Shown: positions 1-34,747 of the stretch, piece by piece
How the letters are laid out: the number at the start of each line of letters is the position of its first letter
How positions within the stretch are numbered: the first letter of the stretch is position 1
Program-made: the position numbers and the translations under genes
The notes under the pieces: generated by a model
Told to the model about the DNA's origin: nothing
Database searches by the model: none
The model's input: only the letters and a program-made list of their open reading frames with translations
Source of the DNA: an uncultured virus (IMG/VR IMGVR_UViG_2941446319_000001)
Lineage: Duplodnaviria; Heunggongvirae; Uroviricota; Caudoviricetes
IMG/VR virus record: IMGVR_UViG_2941446319_000001
DNA: 34,747 bases
Strand: one strand, 5' to 3'

Positions 1-344
1 TGCGCGACGAGGAAGCTCGCGTAGCGCGTCAGCCGGTAGTCGGCCACGGCCCTGAAGGCTCCCGAGCCGATCGGGACCATTCTGTCGCGGGCGACAAAAT
101 GGTAGGCGACCTCGAAGCCGCTCTTCTGGCAGGCTTCCATCGCCCTCTGGATGGCGTCGGAGAACTTCCGCCAGTCGGTGCCGTAGTCGAGTTCGGGCAT
201 CAGGTCCCGTGCGAACCAGTGCTCTCCGTCCTCGTCCATGTGGCGAATCTCATCCAACGGCGACGCCGGGCCGCTCGCTGTCGAAAGCTCCAACTGTCGG
301 CCCTGGTCGTCGGCCTCATCGTCGAACGGGATACGGTAGTCCAT
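1..344 (-). CDS. DinD/Bro-N-like DNA-damage-inducible protein (N-terminal part; runs off the window)
   Basis: Own translation: MDYRIPFDDEADDQGRQLELSTASGPASPLDEIRHMDEDGEHWFARDLMPELDYGTDWRKFSDAIQRAMEACQKSG...DYRLTRYASFLVA. The W-x-ARDL...W-x-x-F...DYRLTRYA pattern is typical of DinD/Bro-N. SD AGGAGA at 351-356. Confidence 0.8.
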   Translation of the reverse strand, partial: MDYRIPFDDEADDQGRQLELSTASGPASPLDEIRHMDEDGEHWFARDLMPELDYGTDWRKFSDAIQRAMEACQKSGFEVAYHFVARDRMVPIGSGAFRAVADYRLTRYASFLVA

Positions 345-557
345 GGTCGATCTCCTGGTGATGCAGGTGGTCGGCAAGCTCCGGGCGGTCGGTGAAGCGG
401 CCGTCCGGGGCGCTCTCGATCGAGAGCCCGATGCCTAGATCTTACCGTTTGACCTGCATAAACGCCGGTTCGTCAAGCGCTCCGAAGATCGCTAGCGCGG
501 GCATCGCAGCAGGTCAGACGGTGTGATGAACGCCACTCTCGCAGCGCCCGGTTTAGG

Positions 558-749
558 TTAGAGATGTCCGTTTTCGGAGCGCCTCAGGATCAGCCGACGT
601 ACCGCGTCAGCGTCGTACACCAGCACCCCGCCCGCGCTCTCAGCGACGATCCGGGCCCGGGCGGCGTCAGCCACCACCTGACGGGTTGGCTGCCAGTGCT
701 GCATCCACGCCGCCACCTCGTGAAGGTGGGCAGCGGACAGGGCGGCCAT
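558..749 (-). CDS. hypothetical protein (63 aa)
   Basis: ATG coupled to the upstream stop (TGATG overlap). Confidence 0.55.
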   Translation of the reverse strand: MAALSAAHLHEVAAWMQHWQPTRQVVADAARARIVAESAGGVLVYDADAVRRLILRRSENGHL

Positions 750-1144
750 CAGCCCTGCCCCTCGTCGCTGAGCCCTTCTACCGGTACAAGCCGGTAGTGG
801 GCGTCCACGTGGGACGCCTTCTCGACGGAGAACCGGCAGCCGCCGCACACAGCGTCGTCGTGCCAGTAGCCGTGGTTAAGGGTGCCGCAGTGGTGCAGCC
901 AGGCGAACTCCTGCCGCTCGCGGTCGGCCTGCTGCTGAAGCTTGTGCACGCTCGCCGGGGTCGGCTCCGGCTCGTGGACGCTCGCACCCTCGGGCAAGTG
1001 ACACAGCATGCACCGGCCGTTCGAGTCCGCGATCGGCTCGTGCGGGTGGAACTGCATGTGCTTGTTCTGCCAGTCGAACGGGACCAGCGCCCCGCAGTCC
1101 TCGCACGCTTCGGCCTCGTTGATGCCGATCCCTTGAAAAGGCAT
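749..1144 (-). CDS. Cys/His-rich hypothetical protein
   Basis: MPFQGIG... with CEDC, CMLCH and CGGC motifs; TGATG overlap with the upstream gene. Confidence 0.65.
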   Translation of the reverse strand: MPFQGIGINEAEACEDCGALVPFDWQNKHMQFHPHEPIADSNGRCMLCHLPEGASVHEPEPTPASVHKLQQQADRERQEFAWLHHCGTLNHGYWHDDAVCGGCRFSVEKASHVDAHYRLVPVEGLSDEGQG

Positions 1145-1806
1145 CAGGCATCCACCCGCGCCGAGCTGGACCTCAGAGTGTCCCGGTTCGGGTTCTCGCA
1201 CACCGAGAACCCGTCCGCTTCCGTATAGGTGAGGCGCTGGACGGTGAACCACCGGCCGTGCAACGACTGGCTCGGGTCTACGCCCGCCTGCCCACAGACC
1301 ATGTCGTGCGGGACGGAGAAGTGGTCGGCGGTGCTGTGGATCGGGGTCTCCAGGACGGTACGGCCATCGGCCTCGTACCAGACGCGCACGTCGATCCTGT
1401 CCAGCCCGGCGACGACCTCGGCCGCCCGCTCGTCCCGCTCTGCGAGGAACTTGACGTACTCGTCCTCTGCCGCAGCCTGGACCTTCTCCAGGTCCCAGCC
1501 CTCGACAATCAACTGATGGGGGCCGTGCGCGTTATTCTCCACCGTCACAGAGATGCGGTCCGGGTCCCCGACGAAGTCTTCCCTGCCGGAGTGGTGCTGC
1601 AGTTCGCGGTCCTTGCCGAGCGTGCGGGTGATCGTGTGCCAGTCGCGCACCTCGGGCGGCGCGTCGAGCAGCTCGAACTCTTCGACATTGTCTCCGTGCT
1701 CGTACGCTTCGGCCGCCTCGCGCGTGCTGAAGACCTGCCGGATGCTGTACCAGTAGTCGCCGGGGTCTCCGCTGGTCGCTACGTACGCCTTCATGCGCTT
1801 CTCCAC
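1144..1806 (-). CDS. hypothetical phage protein
   Basis: 220 aa ORF with protein-like composition, coupled to the next gene. Confidence 0.75.
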   Translation of the reverse strand: MEKRMKAYVATSGDPGDYWYSIRQVFSTREAAEAYEHGDNVEEFELLDAPPEVRDWHTITRTLGKDRELQHHSGREDFVGDPDRISVTVENNAHGPHQLIVEGWDLEKVQAAAEDEYVKFLAERDERAAEVVAGLDRIDVRVWYEADGRTVLETPIHSTADHFSVPHDMVCGQAGVDPSQSLHGRWFTVQRLTYTEADGFSVCENPNRDTLRSSSARVDA

Positions 1807-2015
1807 AGGGGGTGCAGGGGGTTAAGCGCGGCATGCCTACAACCCCCCAGCTAAGACATGCCGCGCGTTCAAGGGGGATGGCAGGGCCGGTCCGGGTGAG
1901 CCCTCAGCACCAGAGGATCGGACCGGCCCGCCAAGGCGCTCAAGCAGCACGGGGGCACCGCGAGCGCCGGGCGCACTCCTCGGGGGAGGGCGCGTATCGG
2001 AATGTCTAGGGCTAT

Positions 2016-2258
2016 CTAGGCTGCGAGGAGGGAAGCGCGGAGCTCGTCCCGCTCCTCAGGAGTGGCCGGCACACGCTCCCCGAGATGAAGGCACCGGCCG
2101 ATCACGGACAGGTCGCGCCAGTCGTACCAGGCCGTCTTGCCCAGCTTGACGATGAGGCGGGCGTGGTGGCGAGAAGCCCACACGCGGACGGTCGGCTCGG
2201 GCTTACCCAGGCGTCGGGCAGCGTCAGCAATGGTGATCCGCTCAGGCTTCTCCTGCAT
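2016..2258 (-). CDS. HTH DNA-binding protein
   Basis: ITIADAARRLGKPEPTVRVWASR is an HTH-like motif. Confidence 0.75.
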   Translation of the reverse strand: MQEKPERITIADAARRLGKPEPTVRVWASRHHARLIVKLGKTAWYDWRDLSVIGRCLHLGERVPATPEERDELRASLLAA

Positions 2259-2280
2259 GCTGGTCACCCCCAGACATGCG

Positions 2281-2314
2281 AAAAGCCCCCGGACCATACG
2301 GTCTGAGGGCCTTT
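2281..2314 (-). terminator. intrinsic terminator-like hairpin
   Basis: Minus strand reads AAAGGCCCTCAGACC-GTAT-GGTCCGGGGGCTTTT. Confidence 0.6.
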
Positions 2315-2363
2315 GCTCCCACGTTGACTCCGATTTATAACAGCTCACCGGCGAAAACACCAA

Positions 2364-2528
2364 TTACGACTCGCCAGAACTTTCGCAGTCGAGGCCGAAG
2401 TACTCCTCCACGGTCATCGCCCGATCCTCGTCCAAGACACGAAGAGGCAGGTACGACGGGACCACATCGAAGCCTCCATCGCGGCGGAAGCATTGGAATG
2501 CCGAGGCCGGAGGGGAAGTGGCGCACAT
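2364..2528 (-). CDS. small hypothetical protein (54 aa, not in the ORF track)
   Basis: MCATSPPASAFQCFRRDGGFDVVPSYLPLRVLDEDRAMTVEEYFGLDCESSGES*, preceded by GGAGAAGAA. Confidence 0.4.
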   Translation of the reverse strand: MCATSPPASAFQCFRRDGGFDVVPSYLPLRVLDEDRAMTVEEYFGLDCESSGES

Positions 2529-2557
2529 TTCTTCTCCGTCACCCCGGCACAGTTAAG

Positions 2558-2631
2558 CCTCGCTGACTGGGCTCGAACCAGCGTCCACCCGGGCCCAAGA
2601 GCCGGGCGCTCTACCACTGAGCTACAGCGAG
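2558..2631 (-). tRNA. tRNA-like RNA with a non-canonical 9-nt anticodon loop (CTT, Lys-like), no encoded CCA
   Basis: CTCGCTG-TA-GCTC-AGTGGTA-GAGC-G-CCCGG-CTCTTGGGC-CCGGG-TGGAC-GCTGG-TTCGAGC-CCAGT-CAGCGAG-G folds into a full cloverleaf with D and T-loop signatures. Confidence 0.75.
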
Positions 2632-2651
2632 GGCCGTTCCATCATCGCCTA

Positions 2652-4067
2652 TCAGGACGAGTGCCCGCCACCGAAAAGCGGACGAGACGGAAGATCCGAC
2701 ACGACCACACCAGCTGAGAGGCCGTGCGCCACGTCTTCGGCCAGCTCCGGCTTGACCCGCTTGCCGCTGAACACGCCCGCCCGGCGCAGCAGCGACGCCC
2801 ACACCGGGTCGGCGATCGTCACCCCGTGCACAAGTTCCGGCGTTGGCTCGAACACGACGACCCGATGCTTGGCCGGGCTGGCGGTCCACCCGCTGTCGGC
2901 CGGGTTCAGGCCGGCATCGGCGCATGCCTGCTCCACGTCGGCCCGAGTGCATGTCACTCGACCGGACAGCACCTCCCACGGCAGCGGCAGCGATGACCAC
3001 ACCTTCGTGTTCGGGTCAAGATCGCCGCCCGATTGCTGGTGCCACCACGCCAAGTCGGCCGCCATCAGCCTCATCACCTTGCCAGGGCATGCCGCGTCCA
3101 GCAGGGCGAGAGCGTCCATCGACTGCAGGCAGGCGAGCCAGCCGGCGCGGGCAGCGTTGTACGCCTGGGCGACGGTGTTCCACGTGGAGGAGTCGTCGCC
3201 GCGGCGGACCACCATCGACTCCCGGCTGAACGGCCGGGTGTTCCAGATGTGCTCCAGCCGTTCAGCGCACTGCCGCATGACCGCGTACCAGGCGCCGAGC
3301 ATTTCGCCACGCTGGGCGTCGTTGAGCCGGGCGAGGATGGACGGCTTGGCGTACACGACGGCGATCATCGCCCAGTCGGTGCCGGGGTTTCGCTCGCAGC
3401 GGGCCATCAGCATCTCGGCCACGTCATCGAACGGGTTGCCTTTGCCGGTCAAGCTGAACTGGCGGCGCATGTTCCGGCGTGCCGTGAAGTAGGCGACGAA
3501 GCACGCCGCGTCGACGTCAGCAGCGAACCGGTCCTCGGTGATGGTGGCGGCGAATCCGCTCCGCCCGATCAGCAGCAGACGGCGCAACTCTTTGCCGTCG
3601 CCAAGCTTGGACGCCTTCGCGGCGAGTCGGCCGAGCGCCCGAAAGCGCCGGTTGTACTGCCGCTTCGGCAAGTCGATGCCCGCAGAAGCGCGGCCGGCAC
3701 GGTCGAGTCGGCCGCTCTTGAAGTCGGCCCGGTCTGCGCTCCACCCGATCTCCCGGCCTGCGAGCGCGGCCACGTCTGCCAGCGCGATCGGATCGTCGGC
3801 GTTTCGGCCAGTCCACTCATCGCTGTCGAAGAGGCGTGCCACGGCAGCGAGCTGGTGCGCTCCATCCTTCGGCTTGGCGAACTCGTCCGTCATCGACGAC
3901 ACGTAACCGCGACGCCGATAGGAGTGCCGCGCAGCCTGTTCAAGGATCCGCCGCTCGCGCACGTCGAGCGCACCGTCGAGGGCGAGGTGGACCAGGTCGG
4001 CGACATCCTCGGGGCGCATGCGGCGGTCGAGGGAGCGGTGCAGGTCGTAGATCGGGGCGTTGGCCAT
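2652..4067 (-). CDS. hypothetical protein (471 aa, largely helical)
   Basis: Long ORF with SD AGGAGA; no catalytic motif I can name. Confidence 0.85.
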   Translation of the reverse strand: MANAPIYDLHRSLDRRMRPEDVADLVHLALDGALDVRERRILEQAARHSYRRRGYVSSMTDEFAKPKDGAHQLAAVARLFDSDEWTGRNADDPIALADVAALAGREIGWSADRADFKSGRLDRAGRASAGIDLPKRQYNRRFRALGRLAAKASKLGDGKELRRLLLIGRSGFAATITEDRFAADVDAACFVAYFTARRNMRRQFSLTGKGNPFDDVAEMLMARCERNPGTDWAMIAVVYAKPSILARLNDAQRGEMLGAWYAVMRQCAERLEHIWNTRPFSRESMVVRRGDDSSTWNTVAQAYNAARAGWLACLQSMDALALLDAACPGKVMRLMAADLAWWHQQSGGDLDPNTKVWSSLPLPWEVLSGRVTCTRADVEQACADAGLNPADSGWTASPAKHRVVVFEPTPELVHGVTIADPVWASLLRRAGVFSGKRVKPELAEDVAHGLSAGVVVSDLPSRPLFGGGHSS

Positions 4068-4130
4068 GAGGGGTCTCCTAGCAGTTACCGGAAGGGTAGC
4101 TGCGCAGTCGGTGAAGGTCAGAGGGCTTTT

Positions 4131-4967
4131 CTAAGCGCGGTGGGTGACGGGGCCGTCGGCGCCTGCGGGTTGGAGGGAACGGCGCCGGTAGGACTTGACC
4201 GGCTCCACCCTGACCTTCGTCAGGTCGCTGTACTCCTGCGCGTCGTACTCGGCGCGGCAGGCCCGGCACTTCGCCCCCGCGTGCTGCCCGTCGTCGTCCA
4301 GCAGCTCGTACAGCTCCGCGAAACCGCAGTCGCAGTACACCCCCGACAGGTGGCGTGGGCGCTGCTTGGTATCGGTCAGGAACGCCCGGCACCGGTAGGC
4401 CAGATCCAGCAGCTCCAGGCCGGCGTCGGCGCCGGACAGGTCCTCGAAGGTGTCGTCACGCGCCATCGAGGCGGCGGGCAGGGCGAGGAGGGCGTCCATG
4501 TGGGCGGACAGGATCGTGAACGCCTGCGTGAGGACTGCCCCGTCGCGGCGCCGACGAGACAGGCTCGTGTCGAGCGGGGTGAGCCGGGCGACGTCGCGGA
4601 CGCGTTCTTCCCAGGAGACGAGCGTGGCCAGGATCAGCCGCAGGAGCGCGTCGGCGCCGAGGGAGAGCGGCACCGGGGCGGACTTGGAGACGCACACCAC
4701 CGGGCCGCCCGCCACCGCGAACGACTTGTTGAGGCGCTGGTGGACGCGCACCCACAACAGCGGCAGGTCGTTGAGGGACTTACTCACCGCGGTACGGTCC
4801 TGCGGGCAGAACGGCTGGTAGGTGAGAGCCGGGAGCCGCCTCGTCTTGCCGTCCACCGTGGAGAGGCGAGGGTCTGAGCATCGGTCGGCGCGGGCGCATT
4901 CCCGCTGGCCGTCATCGGCGCGGCTATCGGACGTCGTCGGATCGGAATGAACCCAGTACCTGGCCAT
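4131..4967 (-). CDS. Zn-ribbon protein, likely late-gene transcriptional regulator
   Basis: CARADRC, CPQD, CDCG and CRAC motifs. Sits at the distal end of the early operon. SD GGGAGA. Confidence 0.65.
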   Translation of the reverse strand: MARYWVHSDPTTSDSRADDGQRECARADRCSDPRLSTVDGKTRRLPALTYQPFCPQDRTAVSKSLNDLPLLWVRVHQRLNKSFAVAGGPVVCVSKSAPVPLSLGADALLRLILATLVSWEERVRDVARLTPLDTSLSRRRRDGAVLTQAFTILSAHMDALLALPAASMARDDTFEDLSGADAGLELLDLAYRCRAFLTDTKQRPRHLSGVYCDCGFAELYELLDDDGQHAGAKCRACRAEYDAQEYSDLTKVRVEPVKSYRRRSLQPAGADGPVTHRA

Positions 4968-5150
4968 TTGCGGTCTCCCCGATGAGTACGCTTGTCGGTA
5001 GACCCGAGGCTGGTGGTGTTCGAGGGTCGGCGGTGGAGGGGCGGTCTCCCGGTGGTGCGGGAGGCCGCTCTTTGCGTCTACCTAGAGTGTGGCGTATGTC
5101 GAGACGTTGGGATGCCCAACGAGCGTCTCACGCTCACTCGATGGGACTCA

Positions 5151-5585
5151 TCAAAGGACGCAGGAAGTGCAGGGCGACTTACCTGCCTTTTCGGCTGTGT
5201 AGTACGACATCTGCACAACGTCGCGCTGGTGGTCGCCTGCGCGTGCGTGGATGCGGTGACCCTCTTTGAACTCCGTGCACCGAACGTCGTAGTGGTAGAG
5301 CTCGCCTTGTTTGGTGGCGATGACCTCGCCGGCTTCTGTGATGTATCCCCAATGGGTGCGGCAGCCGACCCGCGTGCAGCGGAGGATCCACGGGGCTGTG
5401 ACGGCCATCAAAAAGCGACCCTCGAACGTATCGCCGCTGCCACATAGCGGCTTCAGCTCGCTATTCAGCAGGTGGTAAATCTCGTTGGATCCCTGCGTGC
5501 TCTTCTTCACGGTTACGCCAGCGATCGCGACCTTGCGCAGAGCTGTACGCAGGGCCCCGAGCTCGGTACCTCTGTCGGGTGGCAT
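5151..5585 (-). CDS. protein with a C-terminal Ada-like metal-binding motif
   Basis: YHYDVRC...AEKAGKSPCTSC; SD GGAGGA; lower GC than the flanks. Confidence 0.6.
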   Translation of the reverse strand: MPPDRGTELGALRTALRKVAIAGVTVKKSTQGSNEIYHLLNSELKPLCGSGDTFEGRFLMAVTAPWILRCTRVGCRTHWGYITEAGEVIATKQGELYHYDVRCTEFKEGHRIHARAGDHQRDVVQMSYYTAEKAGKSPCTSCVL

Positions 5586-5679
5586 TGGCGATCCTCCAGC
5601 GTAGTTTCCCGGCCACCTTGAGTGTCCTACCGAACGTGGGCATCGTCGAGCGGTTGGAGCTCCGCGGTACGGTCTGCGG

Positions 5680-5991
5680 TCACGGTGCCAGGCTCCTCTC
5701 GCTGGACACGGTGGTCCCGTCCGCCAGCGTCATGGTCAGCCGGTAGGACGCCGACCCTGTCATGGCCGCTTCGAAGTCGACGACCCCTTGCGGGTAGGTG
5801 ACGGGCTCGACGGCGAGCACCTGGGCCAGCATGCCGTCCAGCAGCGCTTCCCAGATCGGGTCCTGGTCCTCGTGGCGGTAAGCACAGTGGTCGCATGTCG
5901 GGCAGTGCGGGTGATCCTGCTTGCCGCAGTCGTGGCCGGGGTTCCAGGTGCACCGCTCACACGACGAGCAGGGGCCATCGTCCTCGGTCAT
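5680..5991 (-). CDS. Cys/His-rich hypothetical protein
   Basis: MTEDDGPCSSCERC...; ATGA overlap. Confidence 0.65.
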   Translation of the reverse strand: MTEDDGPCSSCERCTWNPGHDCGKQDHPHCPTCDHCAYRHEDQDPIWEALLDGMLAQVLAVEPVTYPQGVVDFEAAMTGSASYRLTMTLADGTTVSSERSLAP

Positions 5992-6449
5992 GACGTCGTT
6001 CTTTCCGGAGGAACCAACCGGTACTGGGCTTCGGGATGTTCGACGGCGTTCCCGCACCCTGCGCAAACCGCACCAACCTGCCAACGGCCCGGCGTGAGGC
6101 AGCCGCATGCGCACTTCCACGCCATCTCTTGCTCGGGAGGTGGATCTACTTGCGAGATGGCGAAGTCCTGCGGTGCCAGCACAGATGTGCCATCCGGCAG
6201 ATCTATCACCATGGTCGGCCTGTTGTGGAGTGCAGAGAGTCGCCCCACCCAGACGAGTCCTTGTGGGGTGGTCATCATGACCCACTTGCCGATGAGGCGC
6301 TTAAGGTTGGGGCGGTCCTTCAGCCCCAAGTGGTAGTTGATTGTATCTACGAAAGCGTTGTACCCCTCGTCCACGTTCTCGGCGGTGATCTGCTTGGTCC
6401 ATTCGCGCCAGGCGCGGGCGAACGTTGCCATGTCCAGCGGGTATGTCAT
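5988..6449 (-). CDS. hypothetical protein with a C-terminal Zn ribbon
   Basis: MTYPLDMATF...CACGC...CAGC; SD GGAGGA; ATGA overlap. Confidence 0.7.
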   Translation of the reverse strand: MTYPLDMATFARAWREWTKQITAENVDEGYNAFVDTINYHLGLKDRPNLKRLIGKWVMMTTPQGLVWVGRLSALHNRPTMVIDLPDGTSVLAPQDFAISQVDPPPEQEMAWKCACGCLTPGRWQVGAVCAGCGNAVEHPEAQYRLVPPERTTS

Positions 6450-6757
6450 GTCTCCTCCAGCAAGTCGATCTGCCCTTGACAGTCTCCGCCGTCTCGCCGG
6501 GAGAAGCGGGTTGAGCCAGGGTCGATGATCCCCAGCTTCTCGGCGCACTCCCGCCCGTACCTGCGCTTGCGGGATTTCGGGTCCCACAGAAGCTTTCCGC
6601 AGTTGCCGAGGCAGTACATGGGCGGGAGGGACCCGGGGAACGGCGGGGCGTCGAGGGCCAGGAGGTTCACCGGTCCTCCCAGCGTGGCGGCTCGTGGCGG
6701 AGACGCCGTTCGTACCGCAGCTTCGGCGTAGCGCTGGCGGAGGTCGTCGTCAGCCAC
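6446..6757 (-). CDS. DUF6011-like Zn-finger protein
   Basis: CLGNCGKLLWDPKSRKRRYGRECA pattern. Confidence 0.6.
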   Translation of the reverse strand: MADDDLRQRYAEAAVRTASPPRAATLGGPVNLLALDAPPFPGSLPPMYCLGNCGKLLWDPKSRKRRYGRECAEKLGIIDPGSTRFSRRDGGDCQGQIDLLEET

Positions 6758-6947
6758 GGCGGGTCTCCCTCGGGCATCCCGTGTCGCATCGACCGTGCAC
6801 CCTGCACAGGCCGCTGTAGGCGTAGTGCCGCAGGCACGGCAGGCGCAGGCGGTGGGAGCGGTGGACGCAGCGCAGGCCGGGGACGAACAGCGCCCACAGG
6901 TGGGCGCTGGCCCAGTCCCAGCGGGACGGAAGGCGGGTCTCAGGCAC
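6750..6947 (-). CDS. Cys/His-rich hypothetical protein
   Basis: Overlapping start/stop chain; SD GGAGGA. Confidence 0.5.
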   Translation of the reverse strand: MPETRLPSRWDWASAHLWALFVPGLRCVHRSHRLRLPCLRHYAYSGLCRVHGRCDTGCPRETRRG

Positions 6948-7122
6948 GGTCGTCCTCCTCGGCCTCGTCTCGCCCGTAGAGGATGTCCAGCAAGGTCGCG
7001 CGACGCTCCGCGACCACCAAAGCGAGGCGGTCCCGTAGTGCTTCGAGTCGCCTGGCGTTCGCCATCTGACGGCGACGATGCGCCCGGAGCGCTGCCCGGA
7101 GATCGCTATTCACGGTCGGCAT
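6940..7122 (-). CDS. hypothetical protein
   Basis: Overlap chain; SD GAGAGG. Confidence 0.55.
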   Translation of the reverse strand: MPTVNSDLRAALRAHRRRQMANARRLEALRDRLALVVAERRATLLDILYGRDEAEEDDRA

Positions 7123-7492
7123 GGTCGTTCCTCTCAGGTAGGGCGGCGAGGATCTCGCGCGCCTCGGCGTGCGGGCAGCGCTCCCCTGGCTCCAGCGACA
7201 GGAAGCCGTGAGCCTGGCAGCCTCCGTGATGGTCGAACCAGCACTCGTCCGGGTCGGTGAGCGCTTGGAGGAGTTCGGCGGGGATGGCGACCAGTCCTGC
7301 GCCGGCCAACGCCTCTACGGCGATCCTGGCCGCGTCTTCGGCCTCTCGCCCGGACGGGCGGATGGGCTCTCCGGCCTTGAGGGTGGCGGTGGCGCGCTCC
7401 TGGGGGCGGATCCGCATGTCCTTACGGAGGGCGGCCTCGATCAGCTCAGCAGGGGCGGCCAGTACTGCTTCCTCGGGGATGGGCTCAAGCAT
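7106..7492 (-). CDS. hypothetical phage protein
   Basis: DPDECWFDHHGGCQAHG motif; overlap chain. Confidence 0.7.
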   Translation of the reverse strand: MLEPIPEEAVLAAPAELIEAALRKDMRIRPQERATATLKAGEPIRPSGREAEDAARIAVEALAGAGLVAIPAELLQALTDPDECWFDHHGGCQAHGFLSLEPGERCPHAEAREILAALPERNDHADRE

Positions 7493-7871
7493 CGCACGCC
7501 TCCCGCACCAGCTCCAGCAGGTACGCGGCGTGGCAGTGGTCCGGCGCCCCCGGCTTCGGGGTAGCGCACCAGCAGGCGAGGTCCCGGCCGGCCAACTCGT
7601 CCAGGCGGAGCATCAGGTGCGGCTGCTCGACCACCCAGCAGGAGTACAGGTGCACGGCCTGCTCGCGGGTCATGGGCGTGAGGGAGACGAGTCCGCGGGC
7701 TCCTCCTGGAACGGCTGCGGCAATGTACGGCCACAGTGGGGAGTCGTTGCGGACCTTCTCGCCGACCTTGAACGGGTTACCCCAGGGCGTCGTCCGGTCC
7801 ACGCAGACCGCGCCCTCGGGGAGCTTGGAGCCTTTGCTGCGCTTCCTCTGGACGCGCTTGGGGGTGGTCAC
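7485..7871 (-). CDS. DUF4326 family protein
   Basis: RVQRKRSKG...VDRTTPWGNPF...LAGRDLACWC...CHA signature. Confidence 0.85.
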   Translation of the reverse strand: MTTPKRVQRKRSKGSKLPEGAVCVDRTTPWGNPFKVGEKVRNDSPLWPYIAAAVPGGARGLVSLTPMTREQAVHLYSCWVVEQPHLMLRLDELAGRDLACWCATPKPGAPDHCHAAYLLELVREACDA

Positions 7872-7874
7872 AGG

Positions 7875-8174
7875 TCAGCCCTCCTCGGGGGCGTCGGCGG
7901 GGACGCGCGTGGCATACAGCGTCCACGGCCAGTCCTCATCCGGCCCGAGGCCAGGGTCACGGAGATCCCACTCGCCAACCTTGTACTCGTTGCCGTTGAT
8001 GGTGACGATCTCCTTGGCCTGGTCGCGTGCGTAGGCGAGCGTCTCTCTGATGGCGATCTCAGCGGCCTTGGTCTGGGCGAGCGAGCCGCCATTGGCCGAG
8101 AGGTGCAGCGACCAGCCAGCGAGGACCTGGTCCAGTAGTGCAGGGGGCATCTCGGGGAACGTGCTGTCGGACAT
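7875..8174 (-). CDS. hypothetical protein
   Basis: MSDSTFPEMPP...; start trimmed to the ATG after AAGAGAGA. Confidence 0.6.
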   Translation of the reverse strand: MSDSTFPEMPPALLDQVLAGWSLHLSANGGSLAQTKAAEIAIRETLAYARDQAKEIVTINGNEYKVGEWDLRDPGLGPDEDWPWTLYATRVPADAPEEG

Positions 8175-8253
8175 CGGGTCTCTCTTTGTCGATGAGGTTG
8201 TTGATCTGGCTTGCGGCTTGGCGTCCCCGGTAGGACCGGGGACAGGGGGAAGG

Positions 8254-8643
8254 TCAGGCGTCGGCCGTCTGCACGTTGGCCGCGTCCCGGGCGAGCACTT
8301 CGGCGACCGTCTCGGCGATGATGAAGGCCGCCTTCCGCGCGTCGCTGCCGCCGTCCTCCTCGGCGCGCTGTGCCATCCGCATCCGGCGAGCGAAGTACTG
8401 GGCGGTCTCTCGCCTTGCCTGAGCGGCGATGCTGGCTGCGGCAGCTTCAGCCTCACGTAGCCTCGCCAGCACGTTGCCCATCCGCTCCCCCATGTAGGCG
8501 GTGTGGTTCAGGCAGTAGAAGTCCTCGCCGTGCCCCGGCTTGGGGTGCTCGTGTGCGAGGCGCTCCTGCACCATCTCGGCGAGCTGTGCGATCAGCTCGT
8601 CGGTGGCGGGCTGGGACTTGATCTCGTTGAGGTGGGTCGGCAT
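8254..8643 (-). CDS. hypothetical protein
   Basis: MPTHLNEIKSQ...; SD GGAGA. Confidence 0.7.
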   Translation of the reverse strand: MPTHLNEIKSQPATDELIAQLAEMVQERLAHEHPKPGHGEDFYCLNHTAYMGERMGNVLARLREAEAAAASIAAQARRETAQYFARRMRMAQRAEEDGGSDARKAAFIIAETVAEVLARDAANVQTADA

Positions 8644-8699
8644 CTCGGTTCTCCGTTCGGAGGGTCGGGCGACGGGCGGGAAAGCGGTTGCTGCGCGGC

Positions 8700-9002
8700 C
8701 TACAGGGAGCCGAGAACGGCCCTGGCGGCGTACCGGTCGAGCGTCCACGTCCTGTCGTCGCAGGAGACGGTCGCCGCCGTGGGGGCAGCCTTGGACAGGG
8801 GGCCGTCCGAGTCCGGGCGCACCTCGTAGCGGATCTCGACCTGGAAGGTGGCGCTCGTGTTGCCGGCCAACTCGCCGCACAACAGGGCGGCGATGTCGCT
8901 CGCGCTCGCCATCCTGAGGGGCTTGTATTCGCCGGTCAGGCACTCGGTGCAGCCGCAGTCCCACGGGTCGATCGCGAGCAGGCGGGGGCGGTCGTAGCTC
9001 AT
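8700..9002 (-). CDS. hypothetical protein
   Basis: DCGCTECLTGEYKPL motif; SD GGAGA. Confidence 0.7.
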   Translation of the reverse strand: MSYDRPRLLAIDPWDCGCTECLTGEYKPLRMASASDIAALLCGELAGNTSATFQVEIRYEVRPDSDGPLSKAAPTAATVSCDDRTWTLDRYAARAVLGSL

Positions 9003-9038
9003 CGGTCCGGTTCTCCGTTCAGGTGTTGGCGGTAGCGG

Positions 9039-9257
9039 TCAGGCGGCCGGGAACAGGACGGACAGCGGGTTGCCGCACACCGTGCAGCACATCGCGTCCG
9101 GATCCGCAGGGCGGCCCTCAGGAGGTTCACCGCACAACGTGCAGCGGGCGGGAGGGGCAGGGCGGCGGAAGATGAACCGCAGGCCCTCCACGAACATCTC
9201 GGCGAACTGGGCTCGCGTGCGGGGCAGGTAGTCAAGCATGTTGTGCACTCGATTCAC
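9039..9257 (-). CDS. small Zn-ribbon protein
   Basis: CTLCG...CTVCG. Confidence 0.5.
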   Translation of the reverse strand: MNRVHNMLDYLPRTRAQFAEMFVEGLRFIFRRPAPPARCTLCGEPPEGRPADPDAMCCTVCGNPLSVLFPAA

Positions 9258-9317
9258 GGGGGCGGGAAAGCGGTTACCGGGGGTGGCCCCGGCCGGTAGA
9301 GGGCCGGGGCCGGGAGG

Positions 9318-9878
9318 TCAGCGGGTGGCCAGCTGCTCGGCGTGCTCGGCGTCGTCCTGTGCGGCCTGGGCCTCGCCGGACTCCCAGTCGGACGTCCACG
9401 CCTCCAACTCGGCGTCGCTGACATCAGGGAGTTCGTTCATCGCCTGGAACAGGTGGACGCCCAGCGAGTCCTCTATGGGCAGCAAGATCGTGCCGTCGAG
9501 GACCATGCCGATCAGCTTCGCCGTCTCCTTCGACGCTCCCGGCCAGGCGGCGAACCGGGCCAGCGCCGTGCGGTCGCGGCCTGTGGGGCGGCCCTTGAAG
9601 AGCGGGTTCGTCACGTTACGAATCGCGTTGGCGGCGTCGATGACCTGGTTTGGGGTGAAGGCGGCAGCCCACTCGCTGACGGTCACTGTGCGGGAGATGA
9701 GCTCGGCGTCCGGGGTGCGGGCGTCCTCGGCCTGCCAGGCGCGCTCGTCGGCTACGCGCTGCTCGAACCACTCGCGGTCTGTCGCGTGGTCGGGGTAGGT
9801 CTCGATCAGGGTCTGCCACTTCCCATGCCGGGTGGTGGTGAGGCGGATGGCGTACTCGGTGCGGGTCTCGGCGGTCAT
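9318..9878 (-). CDS. hypothetical protein
   Basis: 186 aa; SD AGGAGA; followed by a GC-rich hairpin. Confidence 0.75.
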   Translation of the reverse strand: MTAETRTEYAIRLTTTRHGKWQTLIETYPDHATDREWFEQRVADERAWQAEDARTPDAELISRTVTVSEWAAAFTPNQVIDAANAIRNVTNPLFKGRPTGRDRTALARFAAWPGASKETAKLIGMVLDGTILLPIEDSLGVHLFQAMNELPDVSDAELEAWTSDWESGEAQAAQDDAEHAEQLATR

Positions 9879-9962
9879 CGCGTTCTCCTGCGGTTGAGGT
9901 GGGGCAGCGCTTGCGAGTTCAGGGAGGGGAAGGGGGCCCGGGGTCTCCCCCGGGCCGGCGGG

Positions 9963-10142
9963 TCAGAGGCCGAGCAGTTCGCGGGCGTCGGCGAGCTCGC
10001 ACCAGTAGCCGTCCCGGATCTCGGGCGTCTGGTCGGCGAGGAAGCGGTCCCTCAGCTCGGGGATGTCCCGGCTGAGCATCTGGTGCATCGCCACGATGAT
10101 CGCGGCGGTGGCCTTCTCGTCTTCGGTGGCGGTGCGGGCCAT
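9963..10142 (-). CDS. hypothetical protein (59 aa)
   Basis: MARTATEDEK...; SD AGGGAG. Confidence 0.65.
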   Translation of the reverse strand: MARTATEDEKATAAIIVAMHQMLSRDIPELRDRFLADQTPEIRDGYWCELADARELLGL

Positions 10143-10170
10143 CTCGTCTCCCTGGCGTCTCGCTCTGTTC

Positions 10171-10249
10171 GTGCATATGCACAGTAGCGTGTCGTGCATA
10201 TGCACGACAACCCCTTCTGTAGACTTTCTGCATATGCACGGCCTATCCT
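10171..10249. promoter_or_regulatory. divergent promoters with three TGCATATGCA palindromic operators
   Basis: Operators: GTGCATATGCAC 10171-10182, perfect 20-bp TGTCGTGCATATGCACGACA 10190-10209, TGCATATGCA 10229-10238. Promoters: minus TTGTCG-N18-TACTGT; plus TAGACT-N18-TATCCT. Confidence 0.8.
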
Positions 10250-10255
10250 CAGATC

Positions 10256-10450
10256 ATGGTCAGCCGAGCGAAGGAAACCCACACCACCAACCGCGTCGTG
10301 CGCGTGGACGACGCCTTGTGGGACGAGTACGAAAAAGCCTGTGCAGACGAAGGCGCCAACCGCTCCGACGACCTACGCGCGCACATGCGACGAAAGGTCG
10401 CGGCGTGGAAGCGGCGCCTCGCCAAGAAGCAGCCCGACGCCGGCGAGTAG
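10256..10450 (+). CDS. ribbon-helix-helix (CopG/Arc-like) repressor
   Basis: NRVVRVDDALWDEYEKAC...NRSDDLRAHM; leaderless ATG 6 nt after TATCCT. Confidence 0.75.
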   Translation: MVSRAKETHTTNRVVRVDDALWDEYEKACADEGANRSDDLRAHMRRKVAAWKRRLAKKQPDAGE

Positions 10451-10454
10451 CCGC

Positions 10455-10718
10455 TCACCGTCCCCTCGCAGGTGAGGCCAGCCCGTCATGCCCGGTCACC
10501 AGGCGCACGCTCGCGACATGGGCACACGAGTCGGCCTCGCCGCACGAGCACACCCACACCCCGTCAGTGAGGCGGACGAAGTGCCGGGCCCGCCGCCCCT
10601 GCACGCGGGCCCGCACAACCGTGGGCGGAGAGTCGTTGCCGCCCCCGCTCGCCCGGCACACCAGCACCCCGCCGTCCCGGATGTAGGAGCAGGCGAGGGA
10701 ACGCACATCGGCGGCCAT
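10455..10718 (-). CDS. SWIM-type Zn-finger protein
   Basis: WVCSCGEADSCAH (CxC-x5-CxH). Confidence 0.65.
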   Translation of the reverse strand: MAADVRSLACSYIRDGGVLVCRASGGGNDSPPTVVRARVQGRRARHFVRLTDGVWVCSCGEADSCAHVASVRLVTGHDGLASPARGR

Positions 10719-11116
10719 TACGGCGCCTCCTTCGGCTGGTCCAGCGCGGCGAGGTCGACACCCAGTTCGGCGAGCATCCCGATCGCGGCAACGGTGGCGA
10801 TGGACGCGGCGCGGGCCACGTCGACCTCGGTCTCGTCCTGGACATGGGCTCGGAGGTGCTGGCCGATCCGCTCGTACAGCAGCTCGTCCGGGGTGAGGTC
10901 GGCTCCGGTGCGGCGGGCCCACTCCGGGGACAGACGCGGGGGCGGCTCGGACTCGGGCTTGGCGGGCGGGTCTCCGGGCTTGCCCTTAGTGATGAGCAGC
11001 AGCGCCCAGGTGTCACGGCCGATCAGGGTCCGCCAGTAGACGGGGCGGTCCATCTCGGGCGAGGCCCAGGCGTTGGCGAGCTTGGCCAGGCTGAGGATCG
11101 GGATGCGGCGGATCAT
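10718..11116 (-). CDS. hypothetical protein
   Basis: MIRRIPIL...; TGATG/TAATG overlaps. Confidence 0.65.
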   Translation of the reverse strand: MIRRIPILSLAKLANAWASPEMDRPVYWRTLIGRDTWALLLITKGKPGDPPAKPESEPPPRLSPEWARRTGADLTPDELLYERIGQHLRAHVQDETEVDVARAASIATVAAIGMLAELGVDLAALDQPKEAP

Positions 11117-11289
11117 CAGAACGCCTCCCTGGACTGCTGGCCGCGCTCCTGCTTGCGCTTCCACGCGGCTGCGGCTCGGCGCTCGCGGCGGTTGCGTGGG
11201 GCTTCCACGTCTACGAGGTCTTTGGTTTCACGGTCTACGAGGGGTCCGCCCTGCTTGTTGACCTTCACCCAGGATCGAGCGATCTTCAT
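11116..11289 (-). CDS. small basic hypothetical protein
   Basis: MKIARSWVKV...NRRERRAA; ATGA overlap. Confidence 0.55.
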   Translation of the reverse strand: MKIARSWVKVNKQGGPLVDRETKDLVDVEAPRNRRERRAAAAWKRKQERGQQSREAF

Positions 11290-11555
11290 CTGCCTTCCTC
11301 CCCCGCCTGGTGGGCTTCCTTGTCGGCGTCCATCAGCATCCGGATCAGGCTGTCGGCGTCCTCGCGGGCCATCTCGTACGGCTCGACGTCGAGTTCGCCG
11401 TGGGCGATCCACACGGTTTCGGTTTCGCCGACGGCTGCATCTTCGGCGTTGACGGCGTAGTCGAGGATGCGGGCTGCGGCGTCGGGGTGGGCGCTGCCTG
11501 AGGTGGTGGTGATGCGGCCGTCCCACCTGAGGATGACGATCTTGGTTGGTTTCAT
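11286..11555 (-). CDS. hypothetical protein
   Basis: SD AGGAGA; AT-richer upstream intergenic region. Confidence 0.65.
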   Translation of the reverse strand: MKPTKIVILRWDGRITTTSGSAHPDAAARILDYAVNAEDAAVGETETVWIAHGELDVEPYEMAREDADSLIRMLMDADKEAHQAGEEGR

Positions 11556-11684
11556 TGCGTTCGGGTCTCCTATCGAACATCGCGTGAATTGATCTTGATC
11601 AGCTAGTTATTCGATCTTGAGTTCCCAGCGAAGCGCCCAGAATCGCCACAGAATCGACGCTGGGCGCTCCGCAGAGGCGCGGAC

Positions 11685-12065
11685 CTACACAGGGAGCGGA
11701 TCGGCCCCTGGAGGCGTCAGCGTCGCTTCTGGGCCACTTCTCGGCCCATCCCCGCCCGGCGCGACCCCAGCCACATCGGCCCCACCGGACCCGATCGCGT
11801 TGAACAGCCGGTCCGCCGCCGCCCACGACGACAGCCCTTGCTCGCCCAGGACGGCCAGCTCGTCGAGCACCACCGCCTCGGCCGCCTCGTCCTCGACCGT
11901 GAACCGGTACGGGACCACGATCTTGACCGGGGCCTGCCCGTGCACCGACGCCCAGTCCAGCGGCGACGGCCCCGCGGGCTCCTGCGCCGTCTCGGTCGTT
12001 GAGGGGGCCGAGCTCCACAGCTCCGGCCAGTGATCCCACCCCCACCCGGGGAACGGCCACGTCAC
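11685..12065 (-). CDS. hypothetical protein
   Basis: GTG start overlapping the upstream stop (GTGA). Confidence 0.5.
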   Translation of the reverse strand: MTWPFPGWGWDHWPELWSSAPSTTETAQEPAGPSPLDWASVHGQAPVKIVVPYRFTVEDEAAEAVVLDELAVLGEQGLSSWAAADRLFNAIGSGGADVAGVAPGGDGPRSGPEATLTPPGADPLPV

Positions 12066-12538
12066 GACGGGCCGCCGTTCAGGGTCCGAGCCACGGCCAG
12101 CGCGTGGAACGTGTGGCCGTCCGCGCTGTTGCCGCGCTTCTCCCACATGCGAGCCTCGGTCTCCAGCCAGGAGGCGAGAAGATCCCGGGCGTTGATCAGC
12201 GTCACCACCAGCCGCGCCAGGACGCGGTCTTGCACGTCGAAGTAGTGGCAGTTCCGGCAGATCTCGGCGGGCTCGTCGTGGTCGCCGCAGATCACCACGA
12301 CCGCCGTGTGCTCGATGACGCGGGCGGTCACGGCGGGCAGCAGGTGCTCCCGCGCTCGCGCGGCTGCCTCCCGCATCTCGTCGGCGGGCGTCTCGGCCTT
12401 CTTGGGTGCCAGCAGTGCCACTGCGCAGTCCCGGCAGAACTGGCCGGGCCGCCCCTCGAAGAGGTGCAGGTGCTCGAATGTGGACCCGCACCGGGAGCAG
12501 GTGTCGTCGGCAGGCGTCTCGGTCCTGGTGTCAGCCAT
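12062..12538 (-). CDS. Cys-containing hypothetical protein
   Basis: MADTRTET...CSRC...CRDC; TGATG overlap. Confidence 0.65.
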   Translation of the reverse strand: MADTRTETPADDTCSRCGSTFEHLHLFEGRPGQFCRDCAVALLAPKKAETPADEMREAAARAREHLLPAVTARVIEHTAVVVICGDHDEPAEICRNCHYFDVQDRVLARLVVTLINARDLLASWLETEARMWEKRGNSADGHTFHALAVARTLNGGPS

Positions 12539-13050
12539 CACGCGAATCCCATCCCTCGAAACACGAGAACCCAGTTGTTCTCGCCCTGCCGCTGGTACAT
12601 CACGTCGGACATGGCCGCCTCGAAGCGGATCCGCCAGTCCCCGGGCGTCTCCCGCGCCTTGAGCTCGAAGTGCGCCAGCCGCTTCTTCTCGCTGTCGCCC
12701 TCCCAGACGATCTCGCCGTCCCGAGTGACGGACACCCGCCCGAACCCGACCGCGCACACCCGAGTCAACGGCAGGGCGGCAGGCTTGGGCGGACACGACA
12801 GGCAGCCGCCAGGGACGGGCCGCATCGAGAACACCGGCAGCACGCCCGGCCCGTCGTAGCCGCAGAACGACCACCGGGAGCCCCGCGCGAACCGGTCGGC
12901 GAGGATCCGTGTCTTGCGGCGCTGGCCCTTGGCGTACACGTACCGGGCGTCAACCTCGTTGACGGTCAGGTAGCGCCAGCCGTCGTAGCGGTCATCCCGG
13001 AGCGCCCACACCTGCCCTGGTGCCACTTCGATCTTGGTCGTCTCAGCCAT
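12538..13050 (-). CDS. hypothetical protein
   Basis: MAETTKIEVAPGQVW...; SD GAGGAG. Confidence 0.7.
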   Translation of the reverse strand: MAETTKIEVAPGQVWALRDDRYDGWRYLTVNEVDARYVYAKGQRRKTRILADRFARGSRWSFCGYDGPGVLPVFSMRPVPGGCLSCPPKPAALPLTRVCAVGFGRVSVTRDGEIVWEGDSEKKRLAHFELKARETPGDWRIRFEAAMSDVMYQRQGENNWVLVFRGMGFA

Positions 13051-13477
13051 TCGGGCTCTCCTCGCTGATCGGTTCAGGGGTGGGGTCGGGTGGGGCGGGA
13101 CTGGAGAAGATCGGAACGACCTCCGCCATAGGCGCAACAGGAGGCGGCGGGCCCAGCCACACCGACTCGCAGCCGTCACTCGTGCAGATGAATCCCGGCC
13201 CGCCCGGCGCCTCAGGCAGCCGATAGAAGAACCCGGGGATGACGCCCGCCAAGTCGGCCAGCAGCCGGATCTGCTCCGGTGTGGGAATCCGCGTGCCGGC
13301 CTCCCACTCGTCGACCATCGGCTCCTCGCCGCCGAACATCCGGTCGACCTCCGGCCCGTACAGGCCAGCGAGGTTGAGTGCTGCTGTGATGCGATCCGGG
13401 AGCGGCTTCTTCGTGGCGAGTTCCCGGTCTTCCCGCTGCCGCAGGAGGGTCATCTTGTACTTCGCTCGGTCGTTCAC
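13043..13477 (-). CDS. XRE-like HTH protein
   Basis: PDRITAALNLAGLYGPEVD...VDEWEAGTRIPTPEQIRLLADLAGV. Confidence 0.7.
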   Translation of the reverse strand: MNDRAKYKMTLLRQREDRELATKKPLPDRITAALNLAGLYGPEVDRMFGGEEPMVDEWEAGTRIPTPEQIRLLADLAGVIPGFFYRLPEAPGGPGFICTSDGCESVWLGPPPPVAPMAEVVPIFSSPAPPDPTPEPISEESPNG

Positions 13478-13650
13478 GCCTCCTCCTTCGGGTCGGCTGG
13501 TCCGGGGTCGGACAGCAGTTCGTCGAGCAGGCGGATCAGCTCGTTCAGGTCGCCCCATTCCGAGCCGCAGCAGCACACCTGCGAGGGCGGGCCCTCGAAC
13601 GGGTAGCAGCCGCCGCAGCTCGGGCACGGGTTGGTGGTGGTCGTGCTCAT
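13474..13650 (-). CDS. small Cys-rich protein (58 aa, not in the ORF track)
   Basis: MSTTTTNPCPSCGGCYPFEGPPSQVCCCG...; ATGA and GTGA overlaps on both sides. Confidence 0.55.
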   Translation of the reverse strand: MSTTTTNPCPSCGGCYPFEGPPSQVCCCGSEWGDLNELIRLLDELLSDPGPADPKEEA

Positions 13651-14204
13651 CGGCTGCCGACCCTCGAACGGATGCTCCAGTACTTCGCCTTAACCGGACC
13701 GTCCTTCTGGCACCAGACGACCTCGTCGTGCAGCAGCAGTGACCAGCCGCGATAGGGGAGCTGGCAGAGGTCTCCGACGCCAAGTTGTCCGAGTAGGCGG
13801 CAAACGAGACCCGGCATCTCCATGTCGTGTAGACCCATGAACGGTGACGGGCACATGAAGACTTTGAGACGCCCATATCCACGCCAGTAGACATGTGTGT
13901 AGTCGACGGCCTGAGCCATCCACGCGGTGAAATCCCGCGTGGTTGCCAGATCGGGGACCTTGAACTCCAGCCCGAAGACCGGCTCATCGTCCTTCCATTG
14001 AGAGTCGTCGATGGGACGGAGCACGGCGTCGATGCGGAGTTGCCTGCCCGAGCAGTGCGAGCCCCAGACTTCGCGCTCGACGTGGAACGACTGCGCCAGG
14101 TCCTCAAGCACCCGAGCGGCCAGTTCGGCCTCGCTCCACGCCGGCGGGGGAGCGATCCTAGAACGGAGGCGCATCGGGCGTGCCTCCGTTCGCCCACGGG
14201 TCAT
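13647..14204 (-). CDS. PD-(D/E)xK restriction-endonuclease-like protein
   Basis: RIDAVL...GLEFK...AQAVDY fits D...ExK...QxxxY. Confidence 0.6.
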   Translation of the reverse strand: MTRGRTEARPMRLRSRIAPPPAWSEAELAARVLEDLAQSFHVEREVWGSHCSGRQLRIDAVLRPIDDSQWKDDEPVFGLEFKVPDLATTRDFTAWMAQAVDYTHVYWRGYGRLKVFMCPSPFMGLHDMEMPGLVCRLLGQLGVGDLCQLPYRGWSLLLHDEVVWCQKDGPVKAKYWSIRSRVGSR

Positions 14205-14568
14205 CAGCCGTGCCGCCGTTGCTCGAACGCTCCGCGGTCTTCGGCGGCCAGCGCAGGTTCAAGCCGGCCGACTCCACCCGCACCTCGATACGGGAGTGCT
14301 TCTGGCCGTCCTTCTCCCAGCTCGACTGGAACGCCTGCCCAGACACGACCACCGCGGCGCCCTTGCGCAGGTTCTCGGTGACGTGCTCGGCGAACTGATC
14401 CCACGCGGTGCAGGTCCAGAACGTGGTGTCGACGTCCTCCCACTGGTCGCCGTTCTTGCGGCGGCGGGAGGTGACGACGGTGAAGCGGGCGATGGCTTTG
14501 CCGGTCTGGGTGAACTTCAGCTCGGGATCGTTGGCCATGCGGCCGGTGAGGGTGATGGGTGCGGACAT
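14158..14568 (-). CDS. ssb: single-stranded DNA-binding protein
   Basis: ITLTGRMANDPELKFT...FWTCTAW...ENLRKG; C-terminal DDPW...APPF. Confidence 0.95.
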   Translation of the reverse strand: MSAPITLTGRMANDPELKFTQTGKAIARFTVVTSRRRKNGDQWEDVDTTFWTCTAWDQFAEHVTENLRKGAAVVVSGQAFQSSWEKDGQKHSRIEVRVESAGLNLRWPPKTAERSSNGGTADDPWANGGTPDAPPF

Positions 14569-14572
14569 GGGG

Positions 14573-16177
14573 CTATGCGCTCCTTCGGTCGATGGAGTCC
14601 CAGCCGGGGGCGGGGACGAAATCGGGGACGACCTTCCAGGGCCAGTTGCCTTCGCCCCCGTAGGTGAGGCGGGTTGGCCAGTCACGGTCGTCTCGGGCGC
14701 CACGCCAGGGCTTGACGGCCACGGTTCGGCAGCGCTCGCCAGGCCGCTGGTCGGGGTCGTCGGGGGCGATTCCGAGGCCGAACTCGGGCCAGCGCAGCAG
14801 GAGGCTCGACCCGACTGGGCGGACGGAGCGGTCTTTCCCGCCGCCGGCGTTGCCGTGGCCTGCGTGGGCTTCGATGACCATCGCGCAGTCGGCCAGGACT
14901 CGCGCCTGGTCGAGCACGGCGACGGTGGCGCGGGCGGCTTCCTCGTCGTTGATGTTGCCTGCGTGCAGGCGGTAGAACGGGCCGATGAACAGCAGGTCCG
15001 GCTTGTGGGCCGTGACCCGTTCGAGCAGCCATGCGGCGTCGCCGGGGCGGAGCATGTCGATTCCCGCGGGCTTGTGGATGAGGCGCAGCGCGCCGTCCGG
15101 GACGCGATGCCCGAATTTGATCGACGAGGCGGCGAGCGGCCGGAACTTGCGGCGGGACTGCTGCTCGGAGTTCTCGCAGTCGATCAGCAGCACCCGCATG
15201 GGAGGGATGTCCGTCCACTTGAACGGGTGCATCCCCGCGGCGACCATGACGGCCATCTGACGAATGGCCATGCTCTTGCCGAGCCCTTCGAATCCCGTAA
15301 AGACGAGCCGGTCTCCGCGCTCCAGCAGGTTGGGCACCACCCAGTCGAAGTCTTCGTCGTCAACGGAGATGAACTCCCACAGGTCCGGCGCGAGATCAGG
15401 CTTGGCGGGCTCTTCGCTGGCCCAGATCTCCACCAGGTCCGGCAGCTTCTTGCCCGCCTGGAAGTGGTCTGTGGCGTCCTTGCCGACCGCCGGTTCCGCG
15501 ATGCGGATGGAGGCGGCGATCCCCGTGAGCGCGTCGCGCACCCGTCGGGCGTGCGCCTCGCCGGGGTTGTCCCGGTCGCAGATGATCGTGACGTCGGCGT
15601 CGCGGAACACCTCGTTGTACTCGGGCCGCCACTTGCCGGCGCCGCCAGGGTTGCACGTCGCGACGAGCCCTTGGCCTTCCAGCGTGTGGACGTCTTTCTC
15701 TCCTTCGGTGATGAAGATGACGTGGCCGTCGCGGATGCCTTCGATCACCCTGGGGAGGCGGTAGAGCGGGCGGCGGGTGTCGCCGAGCTTCCAGCTCCAG
15801 CCCTTCGGCCGGGACGGGTCGGGGATCCGGCAGGGGAACTGCTTGTCCGCGGTGCGCATCACCTGGAACAGCAGCTTGCCGTCTTCGTCCACGTAGTCGT
15901 AGATCGCAGTTGCCGGGCCGCGGGGCGTCCACTCGCCGCGCTCCTCGCGCTGGCCACGCGGCTTGCACAGGTCCTCCCAGGTGAGGCCGATCGCGTCGAG
16001 GATGGCGTCACGGTCGCATCCGGCGTGGCAGGTGAACACCACGGGGTGCTCCTTGCCGACGGCGAGCGAAAGGCTGGCGGTGCCGTCGTTGTGGGCGGGG
16101 CACCGGGCCATGAAGCTGCCGTTCTGGGAGCGGACCCCGTCCAGCTTGGGCAGGAGCATCTCGCGCAGGATGTCCAT
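14573..16177 (-). CDS. primase-helicase (Zn-binding + TOPRIM + RecA-like AAA_25 ATPase)
   Basis: CPAHND...CHAGC; ITEGEKD and CDRD (TOPRIM); GFEGLGKS Walker A. Confidence 0.9.
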   Translation of the reverse strand: MDILREMLLPKLDGVRSQNGSFMARCPAHNDGTASLSLAVGKEHPVVFTCHAGCDRDAILDAIGLTWEDLCKPRGQREERGEWTPRGPATAIYDYVDEDGKLLFQVMRTADKQFPCRIPDPSRPKGWSWKLGDTRRPLYRLPRVIEGIRDGHVIFITEGEKDVHTLEGQGLVATCNPGGAGKWRPEYNEVFRDADVTIICDRDNPGEAHARRVRDALTGIAASIRIAEPAVGKDATDHFQAGKKLPDLVEIWASEEPAKPDLAPDLWEFISVDDEDFDWVVPNLLERGDRLVFTGFEGLGKSMAIRQMAVMVAAGMHPFKWTDIPPMRVLLIDCENSEQQSRRKFRPLAASSIKFGHRVPDGALRLIHKPAGIDMLRPGDAAWLLERVTAHKPDLLFIGPFYRLHAGNINDEEAARATVAVLDQARVLADCAMVIEAHAGHGNAGGGKDRSVRPVGSSLLLRWPEFGLGIAPDDPDQRPGERCRTVAVKPWRGARDDRDWPTRLTYGGEGNWPWKVVPDFVPAPGWDSIDRRSA

Positions 16178-17013
16178 CAGTTCTCCCAGAACATGCCGAC
16201 GTTGGCGGGCCGATGAGTTTCAGCGTGGGTCAAGGGCTGGTCTTTCCAGCGCTCGCCGTTGAGCCAGGTGGACGGGTGGGCGATGAACTGGGGATCACGT
16301 GACCGGGTGGGGTCCATCCGGAACCGCTCGGCGCCAGCGATGATCTCTTCAGGGTCGACGTTGTCGTCCATCGCCTTGGCCCATGCCTTCTTGGCGTGGC
16401 CCTTGCCGACCTTGCGGGGGTAGGTCTCCCAGAATCGGGCGAAGCCGGGATCGTCATCTCCGACGCGGCGTGAGCCGCGTTTCCCCCTCTGGGGGGTAGG
16501 GGGGTTATTTCCCTGCTCCCTGCTCCCTGCTCCCTGCTCAGGGCCGAAGGTCTCCGGAACGTTCCCGCCGCTCTCGCGAGACTCTCCGGAGAGTGGGACT
16601 ACGACATCTGACTCGTCTTCGTCGTCGCAGCTCAGCATGTATGCCATGGCGAACGCGTCGTCGATTTCGTCCGGTGTCGGCCGGACGTAGCGAGGCTTTC
16701 CGGGGTGCGACACCTTCTGGTGCTCATCCCAGCTCGTGATGAACAGGAGAGCCCTTCCGGCGGCCTCGTAACGCACGATCAAACCCGCCTCGGAGAGTCT
16801 CCGGAGATCCTCCCGCGTTCTCACGAGAGCCTCCAGAGGGTCATCCTCAAGGGGCCAAATCGCAGCAGCGATGAGCCGCACGTTGTCGGCGGCCACTCCG
16901 TTGTCGTCCGCGTGCGTCCACAGGCCGATGAACGTCAGGCGAGCCGACATGGGCAGGGATGCGATCTTCTCCGACGTGAAGAAATCGGGCTTGATCGACC
17001 TGATGCGCGCCAT
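16177..17013 (-). CDS. phage replication initiator / replisome organiser
   Basis: MARIRSIKPDFF N-terminus; FARFWETYPRKVGK...HPSTWLNGERW C-terminus; directly upstream of the primase-helicase. Confidence 0.85.
   Translation of the reverse strand: MARIRSIKPDFFTSEKIASLPMSARLTFIGLWTHADDNGVAADNVRLIAAAIWPLEDDPLEALVRTREDLRRLSEAGLIVRYEAAGRALLFITSWDEHQKVSHPGKPRYVRPTPDEIDDAFAMAYMLSCDDEDESDVVVPLSGESRESGGNVPETFGPEQGAGSREQGNNPPTPQRGKRGSRRVGDDDPGFARFWETYPRKVGKGHAKKAWAKAMDDNVDPEEIIAGAERFRMDPTRSRDPQFIAHPSTWLNGERWKDQPLTHAETHRPANVGMFWEN
16511..16538 (+). repeat. (CCCTGCT)x4 tandem repeat inside the initiator gene; putative origin iterons
   Basis: Four exact 7-mers; TCTCCGGA motifs nearby at ~16551, ~16583 and ~16798. 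Confidence 0.55.
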
Positions 17014-17571
17014 CTATTTGCCGCCCTTCTTGCCGGCGATCTCAGGGCGTGGAGCTCGGCGCATCTGGTACGTGCGGAAATGGTCCTCCGGTTTCACCGC
17101 AGACGCGGGCCAATACCACTGACCGACTGCGCAGTTGCTGCCGTAGCAACGCCAGCAGGTGCCGTCCCTCTCCGCCCAGGTCCAGTTGTCATCACGGTGC
17201 CCGCACCGCGTCAGGTAGACCGTCCGCTCACTGTCAGGCACATGCCAACTGATGGCATCCCCCGGGCCGGCAGCCTCAAGGACAATGACGTGAGCTTCCT
17301 GCCACCAGCCGACGCCGCCCGCCTTGAGCATTCGCCGGAGTTCGATGGCCTTGTCCATGCGCTCCCAGTGCGGGCCCTTCACTTCCGCCCAGGTATTGAT
17401 GGCCGGCAAGTGAAAGTCGGGCAGGTATTGCTGCCCACTGGGGAGTTGGAGCGCGATCGGCTCGTACTGCCAGTGGAGATCCAGCTCGTCGAAGGTGCTT
17501 GCCCAGTCAGCTTCAAGGCTGGATCGGAACTTGATCCCCTTGTAGGTCAAGGGGACGGCGCGGATGTTCAA
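17014..17571 (-). CDS. PD-(D/E)xK nuclease
   Basis: FRSSLEADWA...YEP...YLPDFHL...WAEVKG. Confidence 0.85.
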   Translation of the reverse strand: MNIRAVPLTYKGIKFRSSLEADWASTFDELDLHWQYEPIALQLPSGQQYLPDFHLPAINTWAEVKGPHWERMDKAIELRRMLKAGGVGWWQEAHVIVLEAAGPGDAISWHVPDSERTVYLTRCGHRDDNWTWAERDGTCWRCYGSNCAVGQWYWPASAVKPEDHFRTYQMRRAPRPEIAGKKGGK

Positions 17572-17661
17572 GTGCGGGAGGACCTTCCGTGCTGATGGTG
17601 CTGATGGGACCGACGAGGGCTCGTGCTCCCCCGCTTGTTACGTTCTTCCACTCCTCACACT

Positions 17662-17710
17662 ATGCCACTACCCATGGCATTGCCTAATGGCCACTAGAGT
17701 TGGCTATACT
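17662..17710. promoter_or_regulatory. divergent promoter region with two GCCA-N7-TGGC operators
   Basis: ATGCCA-CTACCCA-TGGCAT and TGGCCA-CTAGAGT-TGGCTA; -10 TATACT lies 6 nt before ATG 17717. Confidence 0.6.
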
Positions 17711-17716
17711 GAGACC

Positions 17717-18025
17717 ATGGGAGACAGCCATGCCCTGATGCCTCCACCCATGTGCGAACATGAACCGGTGGATAAGGACCGTCAGCAGCGCCTGCGCCGC
17801 CTTGCGGCCACGTACAAACGCCGCACGGATGCCGCCGAAGCGGCTCACGACGAACTGGTGCGCGAGGTCCTCGACGCGCTCGACGATGGGGAGCAACAGG
17901 TCGACATCGTTCGAGAGATCGGCTTCACCCGCGAATGGGTCCGCCGCAAGGTCGTCGACGCCCGAAAGGCCAAGGCGCACCAAGACGAGAGGCGACGCCA
18001 GAGCGCCCCCTCCTCCTCCGACTGA
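17717..18025 (+). CDS. small HTH repressor-like protein (start 17717 or GTG 17768)
   Basis: QQVDIVREIGFTREWVRR HTH; resembles the 26623-26808 protein. Confidence 0.7.
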   Translation: MGDSHALMPPPMCEHEPVDKDRQQRLRRLAATYKRRTDAAEAAHDELVREVLDALDDGEQQVDIVREIGFTREWVRRKVVDARKAKAHQDERRRQSAPSSSD

Positions 18026-18045
18026 CCTGTTCACGCCCGCGCCGA

Positions 18046-18882
18046 TCATGCTGCGCTCTTCTTCCTGTGCTCCCTAACCCGGCGCCGGTCGTACTCACGA
18101 GCCGCGGCCACCATCAGCGGGGACTGGTCGCCGTGCCGCCTGTGCGCGTAGTGGCAGGCGGCGATCTCGCCGTCGTCCATCAACCGGACGCGGCGCCGCA
18201 GCTCGGCTTCCAGGTCCTCGCCAATCAGGTCGATCAGGTCATCCCAGGCAACCGGCGGCAGCCACCCCTTCGCCGCGGCGACTTTCTTGACCCGGCGGAT
18301 GCTGGCGCCCAGCTGACCTGCGCCGGCAGGGTCGACGTTCCACAGCCGGTCGTAGACAGCGGCGACTGCGCGGGCCGTCCGCGCTTTCACCCGGCCACCG
18401 TCCGGTGCCGCGAGGATGCGGTGGGCGTGAGCGTCGGGCAGCCCGGCCAGTTCCCCCACATGCTTGATCGGCCATCCAATGGCGGCGAGCGCCTGCAAGC
18501 GGCGGCGCGTCCCCACCGCGGGGAGCCAGCCGCGGGTAGGGACCTGGCCCGCGTGAACCGCGAGAATCTTGTCCGCGGTGGACGGCCGCACCGTCTTGGA
18601 GGGCGGCTGATTCTTCGACGGATGCCCGTACATGAGTGCGGACAGCCGTTGCGTGTCCAGCCCGGCCAGCTCCGCGATGGCGGGGATGCCAAGCCCGGAG
18701 TTCTGCAGGCGCTGAACGTGCTGGCGTACCGGCTCGGCGTGAACGTCGCGCCGGTGGGTGCCGGACATGAGGCCCATCCGGTACCGGTTGGCCGACGCCG
18801 CGTTCGCGGCCCGGCACGGCCCGCACCGGCAGCCGCCGTACCGGTAGCGGCGCACGTCCCCGTGGGGGTGCTCGGCCATCAC
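18046..18882 (-). CDS. multi-HTH DNA-binding protein with an N-terminal CRC-x2-C motif
   Basis: HGDVRRYRYGGCRCGPC; GIPAIAELAGL; GTRRRLQALAAIGW. Confidence 0.8.
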   Translation of the reverse strand: MMAEHPHGDVRRYRYGGCRCGPCRAANAASANRYRMGLMSGTHRRDVHAEPVRQHVQRLQNSGLGIPAIAELAGLDTQRLSALMYGHPSKNQPPSKTVRPSTADKILAVHAGQVPTRGWLPAVGTRRRLQALAAIGWPIKHVGELAGLPDAHAHRILAAPDGGRVKARTARAVAAVYDRLWNVDPAGAGQLGASIRRVKKVAAAKGWLPPVAWDDLIDLIGEDLEAELRRRVRLMDDGEIAACHYAHRRHGDQSPLMVAAAREYDRRRVREHRKKSAA

Positions 18883-19328
18883 GCCACCGCCTCCTGCTTA
18901 CCCTCGCGGCGGCGGCGCGCAGCCTCGTTGGTGCAGGGGCGGCACATCGAGTTGAGTCCGTCAGATGACCGCTTGTCCCTCCCGAACCAGCCGGCGGGCA
19001 GCGTCTCCTCGCATTGGTGGCAGCGCTTCTCGTCCACCGTGGGCTCCTGGGGGATGACGGAGGCGTGGAAGCCTGCCCGCTGTCGCCTTCGCCTCGCTGA
19101 GACGCGCTCGTCTTCGTTGAGGCCACCCCACAGGCCGGCGCGTTCCGGATGGGACAGCGAAAATTCGAGGCACTCGCTACGCACCGGGCACCCGGCACAG
19201 ATGGCCTTGGCCTTGCGCTCGCGCACGTCCCGTTCGGGCTGCCGTTCTCCGTCAGGGCCGAAGAACAGGACCAGGTCCTCCCCGCGGCACGAAGCAGAGT
19301 TCTGCCACTCCCAGCTAGGCGCCGCCAT
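18879..19328 (-). CDS. whiB: WhiB family transcription factor with an extra C-terminal Zn ribbon
   Basis: WQNSASC...AKAICAGCPVRSECLEF...GLWGGL (four Cys plus G-L-W-GG). Confidence 0.93.
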   Translation of the reverse strand: MAAPSWEWQNSASCRGEDLVLFFGPDGERQPERDVRERKAKAICAGCPVRSECLEFSLSHPERAGLWGGLNEDERVSARRRRQRAGFHASVIPQEPTVDEKRCHQCEETLPAGWFGRDKRSSDGLNSMCRPCTNEAARRRREGKQEAVA

Positions 19329-19704
19329 TACTGGCCTCCGTTTCAGATCGTTCCGAGGTGTTACGAATCGCGCCGGAAGCGTCCGAAGTCATCCGGTCGT
19401 GTCCGGCCAGCAGCCCTGCGACCGCCTCGTACGCCACCTCGGCCACCACCCGCGGGTCGGCATAGATCAGCCCTCCCACGGCGTGACAGCAGCCGGTGAG
19501 TGCTTCTACGAGCTCGTCGGGCACTCGGGCGGTGGTGCGGACCACCCGGGCGCGGGCTCGCAGCGTTTCCGCCGCCTGCGCGAGGGTGCGGTCGCGGACG
19601 TGGTCCTCGTGGTCCTTGAACTCCGCGGCGACGATCTCCGTCACTCGCATCAGGTCCTCGGGGAGGCGCAGCACCGGGCCGGCCTCTACGGTCTGGTCAG
19701 GCAT
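19315..19704 (-). CDS. hypothetical protein
   Basis: Overlap chain; SD GGAGG. Confidence 0.6.
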   Translation of the reverse strand: MPDQTVEAGPVLRLPEDLMRVTEIVAAEFKDHEDHVRDRTLAQAAETLRARARVVRTTARVPDELVEALTGCCHAVGGLIYADPRVVAEVAYEAVAGLLAGHDRMTSDASGAIRNTSERSETEASNGGA

Positions 19705-19933
19705 CGGCGGCCTCCGGAGGCTTACGTACGGTCACATGGCAGCCGCCAGGACCCTCAGCGCAGCGGCAGGCGCACCGGTTGGCGTCGGCGACGTCGGCGG
19801 GCAGCGGCCACGGGTGGCCCGCATGCTCGGCGTCTTCCGGATCCATCCAGGTGTGCGCTTGCGGCGGGTCGAAATGCTGGCCGAACTGGCAGGCCCAGCA
19901 GCGGGTCAAGCAGACGATCGCGTAGTCAGGCAT
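19697..19933 (-). CDS. Cys-rich hypothetical protein
   Basis: MPDYAIVCLTRCWACQFGQH...; SD GGAGG. Confidence 0.6.
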   Translation of the reverse strand: MPDYAIVCLTRCWACQFGQHFDPPQAHTWMDPEDAEHAGHPWPLPADVADANRCACRCAEGPGGCHVTVRKPPEAADA

Positions 19934-20294
19934 CGGCCGCCTCCGCTCTGGCGAGAGCGTCAGCGACGGTGTAGCCGCGGCACGCAAGATGTGGAGCGAG
20001 ACGGCCAGCAAGAGCGCACGCCGCCTTCTCGTCGAACCGGTGCCGGGCCAGCCAGTCGTCACGGGCGGCGTTGTCTGCGGCGATCTCCTCGTCGGTGACC
20101 GGCTCCTTGTCGCCGGGCGGCCCCCACGAGCGGTTGCCTTCGGCGTCGAAACAGGCACCGCGCAGGGTGACCGCCCAACGACCTTCGCCGCGATACTCGA
20201 CGATCAGCGTGAACATGTCAGCGTCCGGGTGCATCTCGGGCAGACAGGACACCTGGAAGCGGGTGATACGCACCTCGGGCTTGGGAATTGTCAC
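19926..20294 (-). CDS. hypothetical phage protein
   Basis: VEYRGEGRWAV...RHRFD. Confidence 0.7.
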   Translation of the reverse strand: MTIPKPEVRITRFQVSCLPEMHPDADMFTLIVEYRGEGRWAVTLRGACFDAEGNRSWGPPGDKEPVTDEEIAADNAARDDWLARHRFDEKAACALAGRLAPHLACRGYTVADALARAEAADA

Positions 20295-20299
20295 GGGTG

Positions 20300-20434
20300 C
20301 TATCCGCCTCTCTTGGGCTCGTCGAGAAGGTCAGGGTTGGGCCTGGGCACTCGGCACACGCGGGCGTGATCCTCGGCGGAGATGCCGTCGAGCTCGGCGA
20401 CGACGCAGCAGTACGGGCGCAGGTCCCCAGTCAT
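20300..20434 (-). CDS. small hypothetical protein (44 aa)
   Basis: MTGDLRPYCC...; ATGA overlap with the methyltransferase stop. Confidence 0.45.
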   Translation of the reverse strand: MTGDLRPYCCVVAELDGISAEDHARVCRVPRPNPDLLDEPKRGG

Positions 20435-21579
20435 GCGGCCACCTGCTCTCGCTTGTCTACGGCGACGATGTGGCGGGCGACCTGCTCCACGACAGGGACG
20501 GCGACCGCGTTGCCTGTCTGCCGGCACCGGGCGGCGTCGGACTGGCCTGCGGTCCAACCGTCCGGAAAGCCCTGCAAGCGCTCACGTTCAAGTGGGGTTA
20601 GCTGCCGTACGGCCCAGCCGATCTGCACTGCGGTCGCCTGAGTCGTGGTCAGCGCGGTCGGGGTGGGGCCGTAGCCGAGCCGCATGTCGCCGCCGGTCTG
20701 CGGGTTGAACGCCATCGGCGGTGCTGCTGCGATACGTACCGGGAGCAGCGTGGACGTGGCGTCAGAGTCGGGGCCCTTCGCGTCGCGGGCCTTAACCGTC
20801 GTAGCGATCAGGTGGCCGGCTTGGGCGGCGTTGTCGTCCGGGCCGCCACCGCCTCCAACGCTGTTAGCAGTGAGGGCGGCAACGACCTGCCCCGACGCTC
20901 GGCCCGGCGTAGGATTCCCTGCGCCGCCTTCGGGCTCAAGTAGTACTTGGACGGGACCTCGAGCGTCGGCTCCAGCACGTCCGACAATGATGACTCGACG
21001 GCGCTGCTGAGGGACTCCGTGGTACTGAGCGTCCAGCACTCGGTAGGCGAACCCATACCCGCGGTCTCCCAGCGACCCGAGGACGAGACCCATGGCGCCA
21101 CCGTGCGCTCGCATGCATCCTCCGGGGCAGGATCCGCCGGCGAGCTGGTGGGGTTCGGCGCATCCGTCGTGCTGCCCGGTACCGGGACAGGGGCAGACCG
21201 CTGACAGGAGGCCAGGGACGTTTTCGAGGACGACCCAGGCGGGGCGAAGGTCAGCCAAGAGCCGGTCGATCTCCCAGTAGAGGCCAGATCGTGTCCCTTC
21301 ACCCATGCCGCGGCGACGTCCTGCCACGGAGAGGTCCTGGCAGGGGAAACCTCCGGTGAGGATTCCTCGCTCTGGAACAAATCCGGCTGCTCGTAGCTGG
21401 TCACCGGTCACCTCTCGCACGTCTTCGAACAGGGTCACGTCGGGGAAGCGGCGGGCGAGGACGGAGCGGGCGGCGGGGTCGATCTCGACTGCGGCGACCA
21501 CTTTGACGCCGGCTCGCTGTAGCGCCAGGTCGAAGCCCCCGATACCGGCGAACAGGGAGACTGCGGTGAGGTCAGTCAC
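20431..21579 (-). CDS. DNA (cytosine-5)-methyltransferase
   Basis: Motifs SLFAGIGG (I), GGFPCQD (IV), ENV (VI), VPQQRRR (VIII), RLQGFPD (IX), GNAV (X); GTG start after GGAGGAGG. Confidence 0.95.
   Translation of the reverse strand: MTDLTAVSLFAGIGGFDLALQRAGVKVVAAVEIDPAARSVLARRFPDVTLFEDVREVTGDQLRAAGFVPERGILTGGFPCQDLSVAGRRRGMGEGTRSGLYWEIDRLLADLRPAWVVLENVPGLLSAVCPCPGTGQHDGCAEPHQLAGGSCPGGCMRAHGGAMGLVLGSLGDRGYGFAYRVLDAQYHGVPQQRRRVIIVGRAGADARGPVQVLLEPEGGAGNPTPGRASGQVVAALTANSVGGGGGPDDNAAQAGHLIATTVKARDAKGPDSDATSTLLPVRIAAAPPMAFNPQTGGDMRLGYGPTPTALTTTQATAVQIGWAVRQLTPLERERLQGFPDGWTAGQSDAARCRQTGNAVAVPVVEQVARHIVAVDKREQVAA
20808..21404 (-). CDS. nested alternative-frame ORF inside the methyltransferase gene (M.EcoHK31I beta-like)
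   Basis: 198 aa, Ser-rich, ending YYLSPKAAQGILRRAERRGRSLPPSLLTAL; SD-like GAGGT shortly before the GTG. Confidence 0.6.
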   Translation of the reverse strand: MTSYEQPDLFQSEESSPEVSPARTSPWQDVAAAWVKGHDLASTGRSTGSWLTFAPPGSSSKTSLASCQRSAPVPVPGSTTDAPNPTSSPADPAPEDACERTVAPWVSSSGRWETAGMGSPTECWTLSTTESLSSAVESSLSDVLEPTLEVPSKYYLSPKAAQGILRRAERRGRSLPPSLLTALEAVAARTTTPPKPAT

Positions 21580-21793
21580 GGCCCTCCTCCTCGGGGAACA
21601 CGTCGTGTATGTCGTCGTCAGCCAGCAGGGCGGCCCACAGCCGATCCCAGGCGGGATCGTCAGGCGGAGGAACAGCCACACGCTTCCGGCGGTCTTGGCG
21701 GAGCGACCACGCCCAAGCGGCGGCGCACCAGCAGAAGGCGGCGACCACGAGGGCGCCGATCCCGGCGAAGACATTGCGGATCAGGTCAGCCAC
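21572..21793 (-). CDS. small membrane protein
   Basis: Hydrophobic stretch VFAGIGALVVAAFCWCAAAWAWSL. Confidence 0.6.
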   Translation of the reverse strand: MADLIRNVFAGIGALVVAAFCWCAAAWAWSLRQDRRKRVAVPPPDDPAWDRLWAALLADDDIHDVFPEEEGRD

Positions 21794-22022
21794 GGTCGCC
21801 TCGCTCCGCGTCCCACCGCATGAAGTCGGGGACATCGTCGGTGTTCTCGGGCCGGTAGGTGGTGGGCTCGTAGGCGGCCCACCACCCTGCCGCCGCACGG
21901 TCGGCGGGCTCTGACACCTCTCCCAAGGGGCGGGCCAGGTAGCCGATCAGGACCCCGCCGGTGAGGAAGAACAGGCACAGCAGGCCGACGAGAAGGAGCT
22001 CAACCTGGTCAGGGGTGATCAC
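21786..22022 (-). CDS. small membrane protein
   Basis: Hydrophobic stretch LLLVGLLCLFFLTGGVLIGYL. Confidence 0.6.
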   Translation of the reverse strand: MITPDQVELLLVGLLCLFFLTGGVLIGYLARPLGEVSEPADRAAAGWWAAYEPTTYRPENTDDVPDFMRWDAERGDRG

Positions 22023-22447
22023 GTCTGCCCCATCCGCTTGGTGAGGAGGGAGACGACCTCGCCCGGGGTGAGGCTCTCCACCTGGGCGCGCAGTTGGGTG
22101 TTCTCCCGCTCCAGGTCTGCGATGTACACCCGGTACTCGGCTGCTCTCTCGCTCCATGCAGCGGTGAGCCGGTCAGCGGCGCGAGCTTTGGCGGCCCGGT
22201 CACGTCCCCAGAACCACCACCACAGGGCGTTGGCGGAGACGAAGGCCACCACGCCGGCGACCGCGATGACGAGGTCGCCCTTGCTGGCACCGGCCGCCGC
22301 GAGAGCACGCACGGCGAGCGTCATCAGCGTCGCGCCGACGATCGCGCCCCCGACCACTGCGACGGCGCCGATGGCCACCGGGGGAACGCGGGGCACCCAC
22401 CGCTTCACGACGGCCCGGATCTTGGCGAGGTCAGCCACGGGGCTCAC
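22019..22447 (-). CDS. membrane protein with a coiled-coil tail
   Basis: Two hydrophobic segments followed by IADLERENTQLRAQV. Confidence 0.7.
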   Translation of the reverse strand: MSPVADLAKIRAVVKRWVPRVPPVAIGAVAVVGGAIVGATLMTLAVRALAAAGASKGDLVIAVAGVVAFVSANALWWWFWGRDRAAKARAADRLTAAWSERAAEYRVYIADLERENTQLRAQVESLTPGEVVSLLTKRMGQT

Positions 22448-23090
22448 CGCCCTCGTCGGCGTCGAGGTTGTCGAGCCAGTCCGCCTCGGACGCGAACTCC
22501 GTGATCACCTTCATGGCGGCGGCGGGGTCTCCGGCGTTGGCCAGCCGGACTGCGCGGCGGATCTCCAGGGCCACCACGTCGATGACCCGGGCGAGATCCC
22601 GGGCCGCCTGTGCGCCGCCCTGGAGCTGGCCACCGAGCAGTTCCACGGCGGCCTTGAGCCGGTCCACCTCGGCCGCAGGCGTGACCATGTCCAGCGCGTT
22701 CACCCACGGGTCGTTGCCGGAGGAGTGCTCGCCGATCACCTCGATCGGGGCAACCGCAGCCGCGAACCTGTCGAGCAGTGCGTGGAAGTTGTCGCGCTCG
22801 TCGATCAGGTTGCCGGTCGCCTGCTCTTCCCGCTCGGCATCGAGGCGGAGGCGCTTGTTCTCGGCCTTGAGGCGGGCCACCTCGCGCTCCCAGTCGCCGA
22901 TAGCCACCCGGTTGAGCCGGTCGTGGGTGACGATCTGAGCGTTGAGGCGATCCACCTCGGCGAGCAGGTCCTTGCGTGCGGATTCCAGGGCCCACACGTC
23001 CGGGTTGTACGGGGCGTCGGCGGAGCAGGAGTCCACGCGGAGGTCCCGGATCTCGGCGAGACGCTGCTCTGGGGTGATCGGCTCAGACAT
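22431..23090 (-). CDS. coiled-coil hypothetical protein
   Basis: DLLAEVDRL and EVARLKAENKRL heptads. Confidence 0.75.
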   Translation of the reverse strand: MSEPITPEQRLAEIRDLRVDSCSADAPYNPDVWALESARKDLLAEVDRLNAQIVTHDRLNRVAIGDWEREVARLKAENKRLRLDAEREEQATGNLIDERDNFHALLDRFAAAVAPIEVIGEHSSGNDPWVNALDMVTPAAEVDRLKAAVELLGGQLQGGAQAARDLARVIDVVALEIRRAVRLANAGDPAAAMKVITEFASEADWLDNLDADEGGEPRG

Positions 23091-23445
23091 CGGCCTGCCC
23101 GCCGTCTTGCTCTGCCTGAGCCGGATTCACGGCGCCGAGGTAGAGGGCCAGCAGATGCCGGGCCACCTCATGCGTGGGCTGTGCGAGCGCCTGCCACATG
23201 ACCCCTTCAGCGGCCTCCAGGCGTGCCTTGAGCTGCTCCACCTCTGCCGGGTCCGGGACGGTCTCACCCTCGACCACGACCGCACAGAAGCGCTCAATCT
23301 GGGAGGGCTTGCCCTTGGGCGTGAACCCGATCCGCAGGACAGCGCCCTCACAGGCCACGTCCACGAAGCCGGCCAACGCCCGGTTCTCGAAGACCTCGCT
23401 GCCGCGCAGGTGCTCGGCGATCCTCTCCGGGGTGATGTCGTTCAT
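23083..23445 (-). CDS. hypothetical protein
   Basis: MNDITPERIAEH...; ATGA overlap. Confidence 0.65.
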   Translation of the reverse strand: MNDITPERIAEHLRGSEVFENRALAGFVDVACEGAVLRIGFTPKGKPSQIERFCAVVVEGETVPDPAEVEQLKARLEAAEGVMWQALAQPTHEVARHLLALYLGAVNPAQAEQDGGQADV

Positions 23446-23639
23446 GCGGAACGCTCCAGGGAGGTGTAGTCGTGGGCGGCCAGCGGGAACATGGCCAGCG
23501 GTGTGGTGCGCGGGGTGGTGAAGTCGTCGAAGAGAGCCGGGCGGATCTTCGCCAGGCACGACCAGCCGGTGTACGAGCCAGCGCAGTGACGGGAAGGGAC
23601 CAGGCCGAGCAGGCGGGCCACCCGATGTAAGGCCGTCAC
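23442..23639 (-). CDS. hypothetical protein
   Basis: GTG start overlapping the upstream stop. Confidence 0.45.
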   Translation of the reverse strand: MTALHRVARLLGLVPSRHCAGSYTGWSCLAKIRPALFDDFTTPRTTPLAMFPLAAHDYTSLERSA

Positions 23640-24040
23640 CGGGACACGCCCTCTCTGGCGTCCTGGTGGTCGTGCAGCTCGCCGAGGCGCTCCAGGTTCG
23701 CGTCCGGGTCCGGCGCCAGGTCCGGGACCGCCGTGAACGATCCCTCCGGCGAGGCGAACCCGTCCCACGACGCCGGGTACGGCTCCCCACGCGGGGTCAC
23801 CGACGCGCCGCCGATCACGTCGCCGCGCATCTTCGCCTGACGCCGGCCGATCGTCTCGTGCAGGTCCGTCATTTCCTCGTCGACGCTGCCGACCTCCGCC
23901 ATGAGCCGGACGCGCTCGGCTCGCAGCAGTTCCAGTTCCTGCTGGTCGCGGTCGTTCAGCTTCCGCAGGCGGGTGATGCCGTTCTCCGTGAGAGTGCGCA
24001 TCTGCTGGGCGTCGGCGATGGTCGTGTACGGCTGAGCCAT
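23636..24040 (-). CDS. coiled-coil hypothetical protein
   Basis: MAQPYTTIADAQQ...; SD AGGAGA. Confidence 0.7.
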   Translation of the reverse strand: MAQPYTTIADAQQMRTLTENGITRLRKLNDRDQQELELLRAERVRLMAEVGSVDEEMTDLHETIGRRQAKMRGDVIGGASVTPRGEPYPASWDGFASPEGSFTAVPDLAPDPDANLERLGELHDHQDAREGVSR

Positions 24041-24110
24041 TGGTGTTCTCCTGAGTCTGGTGTGGTCGGGGAAGGCCCGGCGTGCCCACAAGGGCGGGCA
24101 CGCGGGCGGG

Positions 24111-24668
24111 CTAAGGGGTCAAAGAATCGGAGGGGGTGGCCGACGACTTGCCGTGGCGCGTCAGCAGGTCTTCGAGGTGGTCCAAGCGCTCGGACATCTC
24201 CGCGAAGTCAGTGGAGGTCTCCCGCCTGAGGGTCTTGATCTCGCTCTGGCGCTGCTCGTCGCGCTGCTCCAGGCGGCGGATCATCTGCGAGTGCTGGCGG
24301 AGATTCATCTCCAGCCCGTCCATCCGCTTGCGCTCGTCAGCCGTAAGGGCGGACCTGTTGGCGCTCGCGGCCTTGTCGACGGCCTTGCCGAGCTGGCGGC
24401 GGGACTTCTTGTGGTGGTGGCGGGCGAGCGCTTCGTGCTCGCGGGCCTCGATGACGCGATATCCCTCATTGCGGACGCTGACGACGGTCCTGTGGTCCTC
24501 GATCTCAAGCTGCCGGATGGCCCGGTAGATGGGGCTGCGGTCCTCGCGGAAGTCGCGCTTCAGGATGGCGTCGAGCTTCTCGTAGGTGAGGACCTTGCCG
24601 ACTTCCAGCGCGGCGAGTGCGTCGTACACGAGGACCCACTGGGCCCTGTCGCCCTTGATTTCAAACAT
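24111..24668 (-). CDS. wHTH + coiled-coil protein immediately downstream of the repeat array (putative accessory protein)
   Basis: MFEIKGD...LTYEKLDAIL...IYRAIRQLE...VRNEGYRV is winged-helix-like, followed by a long heptad region; SD GGAG at 24675-24678. Confidence 0.75.
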   Translation of the reverse strand: MFEIKGDRAQWVLVYDALAALEVGKVLTYEKLDAILKRDFREDRSPIYRAIRQLEIEDHRTVVSVRNEGYRVIEAREHEALARHHHKKSRRQLGKAVDKAASANRSALTADERKRMDGLEMNLRQHSQMIRRLEQRDEQRQSEIKTLRRETSTDFAEMSERLDHLEDLLTRHGKSSATPSDSLTP

Positions 24669-24693
24669 GCGAAACTCCAGGTAGAAGTGAAGA

Positions 24694-25885
24694 TCCCTGC
24701 CTTGCCGCGCCCATGGCGGCCTTGGACGGCCCAGCCACGCCTTGCCGCACCCAGATGAGCGGGCGCCGGAGAGTCGAACTCCAGCGATGAGCCGAACGCC
24801 CTGGTGAAACCCCTGCCTTGCCTCTCCCTGCCTTGCCGCGACATGCCGGGCCGAGCCATGCCGTGCTCGTGGGTGGCGCGGAGTCGAACCGCGCAGAAGA
24901 CCGTCCACCCGAATCCATGCCTCGCCAGGCCGTGCCAAGCCCGGCCTGAACCAGCCACGCCTCTGCACGCCCCACCAAGCCGCACACCCAATCGGGGGCG
25001 GTCCAGGGCTGAGGTGCTAGACCCCAACCCCAGACCGTCACCGGCACCACGCCCTGCCCGGCCGAACAAAACCGGACCATGCCCTGGCGCGCCACGCCCT
25101 GCGCCGCCGCACCAAACCGGACCACGCCTTGCCGTGCCGTGCGCTGTTGCTGCCCGGGGGCAGCGGAGGGCCGCGAGACAAGCTCGCGACCGACCGCCGT
25201 CACCGGCCCAAACCTCACCCAGCCCGACCCGGCCAAGCCGTTCCGCGCCCGAGATCGGCACGCCATGCCAAGCCAAGCCCGCTCGGAAGCGGGGGAAGAC
25301 CACGGAGCTAGTCCGTGATCGACCTCCGTCGCCGGAACCTTGCCCGGCCTCGCCACGCCCTGCCTAGCCCGTCCGCGCCCTGCCGAGTCGAGCCGAACCG
25401 AACCCCGAATTGGGGGCGGCGCGGGAGTCGAACCCGCGCTACGACCATTCGCCCACCCACGCCATGCCTTGCCATGCGGTGCCTTGCCCCTGCTTGCCAC
25501 GCCTTGCCCGGCCAAGCCCCAGAGCGCGGGTGCCGAGGGCTCGAACCTCGGAGCCTGCCAGCCACCCTCCAAGCCTTGCCAGACCCCGCCGAGCCCAGCC
25601 ATGCCGCTCCCGGCCCTGCCTTCGGCCCTGCCATGATGCGCGGGCGTCGGGGCCTCGAACCCCGAAGGCTGCCAGTCGCCCTCCATGCCACGCCGAGCCT
25701 TGCCGAACCGAACCACGCCTTGCCATGCCCTACCGGTCCTTGCCGCTCCGAGAGCGCGGATGGCCGGGGAGTCGAACCCCAGCTTGCGACCATCCATCCG
25801 TCCCTGCCCTGTCACGCCTCGCCGGGTCGAGCCCGGCCATGCAGCACCCAGACCGGCCAGGCCAAGCCCAACCACGCCCCGCCTT
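24694..25885 (-). ncRNA. array of ten (GGY-NN)n guide-like RNA units separated by nine hairpins (VIPR-like vrRNA array)
   Basis: 5-nt period with GGC/GGT anchors and variable dinucleotides. Tracts at 25799-25883, 25682-25749, 25568-25632, 25459-25518, 25335-25404, 25207-25281, 25044-25143, 24914-24986, 24810-24867 and 24694-24751. Hairpins lie between them. Confidence 0.88.
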
Positions 25886-25918
25886 GACAGGCTCTGAACA
25901 GTCCGGGAAGTAGGCATG

Positions 25919-26539
25919 TCAGATCTCGCTGACCTCAGTCGAGAACCTGCCGTACATGGTCCGGAAGTCGCCGAGTCCTTCCATCTCGCCGGCCAGGCGG
26001 GCGACCTCGCGGAACTCGTCGTACTCGATCGCCTTCGGGTCGACGATGACGTCCGCCTCGACCAGCCAGTCACGGAAGATCGGGCGGCACCGGTCGACCT
26101 TGTTCCGCTGGACCGTGACCGGGCGGATGTCGACGAACTCGGACTCGCCGCCGCCCCACAGGCCCTCGACGTCGCGCGGCCCCTTGTAGATGAGCGGCAG
26201 CATGAAGTCGGCGATGACCACGCCGCGCTCGATCTTCTTGCCCGCCTTGATCAGCCGCGCCCCGCCGATCAGCGACCGGAACAGGTTCTGGCCGGGCATG
26301 TACGGGCCGAGCTGCGGATCGAAGTACAGGGAGCCTTCGAACTCGACGCGGGCGACCTCAAGGCGGTCCTCGTCGGTCTTGGTCCGCTTGGAGTTGAGCG
26401 CCTTCAGCTTCTTCGCGTACGGGTTGAGCGGGCTCGCAAGCTGCACGTTATGGAGCAGCAGCGGGCGGGTGCCCGTGCAGGTCATGCGGATCTTCAAGGA
26501 CTTGCCCTTCGTTTCGTTGTCCACTTTGTTCGCGAACAT
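25919..26539 (-). CDS. stand-alone RAMP/Cas7-like RNA-binding protein (Vipr-like); alternative start TTG 26497
   Basis: N-terminal strand with TGTRPLLLH, central PYMPGQNLFRSL and C-terminal glycine loop GEMEGLGDFRTMYGRF give a RAMP (RRM) architecture. No other cas genes nearby. Confidence 0.8.
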   Translation of the reverse strand: MFANKVDNETKGKSLKIRMTCTGTRPLLLHNVQLASPLNPYAKKLKALNSKRTKTDEDRLEVARVEFEGSLYFDPQLGPYMPGQNLFRSLIGGARLIKAGKKIERGVVIADFMLPLIYKGPRDVEGLWGGGESEFVDIRPVTVQRNKVDRCRPIFRDWLVEADVIVDPKAIEYDEFREVARLAGEMEGLGDFRTMYGRFSTEVSEI

Positions 26540-26622
26540 TGTTAACGGTAGGAGTATGACCTAGAGGTGTCAACTCTGTTCGCGCTATTCGTTCGCGCAT
26601 ACAGTTGTGAGACCATGCCGTT
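26527..26622. promoter_or_regulatory. promoter of the RAMP cassette and operator repeats
   Basis: Minus TTGACA(26573-26568)-N17-TACCGT(26550-26545)-N5-ATG. Palindrome TGTTCGCGAACA at 26527-26538, plus GTTCGCG copies at 26578 and 26591. Confidence 0.8.
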
Positions 26623-26808
26623 ATGGCCAGAGAGGAAATCCCAGAACTGCGGACGCTGCGTGACGACTACGACCGCGCGCGAGCGGCTCTGTTCGCCGGC
26701 ATCCGCAAGTACCTGGCCGAAGGGCGAGGCCCATCCGAAATCGGCCGTAGCGTCGACTGGACCCGCGAGTACATCGCGAAGATCCGCGACGGCAAGGTCA
26801 AGGACTAG
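26623..26808 (+). CDS. small HTH repressor divergent from the RAMP gene
   Basis: GRGPSEIGRSVDWTREYIAKIRDG HTH. Confidence 0.75.
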   Translation: MAREEIPELRTLRDDYDRARAALFAGIRKYLAEGRGPSEIGRSVDWTREYIAKIRDGKVKD

Positions 26809-26906
26809 CGCCACCTGGCTCTCCTCCTCTCGGATGTATGGGGTACTGGGTAGGTCCCGTCGCTGTCCCGACCCCCGATGGACGGGACAGCGACGGGAGA
26901 GGCGGG

Positions 26907-27311
26907 CTAGAAGGGCGCTTCCGGGTCGATCTCCAGCCACGGCTGCAACACGTGGAGGCGGTAGAAGACCTTGCAGCCCGGCGTCTTGTCGGCGTGGTCG
27001 AGGGCCTTAGACGCTGACTGGAAGGGGATGATGAGCCCCGCCTTGTCCGGGTGGCCGCTGGCGACCACGATCTCCATGCGGGTCTCCAGCGCCTCGAACT
27101 CGGCGATCCGCTCGCGGGCCTCGCGAAGCTCCGTCGCCATGCGGGAGACGACCGTCACCAGTTCCTCGGCCGCTTTGCCGCTGTCGTCGTCGCTGCCGCC
27201 GTAGTAGACGCGGATCGACTCCTCTACCGCGTCCAGGTCTAGCGGCGGTTCCTGCTCGGGCTCGTCGGGCTCTCGGTCGTTGGCCTCGTACAGGTCGTCT
27301 ACGTGGGTCAC
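26907..27311 (-). CDS. hypothetical protein
   Basis: Acidic N-terminus, central coiled coil, C-terminal PF. Confidence 0.7.
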   Translation of the reverse strand: MTHVDDLYEANDREPDEPEQEPPLDLDAVEESIRVYYGGSDDDSGKAAEELVTVVSRMATELREARERIAEFEALETRMEIVVASGHPDKAGLIIPFQSASKALDHADKTPGCKVFYRLHVLQPWLEIDPEAPF

Positions 27312-27330
27312 GGTCGTTCCCTTCAGGGGG

Positions 27331-27531
27331 TCAGGGGGTTTCGATGTCAGATGGGGAGCCGTACCGGGCGAGATCGGCCGTCATCGCGGCGATGCACGCG
27401 AGGCAGGCTCCGCACGGCGTCTCGTCCGGCTGGCGCTTGGTGCATCCGACCGCGCCGGCCGAGCAGTCGTGGTCTACGGGGAGCCAGGCGTCACACCAGT
27501 CGCAGTAGCGCATGTCCTCGACGACGCTCAC
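27331..27531 (-). CDS. small Cys-rich protein
   Basis: YCDWCDAW...CGACLAC; GTGA overlap. Confidence 0.55.
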   Translation of the reverse strand: MSVVEDMRYCDWCDAWLPVDHDCSAGAVGCTKRQPDETPCGACLACIAAMTADLARYGSPSDIETP

Positions 27532-28178
27532 GACGCCGTCACCTCGATCAGCCAGAACGGCGACGAGCCGCAGGAGCACGTGTAAGGGCCTTCGGCGGGA
27601 GTCGGGCGGCCGGGGCACTGGGCGTGCCCGTACCGCTCCACCGCCTCAGCGAAGGCAGCGCCGGCCACCACCGGGATGGGGCGTTTGCCGTCCTGGTGCG
27701 ACCCCTCAGGGGCGGGCCGGAACCCGCCCCTGTCGTCCAGCAGCACCCAGCCCAGACGGGCGTGCTTGACCGGCACCTCCCACGGACGGGCAACGCCCTC
27801 GCGCAGCTTGTAGCCGAGCCGCTCCGCCGCAGCGGGCGCCACCGCATCCGTGAGCCTGTGGCACGGCCGGCACGCCCACTGGACGTTCGACGGCGCGTTC
27901 GACCACCGCTTCGACGTGCCGCCGATCTTCTTCCCCTCGCGGTGCGCCGAGTCCGTCCCAGCCGCCGCGCCGCGGCACGCCAGGCCGATCTCACACAGGC
28001 CCTCCGAGCGGCGGCGGATGATGTCCCGCACCCTCGCCGGGACACCCTTGGGCGCCGACTGCTTCAGCGTGGACGTCCGCTTCTTCGGGTCGTTGGCCCG
28101 CTTGAAGCCGGCACCGCGAGACATCTCCGTCTTCGCCTTCAGCGGCGTCTTCCGCTGCGGCATCGGCGACCTCTTCAT
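27528..28178 (-). CDS. HNH-like endonuclease
   Basis: RSEGLCEIGLAC...AHR...SNVQWACRPCH. Confidence 0.8.
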   Translation of the reverse strand: MKRSPMPQRKTPLKAKTEMSRGAGFKRANDPKKRTSTLKQSAPKGVPARVRDIIRRRSEGLCEIGLACRGAAAGTDSAHREGKKIGGTSKRWSNAPSNVQWACRPCHRLTDAVAPAAAERLGYKLREGVARPWEVPVKHARLGWVLLDDRGGFRPAPEGSHQDGKRPIPVVAGAAFAEAVERYGHAQCPGRPTPAEGPYTCSCGSSPFWLIEVTAS

Positions 28179-28615
28179 CGGCCACCGCCCCGGTGGTTGA
28201 TGCTCTGTCCAGACTGGGCGTTGTTATTGAGCGACTGGAACAGGCTGATCTGGTCCTTGATCTTCCAGGCGTAGCTCGTCGCGATGTTCAGCAGAACCTC
28301 GGCGTCGTGAAGTGCTTCCCACTCCGTCGCGGTGCTCCTGGCGACCCAGGCGTCCCGTTCTGCCGCGGTGACCGTCCCGACCGTCCGGCCCACCCTTGGG
28401 CAGTCCGGCGACATCAGGAGCCTCGTCTCGGCCTTCTTAAGCGACTTCTGGCACTCGGCGACCTTGCGAGTCGCCTCAGCTACGGCGTCGGTTGAGGCTT
28501 CCAGCGCGTTGTTGATGTGCTGCAGCAGGGCGTCGGTCTGGTCGGGTCTCAGCGGGGTGCCTGGAGCGGTCAGGACGAGTCCGCCGCTCGGCGTGCGCTG
28601 GTAAGCCTCACTCAC
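28175..28615 (-). CDS. helical hypothetical protein
   Basis: VSEAYQRTP...TAAERDAWV; overlap chain. Confidence 0.7.
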   Translation of the reverse strand: MSEAYQRTPSGGLVLTAPGTPLRPDQTDALLQHINNALEASTDAVAEATRKVAECQKSLKKAETRLLMSPDCPRVGRTVGTVTAAERDAWVARSTATEWEALHDAEVLLNIATSYAWKIKDQISLFQSLNNNAQSGQSINHRGGGR

Positions 28616-29207
28616 CGGGCTCACCCGCCTCGATGGCGGAGCGCAGGACGTCGGCCAGCACGCCGGCCAGATCGCCGCGGCGCCACGCATCCATGACCGC
28701 TTCCGACGCGCCCTCGCACGGCGTGTACGCGAACGCCCCCGACCGGGGCGCGGTGGAGGACTCCAGCACCTTCACCAGTTCGCCAGTCGCCCGGTTGAGG
28801 ACCTGCCCCTTGGCGTTCGCGCTCTTGAGGACCTTCGCCCGGTAGGCGGGCTGGATGGTCTTCTGCAGCAGCTCGGGCCGGTTCTCCCGCACCCACGCCA
28901 GCAGCTCCGGATCCGACTCGGCGCCAGGCCGCAGCCCTTCGGCGATCTCGCCGGGCGCCATCTCCTCCACCAGGCTGAACAGGGTCGGCTCGTACACCTT
29001 GACGGTGGTCTTGCCGACCTTGATGGCGATCGACCCGAGCGGAGTTCCGTCGTCCAGCGTGACGTCTATCGACTTCGTGCCGGACTCCTGGTGGGCGGCG
29101 GCGAACGCAGCCTCGGCCTGGCTGCGGGTCATGTCCGCCGCGGCCTTGACCTCGTCGCTGATGAACCGCAGGGCGGCGACACGCTGACCGTGCAGGCGCG
29201 GGTTCAC
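28608..29207 (-). CDS. hypothetical protein of the recombination module
   Basis: GTG overlapping the ATPase stop; VLNRATGELV motif. Confidence 0.7.
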   Translation of the reverse strand: MNPRLHGQRVAALRFISDEVKAAADMTRSQAEAAFAAAHQESGTKSIDVTLDDGTPLGSIAIKVGKTTVKVYEPTLFSLVEEMAPGEIAEGLRPGAESDPELLAWVRENRPELLQKTIQPAYRAKVLKSANAKGQVLNRATGELVKVLESSTAPRSGAFAYTPCEGASEAVMDAWRRGDLAGVLADVLRSAIEAGEPGE

Positions 29208-30115
29208 GCGGCATCCCCGCTCACTTCGGCGGGCTTCGGCTTGGACAGTTCCATCCACCGGCGGCGGGCCAGCTCGCCGAGCTGGGTGGCGTCGCCGTGC
29301 TCGTCGATGACCTGGGCGCCGAACAAGCCACGCTTGCGGATCTCCCCACCGGCCGCGGCGACGTCATCGAGGGTGGCGTACTGGTCGAGCAGCAGGTCCC
29401 GGAAGTGCAGAGCGTCCGGGCTAGGCTTGCCGTCACCGAGCCACGCGGCGATCTCCTGCGCGAACTCCGCGCCCGGCTTCGGCACTACCCGGCCCGCGAT
29501 CGTGCGGGCCCTCGACTTGGAGATGACCAGCGTGTTCTCGTGGTCCAGGTCTCCGACAATGTCGAACTCGTACTCGATGCCTTCGCGCTGCTCCGGCTTG
29601 AGGCCAACCTTGCGCGGCACCTTCCTGCCGCGCTGGTCCTCCTCGATGACGTAGTCCGTCTTGGACCGCATCGTGACGATGACGTGGCCCGGATACGACA
29701 CGAGCGCGTCGATCATCTGGCGTTCCTGCGGTCGGGCTTCCTTCCACCCTCCGAAGGAGTTGCCGCCGTAGCCGCGCTTGGCGGCCGAGTCGACCTGTTC
29801 CAGCATGCCGCCGGTCCCGGACCAGAAGTGCGTCAGCGAGTCGATGACCGCCACGTCGTGCCCCTGGGAGGCGGCCACGGCCAGCACCTGGCAGAGGGTT
29901 GCCGGCTCGAACGACTGCAGGTTGAGCCGGTTAAACGAGAACTCGTCGGCGTACTTGCTGGCGCTGCCCCGCTCGGTGTCGATGACGGCGACCTTCTCCC
30001 CCAGTACGGTGGCGATGGTCAGCGCGGTGTAGGTCTTCCCGGACCCGGTCGGGCCGGTGAGCGCGACGCGCGCTTTGGCCTCATCCTTGGTCGCAGGCTC
30101 GAACGTGAAGTTCAC
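29204..30115 (-). CDS. Sak4-like AAA_24 ATPase (ssDNA annealing / recombination)
   Basis: GPTGSGKT Walker A; IDTERGSA; VIDSLTHFW; EQREGIEYEFD. Confidence 0.9.
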   Translation of the reverse strand: MNFTFEPATKDEAKARVALTGPTGSGKTYTALTIATVLGEKVAVIDTERGSASKYADEFSFNRLNLQSFEPATLCQVLAVAASQGHDVAVIDSLTHFWSGTGGMLEQVDSAAKRGYGGNSFGGWKEARPQERQMIDALVSYPGHVIVTMRSKTDYVIEEDQRGRKVPRKVGLKPEQREGIEYEFDIVGDLDHENTLVISKSRARTIAGRVVPKPGAEFAQEIAAWLGDGKPSPDALHFRDLLLDQYATLDDVAAAGGEIRKRGLFGAQVIDEHGDATQLGELARRRWMELSKPKPAEVSGDAA

Positions 30116-30432
30116 TGCTCGTTGTCTCCCTCGTCGTTGGGGGTGTTGTCGTAGTCGCGCTTGCTGCGCTCGAAGTCGAGTTCCGCTTCGTGGCCGATGT
30201 CGGGTCCTTCACCGACCGGGACGGCGGTTCTACGGCGGCCGTACCGGGCCACGTACGCGTCGACGGACGCCTCGGACACCCGCACGTGCTCGTGCGTCGA
30301 CTCCACGCGCAGGCCGCCCTGCTGGCGGCCGAGCGCCATCACGTCCTTCGCGTTCAGGAGGCGGCCGGTTCCGGCCCAGATCCGGGTGATGGTGGTGCTG
30401 ACGTTCAGCCAGCGGACTGTGGGCCCCATCAC
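30112..30432 (-). CDS. HTH/excisionase-like DNA-binding protein
   Basis: WLNVSTTITRIWAGTG...VRVSEASVDAY. Confidence 0.55.
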   Translation of the reverse strand: MMGPTVRWLNVSTTITRIWAGTGRLLNAKDVMALGRQQGGLRVESTHEHVRVSEASVDAYVARYGRRRTAVPVGEGPDIGHEAELDFERSKRDYDNTPNDEGDNEQ

Positions 30433-30725
30433 AGGTCCTCACCGCCCAGGAACCGGACGTACAGCCGCCGCTCGCCCCGCACCGTGCGCGTCACCGCGTC
30501 GAACTGTCCGAACGGGGCCAGCGCCTCGATGGAGCCGTTACGGACCCGGACCGCGTACTGGCCGGCGGCGAGAGCACAATCGAGCACGGCGACGCGCGCC
30601 CACTCGCCCGGCCTGCGGGTGAGCTCTGCGGCGACCTCGCGCCATACGAGGACGGGCGCACCGTTGCCTCTATTGGTGGTGCGAGCCGGAGGGTTCTCGA
30701 AGGAGATCTCACGGGAGAGAATCAC
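30429..30725 (-). CDS. hypothetical protein
   Basis: VAAELTRRPGEWA...LYVRF; GTGA overlap. Confidence 0.65.
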   Translation of the reverse strand: MILSREISFENPPARTTNRGNGAPVLVWREVAAELTRRPGEWARVAVLDCALAAGQYAVRVRNGSIEALAPFGQFDAVTRTVRGERRLYVRFLGGEDL

Positions 30726-31480
30726 GACGCGACTCCCGCCTGCTCGGCGGGCTTGGCAGCCTTGGCGGCGTCGTACTGCTGGATCCCCCACAAGATGCCG
30801 TGGCAGGCCCACAGGAACCACCAGTCGTAGTCCTTGAACTCCCACTCCCACGTGTCGTCGAAGGAGAAGCTGTCCCCGAACTGGGTCGTGGTGCTGTGCT
30901 TGCCCTCGGACTCACGGAGGTGGCGGTAGCCCCAGGAGGAGGCGTCGATGGGGTCGTCGAACGTCGCGCTCGCGCCGCATGTGCACGTCACCGTGTGGGT
31001 GCGGTACTCGAAGTCCTCCAGGGCGCGGCGTGCGCCGCCTTCCCAGGTGATGTCGCCGTTCTCAAGCAGGTCGCGAACGGCTTGGCTGATCCCTCGCGGC
31101 GCACTCCGGTCCACGATCGCCTCGGCGACGTACTCCTTGACCTGCCGCTCGAACGAGTCCTGGTCGTACTTCATGACGCTGTCGCGGTCGCTCGTCAGCT
31201 TCTCCGCCCAATAGTGCGGGTTGATGTGAAGCGAGCCGTCCTCCCAGATGCCGGAGCGAAAGAACTCGAACATGTCCGTCAGCCGGCGGAAGACGTAGCT
31301 GTCGCCGTCGCCCTGGAAGATCAGCGAGCCAGGGGCCGTGATCAGGTCGAACCAGTACGAGCTGTGGCCGGGCTTGAGGAACCGCAGGTGCCGGTACAGG
31401 CCGTCGTCGTGCAGGACCTGCATCTCGTGGCTGGCGGTCTCGCGCTGGAACCGCTCGGCGATCTCCGGGTACTCGCTCAC
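30722..31480 (-). CDS. conserved phage hypothetical protein
   Basis: HEMQVLHDDGLYRHLRF...YWFDLIT...DMFEFFR...YWAEKL. Confidence 0.85.
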   Translation of the reverse strand: MSEYPEIAERFQRETASHEMQVLHDDGLYRHLRFLKPGHSSYWFDLITAPGSLIFQGDGDSYVFRRLTDMFEFFRSGIWEDGSLHINPHYWAEKLTSDRDSVMKYDQDSFERQVKEYVAEAIVDRSAPRGISQAVRDLLENGDITWEGGARRALEDFEYRTHTVTCTCGASATFDDPIDASSWGYRHLRESEGKHSTTTQFGDSFSFDDTWEWEFKDYDWWFLWACHGILWGIQQYDAAKAAKPAEQAGVAS

Positions 31481-31854
31481 GCTGCGATGCCCCTCTGTGC
31501 GGCGAGGCTCGCGGCCTGCTTCAGGAAGTCGTCGATCTGGGTGCCGGAGAGCGTGTCGCTGGCGTCGCCCAGCAGCGCCACCAGCTGGTTGAGTGACATC
31601 GTCCGCACCGGCTGAAGGGGAGCCATCACCTCGGCCAGAAGGCGGGCGGCCTCGATCACCGCGCGGGTGTTGGTGTCCAGCTCCTCAAACTCGAAGCCGC
31701 GCCAGAACAGCCACATGTCCGCTTCGGCTCCATCGGCGATGGCGAGCGCGCCAGGCAGGTCCACGCGGCCGTCTTCCGTCTTGAACTGGCCGATGCAGCG
31801 TCCGCGCTGCTTCAGCACTCCGCGAGCCGCGTTGAGGATGTTCTCGGGGGTCAT
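31477..31854 (-). CDS. DUF6197-like hypothetical protein
   Basis: MTPENILNAARGVLKQRG...GRVDLPGAL; ATGA overlap. Confidence 0.6.
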   Translation of the reverse strand: MTPENILNAARGVLKQRGRCIGQFKTEDGRVDLPGALAIADGAEADMWLFWRGFEFEELDTNTRAVIEAARLLAEVMAPLQPVRTMSLNQLVALLGDASDTLSGTQIDDFLKQAASLAAQRGIAA

Positions 31855-32252
31855 GCCGCGCTCCCGTCCGCGTCCGGCTCCCACCGGTAGCCGTTGGCGA
31901 TCCATTTCGGCCGCCCGTGGTAGTCCCGCAGCACGTAGGTGACGTAGGCGATGCCGCCGCCCTGTACGGCTTTGCACGCGGCGTGCCAGGCGTCCCGGTG
32001 CATCGGGAGGTGGCCGTTGCGGACGCCCGCCAGCGACAGGTGCCAGCCGTCCGTGTAGCCCCACCCGATCAGCGCCCGGTCGCCCGGCAGCACCACCCAG
32101 TGCGGGACGTCGTCCAGGACGGGCACGTACACCTGCTCGCGGCCTTCGGTCGGCAGGTGCAGGCGCACTCCCTGGCCGGGCCGGGTGGGGACGATCGCCA
32201 CCTCGTGCGGGGCAGGGCGGACGTCCACCAGCGAGATCGTCTGAGTGCTCAC
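31851..32252 (-). CDS. hypothetical protein
   Basis: SD GGAGG; overlap chain. Confidence 0.65.
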   Translation of the reverse strand: MSTQTISLVDVRPAPHEVAIVPTRPGQGVRLHLPTEGREQVYVPVLDDVPHWVVLPGDRALIGWGYTDGWHLSLAGVRNGHLPMHRDAWHAACKAVQGGGIAYVTYVLRDYHGRPKWIANGYRWEPDADGSAA

Positions 32253-32683
32253 TTGGCGGCCTCCGCCTGCTTACGCGGGGTGCCGTCCAGGTCGACGGTG
32301 AGCGCGTACTGGACGTCCTCGACCACGCCGACCACGACGCGGCTGCATACCTTGTCAGCGTCGGCGTACACCTTCAGGCGGATGGGGCCGAAGTTCAGCT
32401 TGACGCCGCCGTGACGGCCATTTGCCTCTTCCTCCACCCGCGCTCCGGCCTCACGCCCCGCACGGGCGGCGTCGGTGATGGTCCCCGCAGGGTCCACGGC
32501 CGAGTTCACGCAGGCGAGGAAGCCCGTCCCGTGGTAGTAGTGGGCGCGCTTGGCCAGATCCGGGTTCGTGGCCAGGAAAGCGGCCACCTGCCCGTAGGCG
32601 TGGGCGTACTCCAGCGCCTCGGCGACGCTCTTCGGGGTCGTCTCCGGCGTCGTGCCGGTCTCGGCCTCGTTTATCGTGGTCAT
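32249..32683 (-). CDS. hypothetical protein
   Basis: SD AAGGAG/AGGA; VCSRVVVG motif. Confidence 0.7.
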   Translation of the reverse strand: MTTINEAETGTTPETTPKSVAEALEYAHAYGQVAAFLATNPDLAKRAHYYHGTGFLACVNSAVDPAGTITDAARAGREAGARVEEEANGRHGGVKLNFGPIRLKVYADADKVCSRVVVGVVEDVQYALTVDLDGTPRKQAEAAK

Positions 32684-32771
32684 TGGTTCCTGCTCCTTGT
32701 TCGTGGTCCGAATAGGTCTGAGCGGGGATCTCGCGGGTCCGGCAGTTGCCTCTGCTGGGCCCGCACTGCGT

Positions 32772-32978
32772 CTAAGCGGCGGGCGTCAGCCCGGCCAGGC
32801 GCGCCTTGCGCTGCTCGCGCCGGTCCGCCTTCTCAGCGGCCTTGACGGCGCGCTTGTCGAACGCGGCGCTGGACTGGCTGCGGCGCTTCTTGGCCGCCCG
32901 ACGGCGCTGACGCGGGGTGAGGTCGCCACGGTTGGTCTGGTCCAGATAGCGGGACACGCGGGCGGCGTCATCGAGCAT
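32772..32978 (-). CDS. small basic protein
   Basis: LTPRQRRRAAKK; SD GAGGAG. Confidence 0.6.
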   Translation of the reverse strand: MLDDAARVSRYLDQTNRGDLTPRQRRRAAKKRRSQSSAAFDKRAVKAAEKADRREQRKARLAGLTPAA

Positions 32979-33111
32979 GGTGAGCTCCTCGCTGGGTGGG
33001 GATGGTGGAGACCGCCTCGTCGGCGGCACGGTCGAGCTCGTACAGCGCCGAGAGTCGGTACGACAGGCCGGCGGTCATGAGTGCGGCGCCGAGACGCTCA
33101 GCGGCGGTCAC
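32968..33111 (-). CDS. small hypothetical protein (47 aa, not in the ORF track)
   Basis: VTAAERLGAALMTAGLSYRL...; fills the gap with a GTGA overlap. Confidence 0.45.
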   Translation of the reverse strand: MTAAERLGAALMTAGLSYRLSALYELDRAADEAVSTIPTQRGAHHAR

Positions 33112-33386
33112 GCCGCACGCCCCCGCTCCTTGGCCTCGCGGTTCTCGCGCCGCTTCTGGGCGCTCTTGGCCGCGAGTTCCTGCATGTGTGCCTTGCGGAG
33201 GTGTCCAGCGCGGCGCTCGCGCTCGGCGGCGGGAAGCTCGTTGTTGGGGTCCACCTGCTGCTCGAAGCGCTTGAGGAAGCCATCACGGGCGGGCTTGGTG
33301 CGCGCGGCCGGGTCGGAGGTGTTGGCCCATGAGGTGTGGGCGCCTTTGCGGGCTCGGAGAGAACGCTCCGCAGGGGTCGCGGTCAT
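33108..33386 (-). CDS. conserved actinophage early protein
   Basis: TPAERSLRARKGAHTSWANT...RFEQQVDP. Confidence 0.75.
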   Translation of the reverse strand: MTATPAERSLRARKGAHTSWANTSDPAARTKPARDGFLKRFEQQVDPNNELPAAERERRAGHLRKAHMQELAAKSAQKRRENREAKERGRAA

Positions 33387-33649
33387 CGTGCGACTCTCCT
33401 GCGGCGCAGCAGCTTGGGGTTCTCGTGACCCTCAAGCGCTCCGCGAGGGACTCCCAGAACGCGGGCGATACTGCCGAGCAGTTGCACGGACGGCTGCTTG
33501 TGTCCCAGTTCGATGTTGCGGATGTAGTCGGGGTGCCGCTGGACCCCTTCCTGGTCCAAGAGTTTGGCCACCAGTTCATCGACGGTGAGCTCTTGGCGTT
33601 CGCGTTCGCGACGGATTTTGGTTCCATCGGCCTGAGTCAGTTGGGCCAT
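33383..33649 (-). CDS. Cro-like XRE HTH regulator
   Basis: KIRRERERQELTVDEL...YIRNIELGHKQPS...IARVLGV; first gene of the early operon. Confidence 0.85.
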   Translation of the reverse strand: MAQLTQADGTKIRRERERQELTVDELVAKLLDQEGVQRHPDYIRNIELGHKQPSVQLLGSIARVLGVPRGALEGHENPKLLRRRRVAR

Positions 33650-33827
33650 GGCAAGAAGCTAGGGCAGATCAAGGCAGATAGCAAGAGATATTTTGCTTCA
33701 TCTGCCCTTTGCCTGGCCTCAGCTGCCCCTGTTGCGCCTGATGTCAGAGCGACGAACGTGACATGACCTGCACTGCTCTTGCCTGATCTGCCTAGACCTG
33801 CCATCGCCAGTCAGGCATGATGCGTAC
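33650..33827. promoter_or_regulatory. immunity switch: divergent leaderless promoters with GGCAGAT/GGCAAGA operator repeats
   Basis: Minus TTGCTA-N17-TAGCTT-N6-ATG; plus TAGACC-N17-CATGAT-N6-GTG. Repeats at 33663 and 33673 (GGCAGAT), 33700 and 33786 (ATCTGCC), 33777 and 33796. Confidence 0.75.
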
Positions 33828-34472
33828 GTGCCGCACCCGCGTGACACCGACCCGGCCGCCCGCGCACGCCTCCACAACGTCATGGAGAAACGCCGCGTGC
33901 ACCTTCGCCTTACCTGGAATCAGGTGGCCAAGCTGGCGGGGCTGACCAAGGAAGGGTTGAGATCCGTCCGCACGGAGACTCGCCGCATGATGCCCCTCAC
34001 CAAGAGAGGCATCGAGACCGCACTCCAGTGGGAACCAGGCAGCGTCGACCTCGTCCTTGAGGACCGGCCGCCAATCGATGCCCACGAGAATCGCACCCGC
34101 GATTCTCTCTCCGGCGCCGCCGGCTCCGACGAGACGACCCCTGGCGTGCAGCGCTGGTTTCTGGCGGAGCTGCGTCGCCGCAAGCTGTCGCTGACAGACC
34201 TGGCTGCGTCCATCGAAGCTCTACGAGAAATCGGCGTCCACCACGGGCAAACACTGGCAGAGCTTCTCATCGAGTCGGGGTTGGCGGATCGCGACGAGCT
34301 AGAGGTCCGCGACCTCCCCCAAGCCACGAAGAACGCAATTACTCGTTTTCATAGCGAGCTTGAAGGGATTACCTCATCCCCGCGACTTTCCGCCCGCCAG
34401 CGGCGCAAGCTCGAAGAAAGCGCCGCCGAGGGGCTCCAAGAAATTCGGAAAGAAAGTCGCGAGGACCGGTAA
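33828..34472 (+). CDS. immunity repressor (XRE HTH)
   Basis: RRVHLRLTWNQVAKLAGLTKEGLRSVR...IETALQWEPGS; divergent from the Cro-like gene. Confidence 0.85.
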   Translation: MPHPRDTDPAARARLHNVMEKRRVHLRLTWNQVAKLAGLTKEGLRSVRTETRRMMPLTKRGIETALQWEPGSVDLVLEDRPPIDAHENRTRDSLSGAAGSDETTPGVQRWFLAELRRRKLSLTDLAASIEALREIGVHHGQTLAELLIESGLADRDELEVRDLPQATKNAITRFHSELEGITSSPRLSARQRRKLEESAAEGLQEIRKESREDR

Positions 34473-34486
34473 ACCGAAAGCCCTCT

Positions 34487-34747
34487 TCAGGCGACGGACT
34501 CCAGTCGGCTACGCCCCCGCGCGCCCTTGTCGTCGTTTGCCGCTTCAGGCTCTTCCTTGATTGCGTTCTCTAGCCGGCGGAGCGCGCCTTCCAGTCTGAG
34601 GTGGGCGAGCCGGCCATGGTCGGGCCGCACCAGCCAGCAGGCGATGGCGATGAGGCTTGCGACCAGCGTCGCGAGCCATACCGTCTGGTACACCTGGATG
34701 TGCGGCTGGATCACGGCGCCCGTGGCGATGACGGCTCCCCACATCAC
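34487..34747 (-). CDS. membrane protein (3' part; start may lie outside the window)
   Basis: Two hydrophobic segments. Confidence 0.55.
   Translation of the reverse strand: MMWGAVIATGAVIQPHIQVYQTVWLATLVASLIAIACWLVRPDHGRLAHLRLEGALRRLENAIKEEPEAANDDKGARGRSRLESVA

Follow-up and report, generated by a model that had tools for sequence, protein, structure and literature searches.

A probable type II-like VIPR locus with predicted tRNA-like modules between its guide tracts in a high-GC actinomycete prophage

Introduction

VIPR systems have been described (published 2026; bioRxiv 10.64898/2026.04.26.720920) as the combination of a lone RAMP protein (Vipr) with vrRNAs, each made of 9-16 YNNGG repeats and a structured 3' tail. 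According to the same report, they are usually accompanied by one accessory gene (vap), reside mostly in phages and prophages, and recognize real targets in which the skipped bases lie at wobble positions. VIPR itself is therefore already known, and the locus presented here is an actinobacterial prophage example of it.

The window referred to below is the whole 34,747-nt stretch of DNA analysed, from an uncultured virus (IMG/VR IMGVR_UViG_2941446319_000001). A preliminary description of this DNA, made without database searches, had likened it to the VIPR systems. The comparison was correct, as a Vipr homolog, GGYNN tracts and a vap1-like gene are all present. The locus is very probably a prophage-borne VIPR system, comprising vipr, an array of ten vrRNAs and the vap1-like gene, whose nearest published relative appears to be type II (SUSP1/P. 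fulva).

Results and Discussion

Layout and gene content

All parts of the locus (vipr, array and vap1-like gene) lie on the minus strand and are listed in Table 1. The window corresponds to a prophage early region, with primase/helicase, replication initiator, WhiB, HNH and Sak4-like genes, and the host is an actinomycete with a 10.7-Mb genome of 68% GC. The order vipr-array-vap is seen again at three related loci (L001, L002 and L003), and the three elements are probably carried on a single transcript. Dozens of loci have such an array beside a Vipr homolog, and at least two same-strand tracts are found in 59 of the 107 loci fetched. The absence of CRISPR repeats and cas genes noted at the outset was upheld among the 29 ORFs scanned, and no CRISPR family was reported by Rfam. 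The minimal locus thus consists of vipr and vap, with no cas match in the scanned ORFs, inside phage replication genes. An assignment to CRISPR-Cas was rejected on these grounds, together with the period of 5 nt and the lack of a 25-40-nt direct-repeat array.

Table 1. Features of the VIPR locus (coordinates in the window).
Feature	Coordinates	Strand	Remarks
promoter-like site upstream of vipr	26545..26573	-	TTGACA 26573-26568, 17-nt spacer, TACCGT 26550-26545; found by eye
vipr	25919..26497	-	192 aa from TTG 26497 (most likely start); frame open up to ATG 26539
vrRNA tract 1	25804..25883	-	16 units
tail 1	25745..25803	-	tRNA-like (acceptor stem, GG linker, T-arm); model R1 match
vrRNA tract 2	25685..25744	-	12 units
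tail 2	25621..25684	-	tRNA-like; model R1 match; two extra units and AA make up the final 12 nt (25632-25621)
vrRNA tract 3	25571..25620	-	10 units
tail 3	25519..25570	-	tRNA-like; model R1 match
vrRNA tract 4	25449..25518	-	14 units as parsed; final two extend into the 5' strand of the tail-4 acceptor stem
tail 4	25405..25448	-	tRNA-like; model R1 match
vrRNA tract 5	25335..25404	-	14 units; guide 5 matches serine-recombinase HTH
tail 5	25280..25334	-	class B: long interrupted hairpin, CGGYGACGG... start
vrRNA tract 6	25200..25279	-	16 units, including two consecutive non-GGY units
tail 6	25139..25199	-	class B hairpin
vrRNA tract 7	25044..25138	-	19 units
tail 7	24982..25043	-	class B-like long hairpin
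vrRNA tract 8	24917..24981	-	13 units
tail 8	24863..24916	-	tRNA-like; model R1 match
vrRNA tract 9	24813..24862	-	10 units
tail 9	24752..24812	-	tRNA-like; model R1 match
vrRNA tract 10	24697..24751	-	11 units, without structured tail; guide 10 matches tyrosine-integrase box AHRFRHTFA
vap1-like gene	24111..24671	-	186 aa; N-terminal winged-helix-like topology, then long helices

The Vipr protein was matched by phmmer to the PDB chain 36pp_D, 'SUSP1 Vipr protein' (E 5.2e-34, residues 18-203 of the query aligned to 5-189 of the chain), and to phrog_4652 (E 2e-51), and is about 39-41% identical to the Felixounavirus copies. Its AF2 model (pLDDT 87.5) retrieved Csm3/Cas7 chains as the top Foldseek matches (9ash_F, 6ifl_F and 6ifn_E; E 1e-5, TM about 0.5). 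The Csm3/Cas7 RAMP fold assigned to Vipr on the strength of this model is in line with the lone RAMP-like protein perceived initially, for which this same structural comparison had been proposed. A candidate for the glycine loop pointed out at that stage is a G-loop-like GLGDFR motif, which aligns with GVGDWR of SUSP1 and is invariant across 23 relatives. The gene had been placed at 25919-26539 and was found there, but its start is most likely TTG 26497, since the relatives display ATG at the aligned position and similarity is lost upstream, as judged from 192-aa homologs and from the alignment with L001 and L002. A promoter had also been announced. No site was returned by a sigma-70 consensus scan, and the element TTGACA-17 nt-TACCGT found by eye, which is not conserved in L001 or L002, can only tentatively be taken as the vipr promoter.

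The protein of the vap1-like gene is related to the products of the genes that follow vipr in phage wV8 (BLASTP E 1e-5) and in Gordonia phage MakoManhole (annotated 'DNA binding protein', BLASTP E 1e-11), and matches phrog_5926 (E 2e-9). This downstream gene had been described as encoding a wHTH protein. The gene is vap1-like; the winged-helix topology is weakly supported by its AF2 model (pLDDT 78), which displays the succession H-E-H-H-E-E followed by helices 76-103 and 111-172; Foldseek gave nothing at E<=0.001, and its weak top rows were mostly wHTH regulators.

Pentamer array

Tracts were defined with a pentamer parser for GGYNN units. The array spans 25883-24697 and contains ten tracts, the number first counted, with sizes of 10-19 rather than about 11-20 units; the last one runs straight into the RBS of the downstream gene. 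A GGY follows another at +5 in 79 instances, against 9.5±2.9 (maximum 20) in 500 dinucleotide-preserving shuffles, and at +10 in 75, the remaining lags giving 3-11. The Fourier peak of the array lies at 4.98-5.03 nt. When the whole 10.7-Mb genome was searched, runs of at least 10 GGYNN units were confined to these tracts, with six borderline 9-unit runs elsewhere. Phase is maintained through the drifted anchors GAC, GTC, TGC, CGC and GGA, as had been remarked, and the single slip reported at the third unit is real, being a +2 shift before tract 3 caused by two extra units (25632-25623) plus AA.

The variable dinucleotides were compared over 149 tracts. At inner positions they are near-uniform, each of the 16 dinucleotides accounting for 3-8%, whereas the last two units are skewed to AA, AG, GA or AT. 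The three nucleotides after the last unit are GGA or GGG in 70% of these tracts.

Structured tails

The hairpins seen between the tracts proved to be structured spacers of a more specific nature. Nine such tails of 44-64 nt are present, so that nine of the ten tracts have one, and six of the nine are tRNA-like. These six consist of a 5-bp acceptor stem, an 11-nt linker with an invariant GG, and a 6-bp T-stem bearing a canonical T-loop. The acceptor stem is followed on its 3' side by a discriminator-like purine and by a conserved CGC rather than CCA, and the next tract starts about 5-6 nt further on.

An almost gapless alignment of 62 tails was assembled, 6 from the window and 56 from 19 related loci. 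Pairing reaches 95.2% in the acceptor stem and 98.9% in the T-stem; the tails were chosen by the presence of at least four of five T-stem pairs, and this selection leaves only the acceptor stem and, within the T-stem, the sixth pair unbiased. Double-sided changes amount to 152 cells in the tail stems, against 31.5±4.6 after shuffling (none of 500 shuffles reaching 152) and 9-33 with slid partners. The invariant bases are the GG of the linker and G-T-T-C-(G)-A...C of the loop, which we take to be the counterparts of tRNA G18/G19 and of G53, T54, Psi55, C56, R57, A58 and C61. In the loop, G53, T54, T55, C56, R57, A58 and C61 are invariant or exceed 90% over the 62 tails, and the stem closes a loop of 7 nt. 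Backed by this covariation, the main tail class is predicted to fold as an acceptor/T-arm module. Its acceptor stem directly abuts the T-stem, forming a coaxial helix of 5+6 bp (11) compared with 7+5 (12) in tRNA. In one tail subclass the linker covaries with positions 59-60 of the T-loop, and over all tails this contact reaches 67.5% pairing. Model R1 also recognized the tRNA-like tail in loci that had no part in its construction, namely Gordonia phage MakoManhole (three matches) and genome G007 (one match), and the same pattern could be recognized by eye in Mycobacterium phage LittleE.

The tRNA-like tails lack a D-stem, an anticodon arm and CCA. No match was obtained with the Rfam tRNA model, and tRNA-Sec reached 20.9 bits against 47. 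ARAGORN reported one of the six tRNA-like tails of the window, tail 8 with part of tract 8 being called 'tRNA-Ala(ggc)' at 24869-24960, and two more among the 19 related loci, all of them as pseudo-tRNAs. The tails were consequently rejected as tRNA genes, given the missing D-arm and anticodon arm and the lack of an Rfam tRNA match. They were also rejected as copies of the 3' halves of host tRNAs, with which they share 17-20 of 25 positions. No ribozyme signature was found in the module by Rfam.

The tRNA-like tail probably caps the RNA at its 3' end, marks it for processing by host tRNA enzymes, or does both. A part in array processing is given a little under an even chance. It is suggested by the T-loop and the linker GG, which are invariant exactly at the positions used by tRNA-processing enzymes and by the tRNA elbow, and by the purine and CGC right after the acceptor 3' strand, whose distance to the next tract is the spacing expected of a cut site. 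The main competitor, to which we assign a substantial probability somewhat below one half, accepts the locus as VIPR and holds that the tails are only 3' caps or Vipr-nucleation handles, equivalent to the SUSP1 pseudoknot; the units would then be released through different nucleases or transcribed from promoters inside the array. In SUSP1, as reported (10.64898/2026.04.26.720927), the 3' pseudoknot is retained on the mature vrRNA and the subunits near it are resolved first. The linker/T-loop 59-60 contact would similarly be pseudoknot-like, three tails that are not tRNA-like hold the same position in the same array, and the missing CCA and the 11-bp helix in place of 12 bp also agree with a cap. 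Against a cap alone stand the tRNA-type conservation and the cut-site spacing, and published VIPR arrays carry dedicated cleavage modules in the form of hammerheads (10.64898/2026.04.26.720920). For its part, an RNase P cut at the acceptor 5' end would split the guide from its tail, which would be awkward for a cap role.

Guide targets

A search with gapped patterns had been suggested in the preliminary description and was performed under the published 1-nt-skip (xNN) rule. Two of the ten guides (5 and 10) gave matches under this rule that stood out against controls. Guide 5 scores 25/28 at G000 C24:73366-73406, its first 12 units matching at 24/24, compared with 21 for the second-best site, at most 20 under other skip rules and at most 22 for 40 unit-order permutations. 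The site lies in the HTH_7 domain of a resolvase (serine recombinase), and the bases skipped are all third positions of codons. Among 185,579 species genomes, 5 contain the 12-unit pattern, every one from Nonomuraea or Sphaerisporangium; the pattern encodes GRSTLYRALEDD in 5/5, and with reversed unit order no genome was matched. No exact match falls outside the family of the host. A score of 19/22 was obtained for guide 10 in a Phage_integrase ORF of a related Streptosporangium locus, nine of its units matching at 18/18, and none of 500 permutations reached 19. Its 9-unit pattern is present in 12 viral contigs, with AHR[FL]RHTFA encoded in 12/12, and the reversed unit order gave two matches. 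The database counts for both guides depend on how common the motifs are as well as on the design of the guides, one permuted pattern per database having been used as control. In every match the bases skipped are at wobble positions. The final two units of both guides fail to match the target and could be interpreted as a handle.

No convincing target was obtained for the remaining eight guides. Guide 1 (12 of its 16 units) was absent from the viral contigs, guide 2 (10 units) matched no viral contig and one genome, an Acidobacteriota MAG (about one expected by chance), and guide 8 (11 units) gave 0 and 0 matches. Guide 7 (17 units, at most 3 mismatches) was found in none of 391 family genomes, and guides 3, 6 and 9 had no convincing target in the own genome and the fetched loci. 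Two matches of guide 4 (10 units) in 32%-GC contigs were discarded as implausible for this host.

At least two guides are probably directed against conserved motifs in the recombinases of other elements, these sites being regarded as candidate targets. It is unlikely that the matches are coincidental or secondary, with the true targets in unsampled phages and the patterns encoding common motifs. Both matches do sit on highly conserved protein motifs and lose their last two units, eight guides are without a match of this quality and the permuted control is a single one per database. The permutations nevertheless failed to reach the observed scores (0/40 and 0/500), the outlier arises under the 1-nt-skip rule only, the wobble placement of skipped bases is that published for real targets, and the exact matches of guide 5 stay within the host family.

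Integrity of the locus and proposed mechanism

A decayed or orphaned array, no longer expressed or serving only as a decoy for the Vipr of other phages, appears very improbable. Several anchors have drifted, two consecutive units of tract 6 are not GGY, and solo and decoy vrRNAs are reported for SUSP1 satellites (10.64898/2026.10.15.759431). Functional vrRNAs are themselves often internally degenerate, however, according to the original report (10.64898/2026.04.26.720920); moreover, the vipr and vap ORFs are intact with coding-type GC3 (0.95 and 0.91), gene order is kept in relatives and compensatory changes maintain the tail stems. Translation of the region as a protein, which had been named as an outcome adverse to an RNA-guided system, or a low-complexity repeat without RNA function, has a negligible probability: one long open frame (24661-26073, 470 aa) does cover the array, but its GC by codon position is flat (0.72/0.72/0.70, against 0.64/0.40/0.95 in the flanking genes) and the array is therefore non-coding, a reading frame is incompatible with a 5-nt period, covarying RNA stems punctuate the tracts, and the array lies next to Vipr homologs in many loci.

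The mechanism favoured for this VIPR locus can be summarized as follows. Vipr protomers would polymerise along each GGYNN tract by homology with SUSP1, for which the gripping of GGY and the display of NN, as first proposed for this DNA, have been reported experimentally. The end of a tract would be marked by two purine-biased units and GG-purine, where the filament probably stops, since purines do not fit the published Y pocket. The miniature-tRNA tails may be used by host RNase Z and/or RNase P to dice the long transcript, the tail module afterwards capping the Vipr filament. Some guides would be written against protein motifs, the tyrosine-integrase catalytic box and the serine-recombinase HTH, which is conceivable because the code skips wobble bases; entire families of competing temperate elements could in that case be shut down by a single guide. 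Taken jointly, dicing, capping, GG-purine stop and motif-level guides would make these loci natural tRNA-guide arrays of actinobacterial phages, a composite reading whose chances we put somewhat short of even. Neither tRNA-like tails nor recombinase-motif guides were found in the text of the VIPR papers searched.

The main effect of this work is to extend the range of VIPR to a high-GC actinomycete prophage, and also to cultivable actinophages usable for experiments (Gordonia phage MakoManhole and Mycobacterium phage LittleE). The tRNA-like tail, if correctly interpreted, would suggest a maturation route for multi-guide VIPR transcripts that dispenses with ribozymes and Cas6-like enzymes; it would provide a natural precedent for the tRNA-gRNA arrays of genome engineering and a compact, host-processed scaffold for the production of many VIPR guides from one promoter. 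If the recombinase-motif guides are real, wobble skipping would let a phage direct its guides against conserved amino acids of its competitors, which amounts to broad-spectrum exclusion.

Comparison with known systems

The Csm3/Cas7 backbone subunits of type III CRISPR systems have the same RAMP fold and polymerise along a guide RNA. Their identity to the present Vipr is 10-14% and their period is 6 nt instead of 5 nt; no other cas genes, among the ORFs scanned, and no repeat-spacer array accompany the locus described here, and the published VIPR target, unlike that of Csm3/Cas7 systems, is DNA recognized with gapped pairing.

Several RNA modules are comparable to the tRNA-like tails. The mascRNA at the 3' end of MALAT1 (RF01684) and acceptor/T-arm minihelices likewise combine an acceptor stem and a T-arm as a mark for tRNA-end enzymes. 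This likeness is one of shape only, as tails 1 and 2 score 17.5 and 15.6 bits against RF01684, far under the gathering score of 42.5, and mascRNA is eukaryotic. Engineered polycistronic tRNA-gRNA arrays share the succession of guide, tRNA-shaped module and guide, with release by RNase P and RNase Z; they are man-made and use complete tRNAs and Cas9-type guides (for example PMC13032600), whereas the present modules are natural, lack an anticodon and a D-stem, and may remain on the guide. The vrRNA arrays interspersed with hammerheads in VIPR types I and V (10.64898/2026.04.26.720920) also place a structured, presumably cutting module between vrRNAs. Hammerheads cleave themselves, while the module described here would rely on host tRNA-processing enzymes for a presumed cleavage.

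Type II VIPR, represented by a Pseudomonas fulva prophage and by Escherichia phage SUSP1 (10.64898/2026.04.26.720920, 10.64898/2026.04.26.720927), shares with this locus the Vipr homolog, tracts of GGY and NN ending in a structured tail at the 3' side, a vap1-like gene, the phage or prophage setting and candidate targets with 1-nt skips at wobble positions. The last unit is under constraint in the SUSP1-like phage wV8 as it is here, being GGTAT in three of four tracts and GGTAA in one, with GGG or GGA directly after the GGTAT cases. The tail of wV8, by our own reading, is an AT-rich H-type pseudoknot that gave no match to model R1, in contrast to the acceptor/T-arm tRNA mimic or long hairpin of the present array. 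The array is located between vipr and vap rather than after vap, two tail classes are mixed within it, and the host is a 68%-GC actinomycete, all unlike the SUSP1 and P. fulva systems. By homology to SUSP1 Vipr and to the vap of the SUSP1 clade, type II appears to be the closest published type, from which the present locus differs in its tails.

Identification of the locus

The preliminary description likened the locus to the recently reported VIPR systems, and this proved correct: the publication exists and the parts of the locus match it. VIPR was described in April 2026 (bioRxiv 10.64898/2026.04.26.720920), the text of which presents a lone ancestral RAMP protein (Vipr), usually accompanied by one accessory gene (vap) and found mostly in phages and prophages, together with a guide RNA (vrRNA) in which 9-16 YNNGG units precede an invariant structured tail. 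Judged from its sequence, the present locus is a genuine VIPR system, so its kind is already published. Its parts are listed in the table below.

Features of the VIPR locus
Feature	Position or length	Strand
Possible promoter	upstream of vipr	minus
vipr gene, 192 aa	25919-26497	minus
Gap between vipr and array	35 nt	minus
Ten GGYNN pentamer runs and nine structured spacers	25883-24697	minus
vap1-like gene, 186 aa	24111-24671	minus

The Vipr protein matches a single solved structure, chain 36pp_D, 'SUSP1 Vipr protein' (E 5.2e-34, nearly full length). The protein is a member of PHROG 4652, of unknown function, and the Pfam search returned no family for it. An AlphaFold model built on 23 relatives (pLDDT 87.5) found its top PDB matches in Csm3/Cas7 subunits of type III and type VII CRISPR complexes (E 1e-5, TM ~0.5, 10-14% identity), in agreement with the RAMP fold expected from the sequence. 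The start codon was placed at TTG 26497 because the relatives are 192 aa long, because an ATG is aligned with this TTG in two close loci and because similarity is absent upstream. The family comprises 284 proteins at E<=1e-3, the few with a source name all coming from actinomycetes, and is sporadic: sampling of 400 other genomes from the order turned up 3 carriers, and none was seen among 68 genomes of the same genus. The order vipr-array-vap recurs in a Streptosporangium genome (L001, Vipr 88% identical) and in two viral contigs (L002 and L003). A megablast comparison of window positions 20000-30000 with 50,697 phage records gave no match.

The product of the downstream gene is homologous to those encoded after vipr in the SUSP1-like phage wV8 (E 1e-5) and in Gordonia phage MakoManhole (E 1e-11); the MakoManhole gene bears the annotation 'DNA binding protein'. 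Its earlier designation as a wHTH gene stands in part: the structural model begins with the H-E-H-H-E-E order of a winged helix, followed by two long helices, but Foldseek returned no match at E<=0.001, the weak top rows being mostly winged-helix regulators. On these similarities and the model, the gene is called vap1-like.

Genomic neighbourhood

The window also encodes a primase/helicase, a replication initiator, WhiB, an HNH endonuclease and a Sak4-like protein, and is therefore regarded as a prophage early region. A promoter had been proposed before the RAMP-like gene; the promoter and terminator scan found none, its only call being a terminator-like site inside vap on the wrong strand, and the promoter is retained as possible.

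Three copies or near-copies of the octamer TGTTCGCG lie on both strands within 26500-26600, between the vipr start and a divergent small ORF, and may represent a candidate operator for a repressor. This 61-aa ORF (26623-26808, plus strand) contains an HTH-looking stretch, GPSEIGRSVDWTREYIAKIR, has no Pfam or PHROG match and may regulate the locus. The Pfam search was empty for the ORF at 26907-27311. The HNH endonuclease gene (27528-28178, minus strand; phrog_740, E 3e-20) shares the strand of vipr and lies ~1 kb upstream of it, and in MakoManhole an HNH gene is found two genes past its vap. HNH genes are common in phages. Nuclease-bearing VIPR types in the literature have vap genes containing HNH.

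Elsewhere in the window, a genuine tRNA (2557-2631, minus strand) was the sole match of the Rfam scan at gathering thresholds (2558-2631, 58.5 bits), and ARAGORN made an odd 4-base anticodon loop call for it. It adjoins a 471-aa ORF (2652-4067) with no Pfam or PHROG match, and the two may constitute the prophage end and an integrase of unknown type.

Organization of the pentamer array

Tracts and intervening tails are numbered along the minus strand. A simple pentamer parser yielded 16, 12, 10, 14, 14, 16, 19, 13, 10 and 11 units for tracts 1 to 10. Within the array a GGY is followed by another at +5 in 79 cases, against 9.5±2.9 (maximum 20) in 500 dinucleotide-preserving shuffles, so the periodicity is no composition effect; recurrence at other lags amounts to 3-11 counts, and the Fourier peak is at 5.0 nt. 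No other run of at least 10 GGYNN units was found in the whole 10.7-Mb host genome. The 5-nt phase is held where the anchors drift, as had been claimed, and the single slip reported corresponds to a 12-nt stretch (25632-25621) of two extra units plus AA directly before tract 3. An open frame does span the array. GC is flat over its codon positions, unlike in the neighbouring genes, and the array is therefore not a gene; translation of the region as a protein, the alternative that the preliminary description had raised, is thereby set aside.

Structure of the tails

Tails 1-4, 8 and 9, six of the nine spacers, share the motif GGTTCGAnnCC. Similar tails were collected from the window and from Vipr-linked loci as hairpins of 5 bp, a TTCRAnn loop and 5 bp located at most 70 nt after a tract. 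After removal of one false positive in a coding region (L058), 62 different tails were retained, the window contributing 6 and 19 loci the other 56, and anchoring on the loop produced a nearly gap-free alignment. Each tail opens with a 5-nt 5' strand. An 11-nt linker, in which a GG is invariant, joins this to a 6-bp stem closed by a 7-nt loop with invariant T-T-C-(G)-A; the 5-nt 3' strand abuts the inner stem, next come a purine and, usually, CGC, and the following tract begins 5-6 nt downstream. The outer stem is paired in 95.2% and the inner stem in 98.9% of cases. Double-sided changes number 152 cells, compared to 31.5±4.6 in shuffled alignments (0/500 reach 152) and to 9-33 when the partners are slid by 1-3 columns; the search rule partly selected five inner-stem pairs, the outer stem and the sixth inner pair being unselected. 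In one subclass covariation links two bases of the linker to the final two of the loop (67.5% paired overall), and in the other the linker, as read by eye from the alignment, contains a UNCG/GNRA-like mini-hairpin instead. The conserved bases are those which we take to be universal in tRNA (G18 G19; G53 T54 Psi55 C56 R57 A58 C61). The shape predicted from the alignment is that of an acceptor stem and T-arm with a D-loop-like strand. Tails 5-7 belong to a second class of long interrupted hairpins starting with CGGYGACGG, also present in L001, L002 and the Vipr-linked locus L043.

The tails are not true tRNAs, having no D-stem, anticodon arm or CCA, and the Rfam tRNA model does not match them. 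A permissive Rfam scan of the array gave sub-threshold scores exclusively: tRNA-Sec reached 20.9 bits (threshold 47), mascRNA 17.5 (42.5), and several miRNA families were taken as noise. ARAGORN labels only one of the six window tails, and two more in the 19 related loci, as tRNA. The window call is a 92-nt 'tRNA-Ala(ggc)' at 24869-24960 (minus strand), made of tail 8 and part of tract 8, and similar calls lie at L002:5108-5191 and L030:3126-3223. Owing to such false calls, annotation pipelines may mislabel VIPR tails as tRNA genes or pseudogenes. Copying of the tails from host tRNA genes was rejected: the best agreement with the other 82 ARAGORN calls in the genome is 17-20 of 25 positions, and the sole 25/25 match is the array's own false call.

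Tails in related loci

A covariance model of the tRNA-like tail (R1) recovered only the six array copies in the host genome, of 150 candidates scored. In 43 loci outside its training it found three copies in MakoManhole and a single one in a genome from the same family; loci at greater distance, among them E. coli phage wV8, gave no match. The same tail pattern was recognized by eye in Mycobacterium phage LittleE. Vipr, a vap-like gene, GGYNN tracts and the same tRNA-like tails are found at 1669-3440 of the LittleE locus (L133) and 1694-3160 of the MakoManhole locus (L109), all annotated as hypothetical or unannotated; both phages are cultivated, and in LittleE the system lies between tail genes. 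L003, a 55%-identical relative, carries at 4650-5069 plain hairpins of 11 bp that have a CCTCGAAA-type loop and are followed by ACGC. The helix length equals 5+6, and by its sequence this hairpin looks like a linker-less 'minihelix' version of the tRNA-like module.

Proposed function of the tails and tract ends

Bacterial RNase P and RNase Z recognize an acceptor/T-arm helix, an elbow-like GG and a discriminator-like purine, as established for minihelix substrates. The tails present a module of this type at exactly the positions where a ten-guide transcript must be cut. Hammerhead ribozymes occupy the same inter-guide position in other VIPR types, and in engineered arrays tRNAs are set between guide RNAs for cutting (for example PMC13032600). 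For these reasons the tails are proposed to double as cap and as cutting mark for host tRNA enzymes. Were the transcript cut after the discriminator, the tail would stay with the upstream guide, and the following guide would carry a short CGCA leader. An RNase P cut would detach the tail from its guide, a point in favour of 3' cutting or of protection by Vipr. A role in array processing is put forward tentatively, at not quite an even chance. A pure cap or nucleation role is a serious possibility, ranked just behind processing; according to the text of the companion structural study, a 3' pseudoknot caps the filament (10.64898/2026.04.26.720927).

Tract ends were analyzed in 149 tracts of at least 8 units from the clade. 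Inner NN dinucleotides are near-uniform (3-8% each). In the second-last unit 52% of the tracts have AA, AG or GA, and in the last one 70% have AG, AA, GA or AT; the three bases after the tract are GGA or GGG in 70%. The last unit in wV8 is GGTAT in three of four tracts and GGTAA in the other, with GGG or GGA directly after the three GGTAT. The last two units thus look like a handle rather than guide. Since the Y pocket excludes purines, as stated in the structural study (10.64898/2026.04.26.720927), it is plausible that the GG-purine after the tract would stop the filament.

Candidate targets

The published text states that VIPR targets double-stranded DNA read as NN-x-NN-x (the 1-nt-skip rule), with the skipped base usually falling on a codon wobble position (10.64898/2026.04.26.720920). 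The ten guides were run against both strands of the host genome, allowing skips of 0, 1, 2 or 3 nt; the 3-nt-skip rule, which finds the array alone, served as positive control. The gapped-pattern search proposed earlier was productive for guides 5 and 10, with clean permutations, and gave nothing convincing for the other eight.

Guide 5 under the 1-nt-skip rule matches 25/28 positions at C24:73366-73406 (C24 being a contig of the host genome), with 24/24 in the first 12 units. This is the sole outlier in that genome: the next best site scores 21, no other skip rule exceeds 20, and 40 permutations of the unit order give 20-22. The site encodes GVGRSTLYRALEDD, the HTH_7 of a resolvase-family serine recombinase, and all skipped bases are third codon positions. 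Among 185,579 species genomes the 12-unit pattern is present in 5, which belong without exception to Nonomuraea or Sphaerisporangium, always in the same motif; the reversed unit order is present in none. Directly downstream of the matched resolvase, a 2499-aa Rhs/YD-repeat ORF occupies 9387-16886 (minus strand) of the locus fetched from C24 (L024); the resolvase could be part of a mobile toxin cassette.

Guide 10 scores 19/22, with 18/18 in the first nine units, in a Phage_integrase ORF of the Streptosporangium locus, ~3 kb from its vipr homolog; a score of 19 was not attained in any of 500 permutations, and the best score in the host genome is 17/22. Its 9-unit pattern occurs in 12 viral contigs, 12/12 in the box AHR[FL]RHTFA with skips on wobble positions, two of them reaching 21/22; the reversed order gives 2 matches in viral contigs. 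Because the matches of both guides lie on very conserved motifs, these database counts partly reflect motif abundance. For both guides target mismatches are confined to the last two units. Obeying a single skip rule, with wobble skips, family restriction and clean permutations, the sequence matches of guides 5 and 10 show the pattern that the discovery paper describes for real targets (10.64898/2026.04.26.720920); they fit inter-element conflict and are very probably real targets.

Viral contigs contained no match for guide 1 (12 of 16 units), guide 2 (10 units) or guide 8 (11 units); guide 8 had none in genomes either, and guide 2 a single one, in an Acidobacteriota MAG, which is roughly the chance expectation. 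The two viral matches of guide 4 (10 units), both at 32% GC and in the same gene, were judged implausible. Guide 7 (17 units, at most 3 mismatches) matched none of 391 family genomes, and guides 3, 6 and 9, searched in the host genome and the fetched loci, gave no outlier there.

Comparison with known systems

Seven VIPR types are distinguished in the text of the discovery paper, with array styles including plain, staggered, hammerhead-interspersed and single (10.64898/2026.04.26.720920). Solo and anti-VIPR vrRNAs have also been described (10.64898/2026.10.15.759431), and a further paper recovers VIPR arrays by means of a language model. The text of the VIPR papers, including the discovery-paper supplement, does not mention tRNA, and the supplement likewise names no Streptomyces, other actinomycetes, streptosporangia, minihelix or RNase P; figures and data tables (S1-S3, Data S1-S4) could include this clade or show such tails. 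Two testable ideas emerge from the present locus, namely the use of host tRNA enzymes as array dicer and motif-level targeting of recombinases. The tails of wV8 are AT-rich and are read here as H-type pseudoknots, as published for SUSP1. Those of the window, in contrast, are tRNA-like or hairpins, and the position of the array also differs from that in SUSP1.

Follow-up and report, generated by a model that had tools for sequence, protein, structure and literature searches.

The stretch of DNA analysed here (the window) is 34,747 nt long and is located within a 10.7 Mb bacterial genome, a viral or proviral setting. Its genes with PHROG matches include SSB, primase/helicase, replication initiator, WhiB, C5 methylase, HNH, and Sak4-like ATPase genes. 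In the replication region of this prophage is a non-coding array of 1.2 kb, made up of pentanucleotide repeat tracts (Table 1). A search for five consecutive GGCNN units, with at most one mismatch, gave 32 matches in the window, of which 31 fall within 24729-25883 on the minus strand; 0.17 would be expected (100 shuffles). The minus strand of the array is G-rich (plus-strand GC skew -0.188), and the open reading frames running through the tract are a consequence of base composition only. A reading of the units as coding for pentapeptide repeats was rejected, there being TAG inside units. The last tract has no tail and continues into the ribosome-binding site of the vap1-like gene.

Table 1. 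Features of the putative VIPR locus, in window coordinates.
Feature	Position	Strand	Remarks
vipr (P0001, 206 aa, RAMP-type protein)	25919..26539	minus	matches to PDB 36pp_D and phrog_4652
vrRNA array	24692..25897	minus	about ten GGYNN tracts of 10-20 units; all but the last carry a structured tail
tRNA-like minihelix tail after vrRNA 1 (acceptor-like stem + T-arm)	25754..25798	minus	
tRNA-like minihelix tail after vrRNA 2	25640..25684	minus	
tRNA-like minihelix tail after vrRNA 3	25524..25570	minus	
tRNA-like minihelix tail after vrRNA 4	25409..25457	minus	weak Rfam tRNA-Sec match, 16.6 bits, E 4.3
Repeat tract of vrRNA 5	25335..25404	minus	14 units; target found by skip-1 match
Repeat tract of vrRNA 7	25044..25143	minus	20 GGYNN units; tract 7 of about ten
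3' tail of vrRNA 7	24986..25043	minus	long and small hairpin, not tRNA-like
tRNA-like minihelix tail after vrRNA 8	24866..24913	minus	within ARAGORN "tRNA-Ala(ggc)" call
tRNA-like minihelix tail after vrRNA 9	24756..24803	minus	
vap1-like accessory gene (P0002, 185 aa)	24111..24668	minus	weak BLASTP match to SUSP2; phrog_5926

The putative protein encoded just upstream of the array, P0001, matches the SUSP1 Vipr protein (PDB 36pp_D; phmmer, E 5.2e-34, about 40% identity over residues 18-203) and phrog_4652 (E 2.1e-51). Residues H17, K33, R39, K82, and K88 of SUSP1 Vipr correspond to H30, K46, R52, R95, and K101 of P0001, R138 to the R of CRPIF, and D177/W178/R179 to D/F/R; the residues are those named in the cryo-EM preprint, and the correspondence was counted by hand on the phmmer alignment. 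By this count, the RNA- and DNA-contact residues of Vipr are conserved in the predicted P0001 protein. Because the neighboring gene is a Vipr homologue, the array can be identified as a VIPR (Viral Interference Programmable Repeat) vrRNA array. Three earlier candidates (a TRAP-like sponge RNA, a G-rich R-loop origin, and serial tRNA att-site remnants) were dropped when this match was found. Vipr homologues were detected by tblastn in 131 phage records, the majority from Felixounavirus and Suspvirus, and flank (GGCNN)n tracts in 37 of 138 IMG/VR loci, from 32 contigs; a separate search of viral contigs for loci related by Vipr gave no relative. One locus, L012, carries a syntenic array. Its NN dinucleotides differ from those of the window, though the two Vipr proteins are 87% identical, and since the arrays have no guide in common at 60% or above, guide turnover appears to be fast.

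The gene on the other side of the array is less clearly assigned. P0002 has a weak BLASTP match (E 1e-5, 29% over 72 aa) to the gene that immediately follows vipr in SUSP2, and a match to phrog_5926 (E 1.7e-9); no Pfam family was found at E up to 0.01. As we read its sequence, it may consist of a winged-helix-like N-terminal part and a helical C-terminal part. Its homologues adjoin vipr and GGCNN tracts in four other loci (L012, L040, L042, and L084).

VIPR has been described, for Escherichia and Pseudomonas systems, in three 2026 preprints (including bioRxiv 10.64898/2026.04.26.720920, 10.64898/2026.04.26.720927, and 10.64898/2026.10.15.759431). The published rule is that the NN dinucleotides pair with the target while one target base, usually the wobble base, is skipped (10.64898/2026.04.26.720920; 10.64898/2026.10.15.759431). 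In the preprints, natural targets are called at an NN match of at least 80%, with no self-contig matches above this threshold; substitutions in GGY abolish silencing; and sRNA-seq, co-purification, and reprogramming are documented for the GGY/NN repeat type. The window has a Vipr gene, runs of at least 4 GGY/NN (YNNGG) pentamers with variable NN, structured 3' tails, and, for guide 5, a target with a 1-nt skip on codon position 3 and an NN match above 80%. The tract at 25044-25143 is thus almost certainly a vrRNA of a VIPR system. The locus may be called type II-like, the type being assigned from similarity to SUSP1 alone.

The tails of the array are of two kinds. The vrRNA 7 tail (RNAfold, -35.6 kcal/mol; z -2.8 against mononucleotide shuffles) has a two-hairpin outline and a GRYGACRG start common to seven copies, those of vrRNA 5, 6, and 7 and four L012 tails. 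The other kind, of which the window holds six, is a minihelix in which a linker of 11-12 nt lies between a 5-bp acceptor-like stem and a T-arm. Among 19 minihelix sequences, 11 base pairs are 100% paired, 8 of them with compensatory changes, and covariation is 0.562, where shuffled sequences give 0.152 and slid partners no more than 0.10; the compensatory changes are counted here in favor of RNA-level selection on the minus strand. Rfam, at gathering thresholds, found no family in the array, and at a relaxed threshold gave tRNA-Sec (20.9 and 16.6 bits, cut-off 47) and mascRNA (17.5 bits), all sub-threshold. The tails were also considered as full tRNAs, and rejected: no cloverleaf with D and anticodon arms was found at the RF00005 gathering threshold, and the 92-nt ARAGORN "tRNA-Ala" call absorbs upstream repeats. 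Tails of the tRNA-like kind occur in the window, in L012, and in at least five IMG/VR loci of 0.53-0.73 GC.

Over 42 nt, the vrRNA 3 tail shares 97.6% identity with elements lying between genes in the Likavirus phages of Streptomyces, where the minihelix punctuates protein-coding operons. No Vipr homologue was found for Likavirus in INPHARED; occurrence of the minihelix without Vipr may point to a general actinophage RNA-processing signal that has been borrowed by VIPR arrays. It can be proposed, tentatively and with the balance somewhat against it, that some VIPR arrays have swapped the pseudoknot for a mimic of the tRNA "top half," and that host tRNA enzymes cut and finish the vrRNAs: RNase P, RNase Z, and possibly the CCA-adding enzyme would split the polycistronic array into vrRNAs and finish their 3' ends. 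If true, such arrays would add a third architecture, dependent on host enzymes, to the tailed and the hammerhead-interspersed ones. In the tRNA-like tails there is a hint of a mode of guide-array processing that the accessible preprint text does not mention. A literature search on tRNA-like intergenic elements of Streptomyces phages, or on phage intergenic GGC pentanucleotide repeats, returned nothing relevant.

Applied to guide 5, the 1-nt-skip rule leads to a specific target, aligned on the wobble base. This is in the same genome (G000:C24:73365-73406), where 25 of 28 positions (89%) match at skip 1; skips of 0, 2, and 3 give 20-21, and none of 200 shuffled guides reached 25 (maximum 22). 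The site is in frame in the HTH_7 domain of a serine recombinase (a transposon resolvase), adjoining tniA/B/Q-like genes. Guide 5 also matches at three mismatches or fewer in 5 of 110 genomes of the genus; a reversed control gave none.

For guide 7, the NN dinucleotides, read 5' to 3' on the RNA, are AC AC AA GT CC TT GC GG AG GT GC AG AT CC TT TC CG AG GT GC. A script that read the plus strand of 25044-25143 as NNGCC pentamers returned exactly the list given in the first-pass annotation (GC AC CT CG GA AA GG AT CT GC AC CT CC GC AA GG AC TT GT GT). Sixteen of the 20 units conform to GGY, the exceptions being CGC, CGC, GCC, and TGT. The NN dinucleotides of units 4-10 and 13-19 agree at 11 of 14 positions, and it is this internal near-duplication of the tract that makes ATLxxKGx occur twice in the guide 7 pseudo-peptide. 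With every third base skipped, the dinucleotides align in frame with the end of GntR-family winged-helix genes that encodes the wing. The gapped code proposed in the annotation, with the skipped base at the wobble position, is the published VIPR rule, and in the same array it works for guide 5 as well; a reader with only the raw sequence had arrived at the published code.

Searched with the 1-nt-skip pattern, the 10.7 Mb genome itself contains 12 sites matching guide 7 at 26/40 or better, compared with 5.16 +/- 2.40 in 150 order-shuffles of the guide, of which one reached 12. Open reading frame pieces at 8 of these 12 best sites scored above the Pfam cut-off for PF00392; for a single shuffled guide, none of the 12 top sites did. 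GntR genes therefore do match better than shuffled patterns, the point on which the annotation had staked its GntR-like reading, and this holds at the family level. The best score, 28/40, is unexceptional alone, since 13% of shuffles reach 28; the site is in a 79-aa GntR gene (G000:C9:307194-307433; PF00392 E 1.6e-18 at L154:9192-9431) with HNH, tape-measure-like, and primase-polymerase genes as neighbors. The prophage's own small GntR gene, 440 bp past the end of the window, scores 26/40, and would presumably be spared by guide 7. In the 79-aa gene, the 8 own-genome sites with a GntR domain, and the viral contig L245, PF00392 is above its gathering score and the guide footprint is on the C-terminal wing.

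Outside this genome, the best unseeded database match to guide 7 was 31/40, on four IMG/VR contigs. On one of them it is in an 82-aa GntR gene (L245:7490-7738; PF00392 E 3.4e-15). The whole of this contig, from a temperate actinophage, encodes an amidase, the 82-aa GntR protein, a tyrosine integrase, HTH_3, and HTH_17, and its GntR gene belongs to the lysogeny module, with lysis genes on one side and the integrase on the other. Metagenome contigs matched at 34/40 (L276) and 32/40 (L278 and L279), all in frame and with the skip on codon position 3. These scores come from a seeded scan without a shuffled-guide null; with 24 of the 40 positions fixed in the seed, just 16 were free to vary, of which 10 match in L276. 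The metagenome matches (L275-L280) were assigned as GntR-like from translation alone. In L276 the 11 tail-distal units match at 22/22 positions and the 9 tail-proximal units at 12/18. According to the cryo-EM preprint, Vipr assembly and unwinding run from the 3' tail toward the 5' end, so that the L276 mismatches sit where engagement would start.

Matches of 37/40 or better (0-3 mismatches) were found in none of 110 genomes of the genus and none of 401 of the family, all species representatives, and an exact 10-unit guide 7 seed gave no matches in IMG/VR. Among the 30 genus loci closest to the 79-aa protein, the best score was 28/40, and for the 25 database proteins close to it the protein-level upper bound was 33/40. 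The exact allele targeted by guide 7 thus appears to be absent from the genomes searched. The annotation had expected an in-frame gntR hit in a mobile element; this was borne out by the temperate-phage contig (31/40) and the metagenome contigs (32-34/40), but not to the extent of a near-perfect target. The best-matching genes encode stand-alone GntR-like winged-helix regulators of about 80-95 aa, and guide 7 is probably directed at a small GntR-type regulator carried by another mobile element.

One could suppose that tract 7 is a genuine vrRNA with no live target, a duplicated and decaying guide or one still forming, in which the GntR reading is the relic of an old target or an effect of the duplication. 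The four non-GGY units, the agreement between its two halves, the lack of a match at 37/40 in 110 and 401 genomes, the ceiling of 31/40 in unseeded database searches, and the fast turnover suggested by the guides not shared with L012 would all be in keeping with this. The dinucleotides that differ between the halves (CC to CG and GC to GA) are, however, exactly those that yield the L-R-E conserved in the wings of the GntR family; among the 12 top own-genome sites, 8 are GntR genes, metagenome alleles match at 80-85%, and the searches covered species representatives and collections of limited size. We consider the supposition unlikely. It is considerably less likely again that guide 7 acts inside its own cell, on the 79-aa GntR gene (28/40) or the one next to the prophage (26/40), as a regulator of lysis and lysogeny or of a co-resident element, with tolerance of 30-35% mismatches. 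Both genes belong to this genome and rank with the 12 best sites, guide 5 does match a gene there, and the word "mismatch" occurs nowhere in the text of the cryo-EM preprint. But 28/40 is reached by 13% of shuffled guides, the match is closer for external alleles (31-34/40) than for internal ones, and the preprints use the 80% threshold and report no self-contig match above it.

A reading at the DNA level must also be weighed, in which the pentamer tracts are arrays of double-stranded sites for a winged-helix-like protein (centromere-, iteron-, or silencer-like) and the codon reading is meaningless. P0002 looks like a DNA-binding protein and recurs beside such tracts, on both sides of them in L042. 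Against this are the strand-specific tails with their compensatory changes, the Vipr homologue adjacent to the array, and the sRNA-seq, co-purification, and reprogramming reported for the same repeat type in the preprints. The skip-1-specific target of guide 5 also has no place in this model, and we give it hardly any credence.

The reading we prefer, and hold to be likely, takes 25044-25143 as the guide segment of vrRNA 7, belonging to a type II-like VIPR system of the prophage and probably aimed at small GntR regulators. By analogy with the systems in the preprints, each repeat would be bound by one Vipr protomer with GGY sequestered, leaving NN exposed to pair with a single strand of the DNA duplex, and the thumb would flip out one target base in three. 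The Vipr filament would in this way form an R-loop triplex and block transcription. Through vrRNA 7, the prophage may silence a small GntR regulator of competing temperate phages; with codon positions 1 and 2 alone being read, synonymous escape would be useless.

The VIPR system itself is already known. What is new here is that the host is an actinobacterium, that some tails are tRNA-like minihelices, and that small GntR genes are the proposed targets of guide 7. The locus would extend the VIPR machinery and its wobble-skipping code to a large-genome actinobacterium, with two candidate targets, a resolvase gene in the same genome (guide 5, 89%) and a small GntR family (guide 7, at most 85%). 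If true, VIPR as an inter-element weapon reaches the phages and transposons of actinomycetes.

Among known systems, the closest are the type II VIPRs of SUSP1/SUSP2 and of a Pseudomonas fulva prophage. Like the window, these have Vipr, GGY/NN vrRNAs with a structured 3' tail, targets aligned on the wobble position by a 1-nt skip (as seen here for guide 5), and a phage or prophage location, and P0002 may be a counterpart of their vap1; as with the targets proposed here, theirs comprise a recombinase and regulators belonging to other mobile elements. The window differs from them in its high-GC actinobacterial host, and in having about ten vrRNAs between vipr and vap, genes that abut in SUSP2 and in Gordonia phages. 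Its tracts reach 20 units, as against 9-16 in the SUSP1 and P. fulva clades according to the preprint; its repeats are GGC-rich where those of known type II systems are GGT-rich; and its tails are tRNA-like minihelices or two-hairpin elements rather than the SUSP1 pseudoknot. Arrays interspersed with hammerhead ribozymes (types I and V; legend to Fig. S19 of the discovery preprint) also place a structured element between vrRNAs, which could define their ends. Those arrays self-cleave, whereas the acceptor-stem/T-arm minihelix separating vrRNAs in the window would need host tRNA-processing enzymes.

More distant likenesses can be drawn as well. In Class 1 CRISPR, with its Cas7 filament on crRNA, as in VIPR, a RAMP/RRM protein polymerizes on the guide and its thumb flips bases periodically, by the account in the preprints; the period is 6 nt of guide to 6 of target there, and 5 to 3 in VIPR. 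The window contains no CRISPR repeats and no Cas1/Cas2, and VIPR, unlike CRISPR, has no reported PAM. The trp RNA-binding attenuation protein (TRAP) binds (G/U)AG-NN repeats with one subunit per triplet and 2-nt spacers. It shares the 5-nt period with VIPR, but the TRAP spacers are uninformative, and TRAP does not read a target nucleic acid. GntR-family Kor repressors, such as KorSA of pSAM2, regulate actinomycete plasmids and ICEs, and the first-pass annotation cited them in naming a rival element as a plausible target. Kor repressors themselves are not supported as targets here: the matched genes encode small stand-alone GntR proteins, and full-length Kor repressors were unmatched. The guide 7 matches resemble the Kor repressors in their PF00392 winged-helix domain and mobile-element location, and differ from them in their size (about 80-95 aa), in consisting of the winged-helix domain alone, and in belonging to a phage lysogeny module.

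The 1.2 kb around guide 7 contains no credible gene, and lies between two minus-strand ORFs, the vipr and vap1-like genes (see table). On the minus strand it consists of serial pentamer-periodic tracts, in which GGC or GGT is followed by two variable bases (NN). The window has 32 matches to five consecutive GGCNN units with at most one mismatch, and 31 lie on the minus strand within 24729–25883; shuffles give an expectation of 0.17. By a register-aware parse there are about ten tracts of 10–20 units each, with structured elements of 40–60 nt between them. The window's position inside a 10.7 Mb bacterial genome (G000) indicates a prophage; its genes are nearly all on the minus strand, with a phage-like replication and early region, and its proteins include SSB, a primase/helicase, a replication initiator, WhiB, a C5 methylase, HNH and a Sak4-like ATPase. 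The window also contains a real tRNA gene, which ARAGORN labels “tRNA-???” and gives an anticodon of four bases (cttg), adjoining a 471-aa ORF without a Pfam match. An attachment-site tRNA is one possible reading of this gene, and an anticodon loop of 8 nt another.

Positions of the array, its neighbors and related loci (window coordinates unless a contig is named)
Feature	Position	Strand	Remarks
Window in host genome	G000:C2:945578-980324		
Array (vrRNAs 1–10)	24692-25897	-	
Tract 7 (guide 7)	25044-25143	-	20 units, 16 GGY
vrRNA 5 (guide 5)	25335-25404	-	target G000:C24:73365-73406
vrRNA 10	24692-24751	-	last tract
vipr gene	25919-26539	-	product 206 aa
vap1-like gene	24111-24668	-	product 185 aa
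tRNA gene	2557-2631	-	Rfam 58.5 bits
Small GntR gene beside prophage region	G000:C2:980748-981014	+	~440 bp past right end of window; PF00392 E 1.1e-18
Syntenic array, Streptosporangium sp. contig (L012)	3580-4840		

Early readings of the tracts as protein-binding periodic RNA or DNA repeats were dropped after a syntenic array, a wide spread in IMG/VR, and a match to a Vipr protein were found. VIPR (Viral Interference Programmable Repeat) systems are described in three 2026 preprints, on their discovery (10.64898/2026.04.26.720920), cryo-EM structure (10.64898/2026.04.26.720927) and competition (10.64898/2026.10.15.759431). As set out in the text of these preprints, a locus comprises Vipr, a RAMP protein related to Cas5/6/7; usually an accessory vap gene; and vrRNAs, each with 9–16 YNNGG repeats and then a structured 3′ tail. 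Each repeat is bound by one Vipr protomer with the GGY sequestered, and engagement grows from the tail end (cryo-EM preprint). Natural targets are called at an NN match of 80% or more, with no self-contig hits above that line; they include satellites, prophage lysis-lysogeny regulators, and recombinases. Arrays come in several architectures, hammerhead-interspersed ones among them. The first-pass annotation had proposed a gapped code that skips the wobble base and would resist synonymous escape; this is the VIPR mechanism as these preprints present it.

The vipr gene product matches PDB 36pp (“SUSP1 Vipr protein”) with E 5.2e-34, over residues 18–203. Among the SUSP1 residues named by the cryo-EM preprint, H17, K33, R39, R138, D177, R179, and K88 are kept, while W178 is replaced by F and K82 by R (hand count on the alignment). 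The vap1-like product has a weak but specific likeness to the product of the gene after vipr in phage SUSP2 (E 1e-5, 29% over 72 aa), and similar genes accompany vipr and GGCNN tracts elsewhere, even in so dissimilar a locus as L042 (42% GC). The syntenic Streptosporangium array has the same build with other variable bases, and is flanked by the same two genes, the upstream protein being 87% identical. It has tail types in common with the window array, and one two-hairpin tail is identical between them over a run of 33 nt, but despite the similarity of their Vipr proteins no guide is common to the two (no pair reaches 60% NN identity across 8 units or more). IMG/VR has at least 138 stretches with exact (GGCNN)6GGC, with diverse NN, local GC of 0.36–0.73, and arrays of up to ~1.4 kb; homologues of the window Vipr flank 37 of the 138 loci listed, from 32 contigs. 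From the similarity to SUSP1, we infer that the window system is probably a type II-like VIPR.

A tRNA-like “top half” comes after six of the ten tracts, with a 5-bp acceptor-like stem, an 11–12 nt linker, and a 6-bp T-stem carrying a GUUCGAnnC loop. Six window copies, four from the syntenic array, and nine from Streptomyces phage Caliburn were aligned, leaving out two Caliburn T-loop motif matches inside coding sequence; 209 of 209 cells are paired, compensatory changes occur at 8 of 11 pairs, and covariation is 0.562, against 0.152 in shuffles and at most 0.10 with slid partners. These tails are not tRNAs: both the D arm and the anticodon arm are missing, and none of the array tails reaches the Rfam cut-off. 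They also follow GGCNN tracts in five other loci (L040, L148, L018, L045, and L142); tracts 5–7, including that of guide 7, instead have the two-hairpin tail common to the syntenic array. Cutting of the array at the tRNA-like elements by host tRNA-processing enzymes can be envisaged. Caliburn itself (Likavirus, NC_028892.1 42701–49742) has at least nine minihelix copies (GGGUG-linker-T-arm-CACCC-ACUGGG) in short gaps between protein-coding genes, one of them 97.6% identical to window 25528–25569 over 42 nt. None has a GGYNN tract upstream, and no Streptomyces phage is among the ten organism names listed for 131 INPHARED records matched by the window Vipr (tblastn); these minihelices may serve as processing or terminator elements that punctuate operons.

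All ten guides were scanned against the host's own genome, passing over 0–3 target bases per NN (the skip). Nine scored no higher than shuffles at any of these skips. Guide 5 (14 units) matched 25 of 28 positions at skip 1 and 20–21 at other skips; none of 200 order-shuffles reached 25 (maximum 22). The site, located on a different contig of this genome, is read in frame, the skip falling on codon position 3. It is in the segment of a serine recombinase/resolvase gene that encodes HTH_7, and the gene neighbors Mu-transposase/TniB/TniQ-like genes and a NACHT NTPase. With up to three mismatches, the pattern is found in 5 of 110 genus genomes (4 of 109 besides its own), and a reversed control in none. 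This lends independent support to a working VIPR array, apparently aimed at other mobile DNA.

For guide 7, script extraction gave plus-strand dinucleotides identical to those from which a GntR winged-helix motif had been spelled out in the first-pass annotation, and that observation was correct. Four of its 20 units are not GGY, and its length exceeds the range that the preprints report for the clades studied. Units 4–10 agree with units 13–19 at 11 of 14 NN positions, indicating that the tract grew partly by internal duplication. The family-conserved L-R-E, however, comes from the very positions at which the halves diverge, a pattern that favors selection on target reading over drift.

The single best own-genome site scores 28/40 (70%), which 13% of shuffles attain. 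Sites at 26/40 or above, at 12, are more numerous than in shuffles (5.16 ± 2.40; 1 of 150 reached 12), and 8 of the 12 yield ORF pieces with PF00392 above cut-off, compared with 0 of 12 for one shuffled guide; of the other four, three correspond to LtrA, an aspartyl protease, and radical SAM, and one to no family. The top-scoring site falls in a stand-alone GntR winged-helix gene (contig C9; product 79 aa), whose HNH, tape-measure/NlpC-P60-like, and primase-polymerase neighbors place it in another mobile element. Its 25 database homologues share LR[DE]EG.L.TLPQKGTFV, setting a ceiling of 33/40 at the protein level, and the 30 closest genus loci reach 28/40 at the DNA level. The full pattern, with up to three mismatches, is absent from 110 genus and 401 family genomes. 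The small GntR gene adjacent to the prophage region is matched by guide 7 at only 26/40, which would fit the self-sparing described in the preprints for other VIPR guides; its product has 47% identity to the C9 protein.

Uncultured sequences come closer. Exact 8-unit seeds of guide 7 occur in 45 and 14 IMG/VR stretches; rescored over 20 units, four high-GC contigs reach 31/40, reading RELRERGLVATLPAKGTFVV. One of these (L245, 14.9 kb) is a temperate-phage fragment with an 82-aa GntR gene (PF00392 E 3.4e-15) between lysis genes and a tyrosine integrase, and HTH_3 and HTH_17 genes nearby. Six stretches from metagenome contigs, with 24 of 40 positions fixed beforehand and 16 free, score 34, 32, 32, 31, 30, and 30, all in frame and in the same small GntR-like family. 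Three nominally reach the preprints' 80% line, a figure to be read with the 24 forced positions in mind. In L276, the best of the six (34/40), the 11 tail-distal units match at 22 of 22 positions and the nine tail-proximal units at 12 of 18; with engagement reported from the tail end, this argues against L276 as the exact target. The proposed targeting of a rival element's GntR gene is supported at the level of the family, through the PF00392 sites and the in-frame metagenome and phage matches, with no one sequence pinned down. Guide 7 is thus probably aimed at this family of small GntR regulators, its exact allele being absent from the sequences sampled.

Loci differ in where the array lies. 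In L063 and L119 it spans from the vipr stop codon to a gene with a RusA-like N-terminus (judged by eye), and L042 has tracts on both sides of its vap-like gene. The last window tract has no recognizable tail and leads straight into the vap-like gene, at its ribosome-binding site and start codon, a layout shared with the syntenic array. In the Gordonia phages MakoManhole (L013) and Trine (L014), no array separates vipr from the vap-like gene, and the two genes abut or overlap.

The earlier interpretation was right in its essentials, and agrees with a system that the 2026 preprints describe. Compared with known examples, vipr and vap abut in SUSP2 and the two Gordonia phages, whereas the window array is placed between them. 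The tRNA-like tails are without mention in the preprints' main texts or the discovery supplement (text search for “tRNA”), and the resolvase target of guide 5 echoes the recombinase targeting reported for SUSP1. VIPR as a kind is already known; relative to the preprint texts, what is new here is the host group, the tail type, and the target classes.

Follow-up and report, generated by a model that had tools for sequence, protein, structure and literature searches.

A fifteen-unit guide tract in a prophage VIPR array that may read a helix-turn-helix gene

We consider it somewhat probable that the minus-strand stretch at 25207-25281 of the window (the whole stretch of DNA that was analysed, 34,747 nucleotides) is a guide tract of 15 units, the sixth of ten vrRNAs of a prophage-borne VIPR system, whose likeliest target is a helix-turn-helix (HTH)-coding stretch in a gene of a rival element. 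A preliminary description of this DNA had called the tract guide 6, an apt name because it is the sixth of ten such tracts, and had read in it an HTH recognition helix in the orientation opposite to that of guide 5. The observation on the tract itself is confirmed. The HTH reading is partly supported: it is backed statistically at the level of the motif, while the assignment of a target is unproven.

VIPR (Viral Interference Programmable Repeat) systems are the subject of preprints from 2026 (10.64898/2026.04.26.720920; 10.64898/2026.04.26.720927; 10.64898/2026.10.15.759431), the available portions of which report experimental work on E. coli and Pseudomonas systems. As set out in those portions (e.g. 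10.64898/2026.04.26.720920), a vrRNA consists of 9-16 GGY/NN repeats followed by a structured 3' tail, and a filament of Vipr protomers hides the GGY bases and presents the NN pairs; the bases skipped in the target are mostly codon wobble positions, targeting proceeds without a PAM, and a natural target is called when at least 80% of the NN bases match. The NN pairs recognise double-stranded DNA with every third base skipped and targets lie on both strands, while perturbation of GGY abolishes silencing and self-targeting is absent in other VIPR systems (10.64898/2026.04.26.720920). The natural targets named in the available portions reside in satellites and prophages and include lysis-lysogeny regulators and an excision recombinase (e.g. 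10.64898/2026.10.15.759431).

The window has a GC content of 68%, carries all of its confidently coding frames on the minus strand, and corresponds to C2:945578-980324 of a 10.7 Mb bacterial genome. Its gene content is phage-like, with a Toprim/AAA_25 primase-helicase, a C5 methylase, an AAA_24 protein and an HNH endonuclease. Between the minus-strand genes at 25919-26539 and 24111-24668 lies an intergenic region of 1.25 kb (24670-25918) that holds no convincing open reading frame (ORF) and whose minus strand is made up of ten NNGGC-type pentamer tracts of 11-19 units, each in one strict phase. A stably folding tail follows nine of the ten tracts, all except the last, and the gene order is vipr, array, vap. 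At the gathering threshold, Rfam matches only a tRNA at 2558-2631 in the window and nothing in the array. The features of the locus, in the order of the minus strand with the accessory gene last, are as follows.

25919..26539, minus strand: vipr gene, encoding a 206 aa RAMP-fold protein predicted to polymerise on GGY motifs (homology and model)
25801..25885, minus strand: vrRNA 1 guide tract, 17 units (in-phase pentamers)
25750..25804, minus strand: tail 1, tRNA-like minihelix with an acceptor-like stem, a T-arm and a GTTCGA loop
25682..25746, minus strand: vrRNA 2 guide tract, 13 units (in-phase pentamers)
25633..25687, minus strand: tail 2, tRNA-like minihelix
25568..25622, minus strand: vrRNA 3 guide tract, 11 units (in-phase pentamers)
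25519..25573, minus strand: tail 3, tRNA-like minihelix; 42 of its bases share 97.6% identity with elements between genes of Streptomyces cluster phages, e.g. Caliburn
25451..25520, minus strand: vrRNA 4 guide tract, 14 units (in-phase pentamers)
25406..25460, minus strand: tail 4, tRNA-like minihelix
25337..25396, minus strand: vrRNA 5 guide tract, 12 units, running antisense to the first two codon positions of GRSTLYRALEDD in a serine recombinase
25282..25336, minus strand: tail 5, second tail type, CCGGCGACGG motif and hairpin
25207..25281, minus strand: vrRNA 6 guide tract, 15 units, the stretch under study (in-phase pentamers)
25141..25206, minus strand: tail 6, CCGGTGACGG motif and long hairpin (MFE -40.4 kcal/mol for 25216-25141)
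25046..25140, minus strand: vrRNA 7 guide tract, 19 units (in-phase pentamers)
24984..25045, minus strand: tail 7, CCGGTGACGG motif and hairpin
24909..24983, minus strand: vrRNA 8 guide tract, about 15 units (in-phase pentamers)
24862..24916, minus strand: tail 8, tRNA-like minihelix; ARAGORN miscalls a tRNA-Ala(ggc) at 24869-24960
24810..24864, minus strand: vrRNA 9 guide tract, 11 units (in-phase pentamers)
24752..24806, minus strand: tail 9, tRNA-like minihelix
24694..24748, minus strand: vrRNA 10 guide tract, 11 units, with no clear tail ahead of the next gene
24111..24668, minus strand: candidate vap (accessory) gene, 185 aa (homology to post-vipr genes of actinophages)

The periodicity of the array is far from chance. 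On the minus strand between 24640 and 25930, 54 of 110 GGC-to-GGC distances equal 5 and a further 21 equal 10. Nine in-phase GGC out of eleven are reached nowhere in the 10.7 Mb genome outside the array region, and seven are reached at 11 other places; five GGC at period 5 match 15 times genome-wide, with 5 of these matches in the array, and a reversed control pattern matches 12 times. A CRISPR array was considered and set aside, as the repeats have a period of 5 rather than being direct repeats of 20-50 bases with spacers, and no cas families occur among the proteins scanned with Pfam and PADLOC.

The gene upstream of the array links the locus to VIPR. A phmmer search matched residues 18-203 of its product to PDB 36pp_D, annotated 'SUSP1 Vipr protein' (E 5.2e-34), and a profile of 24 homologs matched one solved structure, the same 36pp 'SUSP1 Vipr protein' (E 4.3e-40). 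The protein also matches phrog_4652 (E 2e-51), and its AF2 model (pLDDT 93.5) has Csm3/Cas7 subunits as its top Foldseek matches (Csm3, E about 5e-6, TM about 0.5). Its closest homologs in isolated phages belong to actinophages, at 40-47% identity; the query found no relative in 120 related genomes, 72 of them of the same genus, and a related-locus search of viral contigs found no close one. The 185-aa protein encoded after the array is homologous to gp33 of the Mycobacterium phage LittleE (E 4.5e-15) and to gp77 of the Gordonia phage MakoManhole (annotated 'DNA binding protein'; E 7e-11), both encoded directly after vipr, as well as to the product of the gene after the array in locus L035 and to phrog_5926 (E 1.7e-9). 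It has no Pfam family at E <=0.01, weak matches in PADLOC (best E 0.0022) and no significant match among PDB sequences (best E 0.044). Judging from these homologies, the 185-aa gene is a conserved accessory gene of the clade.

Arrays of the same kind recur in viral contigs, where six GGC at period 5 occur in at least 139 stretches. The matches listed include 135 loci with such arrays, spanning GC contents of 0.36-0.73, and in 51 of these 135 IMG/VR loci a Vipr-family ORF is present, mostly just upstream and on the same strand. Among the matches listed, 375 distinct arrays with 5,391 pentamers carry G at 95%, G at 93% and C at 85% or T at 10% in positions 3-5, frequencies that apply to arrays selected by the motif itself; all 16 NN pairs are present, at 3.5-10.8% each. 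Because of the Vipr homology, the ten in-phase NNGGY tracts with structured tails, the conserved accessory gene and the linkage of vipr and array in these 51 loci, we regard the locus as very probably a VIPR system.

That the published rule is at work in this array can be seen from guide 5. We searched the host genome on both strands with the pairs of each guide placed at period 3, alongside shuffled versions of the same guides. The best match of guide 5, at C24:73369-73403, covers 22 of 24 bases (92%), where shuffled maxima are 18-20; at the dinucleotide level it reaches 11 of 12 pairs, whereas 150 shuffles never exceeded 9 (mean count at 9, 0.093). It is wobble-aligned and antisense to codon positions 1-2 of GRSTLYRALEDD, in the HTH_7 helix of a Resolvase-domain ORF that adjoins TniB and Mu-transposase-like genes and a second resolvase. 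With up to three mismatches allowed, the guide 5 pattern occurs at 15 places in 12 of 81 same-genus genomes, as against 0 of 81 for a reversed control. In all six loci that were fetched the match falls in register on [GV]RSTLYRALE and the skipped bases vary, and a regular expression for the serine-recombinase catalytic motif is found in four of the six ORFs. Two of the 12 units of guide 5 lack GGY and their NN still matches the target, so non-GGY units can carry matching NN. From the match, its wobble alignment and the reversed control without matches we conclude that the array, as far as sequence comparison goes, obeys the published one-base-skip code and that at least one of its guides spells an HTH recognition helix. 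This transposon-type resolvase is the only resident target found in the host genome: guides 1-4, 6 and 7-10, placed at period 3, all match that genome at shuffle level. The best match of every guide inside the window is likewise at shuffle level, which gives no sign of self-targeting, and a comparison of the guides with other VIPR loci, 277 kb in all, yielded no targets.

The mechanism behind this code was shown, in the available portions of the respective preprints, for the SUSP1 and Pseudomonas fulva systems (10.64898/2026.04.26.720920; 10.64898/2026.04.26.720927), and it is transferred here by homology. Each NNGGY unit would be bound by one protomer of the Vipr protein encoded at 25919-26539, with the GGY bases sequestered and the NN pairs presented. 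The resulting filament would read double-stranded DNA two bases on and one off, on either strand, and a gapped RNA-DNA hybrid would form and block transcription.

Guide 6, read on the minus strand from 25281 to 25207, is CGggc TTggc TTggc ATggc GTgcc GAtct CGggc GCgga ACggc TTggc CGggt CGggc TGggt GAggt TTggg. These 15 pentamers keep a single phase and contain no indel. GGY occurs in 11 of them and GG in 13, the two exceptions to the latter being unit 5 (gcc) and unit 6 (tct). The 15 variable dinucleotides given in the preliminary description are identical to those found here on that strand, and their translation as codon positions 1-2 is arithmetically right. The opposite orientation also stands, guide 6 being HTH-like in the sense reading and guide 5 being antisense to its target.

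The HTH likeness was scored with a position-specific profile built from 20 HTH_17 domains of the host genome. In the sense reading guide 6 has a score of 18.5 bits; its register, E-[L L. V. R. T.. R W], corresponds to helix 2, turn and helix 3. This score is reached by 29 of 20,000 shuffles (5 of 1,000 in a smaller run) and by 1 of 680 natural guide windows from other phages, and it is the best of 20 guide-by-orientation tests; the corresponding p is about 0.0015, or about 0.03 once those 20 tests are allowed for. A complementary view comes from a 15-base subset of the guide 6 pairs (V, D/E, T, L/F, R, R, W), whose positions were chosen with the HTH motif already known. This subset matches at least 120 viral loci, of which 113 of the 120 among the matches listed are open in register over 35 codons, in contexts such as LLGVDxxTLRRWE. 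The reversed control matches 28 loci, and in any one register 9-13 of these 28 are open. Of the 12 top ORFs, Pfam places an HTH family over the match in ten (HTH_Tnp_1_2, MerR/HTH_17, HTH_3/HTH_31, Xre-like). Among the matches listed, the best of these HTH genes agree with the full guide at 22 of 30 bases, 15 of which are fixed by the seed, and none reaches 24 of 30. They also differ from it at the turn, where guide 6 has AT (I or M) and most of the 120 phage matches listed have glycine (xLG before V). The four TT pairs of guide 6 would require a high-GC target to have Phe codons there or the rare TTR codons for Leu.

For the target itself, guide 6 was searched with up to three mismatches or as exact seeds, both strands being covered in the pattern scans, and no cognate with at least 80% NN match was found in the host genome, in 381 related genomes or, by scanning with seeds, in three public collections. 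Within the host genome guide 6 matches at most 9 of 15 pairs and 21 of 30 bases (70%), no better than its shuffled versions. A degenerate-peptide match against the six-frame host translation (9 of 15) is likewise at shuffle level, whichever the orientation, and with up to three mismatches the whole pattern is absent from all 301 family genomes and all 81 genus genomes. Exact seeds gave 0 viral loci for pairs 5-14 (10 pairs) and 12 viral loci for pairs 1-8 (8 pairs); pairs 7-15 (9 pairs) gave 22 loci in one-genome-per-species contigs, 2 viral contigs and 27 metagenome contigs. None of the 8- and 9-pair seed matches goes beyond 24 of 30 bases, most are in other frames or have stops in register, and none is HTH-like; a stricter HTH-anchored subset of 20 bases had 0 matches. 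The contiguous-seed matches in the three collections, which could not be extended and did not lie in register in HTH genes, fail by the refuting condition that the preliminary description itself had set. The likeness stands on the profile and the anchored subset, but no actual target gene was found, and the target may simply be unsampled.

Since the NN string in RNA sense fits helix 2, turn and helix 3 of MerR/HTH_17/Xre-type HTH domains, we take an HTH-coding stretch as the likeliest target of guide 6. A rival mobile element would carry the gene concerned, for a regulator, an excisionase or a small-terminase-like protein. Its coding strand would have the same sequence as the vrRNA, which would pair with the template strand, with the skipped bases on codon wobble positions. 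From this pairing the preliminary description had argued for targeting of DNA rather than mRNA, which agrees with the published binding of double-stranded DNA (10.64898/2026.04.26.720920) and is right but already published, because the tract is a VIPR guide, a known kind of element. For an HTH gene as the actual target, judging from these tests, we see slightly less than an even chance.

Alternatively, guide 6 may be a genuine vrRNA whose HTH likeness is coincidental, its target being something else in an unsampled element, or the guide being orphaned or decaying, a reading that we regard as possible though doubtful. It would accommodate the lack of a guide 6 target in every collection searched, the non-GGY triplets in 4 of the 15 units and a profile p that is only about 0.03 after correction for 20 tests, and HTH likeness evidently arises easily, since the antisense reading of the same guide is also HTH-like by eye ('VARSTI'). 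Coincidence is harder to reconcile with the rarity of the sense score among shuffles and natural guide windows, with a register that is exactly helix 2, turn and helix 3, and with a neighbour, guide 5, that provably spells an HTH helix; decay is countered by the non-GGY units of guide 5, which still carry matching NN. That antisense reading, [KN]S[HQ]RR[KN]VARST[IM][KN][KN]R, might itself be the relevant one if guide 6 targets its gene as guide 5 does. Its codons are common at high GC, so by inference the four TT pairs, rare Leu codons in the sense reading, would be avoided, and 'VARSTI' is reminiscent of LacI/GntR-type recognition helices. Against it, the antisense reading scores 4.3 bits on the HTH_17 profile (z 0.02), as a degenerate peptide it matches the six-frame translation of the host genome no better than shuffles do, and the both-strand pattern scans gave no extending match, so that we consider it quite improbable.

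We regard as more improbable still, and indeed very unlikely, that the tracts are not guides at all and serve as sites for a ring- or filament-forming RNA-binding protein of the TRAP kind, as two-tetrad quadruplexes or as an R-loop origin, with NN as neutral spacers. TRAP binds (G/U)AG repeats with spacers of 2-3 bases, and it shares with this array a triplet motif, a period of about 5, variable spacers and tracts of 11-13 units. The near-uniform NN of the 5,391 pentamers in 375 arrays, next to a GGC conserved at 85-95% among the matches listed, would suit neutral spacers. Here, however, the spacers hold information on the target, and a RAMP rather than TRAP is the binding protein. The array is linked to a homolog of Vipr, whose structure is solved, and on finding this match we dropped TRAP-like repeats, two-tetrad G-quadruplexes, an R-loop origin and primase-site arrays as candidates. 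Moreover, the NN of guide 5 has a wobble-aligned target family and a reversed control with zero matches, and NN is AT-enriched in a genome of 68% GC, which argues against neutral drift. Published experiments show that NN specifies the target (10.64898/2026.04.26.720920).

As a VIPR system, the locus resembles that of the Escherichia phage SUSP1 (Vipr, vap1, four vrRNAs; PDB 36pp) in a Vipr homolog that aligns over its whole length, in GGY/NN tandem repeats followed by a 3' tail, and in an accessory gene. The available portions of one preprint also describe for SUSP1 a natural recombinase-gene target that is wobble-aligned with one base skipped (10.64898/2026.10.15.759431), to which guide 5 corresponds here. 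The two differ in that SUSP1 has one vrRNA upstream and three downstream whereas the ten here form one downstream array, that the tails of the SUSP1 clade are pseudoknots whereas six here are tRNA-like minihelices, and that the host here is a high-GC actinobacterium. Tracts reach up to 19 units here, two of them exceeding 16, compared with the reported 9-16, and non-GGY units are commoner than the VIPR paper describes (10.64898/2026.04.26.720920). The Pseudomonas fulva clade is prophage-borne, as here, and according to the available portions of its description its guides concentrate on transcriptional regulators of resident prophages, the same kind of target that we propose for guide 6; unlike in that clade, a resident guide 6 target was not found in this host genome. 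The closest Vipr loci of isolated phages are those of LittleE (gp34/gp33), Trine (gp41) and MakoManhole (gp78/gp77), in whose records the genes are hypothetical or DNA-binding and no RNA features are annotated. LittleE and Trine have NNGGC tracts with tRNA-like minihelix tails as here, with different NN strings, and LittleE, unlike the window, has tracts on both sides of vipr-vap. The Cas7/Csm3 filaments of Class 1 CRISPR systems share with VIPR a RAMP fold, one protomer per fixed RNA step and periodic flipped-out bases. In contrast to them, the present locus is carried by a phage and is without a repeat-spacer array or other cas genes, and its period is 5 with 3 bases hidden rather than 6 with 1; 2 of every 3 target bases are read.

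The tails may add a further trait. Six of the ten units (1-4, 8 and 9) end in a tRNA-like minihelix, in which an acceptor-like stem of 5 bp stacks on a T-arm whose GTTCGA loop is invariant, whereas units 5-7 share a second type in which CCGGYGACGG precedes a long hairpin. Compensatory changes affect 10 of the 11 pairs in an alignment of 15 minihelix sequences, taken from the window, LittleE, Trine and Caliburn; L207:4037-4091 and L001:2816-2870, two of 18 GTTCGA-containing windows, which are without stems, and one of three near-identical Trine tails were left out. With a simple detector, 3 of 375 arrays in the IMG/VR sample, among the matches listed, have such a tail. As the minihelix is also found by itself between protein-coding genes of Streptomyces phages, for example Caliburn, it may be a general actinophage module. 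The tRNA-like 3' tails of six vrRNAs may be undescribed, the word tRNA being absent from the main text of the three preprints (10.64898/2026.04.26.720920; 10.64898/2026.04.26.720927; 10.64898/2026.10.15.759431), in their available portions, and from one supplement file of the first.

We tentatively propose, without rating it as probable, an actinobacterial-phage type of VIPR array whose units end in tRNA-like acceptor/T-arm minihelices and could be cut apart by tRNA-processing enzymes of the host (RNase Z or RNase P, and possibly the CCA-adding enzyme), the minihelix being a general actinophage RNA-processing module borrowed by VIPR, and at least two of the ten guides, 5 and 6 in opposite orientations, being directed at the best-conserved codons in the DNA-binding helices of rivals. 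An array cut in this way would have a counterpart in the arrays with interspersed hammerheads that are reported for other VIPR types, and the tail type could link vrRNA maturation to tRNA processing.

The locus provides a large natural example of VIPR, with ten guides in a prophage of a high-GC actinobacterium, and through guide 5 an independent computational confirmation of the one-base-skip, wobble-aligned code, while guide 6 offers a testable candidate. There is also a consequence for genome annotation, where such arrays are miscalled as tRNA-Ala or buried in a 'hypothetical protein' CDS, as in Trine gene 40.

The tRNA-like minihelix that serves as the tail of several vrRNAs also occurs alone, between protein-coding genes, in Streptomyces phage Caliburn and in about 60 Streptomyces phage records, with 97.6% identity over 42 bases to tail 3, the tail of vrRNA 3. 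Caliburn (locus L001) has three copies.

2121-2175, minus strand, solitary tRNA-like minihelix
2492-2546, minus strand, solitary tRNA-like minihelix
3153-3207, minus strand, solitary tRNA-like minihelix

Because these copies are solitary and the stretch of Caliburn that was read (2050-3250) contains no pentamer tracts, the sequences suggest that the minihelix is a general actinophage RNA element common to VIPR tails.

Within the window, ARAGORN predicted a 92-base tRNA-Ala (ggc) at 24869-24960 on the minus strand. We rejected this candidate: the sequence consists of the minihelix tail of vrRNA 8 together with part of its GGC tract, and the call is therefore false. The interval also gave no match to the Rfam tRNA model. 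The following feature is a genuine tRNA.

2557-2631, minus strand, tRNA (Rfam, 58.5 bits)

ARAGORN is unable to name this tRNA and places an anticodon of four bases, 'cttg', at position 33; the anticodon loop may therefore have 8 bases.

In the window, the tenth tract reaches nearly as far as the accessory gene, whose ribosome-binding site and start codon (24668) lie next to it. This tract and those of two other phages are listed here.

Window 24694-24748, minus strand, vrRNA 10 tract with no recognisable tail
Gordonia phage Trine (locus L208) 3112-3915, gene 40, a CDS annotated as 'hypothetical protein' that spans two NNGGC tracts together with three tRNA-like tails
Mycobacterium phage LittleE (locus L207) 2167-2361 and 3658-3943, vrRNA tracts flanking the vipr-vap pair (gp34, gp33) on both sides

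Trine gene 40 immediately follows gp41, the Vipr homolog, and was probably called as an ORF in error where a vrRNA array lies; in LittleE, the upstream tracts overlap gene 35, annotated on the opposite strand.

Among the matches listed, 19 of the 135 IMG/VR array loci encode proteins of a second family, about 150-175 aa long and sharing a conserved F/H-x-W-D-D-x-E-A-A motif; their genes often separate vipr from the array. Examples follow in oriented coordinates.

L011:876-1404, second-family gene
L025:953-1469, second-family gene
L030:1026-1482, second-family gene

This family, absent from the window, probably represents another accessory (vap) type. Some arrays, as in IMG/VR loci L058 and L074, show one-base phase shifts at regular points (GGCaGGC); such shifts may correspond to the architecture that the first VIPR paper (10.64898/2026.04.26.720920) calls 'staggered, overlapping'.

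In the host genome, the guide 5 target belongs to a gene cluster.

G000:C24:64000-83000 (locus L163), Mu-transposase-like gene, TniB, NACHT NTPase, two resolvases and a 2,802-aa RHS-repeat protein

This cluster looks like a Tn5053/Tn7-like transposon region.

Follow-up and report, generated by a model that had tools for sequence, protein, structure and literature searches.

What does a kilobase-scale stretch of five-base-periodic DNA in a prophage-like region encode, and at what is it aimed? We addressed this question for an array of ten GGY/NN tracts in a stretch of 34,747 nucleotides (referred to as the window; IMG/VR record IMGVR_UViG_2941446319_000001, an uncultured virus of the Caudoviricetes). 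The window is a prophage-like part of a 10.7 Mb genome with 68% GC, referred to as the own genome. Particular attention was paid to the fifth tract, guide 5. A sequence-only reading of this tract had proposed that its variable dinucleotides spell RSTLYRAL, a motif of the C-terminal helix-turn-helix (HTH) of serine resolvases and invertases, and that the gene of a transposon or plasmid recombinase is targeted.

A ten-unit GGY/NN array in a prophage-like region

All likely genes of the window lie on the minus strand and have the look of a phage early or replication region, with genes for WhiB, a primase/helicase, a replication initiator, a C5 methyltransferase, a Sak4-like ATPase and an HNH endonuclease. 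A tRNA gene is located at window positions 2557-2631 (minus strand; Rfam, 58.5 bits), to which ARAGORN assigns a four-base 'anticodon', cttg, and no amino acid; it may mark the prophage border or represent a phage tRNA with an enlarged anticodon loop.

The array (Table 1) was delimited by its periodicity. Identity between bases is 0.417 at a lag of 5, 0.402 at a lag of 10 and 0.402 at a lag of 15, compared with 0.273 at a lag of 5 in neighbouring coding DNA. A scan of the whole 10.7 Mb for 5-base periodicity flagged 10 regions; the array accounts for 1,200 bp and the other nine for 200-450 bp each, the array being the sole kb-scale 5-periodic region of the genome. Six of the nine were inspected, and no second kb-scale GGY/NN array was found among them; among them are tandem or iteron-like repeats between genes and a stretch of coding DNA whose repeat unit is 15 bases long. 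Two regions, G000:C8:76200-76440 and G000:C12:342100-342500, are intergenic with 5- or 10-base periodicity, and in one of them the minus strand carries a perfect (GGCGA)n run. No Rfam family scored at gathering level within the array. A protein-coding array was also considered, as a 470-codon open reading frame (ORF; 24661-26073, minus strand) spans it, and was rejected: the translation is rich in W, R and G, and the periodicity is of five bases, not three.

Each vrRNA unit consists of a GGY/NN tract of about 10-18 pentamers followed by a structured tail, with the exception of tract 10. This last tract (24669-24751, minus strand) is without a tail and continues directly into the vap-like gene described below, at its ribosome-binding site and start codon, an arrangement also present in five related contigs (L174-L178), which suggests that the last tract doubles as the leader of that gene.

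Guide 5 is written on the plus strand as NN followed by GCC (variants ACC, TCC and GTC) and on the minus strand as GGY followed by NN. Automatic phase segmentation returned the same boundaries as the sequence-only reading, 14 pentamers with a perfect GGY on the minus strand in 12. The plus-strand dinucleotides, GA TT CG TC AC CT TA CG GC CT GA GA GA GA, are exactly those given in that reading. Taken as codon positions 1 and 2 they yield [DE][FL]RSTL[Y/stop]RAL[DE]x4, the Y of the proposed peptide being one of the two readings of TA.

Table 1. Features of the locus, in window coordinates.
Feature	Position	Strand	Remarks
vipr gene (P0002, 206 aa, RAMP-like guide-binding protein)	25919..26539	minus	directly upstream of array
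Array of ten vrRNA units	24669..25918	minus	5-base periodicity, phase segmentation; non-coding, 1.25 kb
tRNA-like tail (one of units 1-4, 8, 9)	25752-25804	minus	TTCGANN-loop hairpin, aligned stretch
tRNA-like tail (one of units 1-4, 8, 9)	25635-25687	minus	TTCGANN-loop hairpin, aligned stretch
tRNA-like tail (one of units 1-4, 8, 9)	25521-25573	minus	TTCGANN-loop hairpin, aligned stretch
tRNA-like tail (one of units 1-4, 8, 9)	25408-25460	minus	TTCGANN-loop hairpin, aligned stretch
Guide 5 tract	25335..25404	minus	14 in-phase pentamers; fifth of ten tracts in array
Guide 5, twelve 5'-proximal pentamers	25345..25404	minus	every NN matches the resolvase target
Guide 5, last two pentamers	25335..25344	minus	NN = AA, TC; target matched at 1/4 bases
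Tail of guide 5	25280..25334	minus	two-hairpin type, not T-arm type; aligns with unit 6 tail and one L174 unit
tRNA-like tail (one of units 1-4, 8, 9)	24864-24916	minus	TTCGANN-loop hairpin, aligned stretch
tRNA-like tail (one of units 1-4, 8, 9)	24754-24806	minus	TTCGANN-loop hairpin, aligned stretch
Candidate accessory gene, vap1-like (P0003, 185 aa)	24111..24668	minus	follows array; phrog_5926

The array adjoins a vipr gene

The protein encoded directly upstream of the array, P0002, was compared with PDB sequences using phmmer. It matched a single solved structure, 36pp_D, 'SUSP1 Vipr protein', with an E-value of 5.2e-34 over residues 18-203. P0002 also matches phrog_4652 (E 2e-51) and is about 40% identical to Felixounavirus homologues in tblastn searches. 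The main text of the cryo-EM paper (10.64898/2026.04.26.720927) names the SUSP1 Vipr residues that hold G1, G2 and Y3 and that touch DNA. The named residues H17, K33, R39, R138, D177, W178 and R179 correspond in P0002 to H30, K46, R52, R152, D191, F192 and R193: six of the seven are identical, and the seventh is an aromatic swap of W for F.

As ten GGY/NN tracts lie directly downstream of a gene matching SUSP1 Vipr, the locus is a VIPR system, and it resembles type II VIPR; its expression, vrRNA binding and silencing activity would be expected by analogy. Three earlier readings of the array, as a TRAP-like protein-binding RNA, as an R-loop or G-quadruplex origin and as iterons for the downstream protein, were dropped and replaced when the PDB match to Vipr was obtained.

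The 185-aa protein encoded after the array, P0003, has no Pfam family. In Escherichia phage wV8, the gene that follows vipr encodes a protein to which P0003 is weakly similar (BLASTP, E 1e-5, 29% identity over 72 aa). Homologues of P0003 adjoin tracts in four other loci (L057, L059, L114 and L034). On these grounds we regard it as a candidate vap1-like gene.

Six viral contigs (L174-L178 and L182) have the same order of vipr, guide array and 185-aa gene, and the identity of their Vipr proteins to P0002 ranges from 39 to 80%. These relatives came from an alignment-based query; a single-protein query found no relative. In three further IMG/VR contigs (L179, L180 and L181) the Vipr homologues are 45-46% identical and the vap-like gene follows directly with no array between, and the guides of these contigs must lie elsewhere or differ in form. 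A scan of IMG/VR for six in-phase GGC pentamers gave at least 139 loci. Among the 139 listed, 123 contain 5-periodic tracts, over a GC range of 36-73%; 33 encode a homologue of P0002 on the same strand as the tracts, in most cases with its end shortly before them; this count includes several overlapping pieces of one contig, and long flanks were available for only 80 loci. Tracts of the GGC type occur in phages at very different GC contents, as in L025 (IMG/VR, 58% GC), L059 (42% GC) and L086. A RuvC-like gene marks the end of the tracts in L025, whose spacer hairpin is of another kind, and a RusA-like gene that of the long tracts in L086; L059 has single tracts to either side of a vap-like gene.

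At the nucleotide level, megablast of window positions 23000-28000 against phages gave no match, and a BLAST comparison of the array with 110 host-genus genomes gave only short spurious matches, one of them to a PKS coding repeat. A literature search for pentanucleotide GGC repeats in bacteriophages returned nothing relevant.

Guide 5 matches a serine recombinase gene in the own genome

VIPR was described in 2026 preprints and worked out in E. coli and Pseudomonas phages. According to the main text of the first (10.64898/2026.04.26.720920), vrRNAs consist of 9-16 tandem GGY/NN pentamers, Vipr protomers bind the GGY of each pentamer, and the NN pair with double-stranded DNA with every third target base skipped (the 1-nt skip rule), and the base left out is usually a codon wobble position. 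Either strand can be targeted, no PAM is used, natural targets are called at a gapless NN match of at least 80%, and competing phages or satellites are silenced at the level of transcription (10.64898/2026.04.26.720920). The filament and R-loop build from the 3' end, as described in the main text of the cryo-EM paper (10.64898/2026.04.26.720927). SUSP1 vrRNA4 targets the serine recombinase of a satellite at codon-determining positions (10.64898/2026.10.15.759431, main text), and several guides of a published array often converge on one element.

Each of the ten guides was read by the 1-nt skip rule and compared with both strands of the whole own genome. Guide 5 has one outstanding site, G000:C24:73366-73406, with 25 of 28 read bases and 12 of 14 NN matched. 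The mismatches are confined to one end: the twelve 5'-proximal NN match at all 24 read bases (G000:C24:73372-73406), and the two tail-proximal NN match at one base of four. The site lies in frame, the skipped bases being third codon (wobble) positions of LGVG RSTLYRALEDDE, and the residues it specifies, VG-RSTLYRALEDDE, fall within a serine recombinase's HTH_7 domain.

The gapped match of guide 5 exceeds chance. When the order of the dinucleotides was shuffled 150 times, the best scores were 20 (20 times), 21 (104 times) and 22 (26 times), and none reached 23; mean site counts dropped about ninefold per extra match, to 0.19 at a score of 22. On contig C24 alone, none of 100 shuffles reached the score of guide 5. 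Natural guides served as a further control: 26 guides from related arrays of other phages matched the own genome at 65-83%, and the nine sister guides at 68-86%, inside their shuffled ranges. None of these nine has a significant match in the own genome (best 19/22 for unit 10 and 17/20 for unit 9), and none stands out against contig C24. That only one guide of ten matches the own genome or contig C24 counts against the reading of guide 5 given below. As the filament builds from the 3' end, the mismatched tail-proximal NN could likewise matter and weigh against it.

Several observations bear on these two NN. NN 13-14 were matched by no target locus found. Several units, here and in related arrays, have similar pentamers at the ends of their tracts, just before the tail, and the final pentamer of guide 5 falls, in the alignment, at the beginning of a conserved tail that unit 6 and the L174 unit also have. 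These similarities suggest that units 13-14 belong to a constant region and that the programmable part would be the 12 matching units.

The target lies beside a tni module

The target ORF (C24:72427-73641) matches PF00239 (Resolvase) at residues 140-279 (E 4.1e-30) and PF02796 (HTH_7) at residues 282-325 (E 1.2e-9); judged by these domains, the target gene is a small serine recombinase gene of the resolvase/invertase kind. The footprint of guide 5 covers codons 314-327, the recognition-helix end of the HTH. This is late in the ORF of 404 codons, a point against the reading of guide 5 given below; the true start of the ORF is probably internal.

The resolvase gene is located about 5 kb downstream of a tniA-like/tniB/tniQ module, with TniA-like (Mu-transpos_C, rve), TniB and TniQ encoded 5-9 kb upstream of the target. 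A transposon of the Tn5053/Tn402 (tni) type carries tniA, tniB, tniQ and a resolvase gene between defined ends, and the present context is a candidate for one. Genes for a NACHT NTPase, a second resolvase and a membrane protein lie between the tni genes and the target, and genes for a HEAT-repeat protein and a 2802-aa RHS-repeat protein lie downstream. A conflict-type gene island thus adjoins the tni module around the targeted resolvase; the flanking NACHT/STAND NTPase gene is at G000:C24:68490-70628 and the RHS-repeat gene at 74386-82794.

These results support the interpretation put forward in the sequence-only reading. That reading would have failed had there been no in-frame recombinase or HTH match above background, and the opposite was found: an in-frame match within HTH_7 of a Resolvase-domain protein on contig C24, at 25/28 against a shuffle maximum of 22. 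The 14-unit motif held for 12 units and failed for its first two residues, [ED][LF], where the target has V-G. As to the source of the recombinase, the tniA/tniB/tniQ context backs a transposon; a plasmid is not backed, the closest plasmid recombinases being at most 52% identical.

We consider it likely, at a probability of roughly 0.8, that guide 5 is vrRNA 5 of a prophage VIPR, programmed against the resolvase HTH-helix segment RSTLYRALEDDE, and that its binding blocks transcription of the recombinase. This reading builds on the observed Vipr homology, array anatomy, gapped in-frame match with its statistics and identity of the target gene. The minus strand of the array would be transcribed and cut into units, and Vipr would polymerise on vrRNA 5, one GGY per protomer, presenting the NN. 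The complex would then pair with the double-stranded resolvase gene, on the coding strand, over 12 codons with every third base skipped, and the bound filament would keep the resolvase from being transcribed and so put a rival mobile element out of action. The steps of expression, assembly of the filament, binding to DNA and silencing are modelled here on the E. coli systems of the cited papers. As the skipped bases fall on wobble positions, guide 5 would tolerate synonymous drift, and as its NN are complementary to the sense strand, the resolvase mRNA would also be complementary to the guide.

Distribution of the target site

At up to three mismatches, the 14-unit pattern was found in five of the 110 host-genus genomes, the own genome included, and the reversed-pattern control in none of the 110. 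The exact 12-NN pattern occurs at five loci in 185,579 species genomes (one genome per species), all in Streptosporangiaceae resolvase-like ORFs (three Nonomuraea and two Sphaerisporangium records); two of these five loci share a 41-base site with two of the genus matches and are apparently the same places. The exact pattern was found neither in IMG/VR nor in JGI metagenome contigs. In all ten sites fetched the encoded peptide is [VID][GV]RSTLYRALE and then three residues that are acidic or amides, and the ORFs at the homologous sites in relatives are all resolvase-like. Both Resolvase and HTH_7 were present in each of the five site-bearing ORFs scanned (L164 and L170-L173), a set that leaves out the ORF of L165 and the contig-end fragment L169; L166 and L167 duplicate L171 and L172, and L168 is the own-genome site. 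The neighbourhoods of the homologous resolvases in relatives are unrelated and differ between genomes, so that they single out no one mobile element as the one being fought, which counts against the reading. No close relative of the target protein emerged from tblastn searches, in which identity peaked at 51.9% among plasmids and at 46.3% among phages.

It is also conceivable that guide 5 is a true VIPR guide whose cognate prey is the resolvase of an unseen element matching units 13-14 as well, the C24 copy being a near-cognate bystander. The last two NN, matched by no locus found, fit such prey, as do the best site in the genus, which matches 26/28 with mismatches different from those of the C24 site, and the varied contexts of the resolvase family. 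Against it, the 12/14 NN matched on C24 exceed the 80% criterion given in the main text of the preprint (10.64898/2026.04.26.720920), neither IMG/VR nor the JGI metagenomes contain the exact 12-NN pattern, identity to the target protein does not rise above 52% for plasmid recombinases or 46% for phage recombinases, and the terminal pentamers look constant across units. We regard an unseen cognate prey as unlikely, at something like one chance in seven set against the C24 resolvase as the programmed target.

Guide tails of two types

Six of the nine tailed units (units 1-4, 8 and 9) end in a tail in which a short acceptor-like stem encloses a T-arm-like hairpin with the loop TTCGANN. Hairpin and stem together look like the T-arm of a tRNA stacked on its acceptor stem. 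We aligned 22 tails of this type from the window and six viral contigs. In the alignment 88% of cells are paired, compared with 70% after shuffling (none of 500 shuffles came as high), compensatory changes on both sides occur in 44 cells compared with 12 in shuffles, and slid controls pair at 45-57%. The T-like helix alone is 96% paired, with compensatory changes in five of its six pairs. The tail of guide 5 is of the minority, two-hairpin type, which counts against the reading; the consensus of this type has 21 pairs, eight with compensatory changes, in an alignment of three sequences only. Both types are thus backed by covariation, and their folds are unlike the SUSP1 pseudoknot.

The tails were also considered as tRNA genes or pseudogenes, and this was rejected: no Rfam family matched at gathering level, the best being tRNA-Sec with 20.9 bits (E 0.34; threshold 47). 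ARAGORN reports a 92-nt 'tRNA-Ala (ggc)' at 24869-24960 (minus strand), which is the end of guide tract 8 plus its tail, and automatic annotation may mislabel such units as tRNAs. There is no mention of tRNA in the main texts of the three VIPR preprints (10.64898/2026.04.26.720920, 10.64898/2026.04.26.720927, 10.64898/2026.10.15.759431) or in one supplement.

The tails bear on a further possibility, that the match is real and unit 5 is decayed or silent, neither processed nor loaded, such that nothing is silenced. Its tail indeed lacks the T-arm-like hairpin present in six of the nine tailed units, and two of its pentamers deviate from GGY. However, unit 6 and a related array retain the same tail type with compensatory changes (three sequences only), 12 of 14 pentamers are perfect GGY, and a perfect 24-base gapped match would hardly have been kept without selection. 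A silent unit is therefore very improbable in our estimate. Chance resemblance (any dinucleotide run reads as some peptide, RSTLYRAL is a common motif, one reading was picked from ten guides in two orientations, and the (GAx)4 part is of low complexity) has a negligible probability in view of the DNA-level test, with a single 25/28 site in 10.7 Mb, a shuffle maximum of 22 in 150 trials, natural control guides at 83% or below, and zero exact matches in the viral and metagenome collections.

Discussion

In this locus a guide and its natural target form a clean pair, both found within a single genome of a distant host with high GC. The pair lends support to the view that the two-read, one-skip code is general, and likewise the strategy of targeting invariant codon positions of a rival's recombinase. 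The tRNA-like tails are a testable variant of array architecture, and the pair as a whole raises the question of whether a prophage can silence a transposon-associated resolvase.

A bolder picture can be drawn, to which we give well under even odds: an actinobacterial ten-guide VIPR with tRNA acceptor/T-arm mimics, in which host tRNA-processing enzymes might cut or cap the guides and in which one guide might immobilise a resident tni-type transposon or island by silencing its resolvase. If true, VIPR conflict would widen from phage against phage or satellite to phage against transposon, and guides would be cut or capped without a ribozyme or dedicated nuclease.

The closest known systems are the type II VIPR of SUSP1 and of a Pseudomonas fulva prophage. 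As far as the main texts describe them (10.64898/2026.04.26.720920, 10.64898/2026.04.26.720927), they share with the present locus a Vipr with conserved GGY-binding residues, GGY/NN guides of similar length, a structured 3' tail, a small vap1-like gene, here a candidate, a prophage location, and a natural target read under the 1-nt skip rule with the wobble position skipped. They differ in several respects. The host here is a high-GC actinobacterium; GGC dominates here in place of GGT; the SUSP1 tail described in those texts is a pseudoknot, whereas the tails here are tRNA-like or two-hairpin. In wV8, GGT-type tracts flank both sides of vipr-vap, whereas here the order is vipr, ten guides and then the candidate vap.

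The nearest parallel to the target is SUSP1 vrRNA4 and the excision recombinase of the F5 satellite (10.64898/2026.10.15.759431). In both cases the guide reads the most constrained, codon-determining positions of a rival's serine recombinase. The vrRNA4 footprint, however, extends over 18 bp (six units) within the catalytic core of a 506-aa phage-satellite recombinase; guide 5 reads 12 units of the sequence for the HTH recognition helix in a small protein of the resolvase/invertase type, encoded next to tniABQ genes, with no satellite identified.

Class 1 CRISPR-Cas, in which Cas7 assembles on crRNA, is a more distant likeness: in both, RAMP-fold protomers bind the guide periodically and pairing is interrupted at fixed intervals, as noted in the main texts (10.64898/2026.04.26.720920, 10.64898/2026.04.26.720927). 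Unlike Class 1 CRISPR-Cas, VIPR has no repeat-spacer array, adaptation genes or PAM, and it reads two of five bases on the guide and two of three on the target, compared with five of six in Class 1 CRISPR-Cas.

The hammerhead-interspersed vrRNA arrays described in the main text of the first preprint (10.64898/2026.04.26.720920) resemble the present array in placing a self-contained processing or structural module between guides. Unlike theirs, the module here is a look-alike of the tRNA acceptor and T-arm, and its cleavage by tRNA enzymes is hypothetical. The tRNA-punctuated guide arrays used in engineering likewise have a module between successive guides. The kind of system found here is known; what is new is a member in a distant host, its target and, as details, the tRNA-like tails, whose novelty is relative to the VIPR main texts and one supplement.
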